Below are positions 1 through 32,000 of a stretch of DNA of 32,000 bases, piece after piece. Position numbers and translations under genes: made by a program. A model generated the notes under the pieces. The model was not told where the DNA came from. It saw only the letters and a list, made by a program, of their open reading frames with translations, and did not search any database. Source of the stretch: Clostridia bacterium (GTDB lineage Bacteria > Bacillota > Clostridia > Christensenellales > Aristaeellaceae); contig JAZLIA010000114.1 of assembly GCA_045617125.1 (NCBI GenBank), forward strand, positions 3,690 to 35,689. Direction: 5' to 3'. How positions within the stretch are numbered: position 1 is the first letter of the stretch; the number at the start of each line of letters is the position of its first letter.

Positions 1-18
1 AAGAATAATAGTTCATTT

Positions 19-44
19 GCCCGGGCTTCTGCCCGGGTTTTTTT
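19..44 (+). terminator. Rho-independent terminator of a gene lying upstream of the window
   Basis: GC stem cccgggc (20-26) / gcccggg (31-37) with 4-nt loop ttct, followed directly by seven T (38-44). Confidence 0.8.
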
Positions 45-127
45 ATTCCTTCTGGTTCGTTGTATGCGGACGGTTTCTTATAAAGAAACAAATTGTTATC
101 ATTCATCCGATACGCATCATGTGCGGC

Positions 128-155
128 TTGACTTTTTCTCCTCTCCGTATACAAT
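128..155 (+). promoter_or_regulatory. Putative sigma-A promoter of the MATE operon
   Basis: TTGACT (128-133), 16-nt spacer, TACAAT (150-155), about 35 nt upstream of the ATG at 191. Confidence 0.5.
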
Positions 156-190
156 GAAGAAGGATTTTTTGATGAAAGGATCTTTTCCTG

Positions 191-1585
191 ATGGTTCTGC
201 AAAAATACTTCGGAACAAAAAAGTTTTACAAATCCGTTCTTCTTCTGCTCATTCCCATTGTAATCCAGCAATTCATCTCCAACTTTGTCTCACTGCTCGA
301 TAATATCATGGTTGGCGGTCTTGGCAGCAACAGCATCAGCGCCGTTGCCATCGTCAATCAGGTGATCAGTGTTTACAATCTGGCCATATTCGGCGGGCTG
401 AGCGGCTGCAGCATTTTCGGCGCCCAGTTTTTCGGCAAGAACGATATGGACGGCATGCGGCACACCTTCCGCTTCAAGGTATACTTTGGCTTCATCGTCA
501 CCCTGATCGGGATCGTTTTACTGGCCCTTTTCGGAAACATCTTTTTCTCCCTGTTTCTCACCGGTGAAGGCAGCGATTCCGATCCTGCCTTGATTTTGAA
601 GGAAGCCGGGGAATATACTTCCGTCATGCTGTGGGGACTCATTCCGTTCATGGTGGTACAGGTGTATGCCGGAACGCTCCGTGAAGCCGGTAACACCATC
701 GTGCCCATGGTGAGCGGCATCATTGCCATTGCGGTCAATCTGTTCGGCAATTACCTGCTTATCGAAGGGCATCTGGGATGTCCCCGTCTGGAAGTAAAGG
801 GAGCGGCTATTGCGACCGTGGCAAGCCGTTATGTGGAAATGCTGTGCGTGGTGCTTTACAGTCACTTGCACACCCAACGTTTCCCCTTCTTCAAAAAAGC
901 CTATCGCAGCGGTTATATTCCTTTATCACTGATAAAGAGGATCGCGGTCACAGGCACTCCCCTTCTGATCAACGAGATCCTTTGGTCTCTTGGTATGACC
1001 TATATCAACCAGATCTATTCCACCCGTTCGCTGGACGCGATGGCGGCGCTCAATATTTCCGGAACTGCCTGGAACCTGTTCTGTGTGATCATGTTCGGCA
1101 TGGGTACGGCAGTATCCATCATGATCGGCCAGCTATTAGGGGCCGGAAAGCTGGAAGAAGCCCGGGATACAAACCGAAAGCTGATCGTGCTCACCGAGAT
1201 CATTCACATCGTGATCGCTATCCTGATGATCCTTGCTGCGCCCTTCATTCCCCTGCTCTACAACGTGTCGGATTCGATCCGTTCTCTTACAGAAAAACTG
1301 TTGGTGATCGCAGGTGCTTCCCTGCCCCTTCATTCCTTTGCGCATGTTACTTATTTCACGATCCGCTCCGGCGGAAAAACGCTGATCACCTTCCTGTTTG
1401 ACGCGGTCTACACCTGGTGCGTCACAGTAGCCCTGGCCTATATTCTGTGTTATTTTACGGATATGGATCTGGTAAGCATCTATTTCTGCGTTCAGTTCAT
1501 TGACATTATCAAACTGGTTATCGGCATTCTCATGCTCAGAAGCGATTTCTGGGCTCAAAATATCGTAAAGGAAGATCAGAAATGA
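191..1585 (+). CDS. MATE family multidrug/toxin efflux transporter
   Basis: 464-aa polytopic ORF. The N-terminus KSVLLLLIPIVIQQFISNFVSLLDNIMVGGLG is the typical MATE TM1 signature. About 12 hydrophobic segments in two similar halves. ATG preceded by aaagga. Confidence 0.9.
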   Translation: MVLQKYFGTKKFYKSVLLLLIPIVIQQFISNFVSLLDNIMVGGLGSNSISAVAIVNQVISVYNLAIFGGLSGCSIFGAQFFGKNDMDGMRHTFRFKVYFGFIVTLIGIVLLALFGNIFFSLFLTGEGSDSDPALILKEAGEYTSVMLWGLIPFMVVQVYAGTLREAGNTIVPMVSGIIAIAVNLFGNYLLIEGHLGCPRLEVKGAAIATVASRYVEMLCVVLYSHLHTQRFPFFKKAYRSGYIPLSLIKRIAVTGTPLLINEILWSLGMTYINQIYSTRSLDAMAALNISGTAWNLFCVIMFGMGTAVSIMIGQLLGAGKLEEARDTNRKLIVLTEIIHIVIAILMILAAPFIPLLYNVSDSIRSLTEKLLVIAGASLPLHSFAHVTYFTIRSGGKTLITFLFDAVYTWCVTVALAYILCYFTDMDLVSIYFCVQFIDIIKLVIGILMLRSDFWAQNIVKEDQK

Positions 1586-2193
1586 AACGAACGGTTTTGA
1601 TACATTTCTTCTCACTTCTTCTTTCTCTGCTGCTTTTCCTGCCGCTTTCCACATCTCTTGCGGATACAACGGAAGCAGAGTTCACCTACCGGCTATGCGC
1701 GGATGATTCCGCGGCGCTTCTCTCCTACACAGGAACAGAGAAAACCGTTACCATTCCGGAAAAGATCGACGGTCATCCCGTTTCTTTCATCGAAAGCAGT
1801 TGTTTTCTTTCCTCCAAAAAGCTTTCCACGGTTCTGATTCCTTTCCCGGTCACGATCCGTTCCGCCGCGTTCAACAGCTGCGAGGCACTCTGCCAGGTCA
1901 TTTTCCTTTCAGATACCGGTAAAAACACCGATGCCGATCTTCTTTCAAATTGCCCGGATGCAATGCTTTATATTAGTCAGGACTGTGAATCGCTTCTGTC
2001 GCTTGCAGAAGAAAACAACATTCCTTTCACCATCTTTGATACACTCTACATCGCAAATGGAAAAACCAAGAAGCTGCATTATCCCGCTTGTGCCTCTGTG
2101 AAGGATATGAGTGAAAAAAACAAGCTGTTCCTATTTGACAGGGATGAGGCAGTCAGCCTGGGGCTCGTTCCCTGCAAGCGCTGCAACCCGTAA
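1582..2193 (+). CDS. Secreted leucine-rich-repeat (BspA-type) protein with C-terminal Ada-like zinc-binding motif
   Basis: ATGA start/stop overlap with the MATE gene; RBS aaggaag. Signal peptide MKRTVLIHFFSLLLSLLLFLPLSTSLA. LRR_5-like segment TIPEKIDGHPVSFIESSCF...IRSAAFNSCEAL. C-terminus LHYPACASVKDMSEKNKLFLFDRDEAVSLGLVPCKRCNP matches the H/C-x3-C...N..F....eA...G..PCkrC.P pattern of the Ada N-terminal Zn site. Confidence 0.75.
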   Translation: MKRTVLIHFFSLLLSLLLFLPLSTSLADTTEAEFTYRLCADDSAALLSYTGTEKTVTIPEKIDGHPVSFIESSCFLSSKKLSTVLIPFPVTIRSAAFNSCEALCQVIFLSDTGKNTDADLLSNCPDAMLYISQDCESLLSLAEENNIPFTIFDTLYIANGKTKKLHYPACASVKDMSEKNKLFLFDRDEAVSLGLVPCKRCNP

Positions 2194-2302
2194 TGAAGAA
2201 AACATTTTCTTATTTTCCGTCTTCAGAATACCCTTTTCCCAAATTTCTTCAAAATCATGGAATACAGAAAAATCACTGCTGCAAGATTCAGCGCACATAC
2301 AT

Positions 2303-2569
2303 ATGAATCATTCGGTTGAAACAAAATCGATCATTCTGCAAACCCTGTCCGCTCCCTGCGAATGCAGATGCCGTTATTGTTTGCTTTCATGGGATGGTCA
2401 TCCCATTGGTGCGAATTATGAGCGCAGCAAGCAGTATGCAAGGGATTTCTACCACTATATTCAGGAAAAACGCCCGGATTTACATCTTCACTTCACCTTT
2501 GGATGCATAACAGGAAAAATATCTGCCGATGTTCAGGCGGTCATCCTTATCACACATCGTCAAACATAA
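2303..2569 (+). pseudogene. 5' remnant of a radical SAM enzyme gene (88 codons only)
   Basis: MNHSVETKSIILQTLSAPCECRCRYCLL contains a CxxxCxxC cluster motif (C-ECR-C-RY-C) at the position usual for radical SAM N-termini. The ORF stops after 88 aa and runs straight into a terminator and a convergent gene, so there is no room for the rest of the roughly 200+ aa core. Confidence 0.4.
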
Positions 2570-2627
2570 AAATCGGCACAGCCGGAATGATCCGTCCGTA
2601 CCAATCCTGTTTTAAAAATTCTTTAAT

Positions 2628-2649
2628 GGGCTGCCCTTTCGGGCAGCCC
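2628..2649. terminator. Bidirectional rho-independent terminator between convergent genes
   Basis: Perfect 9-bp GC stem gggctgccc / gggcagccc with loop tttc. T-rich on both sides (minus strand reads ATTAAAGAATTTTT after the stem). Lies 31 nt below the minus-strand SBP stop at 2680. Confidence 0.8.
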
Positions 2650-2679
2650 ACCTTTTAACCAATAAACTTATTCAGTTGA

Positions 2680-4020
2680 TCAGTTGCCATTGAAGATGTC
2701 GCACAGGGACTGCCAAGCAGGCATACCGGCTTCAACGATCTCCGCAGGAGTGCCGTTGCCAAGAGCCCACAGCAGGTTGCTGCCGATAACATCGTTGTTG
2801 GAGCCCAGCAGGAACAGCTTGTAAGCGCAAGCGTGATCGTTGCCGCGCATCATGGCATAGGTCTCATACACGGCGCGCTCGTCGGTGTAGAGGATCTTGT
2901 TGCCAACCCAGGTCTCGTTCTCTTCGCCGCCGTTCACATCATAGGTGTACAGGTCATAGATCTGCTGCAGCTTGAGAGAGGTTTCTTCGTCATACACATT
3001 GGGAATACCATAGATGTTGGGGCAGGCCAAAGCCATGTAGTCAGCACCCTTGGGTCCCTTGGGGAACATCACAGCGCCCCATTCATCGGCCATGTCAGCC
3101 ATTTCGGAACCATCGTTGAAGCCCTGCCAGGTCTGGCCGGCATAGAAAGCGGTGGTGCCTTCCTTCCAATAGGACTTGAACCAATCCCACTGGGTATCGG
3201 CAGGCTGAGGAGCAGCATAGGTGTTCCAGGTGTCAATACGGAACTGCAGAGCTTCCAGAGCGGCGTCAGTGCCCATCACGGGAGCCAGCTTGCCATCAAC
3301 GGTGTCAAAGAAGTTAGCGCCATTGGAGATGACGAGGCCGATGGTGAAGTCATCACCGGAACCGGTCATGCCGTAAACATCGATAACGCCATCGTTATCC
3401 ACGTCGCGCTGAACCTTGGCCATGATTTCGGTCATCATATCCCAAGTCCAGGTGCCGTCAGCCTGAGCATCATAGATGGTGTTGTAGTCCACACCGGCTT
3501 CTTCCAGAACACGCTTATTGAAGAAGATGCAGGAACGGGGCTCGTTAGCACCAACGTTCACACCGAAGACCTTACCGTCCAGGGTAGTGAACTGAGAAGC
3601 GATCGCATTCCACTTGTCGGAGGACAGGTCGATGCTCCAGGGCATATACAGGTTGTTGGCCAGAGCGTTGCCGGCAAAGTCAGAAGCGATGGCGATCAGG
3701 CACAGTTCGCTGTTGTCCTTGTTCATAACGCGGTTAGCCAGTTCGGTGGGGTTGCCTTCCCAATCGCTCAGAGCCTTTTCAACGAGCTTCACGTTGTAGG
3801 TCTCTTCGAGCCAGTCACGATAGGCATAAGTGTTGGCGAGTTCGTCATCGGGATCTTCGTCACGTTCGCCTTTGGACCACCAGTCATAGAAATACACGGT
3901 CTGTCCGCCGAAATCAAGACCTTCGATGATCTCGGGGTAGCCCTCCGGCACTTCAGCCAGAGCAGCGCAGGAAACAACCAGCAGCGCCGCAACCAGCAGC
4001 ATAGCAAGCAGTTTCTTCAT
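2680..4020 (-). CDS. ABC transporter extracellular solute-binding lipoprotein (family 1, carbohydrate/CUT1 type)
   Basis: I start it at ATG 4020 (MKKLLAMLLVAALLVVSCAALAE, lipobox VVSC) with RBS ggaggaatcccc upstream; the longer track ORF start at 4047 has no RBS. The W/Y/D-rich periplasmic binding-protein composition is typical of sugar SBPs. Confidence 0.88.
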   Translation of the reverse strand: MKKLLAMLLVAALLVVSCAALAEVPEGYPEIIEGLDFGGQTVYFYDWWSKGERDEDPDDELANTYAYRDWLEETYNVKLVEKALSDWEGNPTELANRVMNKDNSELCLIAIASDFAGNALANNLYMPWSIDLSSDKWNAIASQFTTLDGKVFGVNVGANEPRSCIFFNKRVLEEAGVDYNTIYDAQADGTWTWDMMTEIMAKVQRDVDNDGVIDVYGMTGSGDDFTIGLVISNGANFFDTVDGKLAPVMGTDAALEALQFRIDTWNTYAAPQPADTQWDWFKSYWKEGTTAFYAGQTWQGFNDGSEMADMADEWGAVMFPKGPKGADYMALACPNIYGIPNVYDEETSLKLQQIYDLYTYDVNGGEENETWVGNKILYTDERAVYETYAMMRGNDHACAYKLFLLGSNNDVIGSNLLWALGNGTPAEIVEAGMPAWQSLCDIFNGN

Positions 4021-4078
4021 GGGGATTCCTCCTTTTTTAATTTGCAACAGACATTCGCCTATTGCTTTGTGTTTACAT

Positions 4079-4107
4079 ATTATAGCATTTCACCTAACTG
4101 TTTGCAA
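4079..4107 (-). promoter_or_regulatory. Near-consensus sigma-A promoter for the 455-aa SBP gene
   Basis: The minus strand reads TTGCAA (4107-4102), exactly 17 nt spacer, TATAAT (4084-4079). It lies about 60 nt upstream of ATG 4020 and downstream of the operon terminator. Confidence 0.7.
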
Positions 4108-4253
4108 GCTTTTTTTATAGATTGCACAAAATGAGAACATAGACCGCAGCAATTGATCATCATAAGCCGGGATCATTTCTGTATGATCAAGCTGACGGCA
4201 GCATGTCTTTCACTCCTTCTTTGATGTTCGTTTTATCATTTTTACAGATCAAA

Positions 4254-4302
4254 AATGCAGCTGTGATACTGAAGGTGCCGCCCTCCGGATCACAGCTGCA
4301 TT
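4254..4302 (-). terminator. Rho-independent terminator ending the long upstream operon
   Basis: Perfect 14-bp inverted repeat aatgcagctgtgat (4254-4267) / atcacagctgcatt (4289-4302) with a 21-nt loop. On the minus strand it is followed by a T run (cattTTTgat). Lies 112 nt below the permease stop at 4414. Confidence 0.75.
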
Positions 4303-4413
4303 CAGGTCGAAATACGTTAGGGATTTTTTAAAAGAGGATTGCTCTGCTCCCGGCAGGTTTTCTGATCTCAAAAGCACTTTTTCCGAAGCATTTCGATCGT
4401 CACGTATACCGGC

Positions 4414-5436
4414 TTATTCCTTGGAACCCGTCATGACCAGACTTTCAACGAAGGTACGCTGAGTGAAAGCATAAAGAACGATCAGCGGGATGCAGCAGAT
4501 AAACACTGCGATAGAAATCAGCTGTAGGGAACGGTTAGGAGCAACGACGACCGCCTGATTGCCTCCAGTGGCAAAGTACTTGGTCATTTCACTGGCCATT
4601 GTACTCATTTCAGTGGAGAAGAGAGTATACTTTGTCAGGAAGTTGCGGGAATAGAACAGGTCGGTCCACTGCCAGACGAACGCAAACAGAAAGCAGCTGG
4701 CGATCGTGGGAACAGCGTCGGGCAGCATGATCTTCACAAAGGTGTGCATGGTTCCGCAGCCATCCACATATGCCGCCTCTTCCAGACTTTCCGGCACGGA
4801 TTTGAAATACTGACGCATCATGAAGATGTAAAGCCCGTTTTTCAAACCCATGCAGGTCAAGCTCATCAAAGCATACGGCCAAATGGATCTTCGTATATTG
4901 AGCGGCTTTCCAGTAATCGCTGTGAAGATCCCGAATATATCAAAATTCGAAAAGTTCTTATAGAGCGATGTCTGGATCGTCTGCGGCGGTATGATGATCA
5001 GCGCGATCACACACGCAAACCAGAATTTCTTCAGCGGAAAATCAAACCTGGCAAAGCCGTATGCCACCAGCGTGCAGGAAATGATCTGCAGCGTAGCAGT
5101 CAGAAGCGATATCCACAGCGTGTTGACCATGGAGTTATCCGGCCAGGAATTCAGCTCCGTAAGATCCGCTACGATCCTGTAGTTGTCCAGAGTAACATTC
5201 CGGGGCAGCAGGATGACCGTGCTGTCATTCAGATCCTTTTCCTGCATCAGACTCATGGACATACGGGTGATCATCGGCTGGATGATCATGAAGCACAGGC
5301 CAAACATCAGCAGCGCCCGGGCCACGGATATCGCGATCTCCTTGCTGCGGCGCTTGAGCAGATAGCCGCCGCTGCGGCGGTTTCTGTCGCTGAATTTCAT
5401 ACTTTTCCCGATATAGACCGTATTATCCTTACTCAT
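4414..5436 (-). CDS. Carbohydrate ABC transporter permease (MalG-like), second pair
   Basis: 340 aa with 6 hydrophobic segments. EAA loop motif LEEAAYVDGCGTMHTFVKIMLPDAVP. 8-nt overlap (ATGAGTAA) with the preceding permease gene. Confidence 0.9.
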   Translation of the reverse strand: MSKDNTVYIGKSMKFSDRNRRSGGYLLKRRSKEIAISVARALLMFGLCFMIIQPMITRMSMSLMQEKDLNDSTVILLPRNVTLDNYRIVADLTELNSWPDNSMVNTLWISLLTATLQIISCTLVAYGFARFDFPLKKFWFACVIALIIIPPQTIQTSLYKNFSNFDIFGIFTAITGKPLNIRRSIWPYALMSLTCMGLKNGLYIFMMRQYFKSVPESLEEAAYVDGCGTMHTFVKIMLPDAVPTIASCFLFAFVWQWTDLFYSRNFLTKYTLFSTEMSTMASEMTKYFATGGNQAVVVAPNRSLQLISIAVFICCIPLIVLYAFTQRTFVESLVMTGSKE

Positions 5437-6424
5437 AAGTCTTCACCACCAGTTTGATAATTGCGGTGCCTACACCGATGATCGCCAGGGCCACACCGAA
5501 ATAGATCCAGCTCATGGCGGAGGCATAACCGAAGTTGCCCTGCCGGTACATCACGGTGCTGGTCACATATTCCATCACCTTGTTATCATTCTTCATGAAG
5601 AAGTCGATGATAGTGTAGATCAGGTTCACCAGAAGCAGCGGGCTCACCATGGGGAAAGTGATCTTCCAGAAGGATTCCCAGGCAGAGCAGCCTTCCACAT
5701 CCGCCGCCTCATACAGGGAGGGAGAAATGGACTGCAGGCCGCTCAGCAGCACGATGATCTGGATGCCGCTGGCCATGACCACGTCATAAATGGCATCGAT
5801 CATTCTGAAGATCACATCAAACACATCACCGGCTACACCGGAAACCGATAGAAGGCTCTCCAGCGCCGCTGAAATATTGACTCCGGAGGCTTCCTCCACA
5901 GAATTGCCAATACCGGTCATCAGGTTATAGAATTCATTGGAGCTTTCGATTCCGGGCAAAACACCGGAAGAAAGGATCACGGGCAGGAAGAAGATGATCC
6001 TGCAGAAGGTCCTGCCCTTGAAATTCTGGTTCAGAATGACCGCGATCACGAAGCTCATCACCAGCGTAGCCACGATATTGATGAGCATACGCCAGATCTC
6101 GCCTTCCAGATCATTCGCTGTGCTGAACAGGTATTTGAAGAAGTTCGGATCGGTCCTGAGCGCATAATTGTAGTTGGTGAAGTTGTTCCATTTGATGATG
6201 TTCAATCCATCAGCAATGCCGTCCACATCACACAGACTCATTGCCAGTGAATTCACGATCGGCTGCAGCAGGAATGCGAAAAAGCCAATGATAAACGGTA
6301 AAATGAACAGAACACCCACACGGGCACGCCGACCCTTGATCGTTCTATAGGGTGCAGTACCTGGAACGTACTGCAGCACGGCATCCCTTGTCCTTTCCAG
6401 GAAGCTGCCCTTTTTTTCACTCAT
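5429..6424 (-). CDS. Sugar ABC transporter permease (MalF-like), second pair
   Basis: 331 aa. EAA motif LYEAADVEGCSAWESFWKITFPMVSP. ATGA overlap with the stop of the 879-aa gene upstream. Confidence 0.9.
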   Translation of the reverse strand: MSEKKGSFLERTRDAVLQYVPGTAPYRTIKGRRARVGVLFILPFIIGFFAFLLQPIVNSLAMSLCDVDGIADGLNIIKWNNFTNYNYALRTDPNFFKYLFSTANDLEGEIWRMLINIVATLVMSFVIAVILNQNFKGRTFCRIIFFLPVILSSGVLPGIESSNEFYNLMTGIGNSVEEASGVNISAALESLLSVSGVAGDVFDVIFRMIDAIYDVVMASGIQIIVLLSGLQSISPSLYEAADVEGCSAWESFWKITFPMVSPLLLVNLIYTIIDFFMKNDNKVMEYVTSTVMYRQGNFGYASAMSWIYFGVALAIIGVGTAIIKLVVKTYE

Positions 6425-9060
6425 TCGGCGATCCCTCCTTCCGATTCAGTGTCGATTCCTTCCGCATCCGCGGGCAGAACAGAGTAGCTGCCTCTCACAT
6501 AGCTTCTGGCAGGGATCAGGGTCCCGTTGACCGTGAAGTCCTGGCTGCCATAGTTGACATACACGCAGCTGCCGTCCTCATAATAGGTTTCAGACACATC
6601 CTCGCTCACATGCCTGTGGCCGATGATAGACTGGCGGTTAAGGCCTGACATATCCTGCTGATACTGTGCAATCAGCGGGAGGATCTCATCCTTCCAGCGG
6701 TCATAGGCTGCGGAGGTGTAGCAGCTGTAAGCAGAATCCTGCAGGATCATGGTATCTTCCTTCATGAAGGTGAAGTTGAGACCGGACCCGAATTCCGCGC
6801 ACCTGAGCAGCGCGGTGTGCCAGTCACCGGCCAGGTTGATCGCCTCACCGGTATAATCCTTCAGGCCATGCAGCACGATCTGGTAGAAGGGAACCGATTC
6901 ATCCAGGATCGCATAGCTGTTTCCGGCCAGATCCATATCCGTCACGATATCCGCATAAGGAAGAGCATACATGTTGCCTGACTTGATAGAAATCTTCATC
7001 GTTGAGGCTGCGGTATCCAGAATGGCGGATTCCATCTTCTTCACTTCTTCACGGGTCACCGTATTGCGGCTGTAATAATCACCGCTGATAAGGCGTCCGA
7101 TATCACGGAAAGCAATACCGGCCGCATTGTGACCGTTCAGATCCCTAATCAGGTTTTCGGCACACTTTTCAGCAAATTCAGGACGCACCAGATAGAACGA
7201 ATCCATCCAATCGCTCTGACGGAAGGTGATGATATCGAACGGATAAAGCTTCACCTGCTCACGGGTGGTATAACGCGCGGCGTTGGAAGCGGGAATGAAG
7301 CCTTCCAGAATGCCGCTGTCATAAGCAAAGCAGGTGATCCCGTCAAAGTAAAGGTCAACTCCCTTTTCCTTAGCGGACTGGATCAGCTCATCCATCTTTT
7401 TATCGCCGCCCAGCTCTCTCACCGTGTTGACGCTGGTGAGCACCTTCTGTCGGACGCCGCCATTTGACCAGCCAGTCATACGTACGGACAGATCCTTTAC
7501 TCCGACTGCCTTCAATTCATCAATGATCTCATCGGCCTGGTCGAATGTGGTGACCGGAACAACAGAATCAATAGGCAGCCCTGCCTTCACCTGTGTCTTA
7601 TTGATGGCACCGACCAGTTCCACATTGACGGGCATATCCTCGGAAGCAGAAACATCCAGATCCTCACCGTATTTTTCCTGCAGATAGGAACGGAAGGAAT
7701 GAGCCATATCCACATAGCTGTCGCCTTCAATGAAACGGTAGCGCTGCACGATCGTTGCTTTGGGGATCTCCTTCTCATACATGTAGAAGGGTTCGGTTCC
7801 GCCGCCGGACACTTTGAACTTGTCATAGTGAATCACGTTATACTTGGCATAAACCTCGTTGTAACTGCTGATCTTTTCTGAAATATCCGCCATGATACTG
7901 GCAAATGCATCGCCTTCTTCGATCACGCAGATAAAGGAGCCGTCCCCCTGCCCCATACCGAACACCGGCAGGGCAGTGCGGTTTTCTGTTTTGGCTTCGT
8001 TCGTGATGCGGGCATAGTCCATGCCGTACACATTGGTCACGTACGTTGCCTGCTTGATCTTATGGTTGTTGTAGCGGATGATGGAGCCGCCGCCTTCGGG
8101 AACGAACATGTAGCCGTCAGTCTTCAGGTCAGCCGCGCCAAACATGGGAAGAACGGAAATCGCGCTCAGCGGTTCACTCGTCCCGCACCGGATGGAATCA
8201 TAGGGAACGGACACCACGAAGTCTCCATTCTCATCAAGCCGGTAGAGGACGGAAAGGTTGAAAATCGGCCCGTTTGAAGTAATTCCCGTCTCCACCTTAT
8301 TGGCGTTATCGATCTCAAGATCCTCCGCGGTGTATCCCGCATCGGCAAAATAGCCTTCCAGATCGCCCTTCTGTTTGATCGACATATCCGCCTTGGCCAC
8401 ATACAGCACATGATCCCGCACAGTGGGATACTGTTCCTCCAGCTGCTTCAGTTCATCTTCCTTCAGCTTGGCAGGATCCTTTTTGCTGTAAAGCTTGCTG
8501 ACAAGCTTGGAATTCTTCTTTCCCATCTTGTCGGAAAAATCCTTGAAACGTTCTTCCGTCAGCACGGTGGGGAAATTGTAGACACGCTCGATCTGACCGA
8601 TCGCGTAATCCACCCTGACAGAACCGTCTTCCTGGTTAATGATATTGAAATTGCGGTTCGCGATGGAATAGGTGTAGTTGTTCCATTCAATATCGGCACC
8701 AAAGCTGGAATAAACGATGCTCACCGTGGAAGCCAGGAATTCACGGTTCTTCTGGATCTTGGCATACTCGGTATCCTCTGCCCAGTTTGTCGGGTTGGAA
8801 TACCACACTTTGCCAGTTTTCTTGTCTGTCAGAGTAAAATGGGTCGTCTGCGGATCCATTTCGAACAGCAAACGCTCATTTTCCATGGTGACTGCTTTTG
8901 CATCCTCATCCGCAAAGAGCACCTCGGGGGCTTCACCGTAATTCACATTGTCGTTCACCGTATACACCTTGTAGAGCACAAAGGCGAACGCAGCCAGGAG
9001 CAGAAGCACCACGCCCAGCACGATCAGGCGGATGAGACGCTTTTTCTTTTTGTTATTCAT
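6421..9060 (-). CDS. N-terminally membrane-anchored 879-aa extracytoplasmic protein, DUF5696-like, function unknown
   Basis: ATG 9060 follows a G-rich RBS. MNNKKKKRLIRLIVLGVVLLLLAAFAFVLY is a signal-anchor. Residues ~477-770 show alternating strand/helix segments (VNVELVG, DEIIDELKAVG, LSVRMTGW, MDELIQSAKEKG, DLYFDGI, AENLIRDL, AGIAFRDIG, ...) suggestive of a (beta/alpha)8 barrel. The family name is recalled from similar gene neighbourhoods and was not searched. Confidence 0.6.
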   Translation of the reverse strand: MNNKKKKRLIRLIVLGVVLLLLAAFAFVLYKVYTVNDNVNYGEAPEVLFADEDAKAVTMENERLLFEMDPQTTHFTLTDKKTGKVWYSNPTNWAEDTEYAKIQKNREFLASTVSIVYSSFGADIEWNNYTYSIANRNFNIINQEDGSVRVDYAIGQIERVYNFPTVLTEERFKDFSDKMGKKNSKLVSKLYSKKDPAKLKEDELKQLEEQYPTVRDHVLYVAKADMSIKQKGDLEGYFADAGYTAEDLEIDNANKVETGITSNGPIFNLSVLYRLDENGDFVVSVPYDSIRCGTSEPLSAISVLPMFGAADLKTDGYMFVPEGGGSIIRYNNHKIKQATYVTNVYGMDYARITNEAKTENRTALPVFGMGQGDGSFICVIEEGDAFASIMADISEKISSYNEVYAKYNVIHYDKFKVSGGGTEPFYMYEKEIPKATIVQRYRFIEGDSYVDMAHSFRSYLQEKYGEDLDVSASEDMPVNVELVGAINKTQVKAGLPIDSVVPVTTFDQADEIIDELKAVGVKDLSVRMTGWSNGGVRQKVLTSVNTVRELGGDKKMDELIQSAKEKGVDLYFDGITCFAYDSGILEGFIPASNAARYTTREQVKLYPFDIITFRQSDWMDSFYLVRPEFAEKCAENLIRDLNGHNAAGIAFRDIGRLISGDYYSRNTVTREEVKKMESAILDTAASTMKISIKSGNMYALPYADIVTDMDLAGNSYAILDESVPFYQIVLHGLKDYTGEAINLAGDWHTALLRCAEFGSGLNFTFMKEDTMILQDSAYSCYTSAAYDRWKDEILPLIAQYQQDMSGLNRQSIIGHRHVSEDVSETYYEDGSCVYVNYGSQDFTVNGTLIPARSYVRGSYSVLPADAEGIDTESEGGIAE

Positions 9061-9073
9061 CCCTCATCCCCCC

Positions 9074-9775
9074 TTAATTCAATCTGAACACGATCTCGCG
9101 GTACATGCTCACAAAGTACCCGATCGCATCCGAAAGCAAGCTGAAGAACACAAGAATCAGGAAAATGATCACGCAGGCCCCGAATACTGTGAACAGCAGG
9201 AACGCGATGGTCTTCGCCGGGCCGTAATCGTGAATTTCCATCAAACCCACAAACACAAGGAACACGCACCATATCACACTGATCGCAAGCAGCACGGTGT
9301 AAAAACCGGATTCCTCAAAGGTGATCATATTGCTCACCAGGATCATCGGCAGCTGGATCAGCACATAGGGCACCAGGGCATAGCACATGCCGATATAAAT
9401 GTTCCGGAAAGTTCCCTTGCCGTCAAACAGCGTGGTCAGGGCCCAGTTTGCCAGGCACAGGATGAGGAACGGGAGCAGCAGAGACGCCATTTCCTCAAAC
9501 ACGTTGATGTGTTGGATGGGAGCGTTGATAAACTGGAAATTGGTGCACAGCAGCTTGAGCACACGGGTGATCAGAAACAGCACCAGGAACGTGGTTGCCA
9601 CTGCAAAGCTGCCCTTATCTTCATGGGCAAGATCCCAAAAGCCATCAAACGGATGAGTGATCACATGCAGGGCATATCGCATGTCACTCAGATATCCGCT
9701 GATCCGGGTGCCAAAGCTCACTTGGTTCATTTCCGCAGCCGCTTCAATTGTCTTTGCGGACTTTTTCATGCTCAT
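9074..9775 (-). CDS. YIP1-family polytopic membrane protein
   Basis: 233 aa. Cytoplasmic N-terminus with HVITHPFDGFWDL followed by five hydrophobic helices, which is the Yip1-domain layout. RBS gggaggtga upstream of ATG 9775. 32-nt overlap with the NHL gene end. Confidence 0.7.
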   Translation of the reverse strand: MSMKKSAKTIEAAAEMNQVSFGTRISGYLSDMRYALHVITHPFDGFWDLAHEDKGSFAVATTFLVLFLITRVLKLLCTNFQFINAPIQHINVFEEMASLLLPFLILCLANWALTTLFDGKGTFRNIYIGMCYALVPYVLIQLPMILVSNMITFEESGFYTVLLAISVIWCVFLVFVGLMEIHDYGPAKTIAFLLFTVFGACVIIFLILVFFSLLSDAIGYFVSMYREIVFRLN

Positions 9776-11297
9776 GCACCATCACCTCCCACTTCATTCT
9801 CCGCACCCTGCCGATAACGACAGGAATGATGAGCAGCACCGCAAGGATCAATGCGACCCACCAGATGTTCTTTTCGACCCAGTACTTGCGGTAAAGCTTG
9901 AACGCTCTTCCGTAACTTTCCTGATCGTGTGCCATCTTGAAATAATTCATGGCTTCTTCATACAAGCCGGGATTCTTATCGCTTCCCTGCTGCAGAAGGG
10001 CACGGCCGATACCGCGGAACGCCAGAGGATAATTTGCATTCAGCCGCATCACGTCCTGCCAGGTCTCTGCGCTTTCGTCATACTCGCCTTTCGTGTACAG
10101 GTTGATGGCCTCATAGATCATCTCACCGTACTCTGTGGGCGTAAACACGGTGATCGTGTTCTTCTGCTGGTCCAGCACCAGAAGATCCCTGCCGATGTGT
10201 TCCAGACTGATCGCGGTGATGAACGCACCGTCAATATTTCCCTGTGTACCGAAAGCCCACAACAGAACACCCTGGCTGTCATAGCCGAACAAACGTCCGC
10301 GGGTCTTGTCGAGTGCAACATAGATATCGTTTTCAAGCACGGTAATATCGGTCATTTTGCTGGGACCGTACTGCTTGGTATCTCCTTCCACCCAGAATAG
10401 ATCCCCGATCGGAGGATAACGGTCATTCTTCACCAGAATGTCATTGCCGATGCCGTTCAGACGGCGGATGGGCTTGGCATTGTCCCACTTCAGATCATAC
10501 TCGCTGAAGGTGGTGGTGGTCACGTAGATGAAACCGTCTTCATCCATATACAGGTTCTCATATTCGGTAGGAACCGTGCTTTCAGAAGCGGAACGCTGGG
10601 CGTCGCTTTCGATAAAACGCTTCCAAATGTACTCCATCATGTCAATAGAGACCTTGTTTGCGCCGATAAAGCCCACAAACTGGCCATCCGTCTCAAACTT
10701 CACAAGCCCCTTGTTCACGTTCTGAACATTGGCATATACACGGCCGCTCACATCCACCGTGATGCGTTTGGGAAGAAAATCGTTTTCCTGACTGAACACG
10801 GGGTCGGAAGGCTTCGTAAACTCCTTGATGAAGTTGAGATCCCTATCCACCATCACGATACGGAAATTCTGCTTGTCACAGATGTAGATGTTGTCTTCAG
10901 CATCCACATACACATCGGTAGGCTGATTCAGCCTGGTCACTTCACAACCGCTGATCTCGCTGAATTCCCGCACCATCACATACTTTCCGTCTTCCCGGCG
11001 CACCTGAATGATGCGGTTGTTTCCGGTATCGGCAATGTAAAGTTCTTCACCCTTCACAAAAATGCTTTCAGGCTTGTTCAGGTCGGTAATGCCCAGGGAC
11101 ATGCTGCTGATCGTGCAGCTGACGCGGTAAGAATCGGGAGATTCCATCACATCTTCCCAATAATCATAGGTGTAGGTATAGGATGTGCTAAAGCCGTCCT
11201 GATTCAGGTTGAAGCTGTCATCCGCCATGACGGAAAAAGCAGGCAGCATCAGTAAAAGGCACATTAGCACGCACAGGACCCGTCTTTGTATTCTCAT
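9744..11297 (-). CDS. Secreted NHL-repeat six-bladed beta-propeller protein with TPR-like segment and C-terminal transmembrane anchor
   Basis: I start it at ATG 11297 (MRIQRRVLCVLMCLLLMLPAFSVMADD signal peptide, RBS aggagga). The track extension to 11591 overlaps the permease gene and is R/H-rich junk. NHL blades include ELYIADTGNNRIIQV, NIYICDKQNFRIVMVD, DIYVALDKTRGRLFGYD and LLVLDQQKNTITVF. C-terminal TM helix NIWWVALILAVLLIIPVVIG. Confidence 0.8.
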   Translation of the reverse strand: MRIQRRVLCVLMCLLLMLPAFSVMADDSFNLNQDGFSTSYTYTYDYWEDVMESPDSYRVSCTISSMSLGITDLNKPESIFVKGEELYIADTGNNRIIQVRREDGKYVMVREFSEISGCEVTRLNQPTDVYVDAEDNIYICDKQNFRIVMVDRDLNFIKEFTKPSDPVFSQENDFLPKRITVDVSGRVYANVQNVNKGLVKFETDGQFVGFIGANKVSIDMMEYIWKRFIESDAQRSASESTVPTEYENLYMDEDGFIYVTTTTFSEYDLKWDNAKPIRRLNGIGNDILVKNDRYPPIGDLFWVEGDTKQYGPSKMTDITVLENDIYVALDKTRGRLFGYDSQGVLLWAFGTQGNIDGAFITAISLEHIGRDLLVLDQQKNTITVFTPTEYGEMIYEAINLYTKGEYDESAETWQDVMRLNANYPLAFRGIGRALLQQGSDKNPGLYEEAMNYFKMAHDQESYGRAFKLYRKYWVEKNIWWVALILAVLLIIPVVIGRVRRMKWEVMVHEHEKVRKDN

Positions 11298-11347
11298 CTG
11301 GTTTTCTCCTCCTGTTTTCATTCTCATGTTCCGGATCCGCGTTTTCG

Positions 11348-12562
11348 TCAGTCCTTGATACCGGACGAGGCCATCGTCTCGAGGATCTGACTCTGACTCA
11401 GAATGAAAATGAGGATGGGCACTGCCATGACCACCACAGTCACAGCCGCGGCCTGACCGGTACGTGCGATACCGCCGGCCTGAATCTGATTGAGCGCATA
11501 CACCAGGGTCTTCTTGGCTTCGGAATAGATCACGGTGCTGGCGCTGGTGTTCCACAGGCTCTGCACACTGAAAATGATCACAGTCAGCCACGCGGGTTTC
11601 ACATTGGGCATCACAATATGCCAGAAGATACGGAATTCACCGGCTCCATCAATGTGTGCAGCCTCGATCAGGGCTGTTGGCAGGCTCTCCATGAACTGCT
11701 TCATCATGAACAGACCGATCGGAGCGGCACACGCCGGCAGCAGCAGAGCCCAGTAAGTGTCGATCATGTTGAGACGGCTCATGATCAGGTAGTTGGGAAT
11801 ACCGGTCACATAACCGGAGAACATCAGGCATGTGGTCACCACGCCGAAGAACAGCTTTCCGCCGGGAAAATCATACTTTGCCAGCACGAACGCCGCCATG
11901 GAAGCAATGATCAGATGCCCGAAGGTTCCTAAGAAGGTGATCAGTACGGTGTTGGTAAGATACCGGCTGAAGGGCACCCAGCTCTGCCCCATCGTGACAA
12001 GAAGATCCGCAAAGTTATCCAGCGTGGGATGCTGTGCAAACACCGTAGGCGGGAAACGGAACAGCTCGTCCAGGGGCTTCAGGGAACTGCCGATCGCAAA
12101 CACCAGCGGGAATGCCATCGCGCAGGCCACCAGCGCCAGAAGCAGGTAGATGCCGATATCGCCGCCGACTGAACGGTTGGGATGGCGGCGGCGTATGCCG
12201 TGCTTTTTGGGTTTCTGGATCCTTTCGCCCCTCAGTTCCGCCAGACGGCGGTATTCATCGGCACGCGTGCGCACCTCGCCGGGACGATCCACCCACTTGC
12301 CGTCCAGATAGCGGAACATCTGAATGCCGCGATCCAAATAGAAGGTGTATTTCTTGTCCCCGCTCACAGTGACCGTCACGGTGGCTGTCGTACCGCCATT
12401 TCGCACCTGCGCCAATTTGGTGATCTGCACCAGCGGGAATTCCACCTTTCCTGCCGGCTTTTTGCATTCGAAGCGGACCTTTTCATCATCCGCGATCAGA
12501 ACACCTTTATATTTTTTACTGTCAAGCCCGGTCATGGAGCCGGTTGATCTGATCTCGCTCAT
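11348..12562 (-). CDS. Carbohydrate ABC transporter permease (MalG-like) with ~130-aa N-terminal cytoplasmic PH-like domain
   Basis: 404 aa. EAA motif LIEAAHIDGAGEFRIFWHIVMPNVKP and 6 TM segments in the C-terminal 270 aa. The N-terminal extension has beta-rich segments followed by one helix (ADEYRRLAELRGE) and a basic linker. Its start lies 1 nt after the upstream stop. Confidence 0.85.
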   Translation of the reverse strand: MSEIRSTGSMTGLDSKKYKGVLIADDEKVRFECKKPAGKVEFPLVQITKLAQVRNGGTTATVTVTVSGDKKYTFYLDRGIQMFRYLDGKWVDRPGEVRTRADEYRRLAELRGERIQKPKKHGIRRRHPNRSVGGDIGIYLLLALVACAMAFPLVFAIGSSLKPLDELFRFPPTVFAQHPTLDNFADLLVTMGQSWVPFSRYLTNTVLITFLGTFGHLIIASMAAFVLAKYDFPGGKLFFGVVTTCLMFSGYVTGIPNYLIMSRLNMIDTYWALLLPACAAPIGLFMMKQFMESLPTALIEAAHIDGAGEFRIFWHIVMPNVKPAWLTVIIFSVQSLWNTSASTVIYSEAKKTLVYALNQIQAGGIARTGQAAAVTVVVMAVPILIFILSQSQILETMASSGIKD

Positions 12563-12563
12563 A

Positions 12564-13511
12564 TCATGTACCCACCTTTGCCAGCAGATTTGTGATCGCT
12601 TTCTTGCACAGGATCATCACCAGGAACAGCAAGGTCGCGATAGCGGATGCATAGCCCATTTCAAACCGGCTGAAGCCGTAGTCAAACAGATGGGTGACCA
12701 CGGTACGGGCAGCATAATCGGTGGAAGGATAACCGCACAGGGCGCGCGGCACATCGCACACGTTGAAAGCGGATGTGATGCTCATCACCGCTCCAAAGAG
12801 CAGCATGGGCTTCATGGAAGGCAAGGTAATATGATACAGTTCCTGCCAGCGGTTGCGCACACCGTCCACATAGCCTGCTTCATACATGCTGCGGTCCACG
12901 CTCTGGAAGCCGGCTACGAAGGAAAGGAAGCCGGTACCCATGCTCATCCACAGAATAACAACGATCAACACAGGCATGATGTACTGCGGATTGAGCAGCC
13001 ACAGGATAGGAGCATCCACAATGCCCAATTCCATCAGGAAAGAGTTGAGATAGCCATATGCGTCACCGCGGAAAATGATTGAGAACACGGTAAAGGCATT
13101 GGCGGCAATGGAGGGAGCATAGAAGATGACTACCGCGATGGTCCTCAGCCACTTTGGAAGCTCATTGATGAACCAAGCAAACATGAAGCTGAGGATGTAT
13201 CCGATAGGACCGGTGATCACGGCGATCACAAAGGTATTTTTGACAGCGGTCAGGAACACCTCGTCCTGCAGGATCAGGTTCACATAGTTCTGAAAACCGA
13301 TGAACCGTGCCGGTTCAAGAATGTTGTAGTAGGTGAAGCTGTAAAAAATCGAGGTTGCGATGGGCAGGATGAAGAAGGTGAAGAACAGAATGGCATACGG
13401 AGCGAGGAAAAGGTAACACACTTTCAGATTTTTTGCCCGTTGCCAGCCATAGACAAACTTTTCCTTCTTCATGGCTGCATACTTGCCGATTAATGATTTT
13501 GACTGCATCAT
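12564..13511 (-). CDS. Sugar ABC transporter permease (MalF-like), first pair
   Basis: EAA motif MYEAGYVDGVRNRWQELYHITLPSMKP. I start it at the ATGATG at 13511 with RBS aaggagag. The track start at 13532 would abut the SBP stop and has no RBS. Confidence 0.88.
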   Translation of the reverse strand: MMQSKSLIGKYAAMKKEKFVYGWQRAKNLKVCYLFLAPYAILFFTFFILPIATSIFYSFTYYNILEPARFIGFQNYVNLILQDEVFLTAVKNTFVIAVITGPIGYILSFMFAWFINELPKWLRTIAVVIFYAPSIAANAFTVFSIIFRGDAYGYLNSFLMELGIVDAPILWLLNPQYIMPVLIVVILWMSMGTGFLSFVAGFQSVDRSMYEAGYVDGVRNRWQELYHITLPSMKPMLLFGAVMSITSAFNVCDVPRALCGYPSTDYAARTVVTHLFDYGFSRFEMGYASAIATLLFLVMILCKKAITNLLAKVGT

Positions 13512-13532
13512 TTTCTCTCCTTTCCCTCCCAA

Positions 13533-16418
13533 TCAATCGAGCGGCAGATTGAATTCTTTACGTTTGATCCTGATCTCCTCGTTGATGGTGCGCGAGTAGG
13601 TCAGCAGTGATTCACGCGGATCGATCTTTTCGTTGATCACCTTACGGATCGCGTTGGTGATATGACGGGTGGTGGAATAGCCGCCTGCGATCTCAGGGAA
13701 GCCGCGGGTACTGCTCCGCTGCTCCTCCAGTACCGTCAGCTGACTGGTGGACCAGGCCAGCTGCCTGAGCGCTTCCTTATTGGCGGTCTGGTAACGGGCA
13801 CTGGCGCCCAGCACGCTTTCCATTTCGCGGCCGAATTCCACCTGACTTTCCGTGCCGACCCACCACTTCATGAACTCCCAAGCATTCTTTTTCACGGTTT
13901 CGTCATCGGTTTTGATCATCATGCAGCAGGTACCGTTGGAATGCACTGTGCGGTCGATCGTGCCGTCCGCCTTCAAGGTTCCGGGGAAGAGGGTGAAATC
14001 CCACAGCCCGCGGATCTCAGGAGCGGAGACCATCAGTGTGTTATAGGTGGAATAGCCTGCCACTCCCAGCGGCATTTCTCCGGAACGGAAACGGCTTACA
14101 AAGTCATACACCATAGGCAAGCCGTAATCGTTGTAAAGGCTGGTATACATCTTGAAAGCCTTCACACCGGCTTCGTTGGAAATGAGTGTCTTTCTCGCCA
14201 GGTCATCATAGATATCTCCCCCGTTCTGATACACCAGGGAATTGAAAATACTGATATCAGCCAGGGTAATATCCGGGAAAGGAACACCCACAGTGAGGCT
14301 GTTGCCCTGAATCGTAGGAAGCTCGGCGATCAGCTCATCCCAGGTCTGCGGAACTTCCAGCCCCAGTTCCTCCAGAACATCCTTGCGGTAGAAGAGCAGG
14401 CTGAAGTTCTGAGTTTCAGGCAAACCGAAAACGCCCTTGTGTTCACCGTTGTTATAGGTGAGCGGGTCCAGTGCGCTCTGCTCAAAAACACTGGCCACTT
14501 CGGCATAGTCTTCAAACTGGGTCAGATCCTCCACCGCGTTGCGCATGGCATAGTTAACGGCAAACCAACCGTCCACGCTCAGAACGATATCGGGACCATT
14601 CCCGGCAACAACGGCTGTCAGGATCGCGTCAGCGGCCACCAGCTTCACGTTGACCTTGATCCCGGTCTCCGGAGTGAAGCTGTCGTCCACCATGGTCTTC
14701 AAAATGGTACTCTGGTCACGGCCTGTAACGATCCAGATATCAATGATGTTGTCTTCATTGGCATCGTATTTGTCGCCCAAAGAGTTATAATCCACAAAGT
14801 AGGAACTGAGACAGCTCCTGATCTCATGCACCGCCTTCATGAAGAAGTTTTCATCCACAGAAGGGATCTTGGCATTTTCTCCGGTTACCATGATCAGATC
14901 CACATCCAGCTTGCTTTCGGACATATTCTGCATCGCGGTGCCCAGAGAAGTAATGTTATCCTTAAAATTGGTAAAGGATTCGGTTATGCGGTCATTGTCG
15001 CGAACAAACTGTTCAAGCTGAACGGCCATGGTCTGGGCTACGGCGATACGGTCGCTCTTCTGGCCCGTCGTGGCTACAGTTTCATCCACGATCCTGTAAA
15101 GGCGCTTGCTCTCCAGATCCATCGCCTCAAGCACTTCGGGATACACCGTTTTCAGGTTATAATCGCGGAAACGGTCGGGATTGACGCCAGTCAGAACCAG
15201 CAGTTTGCGGTAGATCTGGTTTAGGCGGTAGATACTGTCTTCCACTTCATTCAGCACCGGGCCCATGGCGCCCAAAGTGACCTCCATACGGATCTTATGG
15301 CTGCCCGCAGTAAGATAGAAGCGGAAAGGATCCCCTTCCTTGTTGCTCAATGTCACCATCTTCCAACCTGTGCTGTAGGAAAACTCAACACTGCTCAGAT
15401 CGGCAAACGGGATCTCATTGTCGATATAAATACTGCGGCAGCTCAGAGCACCGCGCTGATACACCTGTCTTGCCTTGATGGAAATGTTGTAATAGCCATC
15501 CTCAGGGACTTCAAAATTCCACTCGATCCACTCATTGGGATGCGTCCAGGCATCGCCGCCGATGTAGTTAAGCACCGTGCTGGTAACAGAATAAGGTTCG
15601 GTGACAGAAGAGGAACGGTCATATTTGGGGAAAAGACTGGGCTGGCTGCGCAGCACGGCATGCTCGCCCTGTACCTTCACGCTGCAGTTCCTGCCCGCTT
15701 CGGTCATATTCACCTGCGGCTGCGCCGCGAGATACTCTTCATAGGTTATGTATTTTACGGGAGGAAGCAGCTCGATCCCGCACACCACCATCGGCTCATT
15801 CACAGCCTTCATGGTCAGCGTGTTTTCACCTTCTTCGAAATAGAAACAATAGGGCTCATTCTGATAGCCCATATCATCCTTGCAGAAGGCCTGCTGAATG
15901 CCGAATACTTCCTTTTGGCTGGGGCGGATCTCGTTGCCCTGATTATCGGTACGCACTTCGCTCTTGTCAGTCCACATCCTGCTGAAACACAGCGTGCTGG
16001 CGCCGGTGAAAGGCAATTCACCATTGATCCGGATCTCGCGCTCAATATCCACACCGCGGCTCTGAGTGGTTAGATAATCAAGACGGATATTATAAAGGCC
16101 CGCCTGCGGTACATTCACTTTCCATGTCACTTCGGACCGGTCCAGGGTCAGCACGCCCTCGTCCTGAGAAACGGCGTCTCCCTCATATGCAAACACGTCA
16201 ACAGCAACCGGACCGGATACCGGTGCGGCATCGCTGTGTGCTGCAAGATAAGCCGTGTAGGTGTTGCCCCTTCCGATGCCTTCCGCCTCGGTGCTGAGAT
16301 CACACCCCTCATACTTGACGCTGAAATCGTTGTCTCCCCGGCCTGCGAGCCAGATGAGCACGACCGCAGCTGCCACGATCAGAACGCCCAGAATAATTCT
16401 CCGTACCTTCTTTGACAT
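13533..16418 (-). CDS. Giant (961 aa) membrane-anchored extracellular solute-binding protein with two tandem CBM-like beta-sandwich modules
   Basis: N-terminal signal-anchor RRIILGVLIVAAAVVLIWLAG with no lipobox Cys. Residues ~30-218 and ~240-383 are an internal duplication (VTWKVNVPQAGLYNIRLDY..RG....EIRINGELPF versus IEWNFEVPEDGYYNISIKA..RG....SIYIDNEIPF). A helical linker spans ~385-540. A family-1 SBP fold runs from ~558 to the end (IDIWIVTGRDQSTILKTMVDDSF...). Confidence 0.85.
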   Translation of the reverse strand: MSKKVRRIILGVLIVAAAVVLIWLAGRGDNDFSVKYEGCDLSTEAEGIGRGNTYTAYLAAHSDAAPVSGPVAVDVFAYEGDAVSQDEGVLTLDRSEVTWKVNVPQAGLYNIRLDYLTTQSRGVDIEREIRINGELPFTGASTLCFSRMWTDKSEVRTDNQGNEIRPSQKEVFGIQQAFCKDDMGYQNEPYCFYFEEGENTLTMKAVNEPMVVCGIELLPPVKYITYEEYLAAQPQVNMTEAGRNCSVKVQGEHAVLRSQPSLFPKYDRSSSVTEPYSVTSTVLNYIGGDAWTHPNEWIEWNFEVPEDGYYNISIKARQVYQRGALSCRSIYIDNEIPFADLSSVEFSYSTGWKMVTLSNKEGDPFRFYLTAGSHKIRMEVTLGAMGPVLNEVEDSIYRLNQIYRKLLVLTGVNPDRFRDYNLKTVYPEVLEAMDLESKRLYRIVDETVATTGQKSDRIAVAQTMAVQLEQFVRDNDRITESFTNFKDNITSLGTAMQNMSESKLDVDLIMVTGENAKIPSVDENFFMKAVHEIRSCLSSYFVDYNSLGDKYDANEDNIIDIWIVTGRDQSTILKTMVDDSFTPETGIKVNVKLVAADAILTAVVAGNGPDIVLSVDGWFAVNYAMRNAVEDLTQFEDYAEVASVFEQSALDPLTYNNGEHKGVFGLPETQNFSLLFYRKDVLEELGLEVPQTWDELIAELPTIQGNSLTVGVPFPDITLADISIFNSLVYQNGGDIYDDLARKTLISNEAGVKAFKMYTSLYNDYGLPMVYDFVSRFRSGEMPLGVAGYSTYNTLMVSAPEIRGLWDFTLFPGTLKADGTIDRTVHSNGTCCMMIKTDDETVKKNAWEFMKWWVGTESQVEFGREMESVLGASARYQTANKEALRQLAWSTSQLTVLEEQRSSTRGFPEIAGGYSTTRHITNAIRKVINEKIDPRESLLTYSRTINEEIRIKRKEFNLPLD

Positions 16419-16534
16419 GAGTTCATCTCCCGTTTCGCCGCCGGACAGCAGCGACAGTTTTCACACGGCAAGTCAGTCTTCCCAACATGAAAAGCAAATA
16501 AAAAGCACCAACTTGCATTAATAAATCATCAATT

Positions 16535-16563
16535 ATTATACATATTGCTCAAAAATCTGTCAA
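16535..16563 (-). promoter_or_regulatory. Perfect consensus sigma-A promoter of the 12-kb transporter operon
   Basis: The minus strand reads TTGACA (16563-16558), 17 nt spacer gatttttgagcaatatg, TATAAT (16540-16535). Implied leader of about 110 nt to ATG 16418. Confidence 0.75.
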
Positions 16564-16574
16564 TATTTATATTG
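16561..16574. promoter_or_regulatory. 14-bp palindrome overlapping the -35 box (candidate operator)
   Basis: CAATAT-tt-ATATTG is a perfect 6-2-6 inverted repeat. Its left arm shares 3 nt with the -35 hexamer. The AT-rich context makes chance palindromes fairly likely. Confidence 0.3.
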
Positions 16575-16648
16575 AGATACATCTGTTATCATATTTTACT
16601 ATTCTCTTAAATCTTTATAACAATCGTCATTTCTGAGTTTGTCCGGAG

Positions 16649-16654
16649 TATAAT
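16649..16654 (+). promoter_or_regulatory. Candidate -10 box for the GH10 xylanase gene
   Basis: TATAAT lies 31 nt upstream of ATG 16686. There is no good -35 at 16-18 nt (TCATTT), which may indicate activator dependence. Confidence 0.3.
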
Positions 16655-16685
16655 AAAAAGGAAAAAAGGATCGGAGGGCCCCTTC

Positions 16686-18245
16686 ATGAAACGGTTCGTT
16701 TCACTTATCTGCGCTTTGCTGATCGTTTTGTCCGCTTCGTCCGCACTTGCCGGTGAAGAGGGAACGATGTGGGATTTTGAGGATCTGAAAAATCCCGGCT
16801 TTTACAAATCCGGCGCCTGTCGCTACAGTGTTGAGCCTTTTCCGGATGACAGCGGTTCCTGTGCCCTGCATGTTTCTGAACGCACAGGAGACGGTTCGGG
16901 GGCGCTGGATATCCGCCCTGCCTCTCTGGATCTCCGTTTGGGAGACACGGCGTATATCTCAGTGCTTTTCCGTCAGGATTCTGTTCCGCAATGTGATTTT
17001 TCCCTGTACCTTACCTCGGATAGATCCGTTCCGCTGCTTTCCATCACCGCAGAACAGGGAAAATGGGCTGTGCTTCAGGGAGAATTGACCCTCAGCGACA
17101 ATTCAAACCTGCATTTTGCTCCTTCTGAGCAATTATCCGGACAGGATTTCTGGCTGGACCGGTTGGAAGTGCGTCTTCTTTCCCATGCCGTCAAAGAAGA
17201 AAGCGGCTACAGCCGCTGGCCAAAGGAGATCCCATCTCTCAAGGAGCTTTGCCGGGATCATTTTCTTTTCGGCGGTGCCGCGGCAGGGCTCGACCTGAAG
17301 GATCCTTCCCGGATGGATTTCTATGCCTCCCAGTTTGCAATCCTGACGCCTGGAAACGAGCTCAAGCCGGATTCGGTATTTGACCGTACCGCCAGTCAGC
17401 GCGCGGTGAAAGAAACCGGTGATGAAACACAGGTGCGGGTCCGTTTGAATGCGGCAAAGCCTTTCCTTGACTTTTGCGCATCTCAGCATATTCCCGTTCA
17501 TGGACACACCCTGCTGTGGCATAACCAGACTCCATCCGATTTTTTCCGTCTTGGTTATCTTTCCTCCAGTGAAATGGCGGACCGGGAGATCATGCTGGGA
17601 AGGATGGAAAACTACATTCAGGCTGTAATGGAGATCACCGAGCAGCAATACCCCGGCCTTATCGTCAGCTGGGATGTGGTGAATGAAGCCATTGACGATT
17701 CCACAGGCCAACTTCGTGAAAACGTGAGCTGGTACCGCACCGTTGGCCCGGATTATGTGGAAAAAGCATTTGAATTTGCCAGAAAATACGCAAGAGAGGA
17801 TATCCTTCTGTGTTACAACGATTATAATTCCGCCAATTTTCCCAAATCCAAGGGAATTCTGGAATTGCTGAACACCCTTGTTAAGCAGGACAACATTGAC
17901 TGCTATGGCTTCCAGGCTCATTACGAAACCAACAACCCCACAGTAAGCATGGTGGAAAGCATGTTCCGGAAGGTGACCGATCTGGGCCTGAAGATCCGGG
18001 TGAGCGAAATGGATGTGAAGGTGACCACAGTAACTCCCCTGGGATTTGAACAGCAGGCTAAAAAATACCGGGATCTGATGGAATTGTTCCTCCGTTACGA
18101 ATCTTCCGTTGTCGCAGTACAGACCTGGGGCGGAACGGATGACACCAGCTGGCGTTCTTCCGATCGCCCCTTGCTTTTCGCGGCCTACGGAGAACCCAAG
18201 CCCGCCTTCTGGGCCGTCGCAGGGCTGTTTCAGAAAACAGAATAA
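16686..18245 (+). CDS. Secreted GH10 endo-1,4-beta-xylanase with N-terminal CBM22 (CBM_4_9)-like module
   Basis: RBS ggaggg 7 nt upstream. Signal peptide MKRFVSLICALLIVLSASSALA. GH10 hallmarks: GHTLLWHNQTP, WDVVNEA (acid/base Glu), CYNDYN, GFQAHY, IRVSEMDV (nucleophile Glu), QTWG. The first ~160 residues form a beta-rich CBM-like domain. Confidence 0.92.
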   Translation: MKRFVSLICALLIVLSASSALAGEEGTMWDFEDLKNPGFYKSGACRYSVEPFPDDSGSCALHVSERTGDGSGALDIRPASLDLRLGDTAYISVLFRQDSVPQCDFSLYLTSDRSVPLLSITAEQGKWAVLQGELTLSDNSNLHFAPSEQLSGQDFWLDRLEVRLLSHAVKEESGYSRWPKEIPSLKELCRDHFLFGGAAAGLDLKDPSRMDFYASQFAILTPGNELKPDSVFDRTASQRAVKETGDETQVRVRLNAAKPFLDFCASQHIPVHGHTLLWHNQTPSDFFRLGYLSSSEMADREIMLGRMENYIQAVMEITEQQYPGLIVSWDVVNEAIDDSTGQLRENVSWYRTVGPDYVEKAFEFARKYAREDILLCYNDYNSANFPKSKGILELLNTLVKQDNIDCYGFQAHYETNNPTVSMVESMFRKVTDLGLKIRVSEMDVKVTTVTPLGFEQQAKKYRDLMELFLRYESSVVAVQTWGGTDDTSWRSSDRPLLFAAYGEPKPAFWAVAGLFQKTE

Positions 18246-18261
18246 ATGTTTTCCCCATGAT

Positions 18262-18292
18262 AAAAAGCATCGTCTGCGGGCGATGCTTTTTT
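18262..18292. terminator. Bidirectional rho-independent terminator between the xylanase gene and glgB
   Basis: aaaaagcatcg / cgatgcttttt stem with loop tctgcggg. An A run precedes it and a T run follows it. It sits between convergent stops at 18245 and 18322. Confidence 0.85.
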
Positions 18293-18321
18293 ATAAGAAG
18301 AGATCCTTTCTGTCCTTTTGA

Positions 18322-20367
18322 TCAGGGAACCAGCCGCTCTGTCTTTTTCTCCGGTATTTTTCCGATCACCAATGCACACCTGCAGGGTATATAGATCGTA
18401 AAGCCGCTTCCCTTCCCCGGAACCTCTCCTGAATGATACACGGTTGTCCTGTCGATCCGTTCCTGACCTCCAAATTCAGGAGTATCTGTAGAAAAGATCA
18501 CCCGGTAATCCCCTGCTCCCAAAAGATGCGTGTGCACGAAGAAATCCGTTTCGGAATGCACAGTATTGAAATTGAATACATAGATCAGCTTTCCCTTGCA
18601 GAAAGAGACGATCCTTTTTTCCTGGTCGATCCACAGGTTCACAGCTTCCTTTTGCCTGAGTACCTTATGCGCAGAAGCAAACTTCAGCATTGCCCTGTCA
18701 AAATTCTCCAGCCAGCTGTATTTCAGATATCCATTTTCCACAAGAGACCATTGACGGCGGGCATACTTGTAGCTCCATCCATTTCCCTCCCGCGGAAAAT
18801 CGATCCACTCCGGATGTCCGAATTCATTCCCCATGAAGTTCAGATATCCGTCTCCCGCCAGAGACAGTGTCACAAAACGGATCAGCTTATGCAGATCCAC
18901 AGCCCGGTCGATCACAGGAGAGTGGTACATTCTATCCATTCCGGTGTACATTTCAGCATCCGCCATACGGAAAATGAGCGTCTTGTCTCCTACCAGAGCC
19001 TGATCATGAGATTCAGCATACGCAATGCACTTTTCCTGTGGGCGTCTGGTAGTCAGTTCATACCACAGGCGGAACATGTCCCAATCCTCATCCCGATATT
19101 CCTTGAGAAGACGTATCCACAGATCCGGCAAGCCCATACTGAGCCGGTAGTCAAAACCGTATCCTCCCTTTTCCACGGGGATGCACATGCCAGGCATACC
19201 GCTCATTTCCTCCGCCACCGTGATCGCGCCAGGATCCACCTGATGGATCAGCATATTGGCAAGGCGCAGATAACAGAGGGCATCCAGATCCGTATTCATG
19301 CTGAAATACTGGGAATAATCCGTAAAAGCACAGCCCAGGCCATGATTCTGATAGATCATCGATGTGACACCGTCAAACCGGAACCCGTCAAAATGAAAAT
19401 CCTCCATCCAGTACTTCAGATTGCTCAAAAGAAAATGGAGCACCTCCGGACGGGCATAGTCAAACAGACGGGTCTTCCACGCAGGGTGCCACCCACGATC
19501 TCCAGAAAGAAAATACTGCCCATCTGTGCCATCTTGCCGGTTCAGTCCTTCCCCTTCATTCGGGCAGGCATGAGAATGCACCACATCCAGCAATACTCGC
19601 AGGCCCAGGGCATGAGCCCGGTCGATCAGGTATTTCAGGTCATCCGGTTCGCCATACCATCCGGAGGGAGCAAAAAAGTTGGTGACCTGATATCCAAAGG
19701 AAGCATAATACGGATGTTCCGCCACAGCCATCAGCTGCACGGTATTATAGCCCAGGTCGCGGATCCTGATCAGATTCCGATCAGCAAACTCCCTGTAGCT
19801 CCCGATTCCTTCTTTTTCCTGAGCCATCCCGATATGCGCTTCATAGATCAGGGGCGGTTCTTTTTTCCGTTCCCGATAGCCCGCATCGCTCCACTCGTAG
19901 GATCTTTCCGGCTCCCACACCATGGCGCATAATGCCCCGGTCTCCGGATCATGGTGGGTGAAGCGTACATAGGCCGGGATCCTCTCAAAGCTATCCTCAC
20001 CGCGGCGCACCCACAGCTTGTAGAACATGCGGTGCTTTATTGCATCTTTTCCCGGAATAAACCCTTCCCACTCACCGTTATCCTTTCGGATGAGGGGAAT
20101 GCTCTTTTTATCCCAGCCGTTCATATCCCCGATCAGATGCACTTCATCCGCTCCGGGCAGCCATTCCCTGAATACCCAGCCGTCTTCCGTTCGATGAAGG
20201 CCGAAATACATGCTGCCGTTGGCAAAGGAATAAAGATCCTGTCCGCATCCCAGACGGTTCAGAATATCTAAGAACCGTTCTTCTCTCAGGGTAAGATTCT
20301 CCCTGTACGGTTTGAGCCAGGGGTCGATCCTGATCATCCAATCTGCTCCCGAAAGCGTTTTCTTCAT
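18322..20367 (-). CDS. glgB: 1,4-alpha-glucan branching enzyme (GH13, eukaryote-like ~680-aa type)
   Basis: GH13 conserved regions VLLDVVHSHA, FHFDGFRFDGVTSM, ITVAEEMSGMP, YAESHDQALVGDK. I start it at ATG 20367 (MKKTLSGADWMIRIDPWL) with RBS gaggagga. The longer track ORF overlaps the upstream gene. Confidence 0.9.
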   Translation of the reverse strand: MKKTLSGADWMIRIDPWLKPYRENLTLREERFLDILNRLGCGQDLYSFANGSMYFGLHRTEDGWVFREWLPGADEVHLIGDMNGWDKKSIPLIRKDNGEWEGFIPGKDAIKHRMFYKLWVRRGEDSFERIPAYVRFTHHDPETGALCAMVWEPERSYEWSDAGYRERKKEPPLIYEAHIGMAQEKEGIGSYREFADRNLIRIRDLGYNTVQLMAVAEHPYYASFGYQVTNFFAPSGWYGEPDDLKYLIDRAHALGLRVLLDVVHSHACPNEGEGLNRQDGTDGQYFLSGDRGWHPAWKTRLFDYARPEVLHFLLSNLKYWMEDFHFDGFRFDGVTSMIYQNHGLGCAFTDYSQYFSMNTDLDALCYLRLANMLIHQVDPGAITVAEEMSGMPGMCIPVEKGGYGFDYRLSMGLPDLWIRLLKEYRDEDWDMFRLWYELTTRRPQEKCIAYAESHDQALVGDKTLIFRMADAEMYTGMDRMYHSPVIDRAVDLHKLIRFVTLSLAGDGYLNFMGNEFGHPEWIDFPREGNGWSYKYARRQWSLVENGYLKYSWLENFDRAMLKFASAHKVLRQKEAVNLWIDQEKRIVSFCKGKLIYVFNFNTVHSETDFFVHTHLLGAGDYRVIFSTDTPEFGGQERIDRTTVYHSGEVPGKGSGFTIYIPCRCALVIGKIPEKKTERLVP

Positions 20368-20393
20368 CAACCTATCCTCCTCTGCCGGGCTGT

Positions 20394-20912
20394 TTATTCC
20401 CCCGGCATGATTCGCGATTTCCTCTTCACCCACACATCGATCTCATCTTTTTCCGGAGCCTGCCAAAGGCTCTCCATTTTTTGAAGAAGACCTTCATCCA
20501 CAAAAAAATCCGGTCCGCCCTCCCGCAAAACAGCTTCGTTCCGTCTGGCTATATTCTCCATCCGGGTATCGTCATCCGTATCCAGATAATGCCATTCCAT
20601 ATTCACTCCGGCATTTTTACAAAAAGCGGTAATCCGATCCCGGTCCTTTCTGGTCCAGAAGCCCCAGTCCAGAATCACATCTGAACCGGCGTGAACGATC
20701 TCACAGGCTTTCTTCATCAGATATTCATTGGCATTTTGGGCAAGCTCGTTATAGCTTTCACCCTGTTTGTTCCGGGTAAGCACCCAGGTCAGTTCATCGG
20801 TCGAAAGAATCACTCCGCCGTGCTCAGCCTGGAATCTTCGGGCATAATAGCTTTTTCCGCTGCAGATCTTTCCGCATATCGCTATGACTTTCTTTGTCTC
20901 ATTCATCTTCAT
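20394..20912 (-). CDS. P-loop NTPase / small-molecule-kinase-like ATP-binding protein (AAA_33-like)
   Basis: Walker A motif ICGKICSGKS and Walker-B-like VILDWG, about 170 aa. ATG 20912 (MKMNETKK) overlaps the dus stop by 14 nt. Confidence 0.7.
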   Translation of the reverse strand: MKMNETKKVIAICGKICSGKSYYARRFQAEHGGVILSTDELTWVLTRNKQGESYNELAQNANEYLMKKACEIVHAGSDVILDWGFWTRKDRDRITAFCKNAGVNMEWHYLDTDDDTRMENIARRNEAVLREGGPDFFVDEGLLQKMESLWQAPEKDEIDVWVKRKSRIMPGE

Positions 20913-21852
20913 TTTCCTGTATGATCCGGGATAAAAGTGCTTCCGACTGAAGAAGGGTCTCGGCACTCATCAATTGCGTACGCAGCCGGGCAGCGCCCCG
21001 CCTTCCCTTCAGATACCAGGCAAAATGCTTTCTCATCTCAATCACGGCAAAGCGCTCACCCAGCCAATCAGCCATCATCCTGGCATGCCGCATCGCAGTG
21101 TCCACCGTTTCCCGGCAGGAAGGAGGGGTATAGCTTTCCCCTTTCAAAGCACAGCCGATCTCCCGGAAAATCCATGGATTACCAAGTGCCCCACGGCCTA
21201 CTGCCACCCCGTCGCACCGGGTCTCATCCAGTATGCGCACCGCATCCGCCCCGGTCCACACGTCGCCATTGGCGATCACAGGAATGCTCACCGCTTTTTT
21301 TACCTCCGCAACAGCACGGTGATCCGCCCTGCCGGAATACATCTGGTCCCGGGTGCGTCCGTGCACTGTTCCGCCCGCAGCCCCCATTTCCTCGGTAATC
21401 ATCGCCAGTTCCCGGGCACAGATATGCTTTTCATCCCAGCCAAGACGCATTTTCACCGTGACCGGCAGATCCGTCGCCCGTACAGTCTCGCGAATGATTT
21501 TCCCCGCCAGAGGCAGATCCAGCATCAGAGCGCTTCCGCTGCCCCCGCCGGTCACCTTCCGGGCGGGACATCCCATGTTGATATCGATCGCTGTGAAACG
21601 CTGAAGACGCGTCAATGCTTCTGCCGCTTTTGCCATATAAACGGGATCTGTTCCAAAGATCTGAGCACTGAGCAACCCCTCTTCTGGAAGCCTGTCCGTT
21701 AGAAAACCGTAAGTCGACACCGTCTTTTTTGCTGTAATATAGCCCTGTGCACTGATCATTTCGGTCGTTGCCGCCGTGCAGCCCATTCCAAAGCACAGGG
21801 CACGGAAACAGCGGTCCGTGATCCCTGCCATCGGGGCAAGTGCGATTGTCAT
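20899..21852 (-). CDS. dus: tRNA-dihydrouridine synthase
   Basis: MTIALAPMAGITDRCFR, IDINMGCPARKV (catalytic Cys), TVHGRTRDQMYSG, NGDV, GRGALGNPWIF. The start at ATG 21852 lies 2 nt after the upstream stop, with ggag 8 nt upstream. Confidence 0.9.
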   Translation of the reverse strand: MTIALAPMAGITDRCFRALCFGMGCTAATTEMISAQGYITAKKTVSTYGFLTDRLPEEGLLSAQIFGTDPVYMAKAAEALTRLQRFTAIDINMGCPARKVTGGGSGSALMLDLPLAGKIIRETVRATDLPVTVKMRLGWDEKHICARELAMITEEMGAAGGTVHGRTRDQMYSGRADHRAVAEVKKAVSIPVIANGDVWTGADAVRILDETRCDGVAVGRGALGNPWIFREIGCALKGESYTPPSCRETVDTAMRHARMMADWLGERFAVIEMRKHFAWYLKGRRGAARLRTQLMSAETLLQSEALLSRIIQENEDE

Positions 21853-21854
21853 TT

Positions 21855-22394
21855 TCAGTCTCCGTCCCAAATCTTAGTCGCATTCATGTTCCGCACGCGC
21901 CAGCGGTCATTCTCGCGCATCAGGATCACGCTGTATTCCACGTTTTTCCAAACAGGAGGGGACGACGTAAGCCCTACCTCCTTCACCGTCTCGCGGAAGG
22001 AGGATTTCACCTTCCCGTCGATCGCGGGGATCCTTTCCACCACCGTAGCCGTAGCGGTATCCTCCCAAGGCCAGCACCACACCCATTTAAGCTCAAGACG
22101 ATGATCAAAACCCGTGATATTATAATAATACAGATAATAATTCAAACCATCCTGAGCATTTTTGATATCAGGATCCCGGTTCAGGTAGGAGGAATAGAAA
22201 TAGTCCGTCAGGTTTTCCTGGTTTTCGCCAGTCAGGATCAGGCGTGCTCTTTTCGCCATTCCATCCTTGAGCACCACCTGGATATTGTTGGCATTCATTG
22301 CATAATAGAACGAGGTCACGACCAGCCCCAGCACACAGCAAAGGATGAGCAGGCGGAAGACCACAAACCATATCAACTTTCTTAAGTATTTCAC
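21855..22394 (-). CDS. Membrane-anchored hypothetical protein
   Basis: 179 aa, GTG start at 22394 with RBS gggag 8 nt upstream. One N-terminal TM helix (LIWFVVFRLLILCCVLGLVVTSFYY) followed by a W/Y-rich soluble domain. Coding-like composition and tight packing with dus. Confidence 0.65.
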   Translation of the reverse strand: MKYLRKLIWFVVFRLLILCCVLGLVVTSFYYAMNANNIQVVLKDGMAKRARLILTGENQENLTDYFYSSYLNRDPDIKNAQDGLNYYLYYYNITGFDHRLELKWVWCWPWEDTATATVVERIPAIDGKVKSSFRETVKEVGLTSSPPVWKNVEYSVILMRENDRWRVRNMNATKIWDGD

Positions 22395-22421
22395 ATGTCT
22401 GTCTCCCGGATTTCAAAATAA

Positions 22422-22451
22422 CGGTGCCTGACGCAAACCGGTCAGGCACCG
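22422..22451 (-). terminator. Rho-independent terminator after ackA
   Basis: 11-bp stem cggtgcctgac / gtcaggcaccg with an 8-nt loop. On the minus strand it is followed by TTATTTTG. Lies 12 nt below the ackA stop. Confidence 0.75.
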
Positions 22452-22462
22452 CATCGGAATTC

Positions 22463-23695
22463 TTAAACTTTGGCAGTGACCAGGCCCAGCGTATCCAGCG
22501 CGATCGCCAGCTCTTCGTTGGTGGGGATCACCAGGATCTTCACCTTGCTGCCGGGAGCAGAAATCACAGCTTCCTGCACGTTGGGCCAGGAATACTTCCG
22601 GTTGAGCTCCTCATCCAACTCCGCGCCCATCCAGCCCATATCTTCCATGATGCTGGCACGGATACCACCGTTATTTTCACCGATACCGGCCGTAAACACG
22701 ATCGCATCCACTCCGCTCATTGCAGCGGCATAAGCGCCGATATATTTGCGAATGCCGTATACCAGCATATCTCTCGCCAGCTGTGCACGCTCATTACCGT
22801 TCTTCGCTGCTTCGTCTACCGTGCGCATGTCATTGGAGATGCCGCTGATTCCGATCAGACCGCTCTTTTTATTGCAGATCGCCAGCATCTCGTTGATGTT
22901 CAGGTTCTCATTGTTGCAGATATACTGAAGCACAGCCGGATCCAGATTGCCGCTGCGGGTGCCCATCAGCACACCTTCCAGGGGAGTGAGGCCCATGGAG
23001 GTATCCACGCACTTGCCGCCATCAACAGCGCTGAGAGAAGAACCGTTGCCCAGGTGGCACACGATCATCTTGAGCTCGGAAGGATCCTTCTGAAGGAATT
23101 CGGCGGCACGGCGGCTCACATAGCGGTGAGAGGTTCCGTGGAAGCCGTAGCGGCGTACATGAAGCTTTTCATAATACTCATAGGGCACGCCGTACATATA
23201 GGCTTTGGGCGGCATGGTCTGATGGAAGGCGGTGTCGAACACAGCCACCATGGGTGTTCCGGGCATCACTTCCTTGCAGGCCTGAATTCCCTGCAGATTG
23301 GCACGGTTGTGAAGCGGTCCCAGAGGAATATTATCCTCAATCACCTTTTCCACTTCAGGAGTGATGATCACAGATTCGGTGATCTGGCTTCCGCCATGCA
23401 GCACACGGTGACCCACAGCACCGATCTCGCTCATATCCTTGATGCAGCCCACATTTTCATCTGTCAGGTATTCGATCATCATGTTGCAGGCCTGTACATG
23501 ATTTTCGATCTTGGACTGATTCCACTTGACCTTATGGGCTTTTTCAGTATCGGGATCCCGGGTGTAGGTATGTTCGCCGGTTTCGGGCATACCGATATGC
23601 TCCACCAGGCCCTTGGCCAATACACGCTGATCTTCCATATCGATCAGCTGATACTTAAGTGAAGAGGAACCTGCATTCACAACCAGAATTTTCAT
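22463..23695 (-). CDS. ackA: Acetate kinase
   Basis: MKILVVNAGSSSLKYQL, GHRVLHGG, FDTAFHQTMP, RRYGFHGTSHRYV, TAGIGEN. RBS aaggag 8 nt upstream. Confidence 0.95.
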   Translation of the reverse strand: MKILVVNAGSSSLKYQLIDMEDQRVLAKGLVEHIGMPETGEHTYTRDPDTEKAHKVKWNQSKIENHVQACNMMIEYLTDENVGCIKDMSEIGAVGHRVLHGGSQITESVIITPEVEKVIEDNIPLGPLHNRANLQGIQACKEVMPGTPMVAVFDTAFHQTMPPKAYMYGVPYEYYEKLHVRRYGFHGTSHRYVSRRAAEFLQKDPSELKMIVCHLGNGSSLSAVDGGKCVDTSMGLTPLEGVLMGTRSGNLDPAVLQYICNNENLNINEMLAICNKKSGLIGISGISNDMRTVDEAAKNGNERAQLARDMLVYGIRKYIGAYAAAMSGVDAIVFTAGIGENNGGIRASIMEDMGWMGAELDEELNRKYSWPNVQEAVISAPGSKVKILVIPTNEELAIALDTLGLVTAKV

Positions 23696-23760
23696 GTTCT
23701 TTACTCCTTTATTTCACCGGAACCAAACAGCTCCGGCGATAATACACAGCTTGATTTGTT

Positions 23761-24630
23761 TTACGGCCGTACGATGCTGAGTCCCCCAGCCGCGAGGGAA
23801 AGCTCCGCACAGTCCATCTGCTGGATCTCACCGTCGATATTTACCCGCATTCCCTTGCAGGAAAAGCGGATCTTGCGTGCTTTCATATGGACCGTCTCCG
23901 GGAAGGTCAGGATCTTGCCCATCAAAAGCTTCACCAGATAGATGGGCAGCTTAGCGCGTTTCACATCCCGCACGATCACCACATCAAAATTGCCGTCATC
24001 CGGCACCGCATCCGGGCAGACACAGATCCCTCCCCCAATAATGCGGCCGTTTCCGGCAGCAAAGACCAGCACATCCTCGGTCACTTCCCTGCCGTCATCC
24101 AGAGTGTAGGTAAGGCGGGTGGATCTGTAGTGAATAATGGTGCAGATCACACCGTAAAGATAAGGCAAAATGCCTTTGACCACTTTTTTTGCTTTCTGTG
24201 CATAGTCCAGCACGCACACGTCAAAGCCGGTACCGCATTCGTTGGCAAAAGCCTGTCCATTGATCACACCCGCATCGGTCGGACGGGGACGGCCCGTCAG
24301 AGCCACATCAAGTGCCTTCATGGGATCAGAAGGAAGCTGCAGGGTTTTGATAAAATCGTTCCCGGTCCCGGCGGGAATAATACCCATGGGCACACCCGCA
24401 CCGTTCAGACCGCGCACCACTTCACTCACCGTTCCGTCTCCGCCGATCACCAGGATCTTTTCAGCGTTTTTCCGGACAGCCTCTCGCGCCAGTTCTTCTC
24501 CATGCCCGCTCTGTCTGGTTACCAACACTTCAAACGGGATCCCTTTTTCCTTCAGTACCTGTTCTACTTTATCGCATACCGATTTCGCATGTCCGTTACC
24601 CGCTGCCGGGTTCATGATCAGGTAATACAC
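23761..24630 (-). CDS. Diacylglycerol kinase-family lipid kinase (YegS/BmrU type)
   Basis: GTG start at 24630 preceded by ggaggaa, giving YYLIMNPAAGNG. ILVIGGDGTVSEVV, IPAGTGNDF. 289 aa. Confidence 0.85.
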   Translation of the reverse strand: MYYLIMNPAAGNGHAKSVCDKVEQVLKEKGIPFEVLVTRQSGHGEELAREAVRKNAEKILVIGGDGTVSEVVRGLNGAGVPMGIIPAGTGNDFIKTLQLPSDPMKALDVALTGRPRPTDAGVINGQAFANECGTGFDVCVLDYAQKAKKVVKGILPYLYGVICTIIHYRSTRLTYTLDDGREVTEDVLVFAAGNGRIIGGGICVCPDAVPDDGNFDVVIVRDVKRAKLPIYLVKLLMGKILTFPETVHMKARKIRFSCKGMRVNIDGEIQQMDCAELSLAAGGLSIVRP

Positions 24631-24663
24631 TGTGTTGTTCCTCCGCAGCTTGTTATAGAGGTA

Positions 24664-25905
24664 TTACTCCGCTTTCTGCATCTGAACTGCCATTTTCCAG
24701 GCTTCCGCAAGCTGAATATCACTCATATCGCCCATTTCAAACAGCACATTCTGCTGTTCCTCCGGCTGCTCCACGACCACATCCGGTGTGATACCGATAC
24801 CATGGACCGGATTTCCGGAGGAGGTGTAATATTGTGCACAGGTGAACTGCATCCCGTCACCGTCATCTCCGCTGAGTGGGATCACATACTGAATAATGCC
24901 CTTGCCGAAGCTTTGGGTGCCCATCACCGTGGCCCGTCCCAGATCCTGAAGCCCGCCGGCAAGGATCTCACTGGAGGAAGCGCTGTTCCCGTTCATTAGG
25001 ATCACCATGGGAATATCATCCTTACCGTCATCCATCCAGTAATCCTCACGGGTCCCGAAACGATCCTCTGCATAAAACAGCAGGCTCTTATCCACGAACA
25101 GGTCCGCAATATATTCGGCAGACGCGACCCATCCGCCGGGATTGTCTCTCAGGTCCAGCACCAGACTCTTTGCCCCATCAGCACGCAGAGCGGTAAGTGC
25201 ATCTTCCACTGCCTTGTCAGAATCACCGGCAAACTCATAAAGCAGAATATAGCCTACCTGATCCTCCAGCATGGTGTAATCCACACGGTTGATCTGGATC
25301 TGCGCACGGGGAATGGTAAACTGAAGGGGCTCTGTTCCGCGCAGGACCTCGATGTTCACATAGGTATCTGGAGTTCCCCGCATCACATTCACAGCAGCCT
25401 GCAACGTTTCCGGATACACATCAATATCCTCCACCCGGATAAGCAGATCCCCCTTGTGCACGCCGGCGCGCTCAGACGGAGTATCCTTGAACACCCGTGT
25501 CACGGTCACGGTCTCCGTGTTATAATCTGCCAGAAGCTGTAAACCGATCCCGGCATAAGCGCCTTCATCGTCATCCTGAGACTCGCTCCACTCCTGAGGA
25601 TTGTAGTAGAAGGTGTAGCGATCCTCCAAACCGGCAAGAAGGCCGCGCTGAGCCATTTCGAGCATGGCATCCACATCCGGTTCCTTGTAATAATATGCCT
25701 CAATGTAGGCGATCATTTCCTCCATTTTGGCATACCGCTCGCTCAGAGCAAGCAATTCCTCATACTCGGTCTTCCTGACGGTGACCGTTTCATTATTCTT
25801 ACCGCTGATCAGGTCCAGCAATCCTGTGGCAGAGGCATCCAGGGCCAATGCCATGCTGAACACGACAAGCACTGCGATCACAAAGAACCTCACTTTGTTT
25901 TTCAT
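24664..25905 (-). CDS. S41 family carboxy-terminal processing peptidase with PDZ domain
   Basis: I start it at ATG 25905 (MKNKVRFFVIAVLVV, signal anchor) with RBS ggagg 5 nt upstream. PDZ segment GIGLQL...VTRVFKDTPSERAGVHKGDLLI. Catalytic region LDLRDNPGGW, NGNSASSSEILAGGLQD, GTQSFGKG. Confidence 0.9.
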   Translation of the reverse strand: MKNKVRFFVIAVLVVFSMALALDASATGLLDLISGKNNETVTVRKTEYEELLALSERYAKMEEMIAYIEAYYYKEPDVDAMLEMAQRGLLAGLEDRYTFYYNPQEWSESQDDDEGAYAGIGLQLLADYNTETVTVTRVFKDTPSERAGVHKGDLLIRVEDIDVYPETLQAAVNVMRGTPDTYVNIEVLRGTEPLQFTIPRAQIQINRVDYTMLEDQVGYILLYEFAGDSDKAVEDALTALRADGAKSLVLDLRDNPGGWVASAEYIADLFVDKSLLFYAEDRFGTREDYWMDDGKDDIPMVILMNGNSASSSEILAGGLQDLGRATVMGTQSFGKGIIQYVIPLSGDDGDGMQFTCAQYYTSSGNPVHGIGITPDVVVEQPEEQQNVLFEMGDMSDIQLAEAWKMAVQMQKAE

Positions 25906-25922
25906 TCTGTCCTCCATACGGT

Positions 25923-26972
25923 TCATTGATTATTTCTGCACTTTTCCATATCAAACAGCATTTTAAACGTCACAGCATCATCAAAGCGCCTCAGATCCAG
26001 GCCTGTTTGTCTCTGCACCTTATCCAGACGGTAGACCAGCGTGTTTCTGTGAATATACAGTTGTCTTGCCGTATCTGAAAGGTTCAGATCCTTTTTAAAG
26101 AACATTTCAATGGTCTGCAGCATTTCATCGCTGAAAAGGCGGCTGTTTTCCTGATTGAAGAGCAGCCCGTGATAATGCATGGCCGTTTCGGATGAAAGGG
26201 TGGAAAGGAACCGTTCCAGCATCAGGCTGTAATAGATCAGAACATGCTCGTCCGGACGGAATACACGGCCGATCTCCAACGCACGGCGGGCCTGACGGTA
26301 GCTGTTATGCAGTTCAGAAACGTCCTTGATGATATTTCCAATGCCTACCGATACAATAAGCCCTGTCTCGTTCATGACCGTTTCATTCAGGGCGCATGCA
26401 AACTGCTTCAGATCCTCAATTTCCTCATCAGGCTGCACAGTTTTGATCAGCGCGGCAGTGTGCCTGTCAATGCTCACCATCACATCGCCATCGTCTCTTG
26501 GCATATATTCGTTCAGGATCTCATAGGTGTTGGATTTCTGCACCTGCACCATATGCATCAGAAGGACACAGCGGTCTGCTATGCGCTTCACCCGGTATTC
26601 ATCCACTACAGCATCCAGTTCGGAGAGCACCAGTTCATTCTGAAGAAGCTTCTGATACGCATTATTCACATCATTGACAACAGCTGAGGCATCCGCCATC
26701 GCACCGATCAGAGCGTCTGCCAGGATAAACACGTTACGGGATGCTTCATCATCCGGGCAGGATGCAAGCAGCACCATCCAGGGAATACTGCGGGATGCCA
26801 TGTACATTTTTCCGTCGCTGTACACCGTTATGCCCCGCTCCGGTAATTCGGGCAGGGGATAACATGCATCGTTATCCGGGATCAGGCTGTTTCCCTCCCG
26901 ATCCGTCACGATCACCTGTACAGACAATGCTTCAAGAGTCTTCTGAAGCTTGGGCAGATAATTCTGGGTCAT
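25923..26972 (-). CDS. PucR/CdaR-family transcriptional regulator
   Basis: C-terminal PucR-type HTH LNLSDTARQLYIHRNTLVYRLDKVQRQTGLDLR. 349 aa. RBS ggagga 6 nt upstream of ATG 26972. Confidence 0.85.
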   Translation of the reverse strand: MTQNYLPKLQKTLEALSVQVIVTDREGNSLIPDNDACYPLPELPERGITVYSDGKMYMASRSIPWMVLLASCPDDEASRNVFILADALIGAMADASAVVNDVNNAYQKLLQNELVLSELDAVVDEYRVKRIADRCVLLMHMVQVQKSNTYEILNEYMPRDDGDVMVSIDRHTAALIKTVQPDEEIEDLKQFACALNETVMNETGLIVSVGIGNIIKDVSELHNSYRQARRALEIGRVFRPDEHVLIYYSLMLERFLSTLSSETAMHYHGLLFNQENSRLFSDEMLQTIEMFFKKDLNLSDTARQLYIHRNTLVYRLDKVQRQTGLDLRRFDDAVTFKMLFDMEKCRNNQ

Positions 26973-27010
26973 CTCGATCCTCCGGAAAAAAGCACGAATA
27001 TATCAAGCTG

Positions 27011-27019
27011 ATTATAGCA
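27011..27019 (-). promoter_or_regulatory. Extended -10 promoter element upstream of the PucR-family gene
   Basis: The minus strand reads TGCTATAAT (TGn + TATAAT), about 40 nt upstream of ATG 26972. Weak -35 TTCCCA at 17 nt. Confidence 0.5.
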
Positions 27020-27098
27020 CATTCATCATGGAATGGGAACCCCCAAAGGAAATGCGACGCGATTCTGTCATATTGTTGCGAAAGACACGCAAAACAAC

Positions 27099-28295
27099 TT
27101 AAAGATGCAGTGTCAGCGCACCATACACGGAAAAAGCCAGGGAAAACAGAAAGATCACCGTCTCCGCACCAGTCAGGCGGCGCTTTTCCGTTTGGAGATA
27201 CAAGGCTCCGTAAAGGATGAGATCGCAGGTGTATCTGGCACCGAACTGGAAACCGCCGAAGGTACGGTGGAGCAGCAGCAAAAACAGATGTAAAAGACAT
27301 GTGAGCAGTATACATCCGCCCTTCACCGGCTTCTTCCCCTGAAAAAGATCCTGAAAAAACCAGACAAGCATCAGGGGAAGAACCGGATTGGCGATCAGCA
27401 TGCAGAAGCCGAACTGCTGAAGATTCAAAGTTTTTCCGCCGTCCAGGGAGTAAAAAGGCATTCGAAGCACAAAATTTTTCAGATTGTTCGGTACATGGGA
27501 AAGTGAAAACTGCACACCTCCTTGGAAAGAAAACTCCGGCAGGTAATTATGACCGAATTCAAAAGGATCTCCAAAGCGCAGCAGATTATAAACGCCATAG
27601 GCACAGGCAATAACCAATCCTGCCAGCACACCAGGGAGCAGCTTTTTTACAACCTGGCGGGGAGTTTTGTGCGCCCTGTACTGCTGGACCAGTGTTCCCA
27701 TGCCGATCAGAACACCGTAAAGTACATTGAACGGACGGCATCCCACTGAAAGGGCAAAACAGATAAGCCCGCCGGTCGGTTTATCGAAGGAAAAAAGCAG
27801 GATGCATCCGGCAATCAGAGCAAACCCCAGCAATTGTGCATGATACCAAACCGCGCCATTCATGCAAAGGGGCAATATGCAGGAAGCATAACACAGGAAA
27901 AAAGCATAGCCTCCGGCTGAAAAACAGTCCTGTCCCTTTTTCCGGAAAGCAAAATACAGGCACAGGCATGAAAATGTCATATACAGCACCATCAGCAGGT
28001 TATCCGGCGTGTCAAAACCGAAAAGAAAGGTAAGCGGCAGCTCCACAAGCGACGGAACTGGCGGGAAAGATACATAATACTCGTTTTCATACACCGCCAA
28101 TTCCAGCGCGGGCACATCCTCCGGAAGATGAAGCAGGCCCTCCCTCCAGGCCATTGCCTGCCTCGTATAGGTGTTATAGTAGGTTGGCCCAAACAGATCC
28201 GTTCCGTTTGCCAGATGAAGCATTGCAGGCAAAAGCAGGCATAAGCACAGCAGGATCAGTGGAATCAGCACGCTTTTCCTTCTTCTTTCACTCAT
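27099..28295 (-). CDS. Polytopic membrane protein, GT-C fold (ArnT/PMT_2-like) glycosyltransferase candidate
   Basis: About 398 aa with more than 10 hydrophobic helices. The first extracytoplasmic loop PEDVPALELAVYENEYYVSFPPVPSL resembles the acidic-loop/hPP motif of GT39/GT83-type enzymes. ATG 28295 has ggagg 8 nt upstream and overlaps the metH stop by 8 nt. Confidence 0.5.
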   Translation of the reverse strand: MSERRRKSVLIPLILLCLCLLLPAMLHLANGTDLFGPTYYNTYTRQAMAWREGLLHLPEDVPALELAVYENEYYVSFPPVPSLVELPLTFLFGFDTPDNLLMVLYMTFSCLCLYFAFRKKGQDCFSAGGYAFFLCYASCILPLCMNGAVWYHAQLLGFALIAGCILLFSFDKPTGGLICFALSVGCRPFNVLYGVLIGMGTLVQQYRAHKTPRQVVKKLLPGVLAGLVIACAYGVYNLLRFGDPFEFGHNYLPEFSFQGGVQFSLSHVPNNLKNFVLRMPFYSLDGGKTLNLQQFGFCMLIANPVLPLMLVWFFQDLFQGKKPVKGGCILLTCLLHLFLLLLHRTFGGFQFGARYTCDLILYGALYLQTEKRRLTGAETVIFLFSLAFSVYGALTLHL

Positions 28296-30723
28296 CCTCA
28301 TTTCCTCCGTCCGCCTGTTTCCCGCAGGCTTCAAGGGCCCCCCTCACAGTCGACATTGCATCGGGAACATACAGATCCGCTCCCAGTTTTTCCGCATACT
28401 CCCGTGTGAGCACCGCTCCCCCAACCGCAACACGGCAGAAAGGAGCCTCCTTTTTCAGCAGAGCCACCGTTTCCGCCATTGCGGGCAGAGTGGTCGTCAT
28501 CAGCGCGGAAAGGCCGCAGAACCGACACCGGTTTTCCAAAACAGCATCCGCTACCCGGCGCGCAGGCACGTCCTTTCCAAGATCGATCACCCGGAATCCA
28601 TAGTTTCTGAGCAGCATTCCGGCAATGTTCTTACCGATATCGTGCACATCGCCTTTGACCGAAGCCAACACGACCGAAGGTTTCTCTCTATTCTCCGCCC
28701 TTTCCGCTTTCCGGCTAAGAAGCTCAAAGCAAGCGCTTACCGTGTCGGCGCTCGCGATCATCTGGGGCAGAAAAATACGTTTGGCTTCATATTCCTGTCC
28801 CACCCGGTCAAGCGCGGGGATCAGTTCTCCGTTAATGATATCGACCGGTTCTCGCTTCTGTTCCAGCATTTCCCGCGTCATTCTGCAGGCATCCGCCTTC
28901 AATCCTCTCAGCACAGCCCGTGAAAGAGACTCCGTTTCATCAGAAAGACGCTTATCATCTTTAAGGCGCTTCTTTTCCGGAGGGACTGCACCGTTTCCCG
29001 TTTTTTCAGCAAACGTGATATACCTTTGACACCCTTCATCCTGCCCTCTCAGAAGAAGGAAAGAACAGTAAGCATTCATCATTTCCCTGGAATCGGGATT
29101 CATAATGGCTGCAGACAGTCCCTGCTGCAAGGCAAGGATGAAAAACACACTGTTCACTCCATCCCGGCAGGGCAGCCCGAAGGAAACGTTGCTCACCCCA
29201 AGACATACCCGGGCATGAAGCTTTTCCCTGATCATTTGGATCGTTTTCAGAGTCACCTCGGCGGCGGAAGGATCCGCGCTCACAGAAAGAGTGAGCGGGT
29301 CAAAGATCAGATCTTCTTTTTCCAGGCTGTATTTTTCCGCCTCCTTGAGCAGCTTCACGGCCAAACGGAAACGTCCTTCCGCATCCATTGGGATGCCGTT
29401 TTCATCCAGGGTGAGACAGATGAGCATGCTTCCGTATTTTTTCGCAAGCGGAAACACCCGGTCCATGCTCTCCTGTCCGGCATTCACCGAATTGATCAGC
29501 GCCCTTCCCGGATAGACTCTCAGCGCCGCAGAAAGGGCAGCAGGATCCGCCGAATCCGGAACGAGCGGCAGATCTGTGACCGTCTGCAGCTCCCGGATCA
29601 CACGCGGCAGCATTTCCCTTTCACTTACCCCAGGCGCTCCGGTATTCACATCCAGCAGATGAGCGCCCCCCTCTTCCTGCTTTATGGCTTCATTCAGAAT
29701 ATAGCCAAGATCATTTTCCGCAAGAGCACGGCGAAAACGCGGTTTTCCGGTAGGGTTGATCCTCTCTCCGATCAAAACCGGTTTATTCCCGAAGCGCACC
29801 GTGCGGGAAAGGGAGGTCACCGCGGCACGGTGTCGCATATCCCGCTCCGGAGGGATCCTGTTTTTATACAACCGGACCAGTGCTGCAATAGAGTCAGGAT
29901 CGGTCCCGCAGCAGCCCCCCACTGCGTTCACTCCGCCCTGCACTGCGCTTTCCATTTCCCATGCAAAGCTTTCCGGGGTCACTGCAAACACGGTGTTTTC
30001 GTTCTTCACCTCCGGAAGCCCGGCATTGGGTTTGAAAAAGACCGGAACCGGACTGAACTCAAGATACTCCCTTACGATCCCTGAAAGCTGTTTAGGACCA
30101 TAGGAACAATTGACGCCTACCGCATCGGCTCCCATATGTCCCAAAGCCGTCACGACCGTTTCAGGGTCTGCTCCCGTAAGCAAACGCCCTTCCTTTTCCC
30201 AGGCATTACTGACAAACACCGGCAGATCACAAGTTTCCTTAGCCGCAAGCAATGCCGCCCGGGCCTCGGCAAGATCCGTCATCGTTTCGATCAGGATCAG
30301 ATCCACCCCCGCTTCGGCGCCCATACGGATGCTTTCGCTGAAAACACGCACTGCATCCTCCGGGTCTGTATTCCCCGTCGGCTGAAGCATTCGTCCAAGC
30401 GGGCTCACATCCAGAGCCACCCATTTAGGCTGCACGCCTGTGCTCTCCTCCGCAGCTTCCCGCGCATTTTTAACTGCGGAAAAAATGATTTTTTTAAGAA
30501 TTTCGCGGTCATACTGCATCAGATGTGCCCCAAAGGTATTGGTGCACACCACATTGCTTCCTGCATCGAAATAAGCCCGGTGTACTTTTTTCACTTCTCC
30601 GGGATGAGTGAGATTCCACATGCAGGGAGCTTCACCTGCTCTGAGACCTGTTTTCTGAAGCTGAGTACCCATCGCACCATCCAGAAAAAGCAGATGTTCT
30701 CTCATATATTCGGTAATCTTCAA
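28288..30723 (-). CDS. metH: Cobalamin-dependent methionine synthase, short form lacking the AdoMet reactivation domain
   Basis: Hcy-binding domain (FLDGAMGTQL, GGCCGTDP). Pterin-binding domain (IGERINPTGKPRFRRAL). B12 domain (GDVHDIGKNI, SALMTTTL, VAVGGA). Ends at residue 811. Apparent TTG start at 30723 with RBS aagggga 7 nt upstream. Confidence 0.9.
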   Translation of the reverse strand: MKITEYMREHLLFLDGAMGTQLQKTGLRAGEAPCMWNLTHPGEVKKVHRAYFDAGSNVVCTNTFGAHLMQYDREILKKIIFSAVKNAREAAEESTGVQPKWVALDVSPLGRMLQPTGNTDPEDAVRVFSESIRMGAEAGVDLILIETMTDLAEARAALLAAKETCDLPVFVSNAWEKEGRLLTGADPETVVTALGHMGADAVGVNCSYGPKQLSGIVREYLEFSPVPVFFKPNAGLPEVKNENTVFAVTPESFAWEMESAVQGGVNAVGGCCGTDPDSIAALVRLYKNRIPPERDMRHRAAVTSLSRTVRFGNKPVLIGERINPTGKPRFRRALAENDLGYILNEAIKQEEGGAHLLDVNTGAPGVSEREMLPRVIRELQTVTDLPLVPDSADPAALSAALRVYPGRALINSVNAGQESMDRVFPLAKKYGSMLICLTLDENGIPMDAEGRFRLAVKLLKEAEKYSLEKEDLIFDPLTLSVSADPSAAEVTLKTIQMIREKLHARVCLGVSNVSFGLPCRDGVNSVFFILALQQGLSAAIMNPDSREMMNAYCSFLLLRGQDEGCQRYITFAEKTGNGAVPPEKKRLKDDKRLSDETESLSRAVLRGLKADACRMTREMLEQKREPVDIINGELIPALDRVGQEYEAKRIFLPQMIASADTVSACFELLSRKAERAENREKPSVVLASVKGDVHDIGKNIAGMLLRNYGFRVIDLGKDVPARRVADAVLENRCRFCGLSALMTTTLPAMAETVALLKKEAPFCRVAVGGAVLTREYAEKLGADLYVPDAMSTVRGALEACGKQADGGNEDE

Positions 30724-30753
30724 TGCTTTATCCCCTTTCCCGAAACCGGCCCA

Positions 30754-31623
30754 TTACCCTAACATGTCCGACAGATTATCCATGATCTTTCGGGCCACAT
30801 CCGCGTTGTTCATCGTGTACACATGCACATTCCGGCTTCCATTCATAAACAGGTCGATAATCTGATCGGTCGCATAGTCGATCCCTGCCTGCTTCATGGC
30901 TTCAGGTGAAGAACCGAACCGCTCCACCAGGCTTAGAAAACGATGCGGAATAAAGCTGCCAGACAGCTTCACCGCCCGTTCCAGCTGCTTTAAGTTGATG
31001 ATGGGCATGATTCCGGGGATCACGGGAACCTGTATTCCCGCTTCACGTATTTTGTCAAGAAAACTGTACAGGATCGCGTTGTCAAAAAACATCTGCGTAG
31101 TCAGAAAATCACATCCGGCTTCCACCTTCTGAGCAAGATGCAGGATATCCTCCCGACTGTCTGCACATTCAGGATGCGTTTCAGGATAACACGCGCCTCC
31201 GATACACACGCCCCCCGCTCTGTTTCTCAATTCGCGTATCAGATCTGCCGCGTGGGGATATTCCCGCACCGGGTTTTCTTTCATATCCGCCGACATATCG
31301 CCTCTCAGCGCCATCACGTTGCTGATGCCGGCAGTCCTTATCTCTTCGATACGCTTCAGCACGCTTTCTCTGGTTGCACACACACAGGTCATGTGAGCCA
31401 GCACAGGAACGTGAAATTCCTCCTTGATGTGCTTTGCGATCTCCAGCGTGTAGTGGCCCGTACCGCCTCCCGCTCCATAGGTGACCGACATGAAACGGGG
31501 TCTCAACTGCGCGATCTTTTCCGTGGCTGTCCTCACGCTGTCAAAAGCAGTGTCCGCCTTGGGTGGAAACACTTCAAAGCTGACAGAACATTTTTCTTCT
31601 TTCAGAAGCTCTGTGATCTTCAT
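30754..31623 (-). CDS. metF: 5,10-methylenetetrahydrofolate reductase
   Basis: MKITELLKEEKCSVSFEVFPPK, SVTYGAGG, HMTC, LALRGD-like NVMALRGD, FLTTQMFFD. 289 aa. Confidence 0.92.
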   Translation of the reverse strand: MKITELLKEEKCSVSFEVFPPKADTAFDSVRTATEKIAQLRPRFMSVTYGAGGGTGHYTLEIAKHIKEEFHVPVLAHMTCVCATRESVLKRIEEIRTAGISNVMALRGDMSADMKENPVREYPHAADLIRELRNRAGGVCIGGACYPETHPECADSREDILHLAQKVEAGCDFLTTQMFFDNAILYSFLDKIREAGIQVPVIPGIMPIINLKQLERAVKLSGSFIPHRFLSLVERFGSSPEAMKQAGIDYATDQIIDLFMNGSRNVHVYTMNNADVARKIMDNLSDMLG

Positions 31624-31678
31624 TTTTTCATTCCGGTCTTTTGCAGCCGTACTCCTCCATTATTCCCTCACGATGCGC

Positions 31679-31723
31679 AAAAACCGGCTCCTTATCTGCA
31701 ATTTTCATGCATCAAGGGGCCGG
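31679..31723 (-). terminator. Terminator-like hairpin between the upstream gene and metF
   Basis: The minus-strand RNA forms CCGGCCCCUU...AAGGAGCCGG (9 of 10 bp, one C-A mismatch, 20-nt loop) followed by UUUUUG. It lies 38 nt after the upstream stop and 56 nt before the metF ATG. Confidence 0.55.
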
Positions 31724-31760
31724 TATCGATCGGAAGGAAAAATCTCCCTCCATCTATTGA

Positions 31761-32000
31761 TTATCGTATCTGCAGCAGATCCACCACGATCAGGGGACGC
31801 ACGCCGCCGTCCGTACGGTGCATGCTGTAGCCCTCCCAGTCGGACATGCCGTTGCACAGCACGATGGCGCTCCGGCTCTGTTCCATACCGTTGGAACGCA
31901 GCCACCACCATCCGATGGGATCCCCCTCTGCGGAAGAGTAGATGTCGCTGGCATACGCGCCTGCATTCAGAGCGTACGCAGTGGGAATGGCCTTGAAGGT
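31761..32000 (-). CDS. 3' end (79 codons) of a gene whose C-terminus resembles the DUF6273 domain; start lies beyond the window
   Basis: Not in the ORF track. My translation of the minus strand from 32000 gives TFKAIPTAYALNAGAYASDIYSSAEGDPIGWWWLRSNGMEQSRSAIVLCNGMSDWEGYSMHRTDGGVRPLIVVDLLQIR*, with stop TAA at 31763-31761. The WWLRS...V...G.....V....GVRP pattern is what I recall for DUF6273. Confidence 0.6.
   Translation of the reverse strand, partial: TFKAIPTAYALNAGAYASDIYSSAEGDPIGWWWLRSNGMEQSRSAIVLCNGMSDWEGYSMHRTDGGVRPLIVVDLLQIR

Follow-up and report, generated by a model that had tools for sequence, protein, structure and literature searches.

The question raised by this locus is what an NHL/TPR protein, a Yip1-family protein and a DUF5696 protein are doing in an operon that also encodes two pairs of ABC permeases. 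Having analysed the window, by which we mean the whole 32-kb stretch of DNA, together with related loci, we lean, if not strongly, towards reading the locus as one copy of a nine-gene glycan-uptake module, widespread in Bacillota, that would combine two CUT1 importers with a surface trio. The module is a variant of Gram-positive glycan-uptake loci, and its features are as follows.

16686..18245, plus strand: secreted GH10 xylanase, divergent; a variable neighbour, not a fixed part of the module
16535..16563, minus strand: sigma-70-type promoter, TTGACA-17-TATAAT
13533..16418, minus strand: SBP1, a 961-aa membrane-anchored solute-binding protein (SBP_bac_8/1, E 3e-24)
12564..13511, minus strand: P1, a MalF/UgpA-type permease (BPD_transp_1) with 6 TM segments and an EAA motif
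11348..12562, minus strand: P2, a MalG/UgpE-type permease (BPD_transp_1) with a cytoplasmic N-terminal extension of roughly 130 aa
9744..11327, minus strand: NHL beta-propeller and TPR protein, alternative start at 11297
9074..9775, minus strand: Yip1-family polytopic membrane protein, 233 aa
6421..9060, minus strand: DUF5696 protein, 879 aa, with an N-terminal signal anchor and an extracellular body
5429..6424, minus strand: P3, a divergent MalF-type permease with an EAA motif
4414..5436, minus strand: P4, a MalG-type permease with an EAA motif
4254..4302, minus strand: terminator-like hairpin and U-run of the intrinsic type, between P4 and SBP2
4079..4107, minus strand: promoter-like site upstream of SBP2, TTGCAA-17-TG-TATAAT with an extended -10 (10/12, a consensus match only)
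2680..4020, minus strand: SBP2, a 446-aa divergent CUT1-type lipoprotein SBP, signal ...LVVSC
2628..2649, minus strand: GC-rich hairpin GGGCTGCCC-GAAA-GGGCAGCCC after the SBP2 stop, read directly from the sequence

The eight close-packed minus-strand genes that the sequence-only reading had placed between a consensus promoter and a hairpin terminator are all present, and a Pfam search returned the families it had named: an SBP, four BPD_transp_1 permeases, NHL/TPR, Yip1 and DUF5696. The eight genes are thus real, but the unit has nine, SBP2 having been overlooked. The junction sizes also agree with the coordinates, except that the gap between P2 and the NHL gene is 20 or 50 nt depending on the Met used. 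SBP1 and P1 are 21 nt apart if P1 starts at ATG 13511, which has a GGAGG ahead of it and is the likely start (the mechanical ORF begins at TTG 13532); P1 and P2 are separated by 1 nt, the NHL and Yip1 genes overlap by 32 nt, Yip1 and DUF5696 are 13 nt apart, the P3 start overlaps the DUF5696 stop (ATGA), and P3 and P4 overlap by 8 nt. The promoter, claimed as perfect, does match the consensus at 12/12 positions; it lies 117 nt upstream of the first ATG, inside a 267-bp intergenic region common to the operon and the divergent GH10 gene, and by our estimate chance alone would give fewer than 0.01 such matches in 13 kb when both strands are counted. No regulator adjoins the operon in the window, the closest one there being a PucR-type gene at a distance of 9 kb.

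Folding energy supports the strong terminator that had been proposed at 4254-4302: a 14-bp perfect stem with an inner stem, followed by UUUUU, folds at -33 kcal/mol (z = -6.0), and 0/200 shuffles fold equally well. This terminator parts SBP2 from the other eight genes in the window, which counts against the uptake reading; a comparable element is present in only ~28/70 related loci. The hairpin beyond SBP2 is followed, 10 nt downstream, by a T-run and probably marks where the nine-gene unit ends.

The gene cluster is real and very widely conserved in Bacillota. The order and strand of the eight genes are kept in 80/80 related genome loci (38-54% identity), which span Christensenellales to Lachnospiraceae, and SBP2 adjoins the eight-gene block in 71/73 informative related loci, so that on sequence comparison we count it as the ninth conserved gene of the module. 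Of twelve distant loci (24-35% identity; e.g. Paenibacillus, Halanaerobiales and Limnochordia), for which orthology to P3/P4 or to P1/P2 was assigned, 12/12 keep NHL plus Yip1, DUF5696 and the P3/P4 pair side by side, and 4/12 lack giant SBP1 with P1/P2. Together, the invariant adjacency and these losses identify NHL/Yip1-DUF5696-P3-P4(-SBP2) as the conserved core, to which SBP1 with P1/P2 appears to be a frequent add-on. Co-conservation with transporter genes, which the sequence-only reading had made the test of its proposal, therefore holds for the accessory trio and its permeases in both sets of loci, but SBP1/P1/P2 do not always accompany them. The DUF5696 family comprises 3234 clusters at 50% identity (E <= 1e-30), at least 584 matches were confirmed in species-representative genomes, and the module ranges over Christensenellales, Oscillospiraceae, Lachnospiraceae, Halanaerobiales, Limnochordia and Paenibacillus.

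With the second SBP, the unit holds two complete sets of an SBP and a permease pair, SBP1-P1-P2 and P3-P4-SBP2. All four permeases carry BPD_transp_1 (E 1e-9 to 9e-15) and EAA-x3-G motifs, read from the translations, so that the two permeases with an EAA loop and the extracytoplasmic SBP typical of a CUT1-type importer are in place, whereas a cognate ATPase is missing from the 32-kb window: a domain search found no ABC_tran ATPase in the operon or elsewhere in it, nor did the related loci that were inspected show one within the module. Some Firmicute CUT1 importers are powered by an orphan ATPase that several of them share, MsmX in B. subtilis and MsmK in streptococci, and the absence seen here is compatible with the same arrangement. 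Like those importers, the locus has SBP and two-permease sets with no ATPase gene of their own; unlike them, it combines two SBPs and two pairs of permeases in a single unit, its SBP1 is TM-anchored and extended by 550 aa at the N-terminus, and three further membrane or surface proteins are encoded. SBP2, the presumed partner of P3/P4, matches AbnE (6rjy, E 6.5e-7), and its orthologue in one related locus (L070) matches SBP_bac_1 (E 8e-13). In relatives P3 always adjoins DUF5696, and DUF5696 and SBP2 are the fastest-evolving parts of the module, as expected for specificity determinants.

SBP1 is predicted, from hydropathy and the positive-inside rule, to have an N-terminal signal anchor (aa 8-26). 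Behind it come two weakly CBM35-like beta-sandwiches (about aa 60-220 and 295-381); aa 385-500 form a four-helix region, and the CUT1-type SBP domain spans aa 573-863. Its AF2 model has high confidence for the first beta-sandwich only, and its Foldseek matches are oligosaccharide SBPs. The CBM-like modules previously suggested for this protein stand in that a beta-sandwich is predicted and PF16990 is precomputed on many homologues (73-74% identical), but the copy in the window falls below the CBM_35 cutoff (16.6-19.3 bits vs 28, E 0.0015-0.01); its N-terminus gives weak PDB matches on CBM35-containing chains. A PH domain had also been assigned to the N-terminal extension of P2, for which we found no Pfam match, and among related loci the extension is confined to one lineage, so that this assignment is abandoned.

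The NHL protein scores 39.7 bits against the NHL HMM (cutoff 20), with 5-6 stretches that match six- and seven-bladed Pizza designs (E 5e-19). Among natural proteins of solved structure, the PknD sensor domain (1rwi, E 3e-9) comes nearest to it, and no enzyme-like relatives of the propeller are among the structure-database matches. The protein is predicted to begin with a signal peptide, to lie mostly outside the cell and to be held by a C-terminal TM segment (aa 488-506 in the 527-aa form). Its neighbour matches Yip1 (PF04893) over profile positions 2-172 of 173 (50.6 bits vs cutoff 28.6) and has 5 TM segments by hydropathy and the positive-inside rule, an analysis which agrees with the suggestion that the accessory trio is membrane-tethered with large parts outside. 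The two proteins are encoded as a single NHL::Yip1 ORF in 7/12 distant loci, which argues for their physical association.

What had been called a DUF5696-like protein is a true PF18952 family member, a firmer assignment given by a full-length match (630.8 bits vs cutoff 25.6, E 3e-189, profile positions 2-612 of 612). In its AF2 model (pLDDT 77, pTM 0.75) an N-terminal beta-sandwich, a (beta/alpha)8 barrel and a C-terminal beta-sandwich follow one another, as in the GH129/GH101 fold. Foldseek places ZgGH129 (5opq, E 6.6e-30, TM 0.62 on the target) at the top, with NagBb (5wzn, E 4e-24, TM 0.65) and, lower, GH101, GH36 and GH31. Searches of PDB sequences with two profiles also reach ZgGH129 (E 1.5e-10 and 1.9e-11) and NagBb (2.5e-6), and both DUF5696 and ZgGH129 contain an N-terminal motif and a P-F/L-Y/F-x-[IL]-[AV]-x-H motif. 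The relationship is a distant one: single-sequence phmmer comes to only E 0.07 against GH129/GH101, the profile matches to GH129 are limited to N-terminal, pre-barrel/early-barrel and C-terminal stretches, the barrel centre gives no alignment to GH129 with a broader profile, the identity of 12-14% is far under the level that CAZy family membership implies, and Pfam finds no GH family in the protein even at E <= 10. The model and the profiles thus point to a remote GH129/GH101-like glycosidase fold with a putative catalytic pair. The likeness to GH129/GH101, which include the alpha-N-acetylgalactosaminidase NagBb, the 3,6-anhydro-D-galactosidase ZgGH129 and the GH101 endo-alpha-GalNAc-ases, lies in the three-domain architecture (Foldseek E 7e-30 to 1e-15); the difference is that DUF5696 is membrane-anchored and that its gene always accompanies those for NHL/Yip1 and a permease pair, a linkage which to our knowledge is not known for GH129 or GH101.

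Among 252 family members with a median identity of 29%, the conserved polar residues are D348, E381, D661 (95%), R670 (99%), N696, D720 (89%), N742 (100%) and E756 (96%). We take the catalytic nucleophile and acid/base to be D486/E517 in ZgGH129 and D435/E478 in NagBb. R670 aligns with the ZgGH129 Arg that lies 7 residues past D486, and D661, whose correspondence is extrapolated, sits 9 residues before R670 and is the best candidate for the nucleophile. Asn takes the place of D661 in 4% of the wider family, conservation of D653 is confined to the close group, and K693, which aligns with the acid/base E517 in an unreliable stretch of 2.9 bits, is K, N or R. The fold fits the processing role that had been suggested for this domain, but the acid/base position is not conserved and D661 is not invariant.

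The mechanism that we infer would run as follows. The NHL-TPR ectodomain and Yip1 would form one membrane-embedded scaffold; in many lineages one polypeptide contains both. This scaffold would keep the glycosidase-like ectodomain of DUF5696 beside the P3/P4 translocator. Lineage-specific secreted CAZymes, here the GH10 xylanase, would release oligosaccharides; at the membrane surface these would be bound and either trimmed or handed over, and SBP2 would deliver the product to P3/P4. A second, probably larger class of oligosaccharide may be captured for P1/P2 by the giant SBP1, which is TM-anchored and has beta-sandwiches and a helical stalk, and both importers would presumably be energised by an unlinked MsmX/MsmK-type ATPase. 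The proposal of a surface machine thus gains from the co-conservation, the gene fusion, the fold and the CAZyme context, but it needs amending to nine genes, with the downstream half as the core. Besides the terminator ahead of SBP2, the missing ATPase gene, the carriers that have no CAZyme close by, the lack of enzyme-like relatives of the propeller and the variable catalytic candidates of DUF5696 weigh against this mechanism. A bolder version, which we hold tentatively and with more doubt than conviction, is that NHL-TPR-Yip1 and DUF5696 are obligate extracytoplasmic parts of an ABC importer complex of a new class, in which the scaffold would dock the GH129-like ecto-enzyme straight on P3/P4 and couple cleavage or recognition physically to import, as an ATP-driven counterpart in function, found across Bacillota, of the SusCD-SusG 'utilisome', with SBP1/P1/P2 as an optional second intake.

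Several other readings of these data have to be considered. That the accessory genes are mere neighbours of two ordinary ABC operons, with no functional link, is scarcely credible: the internal promoter-like matches that could speak for it are weak (9-10/12 in the promoter scan), and the comparative data, namely the synteny in every related and distant locus, the gene fusions, the overlapping start and stop codons and an order kept from Christensenellales to Paenibacillus, effectively refute it. It is rather doubtful that the module in this window is specifically a xylan or arabinoxylan system, although the divergent secreted GH10 xylanase has its promoter region in common with the operon and relatives carry GH10 (about 16/80 loci), GH43 beta-xylosidase (9/80), GH5 (15/80) and, in 6/80, a sugar kinase of the FGGY type that may be a xylulokinase. 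The majority of the 80 syntenic loci lack GH10, whose position and strand vary where it occurs; SBP specificity is not readable from sequence; and the GH129/GH101/GH36/GH31-type fold is linked to alpha-glycosidases, not to cleavage of the beta-xylan backbone. Elsewhere the module stands beside GH106, GH38 with GH85, GH113, sulfatases, PL14, GH127 with GHL15, or GH18, and since the neighbouring CAZymes differ by lineage it is better seen as a generic platform than as one specific to xylan, the substrate that the sequence-only reading had implied. A module that recycles or remodels glycopolymers of the cell's own envelope (secondary cell-wall polymers or EPS), with DUF5696 trimming and the importers salvaging, is quite improbable. 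Some carriers, such as loci L087 and L088, do have housekeeping or envelope genes in place of CAZymes nearby (a Polysacc_synt/MurJ-like flippase in L087, infC-rpmI-rplT in L088 and, in L090, a polysaccharide deacetylase), and GH114, GH135 and GH166 of the GH101/GH129-related barrel superfamily act on exopolysaccharides. However, most sampled loci have plant- or host-glycan CAZymes, sugar kinases and AraC/LacI/two-component regulators around the module, SBP1 resembles oligosaccharide SBPs, and the size of the DUF5696 family with its varied CAZyme neighbourhoods resembles PUL-like diversification.

Another reading, which we regard as unlikely, leaves the transport role unchanged but makes DUF5696 a lectin-like or pseudo-enzyme receptor and not a hydrolase. 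Together with NHL-TPR-Yip1 it would capture long oligosaccharides and thread them into the importer or hand them to it, binding glycans in the manner of SusD/SusE instead of cutting them as SusG does. The change of D661 to Asn in 9/75 close orthologues whose modules are otherwise intact is consistent with a receptor, as are the restricted conservation of D653, the lack of a conserved acidic residue where the GH129 acid/base aligns and of a GH family in Pfam, and the very different CAZyme sets that accompany the module, which would be expected for a generic binding platform. Against this, a polar constellation kept at 89-100% across so divergent a family is typical of an active site, the matching Arg and the motif in common with ZgGH129 suggest that the scaffold of a catalytic centre is retained, and the low-scoring alignment leaves the acid/base argument unreliable.

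The Gram-positive PUL is already an established general concept, the gpPULs of Roseburia/Eubacterium rectale described by Sheridan et al. 2016 (PMC5320581), and in the parts of that paper drawn on here they resemble our locus in that Firmicutes ABC sugar importers are clustered with glycoside hydrolases and AraC/LacI-type regulators, neither has SusC/D, and capture is thought to rest on CBMs and SBPs. By its definition of enzyme, transporter and regulator, the window has the enzyme (GH10) and the transporters but no adjoining regulator, although AraC/LacI/two-component regulators flank many orthologous loci. The difference is that gpPULs are defined there by content alone, and the parts of PMC5320581 drawn on describe no conserved NHL-Yip1-DUF5696 set, whereas here a core of 5-9 genes is fixed across orders and its CAZyme neighbours are interchangeable. 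With the Sus-like PULs of Bacteroidetes the module shares a surface-tethered binder and enzyme encoded with a dedicated transporter, whose cooperation is presumed, and a conserved core with variable CAZymes. The resemblance is functional only, as there is no homology, no SusC (TonB-dependent transporter) or SusD domain was found in any protein of the window, and the module would assemble a complex in the cytoplasmic membrane for ATP-driven import. A Yip1-family polytopic protein encoded in an ABC transporter operon has a precedent in YknW, an accessory of the Bacillus YknXYZ transporter that modulates assembly of the complex (PMC4887032). YknYZ is, however, a MacB-type exporter with a membrane-fusion protein. 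Here type I importers with SBPs are found, and Yip1 is tied, often by fusion, to an NHL/TPR domain outside the cell.

How Gram-positive bacteria of the gut and rumen take up glycans is much less well understood than the Bacteroidetes Sus paradigm, and the current Firmicutes picture is of an ordinary ABC transporter with nearby enzymes. Against that background the module is very common, its core is invariant, and the literature searched contains no mention of its signature family under DUF5696 or PF18952, in keeping with the sequence-only reading, which was aware of no experimental description of such a module; the gene cluster appears to be unstudied so far. Cultured carriers exist, candidates being Paenibacillus lycopersici, Lachnotalea glycerini DSM 28816 and Natronospora cellulosivora, so that the hypothesis can be put to a direct test. 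Should the trio prove to be an accessory complex of an ABC importer, it would represent a new architectural class of importer, DUF5696 would be given a role, as candidate for a new GH family akin to GH129/GH101, and the module would provide a genomic marker for Firmicutes glycan-uptake loci, much as the SusC/D pair does for PULs.

Eight consecutive minus-strand genes, running from 16418 down to 4414 in the ORF list and translations, make up the locus as had been proposed, and the same eight were recovered in identical order and strand in all 80 close loci, with gaps at contig ends only. The order is SBP1 (the giant membrane-anchored solute-binding protein), the permeases P1 and P2, the NHL propeller protein, Yip1, the DUF5696 ecto-protein, and the permeases P3 and P4. 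The sequence-only reading had described an eight-gene operon, and the ORF coordinates reproduce its junctions:

SBP1-P1: 21-nt gap, with the P1 start taken as ATG 13511 behind GGAGG (the mechanical P1 ORF start is TTG 13532)
P1-P2: 1-nt gap
P2-NHL: 20-nt or 50-nt gap, with Met 11327 or Met 11297, respectively, as the NHL start
NHL-Yip1: 32-nt overlap
Yip1-DUF5696: 13-nt gap
DUF5696-P3: ATGA overlap
P3-P4: 8-nt overlap

Both transcription signals named in that reading were recovered. The promoter at 16563..16535, a perfect TTGACA-17-TATAAT and the sole 12/12 match of the promoter scan in the region, is intergenic and lies 117 nt 5' of the first start codon. The terminator at 4302..4254 folds at -33 kcal/mol (z = -6.0; 0/200 shuffles equally stable), is followed by UUUUU, and was overlooked by our pattern scan because of its long loop. 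On the coding strand, internal matches resembling promoters or terminators are without exception weak (9-10/12 or 5-8-bp stems). Neither the Rfam nor the tRNA scan gave a match in the window, and there is no riboswitch in the 117-nt leader. Elsewhere in the window, a gene for a 411-aa polytopic membrane protein without a Pfam match (27099-28334, minus strand) is flanked by genes for a PucR-type regulator and a metH-like product. Within the window, AT skew is strong only there (+0.295 at 27001-28000).

Relatives of DUF5696 are numerous: the scored candidates include 836 matches, a complete HMMER scan over 1.84 billion representatives gave 3234 clusters (50% identity) at E <= 1e-30, and species-representative genomes have at least 584 confirmed matches. 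The close set is the best 80 genome loci, whose six-frame ORFs were searched with the window's proteins. At 38-54% DUF5696 identity it covers Christensenellales, Clostridia rumen and gut MAGs, Oscillospiraceae and Lachnospiraceae, and includes Lachnotalea glycerini DSM 28816 and the mouse isolate D16-50. The fastest-evolving members, judged by median identity, are DUF5696 and SBP2, a lipoprotein solute-binding protein.

Median identity to the window's proteins, Christensenellales-like group / Lachnospiraceae group
P1: 81% / 71%
P2: 76% / 71%
SBP1: 67% / 54%
Yip1: 66% / 47%
P4: 66% / 51%
P3: 63% / 48%
NHL: 56% / 46%
DUF5696: 49% / 39%
SBP2: 49% / 34%

Twelve independent distant loci, at 24-35% identity, were also inspected, the first six with orthology assignment. 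Among the twelve are Natronospora cellulosivora (Halanaerobiales), Paenibacillus lycopersici (CP048209, about 3.09-3.11 Mb) and a Limnochordia MAG. All 12 have NHL and Yip1 immediately 5' of DUF5696 and a permease pair immediately 3' of it, the pair being of P3/P4 type where checked. Seven carry the giant SBP with P1/P2, at times permuted (after P4 in L081, after SBP2 in L086), and four lack the giant SBP within 10 kb (L083, L087, L090 and L091); L088 is cut at a permease and counted apart. Because of this gene content, we take the core of the module to be NHL/Yip1-DUF5696-P3-P4(-SBP2), with SBP1-P1-P2 as a frequent partner.

Clustering of flanking ORFs revealed a ninth gene, encoding ~475 aa, directly 3' of P4 on the same strand in ~70 of the 80 close loci. 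Its features in the window are:

2680-4020, minus strand: SBP2, 446-aa lipoprotein, MKKLLAMLLVAALLVVSC...
4107..4079: SBP2 promoter-like site, TTGCAA-17-TG-TATAAT

The window's SBP2 has no Pfam match, even at E <= 10; it matches the arabino-oligosaccharide SBP AbnE (6rjy, E 6.5e-7) and a trehalose/maltose SBP, and its orthologue in locus L070 gives an SBP_bac_1 match (E 8e-13). SBP2 adjoins P4 in 71 of the 73 loci with enough sequence. L023 and L040 have intact eight-gene modules and no SBP2 within ~8 kb, and in L028 SBP2 is on the opposite strand (14726-16165); no other locus of the 73 departs from the nine-gene pattern. With SBP2 as part of the unit, two importers are therefore complete except for the ATPase: SBP1-P1-P2 and P3-P4-SBP2. 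In the window SBP2 stands behind the strong terminator, and a second hairpin lies 3' of its stop codon. A terminator-like element occurs in the P4-SBP2 spacer of only ~28 of 70 related loci, so it was dropped as a defining feature of the module, and separate transcription of SBP2 is taken as a local feature.

Antisense to the SBP2 gene runs a 433-aa ORF (2833-4134, plus strand), the equivalent of which is open in 57 related loci by flanking-ORF clustering. Its translation is of low complexity, rich in Gly, Val and His and without a Pfam match, and it is most likely a shadow ORF from SBP2 codon composition, not a gene. The distant locus L083, which is rich in sulfatases and lacks the giant SBP, encodes a 1282-aa protein without a Pfam match (13656-17504) directly 3' of P3/P4, in the usual place of SBP2; this could be a replacement binding protein.

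Pfam assigned the eight products as follows:

SBP1, aa 573-863: SBP_bac_8 / SBP_bac_1
P1, P2, P3, P4: BPD_transp_1
NHL protein: NHL, with a weak TPR in addition
Yip1: Yip1, 50.6 bits against a cutoff of 28.6
DUF5696: full-length match, E 3e-189

Hydropathy and the positive-inside rule agree with the membrane topologies claimed earlier: SBP1 and DUF5696 each have an N-terminal signal anchor with the bulk outside, NHL combines a signal peptide with a C-terminal TM segment and likewise has its bulk outside, and Yip1 has five TM segments. The EAA loop can be read from the translations of all four permeases, and each should therefore couple to an ABC ATPase; an ATPase gene was looked for in the operon and the 32-kb window and was not found. 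Apart from generic permease and SBP relatives that scored far under their cutoffs, NCBIfam returned nothing. P2 had been called PH-fused, a label we dropped since its N-terminal 131 aa have no PH, GRAM or other Pfam match. This segment (aa 1-131 of the product of 11348-12562, minus strand) is a cytoplasmic extension of ~130 aa that occurs only in Christensenellales-like loci, where the P2 ORF is ~420 aa; the Lachnospiraceae, Paenibacillus and Halanaerobiales copies are without it, at about 286-305 aa. The CBM-like modules ascribed to SBP1 are not supported in the window copy, whose CBM35 signal is sub-threshold, although close homologues carry precomputed PF16990 matches; three sub-regions of its extension gave just a sub-threshold CBM35/Golvesin_C signal against Pfam. 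The AF2 model of SBP1 (mean pLDDT 58, from a shallow alignment of 72-76% identical sequences) has a first beta-sandwich of high confidence. Foldseek returned the SBP domain alone, so the N-terminal modules carry no fold assignment.

The NHL domain is like canonical six-bladed propellers, for example the extracellular sensor domain of PknD, with no enzyme likeness. In 7 of the 12 distant loci NHL(-TPR) and Yip1 form one ORF of 690-741 aa, a fusion that is topologically consistent because the C-terminal TM segment of NHL runs into the cytoplasmic N-terminus of Yip1. This 'Rosetta-stone' arrangement is good evidence that NHL and Yip1 act as one unit.

The AF2 model of DUF5696 (pLDDT 77, pTM 0.75; 37-sequence alignment) has a (beta/alpha)8 barrel between an N-terminal and a C-terminal beta-sandwich. 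Foldseek against the PDB matched it to the Zobellia GH129 3,6-anhydro-D-galactosidase (5opq, E 6.6e-30), the GH129 alpha-N-acetylgalactosaminidase NagBb (E 4e-24) and GH101 endo-alpha-GalNAc-ases (~1e-15), with GH36 and GH31 enzymes lower down, and family profiles matched ZgGH129 (E 1.5e-10 and 1.9e-11) and NagBb (2.5e-6). Single-sequence searches and Pfam detected no GH relative, and Pfam at E <= 10 with six family members did not find the GH101, GH129 or GHL families. These matches make DUF5696 distantly homologous to the GH129/GH101 group, yet not classifiable as a member.

Across 252 members (median 29% identity to the window copy), the conserved polar residues are D348, E381, D/E322, N696, H815, N836, D661 (95% D, 4% N), R670 (99%), D720 (89%), N742 (100%) and E756 (96%); a conserved pocket is likely. 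To align the barrel centre to the GH129 catalytic residues, we tried both a close profile (A1) and a wide profile of 111 sequences (A3). The central alignment to ZgGH129 is weak; in it R670 is opposite an Arg and PFYQIALH opposite PLFNLVYH, and the spacing puts D661 at roughly the position of D486, which we take to be the nucleophile, as the title of PDB entry 8rzk also has it. Catalysis is uncertain on three counts: K, N or R stands opposite the acid/base (E517), 9 of 75 close orthologues with intact modules have Asn in place of D661, and the wide profile did not align the barrel centre to GH129 at all. D653, in an 'FRD' motif at a barrel-strand end, was rejected as nucleophile, being Asp in only 116 of the 252 members.

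A loop from barrel strand 3 to the next helix (aa 579-624 of the product of 6421-9060, minus strand) is modelled with very low confidence, at pLDDT 28-35; the invariant residues of this region in close relatives are A579, Y580, G587, F588, A594, R596, T599, R600, T612, Y623, L624 and P627. As a candidate for binding a partner or substrate, the segment may order only in complex. Long DUF5696 proteins of 1300-2400 aa (L056:1372-6096, L059:9959-14791, L060:9983-14782 and L062:9959-13870; also P0260, 1622 aa, and P0261, 2431 aa) have a ~280-aa insertion before the Pfam-matched region and long C-terminal extensions; Pfam searches of long variants (1000-2400 aa) and unannotated neighbours gave no extra domains and no informative fusions.

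In the close loci the following genes recur near the module:

AraC regulator: 18/80 close loci
GH10: 16/80
GH5: 15/80
GH43 beta-xylosidase: 9/80
FGGY sugar kinase: 6/80

In the window a secreted GH10 gene (16686-18245, plus strand) is divergent from the operon; aa 25-180 of its product, a ~160-aa region ahead of the catalytic domain, had no Pfam match at E <= 0.001 and is perhaps a divergent CBM, its position being CBM22-like. The neighbours in the distant loci are wholly different from those in the close loci: GH106-like genes; GH38 and GH85; sulfatases; DUF5060 and GH113; PL14; a pectate-lyase-like and a CBM4_9 protein; GH2 and GH10; GHL15 and GH127; GH113 and GH10; and GH18. For Paenibacillus, the GH113 neighbour would point to mannan or manno-oligosaccharides. 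In L087 and L088 nothing beside the module is carbohydrate-related. In L091 a GHL15-family protein (17258-18454) and GH127 adjoin a minimal NHL::Yip1-DUF5696-P3-P4 module, GHL15 being an uncharacterised 'hypothetical glycoside hydrolase-like' family. Since the neighbours vary, the module looks like a generic platform set on different glycan-degrading gene sets, not a xylan-specific device.

Our picture builds on a pair of type I importers and their two SBPs, on three extracytoplasmic or membrane proteins conserved along with them, on the fusion of NHL to Yip1, on the GH129-like ectodomain, and on the context of CAZymes and sugar regulators. NHL-TPR-Yip1 would be a membrane scaffold that places the ectodomain of DUF5696 at the P3/P4 translocator; as a precedent, the Yip1-family protein YknW modulates assembly of the YknXYZ ABC transporter (PMC4887032). 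At this site, oligosaccharides from secreted enzymes would be trimmed or handed over, and they would enter through SBP2 and P3/P4. SBP1, which is TM-anchored and carries beta-sandwich modules and a helical stalk, would supply P1/P2 with another oligosaccharide class. ATP hydrolysis would come from an unlinked MsmX-type ATPase, a known practice in Firmicutes. The comparative evidence for a functional module is unusually clean, but each mechanistic step is something we infer.

Taken whole, we consider this glycan-uptake picture, with scaffold, DUF5696 ectodomain and two importers, somewhat favoured. The K, N or R at the acid/base position and the Asn variants of D661 would also suit a non-catalytic, receptor-like DUF5696, which we regard as unlikely though well worth keeping in mind, the conserved polar residues and the R670 and motif matches to ZgGH129 pointing the other way. 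Salvage of the cell's own envelope glycans would sit easily with the two loci that have no carbohydrate-related neighbours, less so with the secreted GH10 and the other glycan-degrading genes, and strikes us as improbable. Chance adjacency of unrelated genes could at most draw on the weak internal promoter-like matches; with the order kept in every close locus and the core in every distant one, it is effectively excluded.

The glycan-uptake module resembles Sus-like PULs in logic, as the sequence-only reading had suggested, but contains none of the defining Sus genes. A Gram-positive PUL has been defined by just an enzyme, a transporter and a regulator (PMC5320581); the locus fits this loose concept, although the window has no adjacent regulator, and that paper describes no conserved accessory set. 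The open-access literature, the part searched as distinct from subscription-only work, contains no mention of DUF5696 or PF18952 and no work combining Yip1, NHL and ABC transport, and a prior description may exist elsewhere. Within the known Gram-positive PUL concept, the locus is set apart by an invariant core of NHL/Yip1, DUF5696 and permeases that is spread across Bacillota, and the module hypothesis is directly testable.

Follow-up and report, generated by a model that had tools for sequence, protein, structure and literature searches.

The DUF5696 gene of the window, by which we mean the whole 32,000-nucleotide stretch of DNA analysed, encodes an 879-aa protein that is homologous to, but has diverged very far from, the GH129, GH129-like, and GH101 retaining alpha-glycosidases. 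It is part of one operon with two permease pairs, two binding proteins, an NHL propeller, and a Yip1 protein. A high-confidence structural model depicts a membrane-tethered, extracytoplasmic product composed of a beta-sandwich, a (beta/alpha)8 barrel, and a second beta-sandwich. The best explanation, to which we assign a probability of roughly 55%, is an exo-acting retaining alpha-glycosidase, tethered at the surface, whose role would be to trim hemicellulose oligosaccharides ahead of their import. The analysis shows the fold, the homology, the topology, and the operon with its conservation; activity, stereochemistry, residue roles, and substrate are inferred, the last from gene neighbourhood alone. 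The nine-gene sugar-import module that houses it is widely conserved, undescribed, and located beside genes for plant-fibre-degrading enzymes.

The module reads, in order, large binding protein, two permeases, NHL propeller, Yip1, DUF5696, two permeases, and second binding protein (Table 1). A consensus promoter precedes its closely packed genes, among which there are overlaps of 4-32 nt, and the NHL-repeat/TPR gene has AGGAGG ahead of its start at 11297. Two sets, each consisting of a family-1 sugar-binding protein and two BPD_transp_1 permeases, flank the DUF5696 gene, the composition that defines CUT1-type importers. Operons for such carbohydrate ABC importers often leave the ATPase to be encoded elsewhere, and the module contains no gene for one, either in the window or in any homologous locus. 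The 961-aa binding protein is extended at its N-terminus by about 520 aa and has an N-terminal TM segment; its matches to sugar-binding proteins of the PDB are confined to residues 552-877, and weak Pfam matches to CBM35 and Golvesin_C lie at residues 91-122. The 446-aa lipoprotein weakly matches an arabino-oligosaccharide binder in the PDB (6rjy, E 6.5e-7), and genes syntenic with its gene carry SBP_bac_1. The GH10 xylanase gene, which the initial annotation had mentioned in connection with the operon, is not part of it and lies on the (+) strand, divergent from the operon promoter region and 7.6 kb from the DUF5696 gene.

Table 1. Features of the DUF5696 locus, in window coordinates
Feature	Position (nt)	Strand	Basis or remark
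961-aa membrane-anchored solute-binding protein, first module gene	13533..16418	(-)	Pfam SBP_bac_1/8 at residues 573-863
ABC permease, first pair	12564..13532	(-)	BPD_transp_1; GlcT/UgpA-like
ABC permease, first pair, N-terminal extension of about 130 aa	11348..12562	(-)	BPD_transp_1 at residues 220-390
NHL-repeat/TPR protein, signal peptide and C-terminal TM helix	9744..11297	(-)	Pfam NHL, TPR; translation
Yip1-domain multi-pass membrane protein	9074..9775	(-)	Pfam Yip1, E 2.7e-13; translation
DUF5696 gene, 879 aa	6421-9060	(-)	stop codon 6421-6423, ATG 9058-9060; ORF list and translation
ABC permease, second pair; start overlaps DUF5696 stop by 4 nt	5429..6424	(-)	BPD_transp_1
ABC permease, second pair	4414..5436	(-)	BPD_transp_1; MalG-like
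Lipoprotein solute-binding protein, 446 aa from ATG at 4020	2680..4020	(-)	lipobox LVVSC; RBS before 4020
Sigma-70 consensus promoter ahead of module, TTGACA-17-TATAAT	16535..16563	(-)	12/12 match
GH10 xylanase gene, divergent from module	16686..18245	(+)	Pfam Glyco_hydro_10, E 3.6e-76
N-terminal membrane anchor, residues 9-30 (LIRLIVLGVVLLLLAAFAFVLY), after KKKKR	8971..9036	(-)	hydropathy scan and model helix
N-terminal beta-sandwich domain, residues about 56-444	7729..8895	(-)	DSSP of model; hhalign to DagB N-domain
Helical insertion of about 90 residues in N-domain (residues about 166-253)	8302..8565	(-)	model helices
(beta/alpha)8 barrel, residues 477-770	6751..7632	(-)	8 strand/helix units in model; Foldseek; profile matches at NagBb and DagB barrel starts
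C-terminal beta-sandwich, residues about 812-858	6487..6627	(-)	DSSP; aligned to DagB Ig-like C-domain
D348, near-invariant Asp of N-domain	codon 8017-8019	(-)	D in 127/134; opposite DagB D201, beside essential D202
D653 (RDIG, directly past b4), candidate nucleophile	codon 7102..7104	(-)	hhalign pairing with NagBb nucleophile D435
D661, near-invariant Asp in hairpin after b4	codon 7078..7080	(-)	D in 129/134; 174/174 in clade
K693 (end of b5), GH129 acid/base position	codon 6982..6984	(-)	aligned to NagBb E478 and DagB E517
D708 (first D of TDMD, past b6), candidate acid/base in clade	codon 6937..6939	(-)	adjoins T707, aligned to essential DagB E531
D720, conserved Asp in b6-a6 loop, ahead of invariant P724	codon 6901..6903	(-)	D in 118/134; 173/174 in clade

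The same module recurs at 55%, 52-54%, 40%, 32%, 29%, and 28% identity, and in the window and ten homologous loci (L001-L004, L032-L038) the ABC/NHL/Yip1 genes are accompanied by hemicellulases. Genes near the homologous modules include GH10, which recurs adjoining them, GH43, GH5, GH26, GH36, GH39, GH51, and GH98, together with an AXE1-like esterase, AraC regulators, and araA. In one locus, L038, NHL and Yip1 are fused. Neither the window nor the ten homologous loci display a carrageenan-utilisation context (sulfatases, GH127, dau genes), and the inspected flanks (8-10 kb) of the xylan-type loci contain no GH67 or GH115 alpha-glucuronidase gene.

The DUF5696 gene has a AAGGGGGG ribosome-binding site 5' of its ATG. 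A hydropathy scan finds residues about 9-30 to be the sole strongly hydrophobic stretch of the protein, and the AlphaFold2 model (mean pLDDT 94.4, pTM 0.91) renders the region as one unbroken helix, residues 2-32, which bears out the single N-terminal signal-anchor proposed initially. An N-terminal TM, signal, or lipobox segment is present in 131 of the 134 DUF5696 representatives, spanning about 28-72% identity, on which all family-wide counts are based; clade counts refer to 174 sequences of the target's own clade. The strand/helix alternation perceived in the sequence is no chance pattern: all 13 quoted peptide motifs fall at residues 478-766, within eight modelled strand/helix units whose strands (protein numbering) are b1 478-483, b2 524-529, b3 569-574, b4 648-651, b5 689-693, b6 705-707, b7 735-737, and b8 760-766. 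The flanking regions are beta-rich, as had also been anticipated, the N-domain being interrupted by helices at 168-251 (model numbering), a stretch that hhalign places opposite gaps in the DagB family. Judged by this model, the central idea of the initial annotation, a GH-type barrel on an anchored extracytoplasmic protein, is correct, and both the model and Foldseek agree with its assignment to the GH31/GH36-like structural class of barrels between two beta-sandwiches.

The fold is not an orphan, and the protein belongs to a branch of the GH129/GH101 superfamily that is uncharacterised and has diverged very far. Pfam PF18952 (DUF5696) covers residues 246-854 with profile positions 2-612 of 612 (630.8 bits, E 3e-189; gathering cutoff 25.6 bits). 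The gene product has 836 homologs at E<=1e-5, and at E<=1e-3 there are 4729 cluster representatives (clustering at 50% identity); our literature search found no paper that mentions the family, and its Pfam entry is without functional annotation. The best Foldseek match in the PDB is DagB (5opq, E 3e-31, TM 0.65), followed by NagBb (5wzq/5wzn, E 2e-25 to 6e-25, TM 0.70) and GH101 (E about 1e-15 to 1e-17), with GH36 and GH31 below both GH129 and GH101 (E 1e-10 to 1e-14). Structure prediction with Foldseek, which the initial annotation had proposed as a check, thus recovers the expected barrel and places it nearest to GH129-like and GH129 enzymes rather than to GH36 and GH31. By its Foldseek match, the model also has the GH129 layout of N-terminal beta-sandwich, (beta/alpha)8 barrel, and C-terminal beta domain, superposable on NagBb.

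Homology is equally visible without structures, contrary to the initial impression that no known GH family could be recognised. The DUF5696 profile finds DagB in the PDB at E 6e-12 and NagBb, at the start of the barrel, at E 1e-8; hhalign links the family to a 24-sequence DagB family at 99.9% (E 1e-30, over 638-639 columns) and to a 21-sequence NagBb family at 96.6% (E 6e-10). Because the homology is seen by profiles and a DagB ortholog exceeds the DUF5696 threshold (40.2 bits against 25.6), the suggested new CAZyme family shrinks to a divergent GH129/GH101 branch. What survives of that suggestion is the distance from GH129 proper: the 879-aa protein has no match to Pfam PF11308 (Glyco_hydro_129) even at E<=10.

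DagB (ZgGH129, ZGAL_3152), the closest structural relative, is the "GH129-like" exo-alpha-1,3-(3,6-anhydro)-D-galactosidase of Zobellia galactanivorans (PDB 5opq, 8rzg-8rzk), with a distorted beta-sandwich, a TIM barrel, and an Ig-like C-domain, and with activity and mutagenesis described (PMC5698469). The target shares this three-domain layout, as far as its model tells, and profile-profile homology over the full length, with D348 beside D201/D202 and R670 aligned to R500. In contrast, the two proteins are only about 12-13% identical where their structures align, and the target alone carries the N-domain helical insertion and an N-terminal membrane anchor, DagB being periplasmic. E517 of DagB is replaced by K693, D486 and E531 find partners only if the alignment is shifted by 1-3 residues, and the Bacteroidota carrageenan PUL of DagB gives way to a Clostridia-type ABC/hemicellulase locus. 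NagBb, the GH129 alpha-N-acetylgalactosaminidase of Bifidobacterium bifidum (PDB 5wzn/5wzp/5wzq/5wzr), aligns its nucleophile D435 to D653. It differs in its acid/base E478 (K693 in the target), in its stacking residue W398 (T612, model residue 611), and in starting at its first domain, without an N-terminal hydrophobic segment. Its context is mucin O-glycan use (PMC8106489), as opposed to the plant fibre of the target. The GH101 endo-alpha-N-acetylgalactosaminidases (EngBF 2zxq, SpGH101 3ecq/5a55), of the same superfamily as GH129 (PMC8106489), likewise have a barrel with flanking beta-domains; they are, however, much larger and multi-domain, with a TM normalised to the target of only about 0.3, and lack a sequence-level match.

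Read from the alignments, the catalytic set of GH129 appears to be only partly kept. D653 is invariant in the clade (174/174) and present in only 67/134 family-wide. The acid/base Glu that follows b5 in GH129 is replaced by K693, a position occupied in the clade by K158/R8/N7 of 174 and in the family column by D34, N25, E18, S13, and K12 (134). Since the GH129 acid/base position is thus a lysine, catalytic competence is inferred rather than evident. Only 16/134 representatives are acidic at both 653 and 693, and 17/134 lack an acid at all three of 653, 693, and 708. D708 is found in 160/174 of the clade and 41/134 of the family, and an acid occupies 708 in 13 of the 15 representatives that combine an acid at 653 with K/R at 693. 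By hhalign, DagB D201 pairs with D348, D202 with Y349, R500 with R670, E517 with K693, E531 with T707 (next to D708), D483 with D653, and D486 with R656. At the end of b4 this register carries an uncertainty of 2-3 residues, and a DagB-NagBb control was 2 residues off the published equivalence at the same place. In strict register, then, none of the four essential DagB acids (D202, D486, E517, E531) has a match; the loss of E517 is clear, although counterparts of the other three are kept within 1-3 alignment positions.

Conservation nevertheless singles out a small set of residues. D348, D661, D720, R670, and N742 are near-invariant family-wide. Of the 131 acidic residues, only 14 reach 98% conservation or more within the clade, and six of these lie in the barrel: E481, D573, D653, D661, D720, and E756. 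All but E756 are in, at the end of, or directly after b1, b3, b4, or b6, and barrel active sites form at such strand ends. The initial annotation had pointed to acids in FDG, RDIG, and TDMD, where D573 is conserved across the family (D/E in 101/134) and D653 and D708 only within the target's clade.

NagBb and the GH101 enzymes are retaining, and GH129 is characterised by retaining alpha-N-acetylgalactosaminidase activity at a GalNAc site assisted by Ca2+. As an exo-acting retaining alpha-glycosidase at the cell surface, the DUF5696 protein would trim hemicellulose-derived oligosaccharides (arabino/glucurono-xylan type) released by neighbouring GH10/GH43-type enzymes, and the two transporters would bind and import the products. 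In the clade, D653 would serve as nucleophile, as the counterpart of NagBb D435 and DagB D486, the latter enzyme being called retaining in the title of Wallace et al. (2024). The acid/base would have shifted from b5 to the b6 region, to D708 or D720, with D348 and D661 assisting catalysis. A b4 nucleophile with a b6 acid/base is the arrangement of GH31, GH36, and GH27, and by analogy the target may employ it too.

It is unlikely, in our assessment, that the protein is instead a non-catalytic GH129-like pseudo-enzyme, serving as glycan-binding or scaffolding subunit in a membrane complex that includes the NHL propeller, Yip1, and both ABC importers. Such a subunit might, for instance, keep long oligosaccharides at the membrane until the binding proteins take them over. 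The lysine in place of the canonical acid/base and the rarity of the GH129 catalytic pair are consistent with such a role, as is the placement of the gene between two permease pairs, unusual for a glycosidase. Strict synteny with Yip1, NHL, and the permeases down to 28% identity, together with the NHL-Yip1 fusion, means that an obligate complex fits better than a free-standing enzyme. Yet binding-only GH-fold derivatives usually lose the kind of acids that are selectively conserved here, five of them in or near strand ends on the catalytic side of the barrel, and the near-invariance of the family-wide residues and the nearby counterparts of three essential DagB acids also argue for catalysis.

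Similarly improbable is an active carbohydrate-processing enzyme that has the same fold with chemistry or machinery unlike that of GH129, a purely conjectural proposal. D661 and D720, which are the family-wide invariants in place of D653 and 693, might form the catalytic pair, but D661 has no acidic counterpart in the DagB or NagBb alignments. A lyase or transglycosylase might also be envisaged, the structurally related GH31 including alpha-glucan lyases. The basic residue at the former acid/base site in the clade could suit an anionic sugar, with K693 binding the carboxylate of, for example, xylan alpha-(4-O-methyl)glucuronic acid side chains. The lack of GH67 and GH115 genes points the same way within the 8-10 kb flanks, although alpha-glucuronidases may be elsewhere in the genome.

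A clan GH-D/GH31-type enzyme proper, rather than a GH129/GH101 relative, is very improbable: GH31 (5oht, 1xsi, 1we5) and GH36 (6phw, 2yfn, 4fnt) structures do give significant Foldseek matches (E 1e-10 to 1e-13), and their b4/b6 arrangement is plausible for the clade, but GH129-like and GH129 matches are 12-18 orders of magnitude better, and sequence profiles find these two alone, with no GH31, GH36, or GH27 Pfam match to the protein even at E<=10. The GH31 and GH36 enzymes (YihQ 5oht, YicI 1xsi/1we5, SpAga 6phw, AgaA 4fnr; FpGalNase 8x1b) share the beta-sandwich/TIM/beta-sandwich class with the target and are clearly more distant than GH129. Should activity be demonstrated for the favoured alpha-glycosidase, DUF5696 would probably receive a CAZy family of its own. 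In Pfam, the link of DUF5696 to GH129 is only implicit.

The 879-residue product of the DUF5696 gene is an exported, membrane-tethered, three-domain protein of the GH129 superfamily. Its AlphaFold2 model, computed with a 134-sequence alignment of the family as input, reaches a mean pLDDT of 94.4 and a pTM of 0.91, and the only strongly hydrophobic stretch of the protein lies at residues ~9-30, preceded by KKKKR. Of the 134 family members, 131 begin with a membrane anchor, a signal peptide or a lipobox. The start codon is preceded by a AAGGGGGG ribosome-binding site; residues are given in protein numbering with Met1 counted, as checked codon by codon. The initial annotation had suggested that an alternation of strands and helices at nt 6751-7632 might conceal a glycosidase-like barrel. 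This range corresponds exactly to residues 477-770, all of the peptide motifs it listed are found at residues 478-766, and in the model the alternation is a true (beta/alpha)8 barrel between beta domains.

The best Foldseek matches in the PDB are to DagB (ZgGH129), the GH129-like 3,6-anhydro-D-galactosidase of Zobellia galactanivorans (5opq and 8rzk; E 3e-31, TM 0.65-0.67 normalised to the target), followed by NagBb, the GH129 alpha-N-acetylgalactosaminidase of Bifidobacterium bifidum (5wzq and 5wzn; E 2e-25 to 6e-25, TM 0.70), by GH101 endo-alpha-GalNAc-ases (E ~1e-15 to 1e-17) and, only after these, by enzymes of GH36 type and of GH31 (E 1e-10 to 1e-14). Searched against the PDB, the DUF5696 profile finds DagB in three collinear stretches (E 6e-12) and NagBb (E 1e-8). 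In hhalign, DUF5696 aligns with 24 DagB-family sequences taken from genome contigs at 99.9% probability (E 1e-30), the 638-639 aligned columns running from the first beta-strand through the C-terminal domain, and with 21 NagBb-family sequences from gut metagenome contigs at 96.6% (E 6e-10); when a 134-aa fragment of DagB was used as query in a word-indexed search of proteins, there was no match. The sequence profiles, which need no structure, agree with Foldseek in pointing to a GH129-like kinship. The earlier view that no known family was recognisable does not hold; its structural inference was right and its GH31-like class close, although GH129 and GH101 are nearer by Foldseek.

Features of the target gene, its predicted fold, its conserved residues and the surrounding window
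Feature	Position	Strand	Description
Module gene 1	13533-16418	-	961-aa membrane-anchored sugar-binding protein, N-terminal TM
Module genes 2-3		-	two permeases
Module gene 4		-	NHL/TPR protein, signal peptide and C-terminal TM helix
Module gene 5		-	Yip1 multi-pass membrane protein
Module gene 6 (target)	6421-9060	-	DUF5696, 879 residues; ATG 9058-9060, stop 6421-6423
Module genes 7-8		-	two further permeases
Module gene 9	2680-4020	-	lipoprotein binding protein, LVVSC lipoprotein signal
Promoter ahead of module	16563-16535	-	perfect sigma-70 consensus, TTGACA-17-TATAAT
Second promoter	4079-4107	-	weaker, extended -10; before last binding-protein gene, after 393-nt gap
GH10 xylanase gene	16686-18245	+	divergent from module promoter
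Further genes	18322-32000		CBM48/alpha-amylase (branching-enzyme-like), dihydrouridine synthase, acetate kinase, DAG-kinase-like, S41 peptidase, PucR-type regulator, MetH-like methionine synthase, MTHFR
N-terminal helix (AlphaFold2)	target N-terminus		single helix
N-terminal beta-rich domain (AlphaFold2)	residues ~56-444		helical insertion ~166-253
Linker helix (AlphaFold2)			long
Barrel strands (AlphaFold2)	b1 478-483, b2 524-529, b3 569-574, b4 648-651, b5 689-693, b6 705-707, b7 735-737, b8 760-766		eight strand/helix units
C-terminal beta domain (AlphaFold2)	residues ~812-858		small
Conserved residues	D348, E481, D653, D661, R670, N742, E756		invariant in clade
Conserved residue	D573		172/174 in clade
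Conserved residue	D720		173/174 in clade
Conserved residue	D708		160/174 in clade
Conserved residue	K693		K in 158, R in 8 of 174 in clade

Glycosidase-like folds are now routinely found inside domains of unknown function. The target belongs to Pfam DUF5696 (PF18952; 630.8 bits), has no match in NCBIfam and none at all to the Pfam GH129 model. The family is large: clustered at 50% identity, its matches number 4729 representatives at E<=1e-3, a count that falls to 2633 at E<=1e-30; its name and accession were not mentioned in the literature searched, and searches on the GH129-like topic gave nothing relevant. Named relatives are "Clostridia bacterium" MAGs and one "uncultured bacterium" clone. 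Seven DUF5696 proteins of greater length (947-2431 aa) revealed no informative fused domain when scanned with Pfam. A DagB ortholog from Zobellia uliginosa (L005:1655-3736, 99% identical to DagB across the 134-aa query fragment) reaches 40.2 bits against DUF5696, above the cutoff of 25.6 bits, and only 21.2 bits against Glyco_hydro_129, under that model's cutoff, with a weak match to DUF6259 as well. Under the cutoff that Pfam itself sets, DUF5696 thus already includes a close ortholog of a glycosidase that has been crystallised and assayed, so that the "unknown function" label is out of date and a gap in Pfam annotation is exposed. DUF5696, Glyco_hydro_129 and DUF6259 probably belong in one clan.

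In the alignments with characterised relatives, NagBb D435 falls opposite D653, which belongs to "RDIG" and lies two residues beyond b4, and K693 falls opposite both DagB E517 and NagBb E478, the acid/base of the latter enzyme. Four acids are essential in DagB, namely, D202 (in the N-domain of the partner subunit), D486, E517, and E531, and D486 has been equated with the NagBb nucleophile D435 (PMC5698469); the roles of D486 and E517 rest on PDB titles and this 2017 paper. D348/Y349 of the target lie opposite DagB D201/D202, R670 opposite R500, T707 (the neighbour of D708) opposite E531, and R656, three residues off D653, opposite D486. A DagB-NagBb control alignment places E517 on E478 and W455 on W398 exactly and misses D486 = D435 by two, so the alignment carries a register uncertainty of 2-3 residues at the end of b4. 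On the best reading of these alignments, D653 would occupy the nucleophile position.

Conservation was assessed in the target's own clade (174 sequences, 38-72% identical to the target) and across the 134-sequence family alignment. The protein has 131 acidic residues, of which only fourteen reach 98% conservation or more within the clade; the barrel holds six of these fourteen, five of the six in or just past b1, b3, b4, and b6, a pattern such as would be expected of a working barrel active site. Family-wide, near-invariance extends to D348 (127 of 134), D661 (129), R670 (132), D720 (118), N742 (all 134), and E756 (127). By contrast, position 653 is Asp in only 67 sequences, position 693 is acidic in 52, and acids occupy both in only 16, which leaves DUF5696 as a whole without the GH129 catalytic pair. 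The target clade keeps the predicted nucleophile position and carries a fixed basic residue at the aligned acid/base site. Between DUF5696 clades an acidic residue appears to shift among the ends of b4, b5, and b6 (for example, D653/K693/D708 vs. S or T653/D693/N708/P710), with D661 and D720 constant. Acids at 653 and 693 are anticorrelated (Fisher p 3.5e-4, uncorrected for phylogeny); a simple swap of one acid between the two positions was rejected, as 30 of the 134 sequences have an acid at neither.

Nine minus-strand genes are tightly packed, with start/stop overlaps of 4-32 nt, and the target is the sixth of them. It is co-transcribed with the genes for two sugar ABC importers and for two proteins of the membrane or surface; the module holds no ATPase gene. 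Its leading promoter lies inside a 267-bp divergent region common to the module and the GH10 gene. The xylanase, previously taken as an operon partner, is on the opposite strand and is only a neighbour. In the 961-aa binding protein, an extension of ~520 residues precedes the sugar-binding fold, PDB matches spanning only residues 552-877; it comprises two similar segments, one with weak CBM35/Golvesin_C matches, and may carry carbohydrate-binding modules. The permease at 11348-12562 (-) begins with a soluble extension of ~130 residues (MSEIRSTGSM...TVTVTVSGDKKYTFYLDRG...), after which the first membrane segment follows. For the lipoprotein binding gene, the listed ORF starts at TTG 4047, and the likely start is ATG 4020, with a GGAGG site; its product has no Pfam match and shows a weak similarity (E 6.5e-7) to 6rjy, a protein that binds arabino-oligosaccharides.

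The same module is found in relatives whose DUF5696 proteins are 55%, 52-54%, 40%, 32%, 29%, and 28% identical to the target, and across the window and the homologous loci L001-L004 and L032-L038 it is kept from 72% to 28% identity, never includes an ATPase gene and always adjoins hemicellulase genes. The flanks in relatives carry GH10, GH43, GH5, GH26, GH36, GH39, GH51, and GH98 genes together with an AXE1-like esterase, AraC regulators, and araA. Gene order is permuted once, and in one distant locus a single 692-aa ORF (L038:6908-8986) encodes NHL and Yip1 as a fusion, a hint which suggests that the two proteins act together physically. Carriers are MAGs named Clostridia bacterium and gut-derived metagenome assemblies. 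The literature searched yielded no description of the nine-gene module and nothing relevant on the combination of Yip1, NHL, ABC, and glycoside hydrolase; the module is conserved and apparently undescribed.

The target is homologous to GH129, GH129-like, and GH101 enzymes and by analogy would work like them. It falls outside GH129 by the sequence model and the acid/base residue, and outside the DagB group by its catalytic residues and gene context. Within a known glycosidase superfamily it represents an anchored branch that is uncharacterised and has a re-wired catalytic site. To our knowledge, all characterised relatives (GH129, DagB, GH101) are retaining alpha-glycosidases. We favour, at a probability of roughly 0.55, an active retaining alpha-glycosidase that would work at the cell surface, cleaving an alpha-linked residue off xylan-type oligosaccharides ahead of their uptake. 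D653 would be the candidate nucleophile in the target clade, and the b6 region would supply the acid/base (D708 or D720), because b5 bears K693; D348 and D661 may assist. An acid/base on b6 is the GH31/GH36 arrangement. The GH129/GH101 placement gives DUF5696 a testable hypothesis with named candidate residues.

We consider two other readings, each of them unlikely. The protein could lack catalysis and serve the module as a binding or scaffold subunit. To a similar degree, it could be an enzyme that shares the fold but has other machinery or an anionic substrate, for instance an alpha-glucuronidase whose K693 binds the carboxylate; no GH67 or GH115 gene occurs in any inspected flank, in line with this proposal, but those flanks are short. 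Membership of GH31 or GH36 proper is highly improbable, and either as the closest family was rejected, since Foldseek ranks the GH129-like matches higher.

The DUF5696 family is worth experiments for its size, its altered set of catalytic residues, and its fixed partnership with NHL, Yip1, and two ABC importers. The context, in which the protein always occurs with NHL, Yip1, and a double ABC importer beside xylanases and related enzymes, is more interesting than the fold. Only tentatively, DUF5696 might be the catalytic core of an undescribed, widespread Gram-positive surface machine for complex hemicellulose processing and import, in which a tethered GH129-superfamily enzyme with relocated acids would form a fixed complex with an NHL propeller, Yip1, an anchored binding protein that bears CBMs, and two ABC importers. 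On that reading, and if activity is shown, DUF5696 would become the founder of a CAZy GH family of its own, whose specificity might be one absent from the module loci, for example, that of a xylan alpha-glucuronidase. Study of the module could show how these fibre degraders couple surface trimming to uptake, and could yield a new enzyme activity for hemicellulose debranching.

Elsewhere in the window, the ORFs at 27099-28334 (-) and 21855-22394 (-) have no Pfam match, and the stretch beyond the GH10 gene holds housekeeping genes unrelated to the module.
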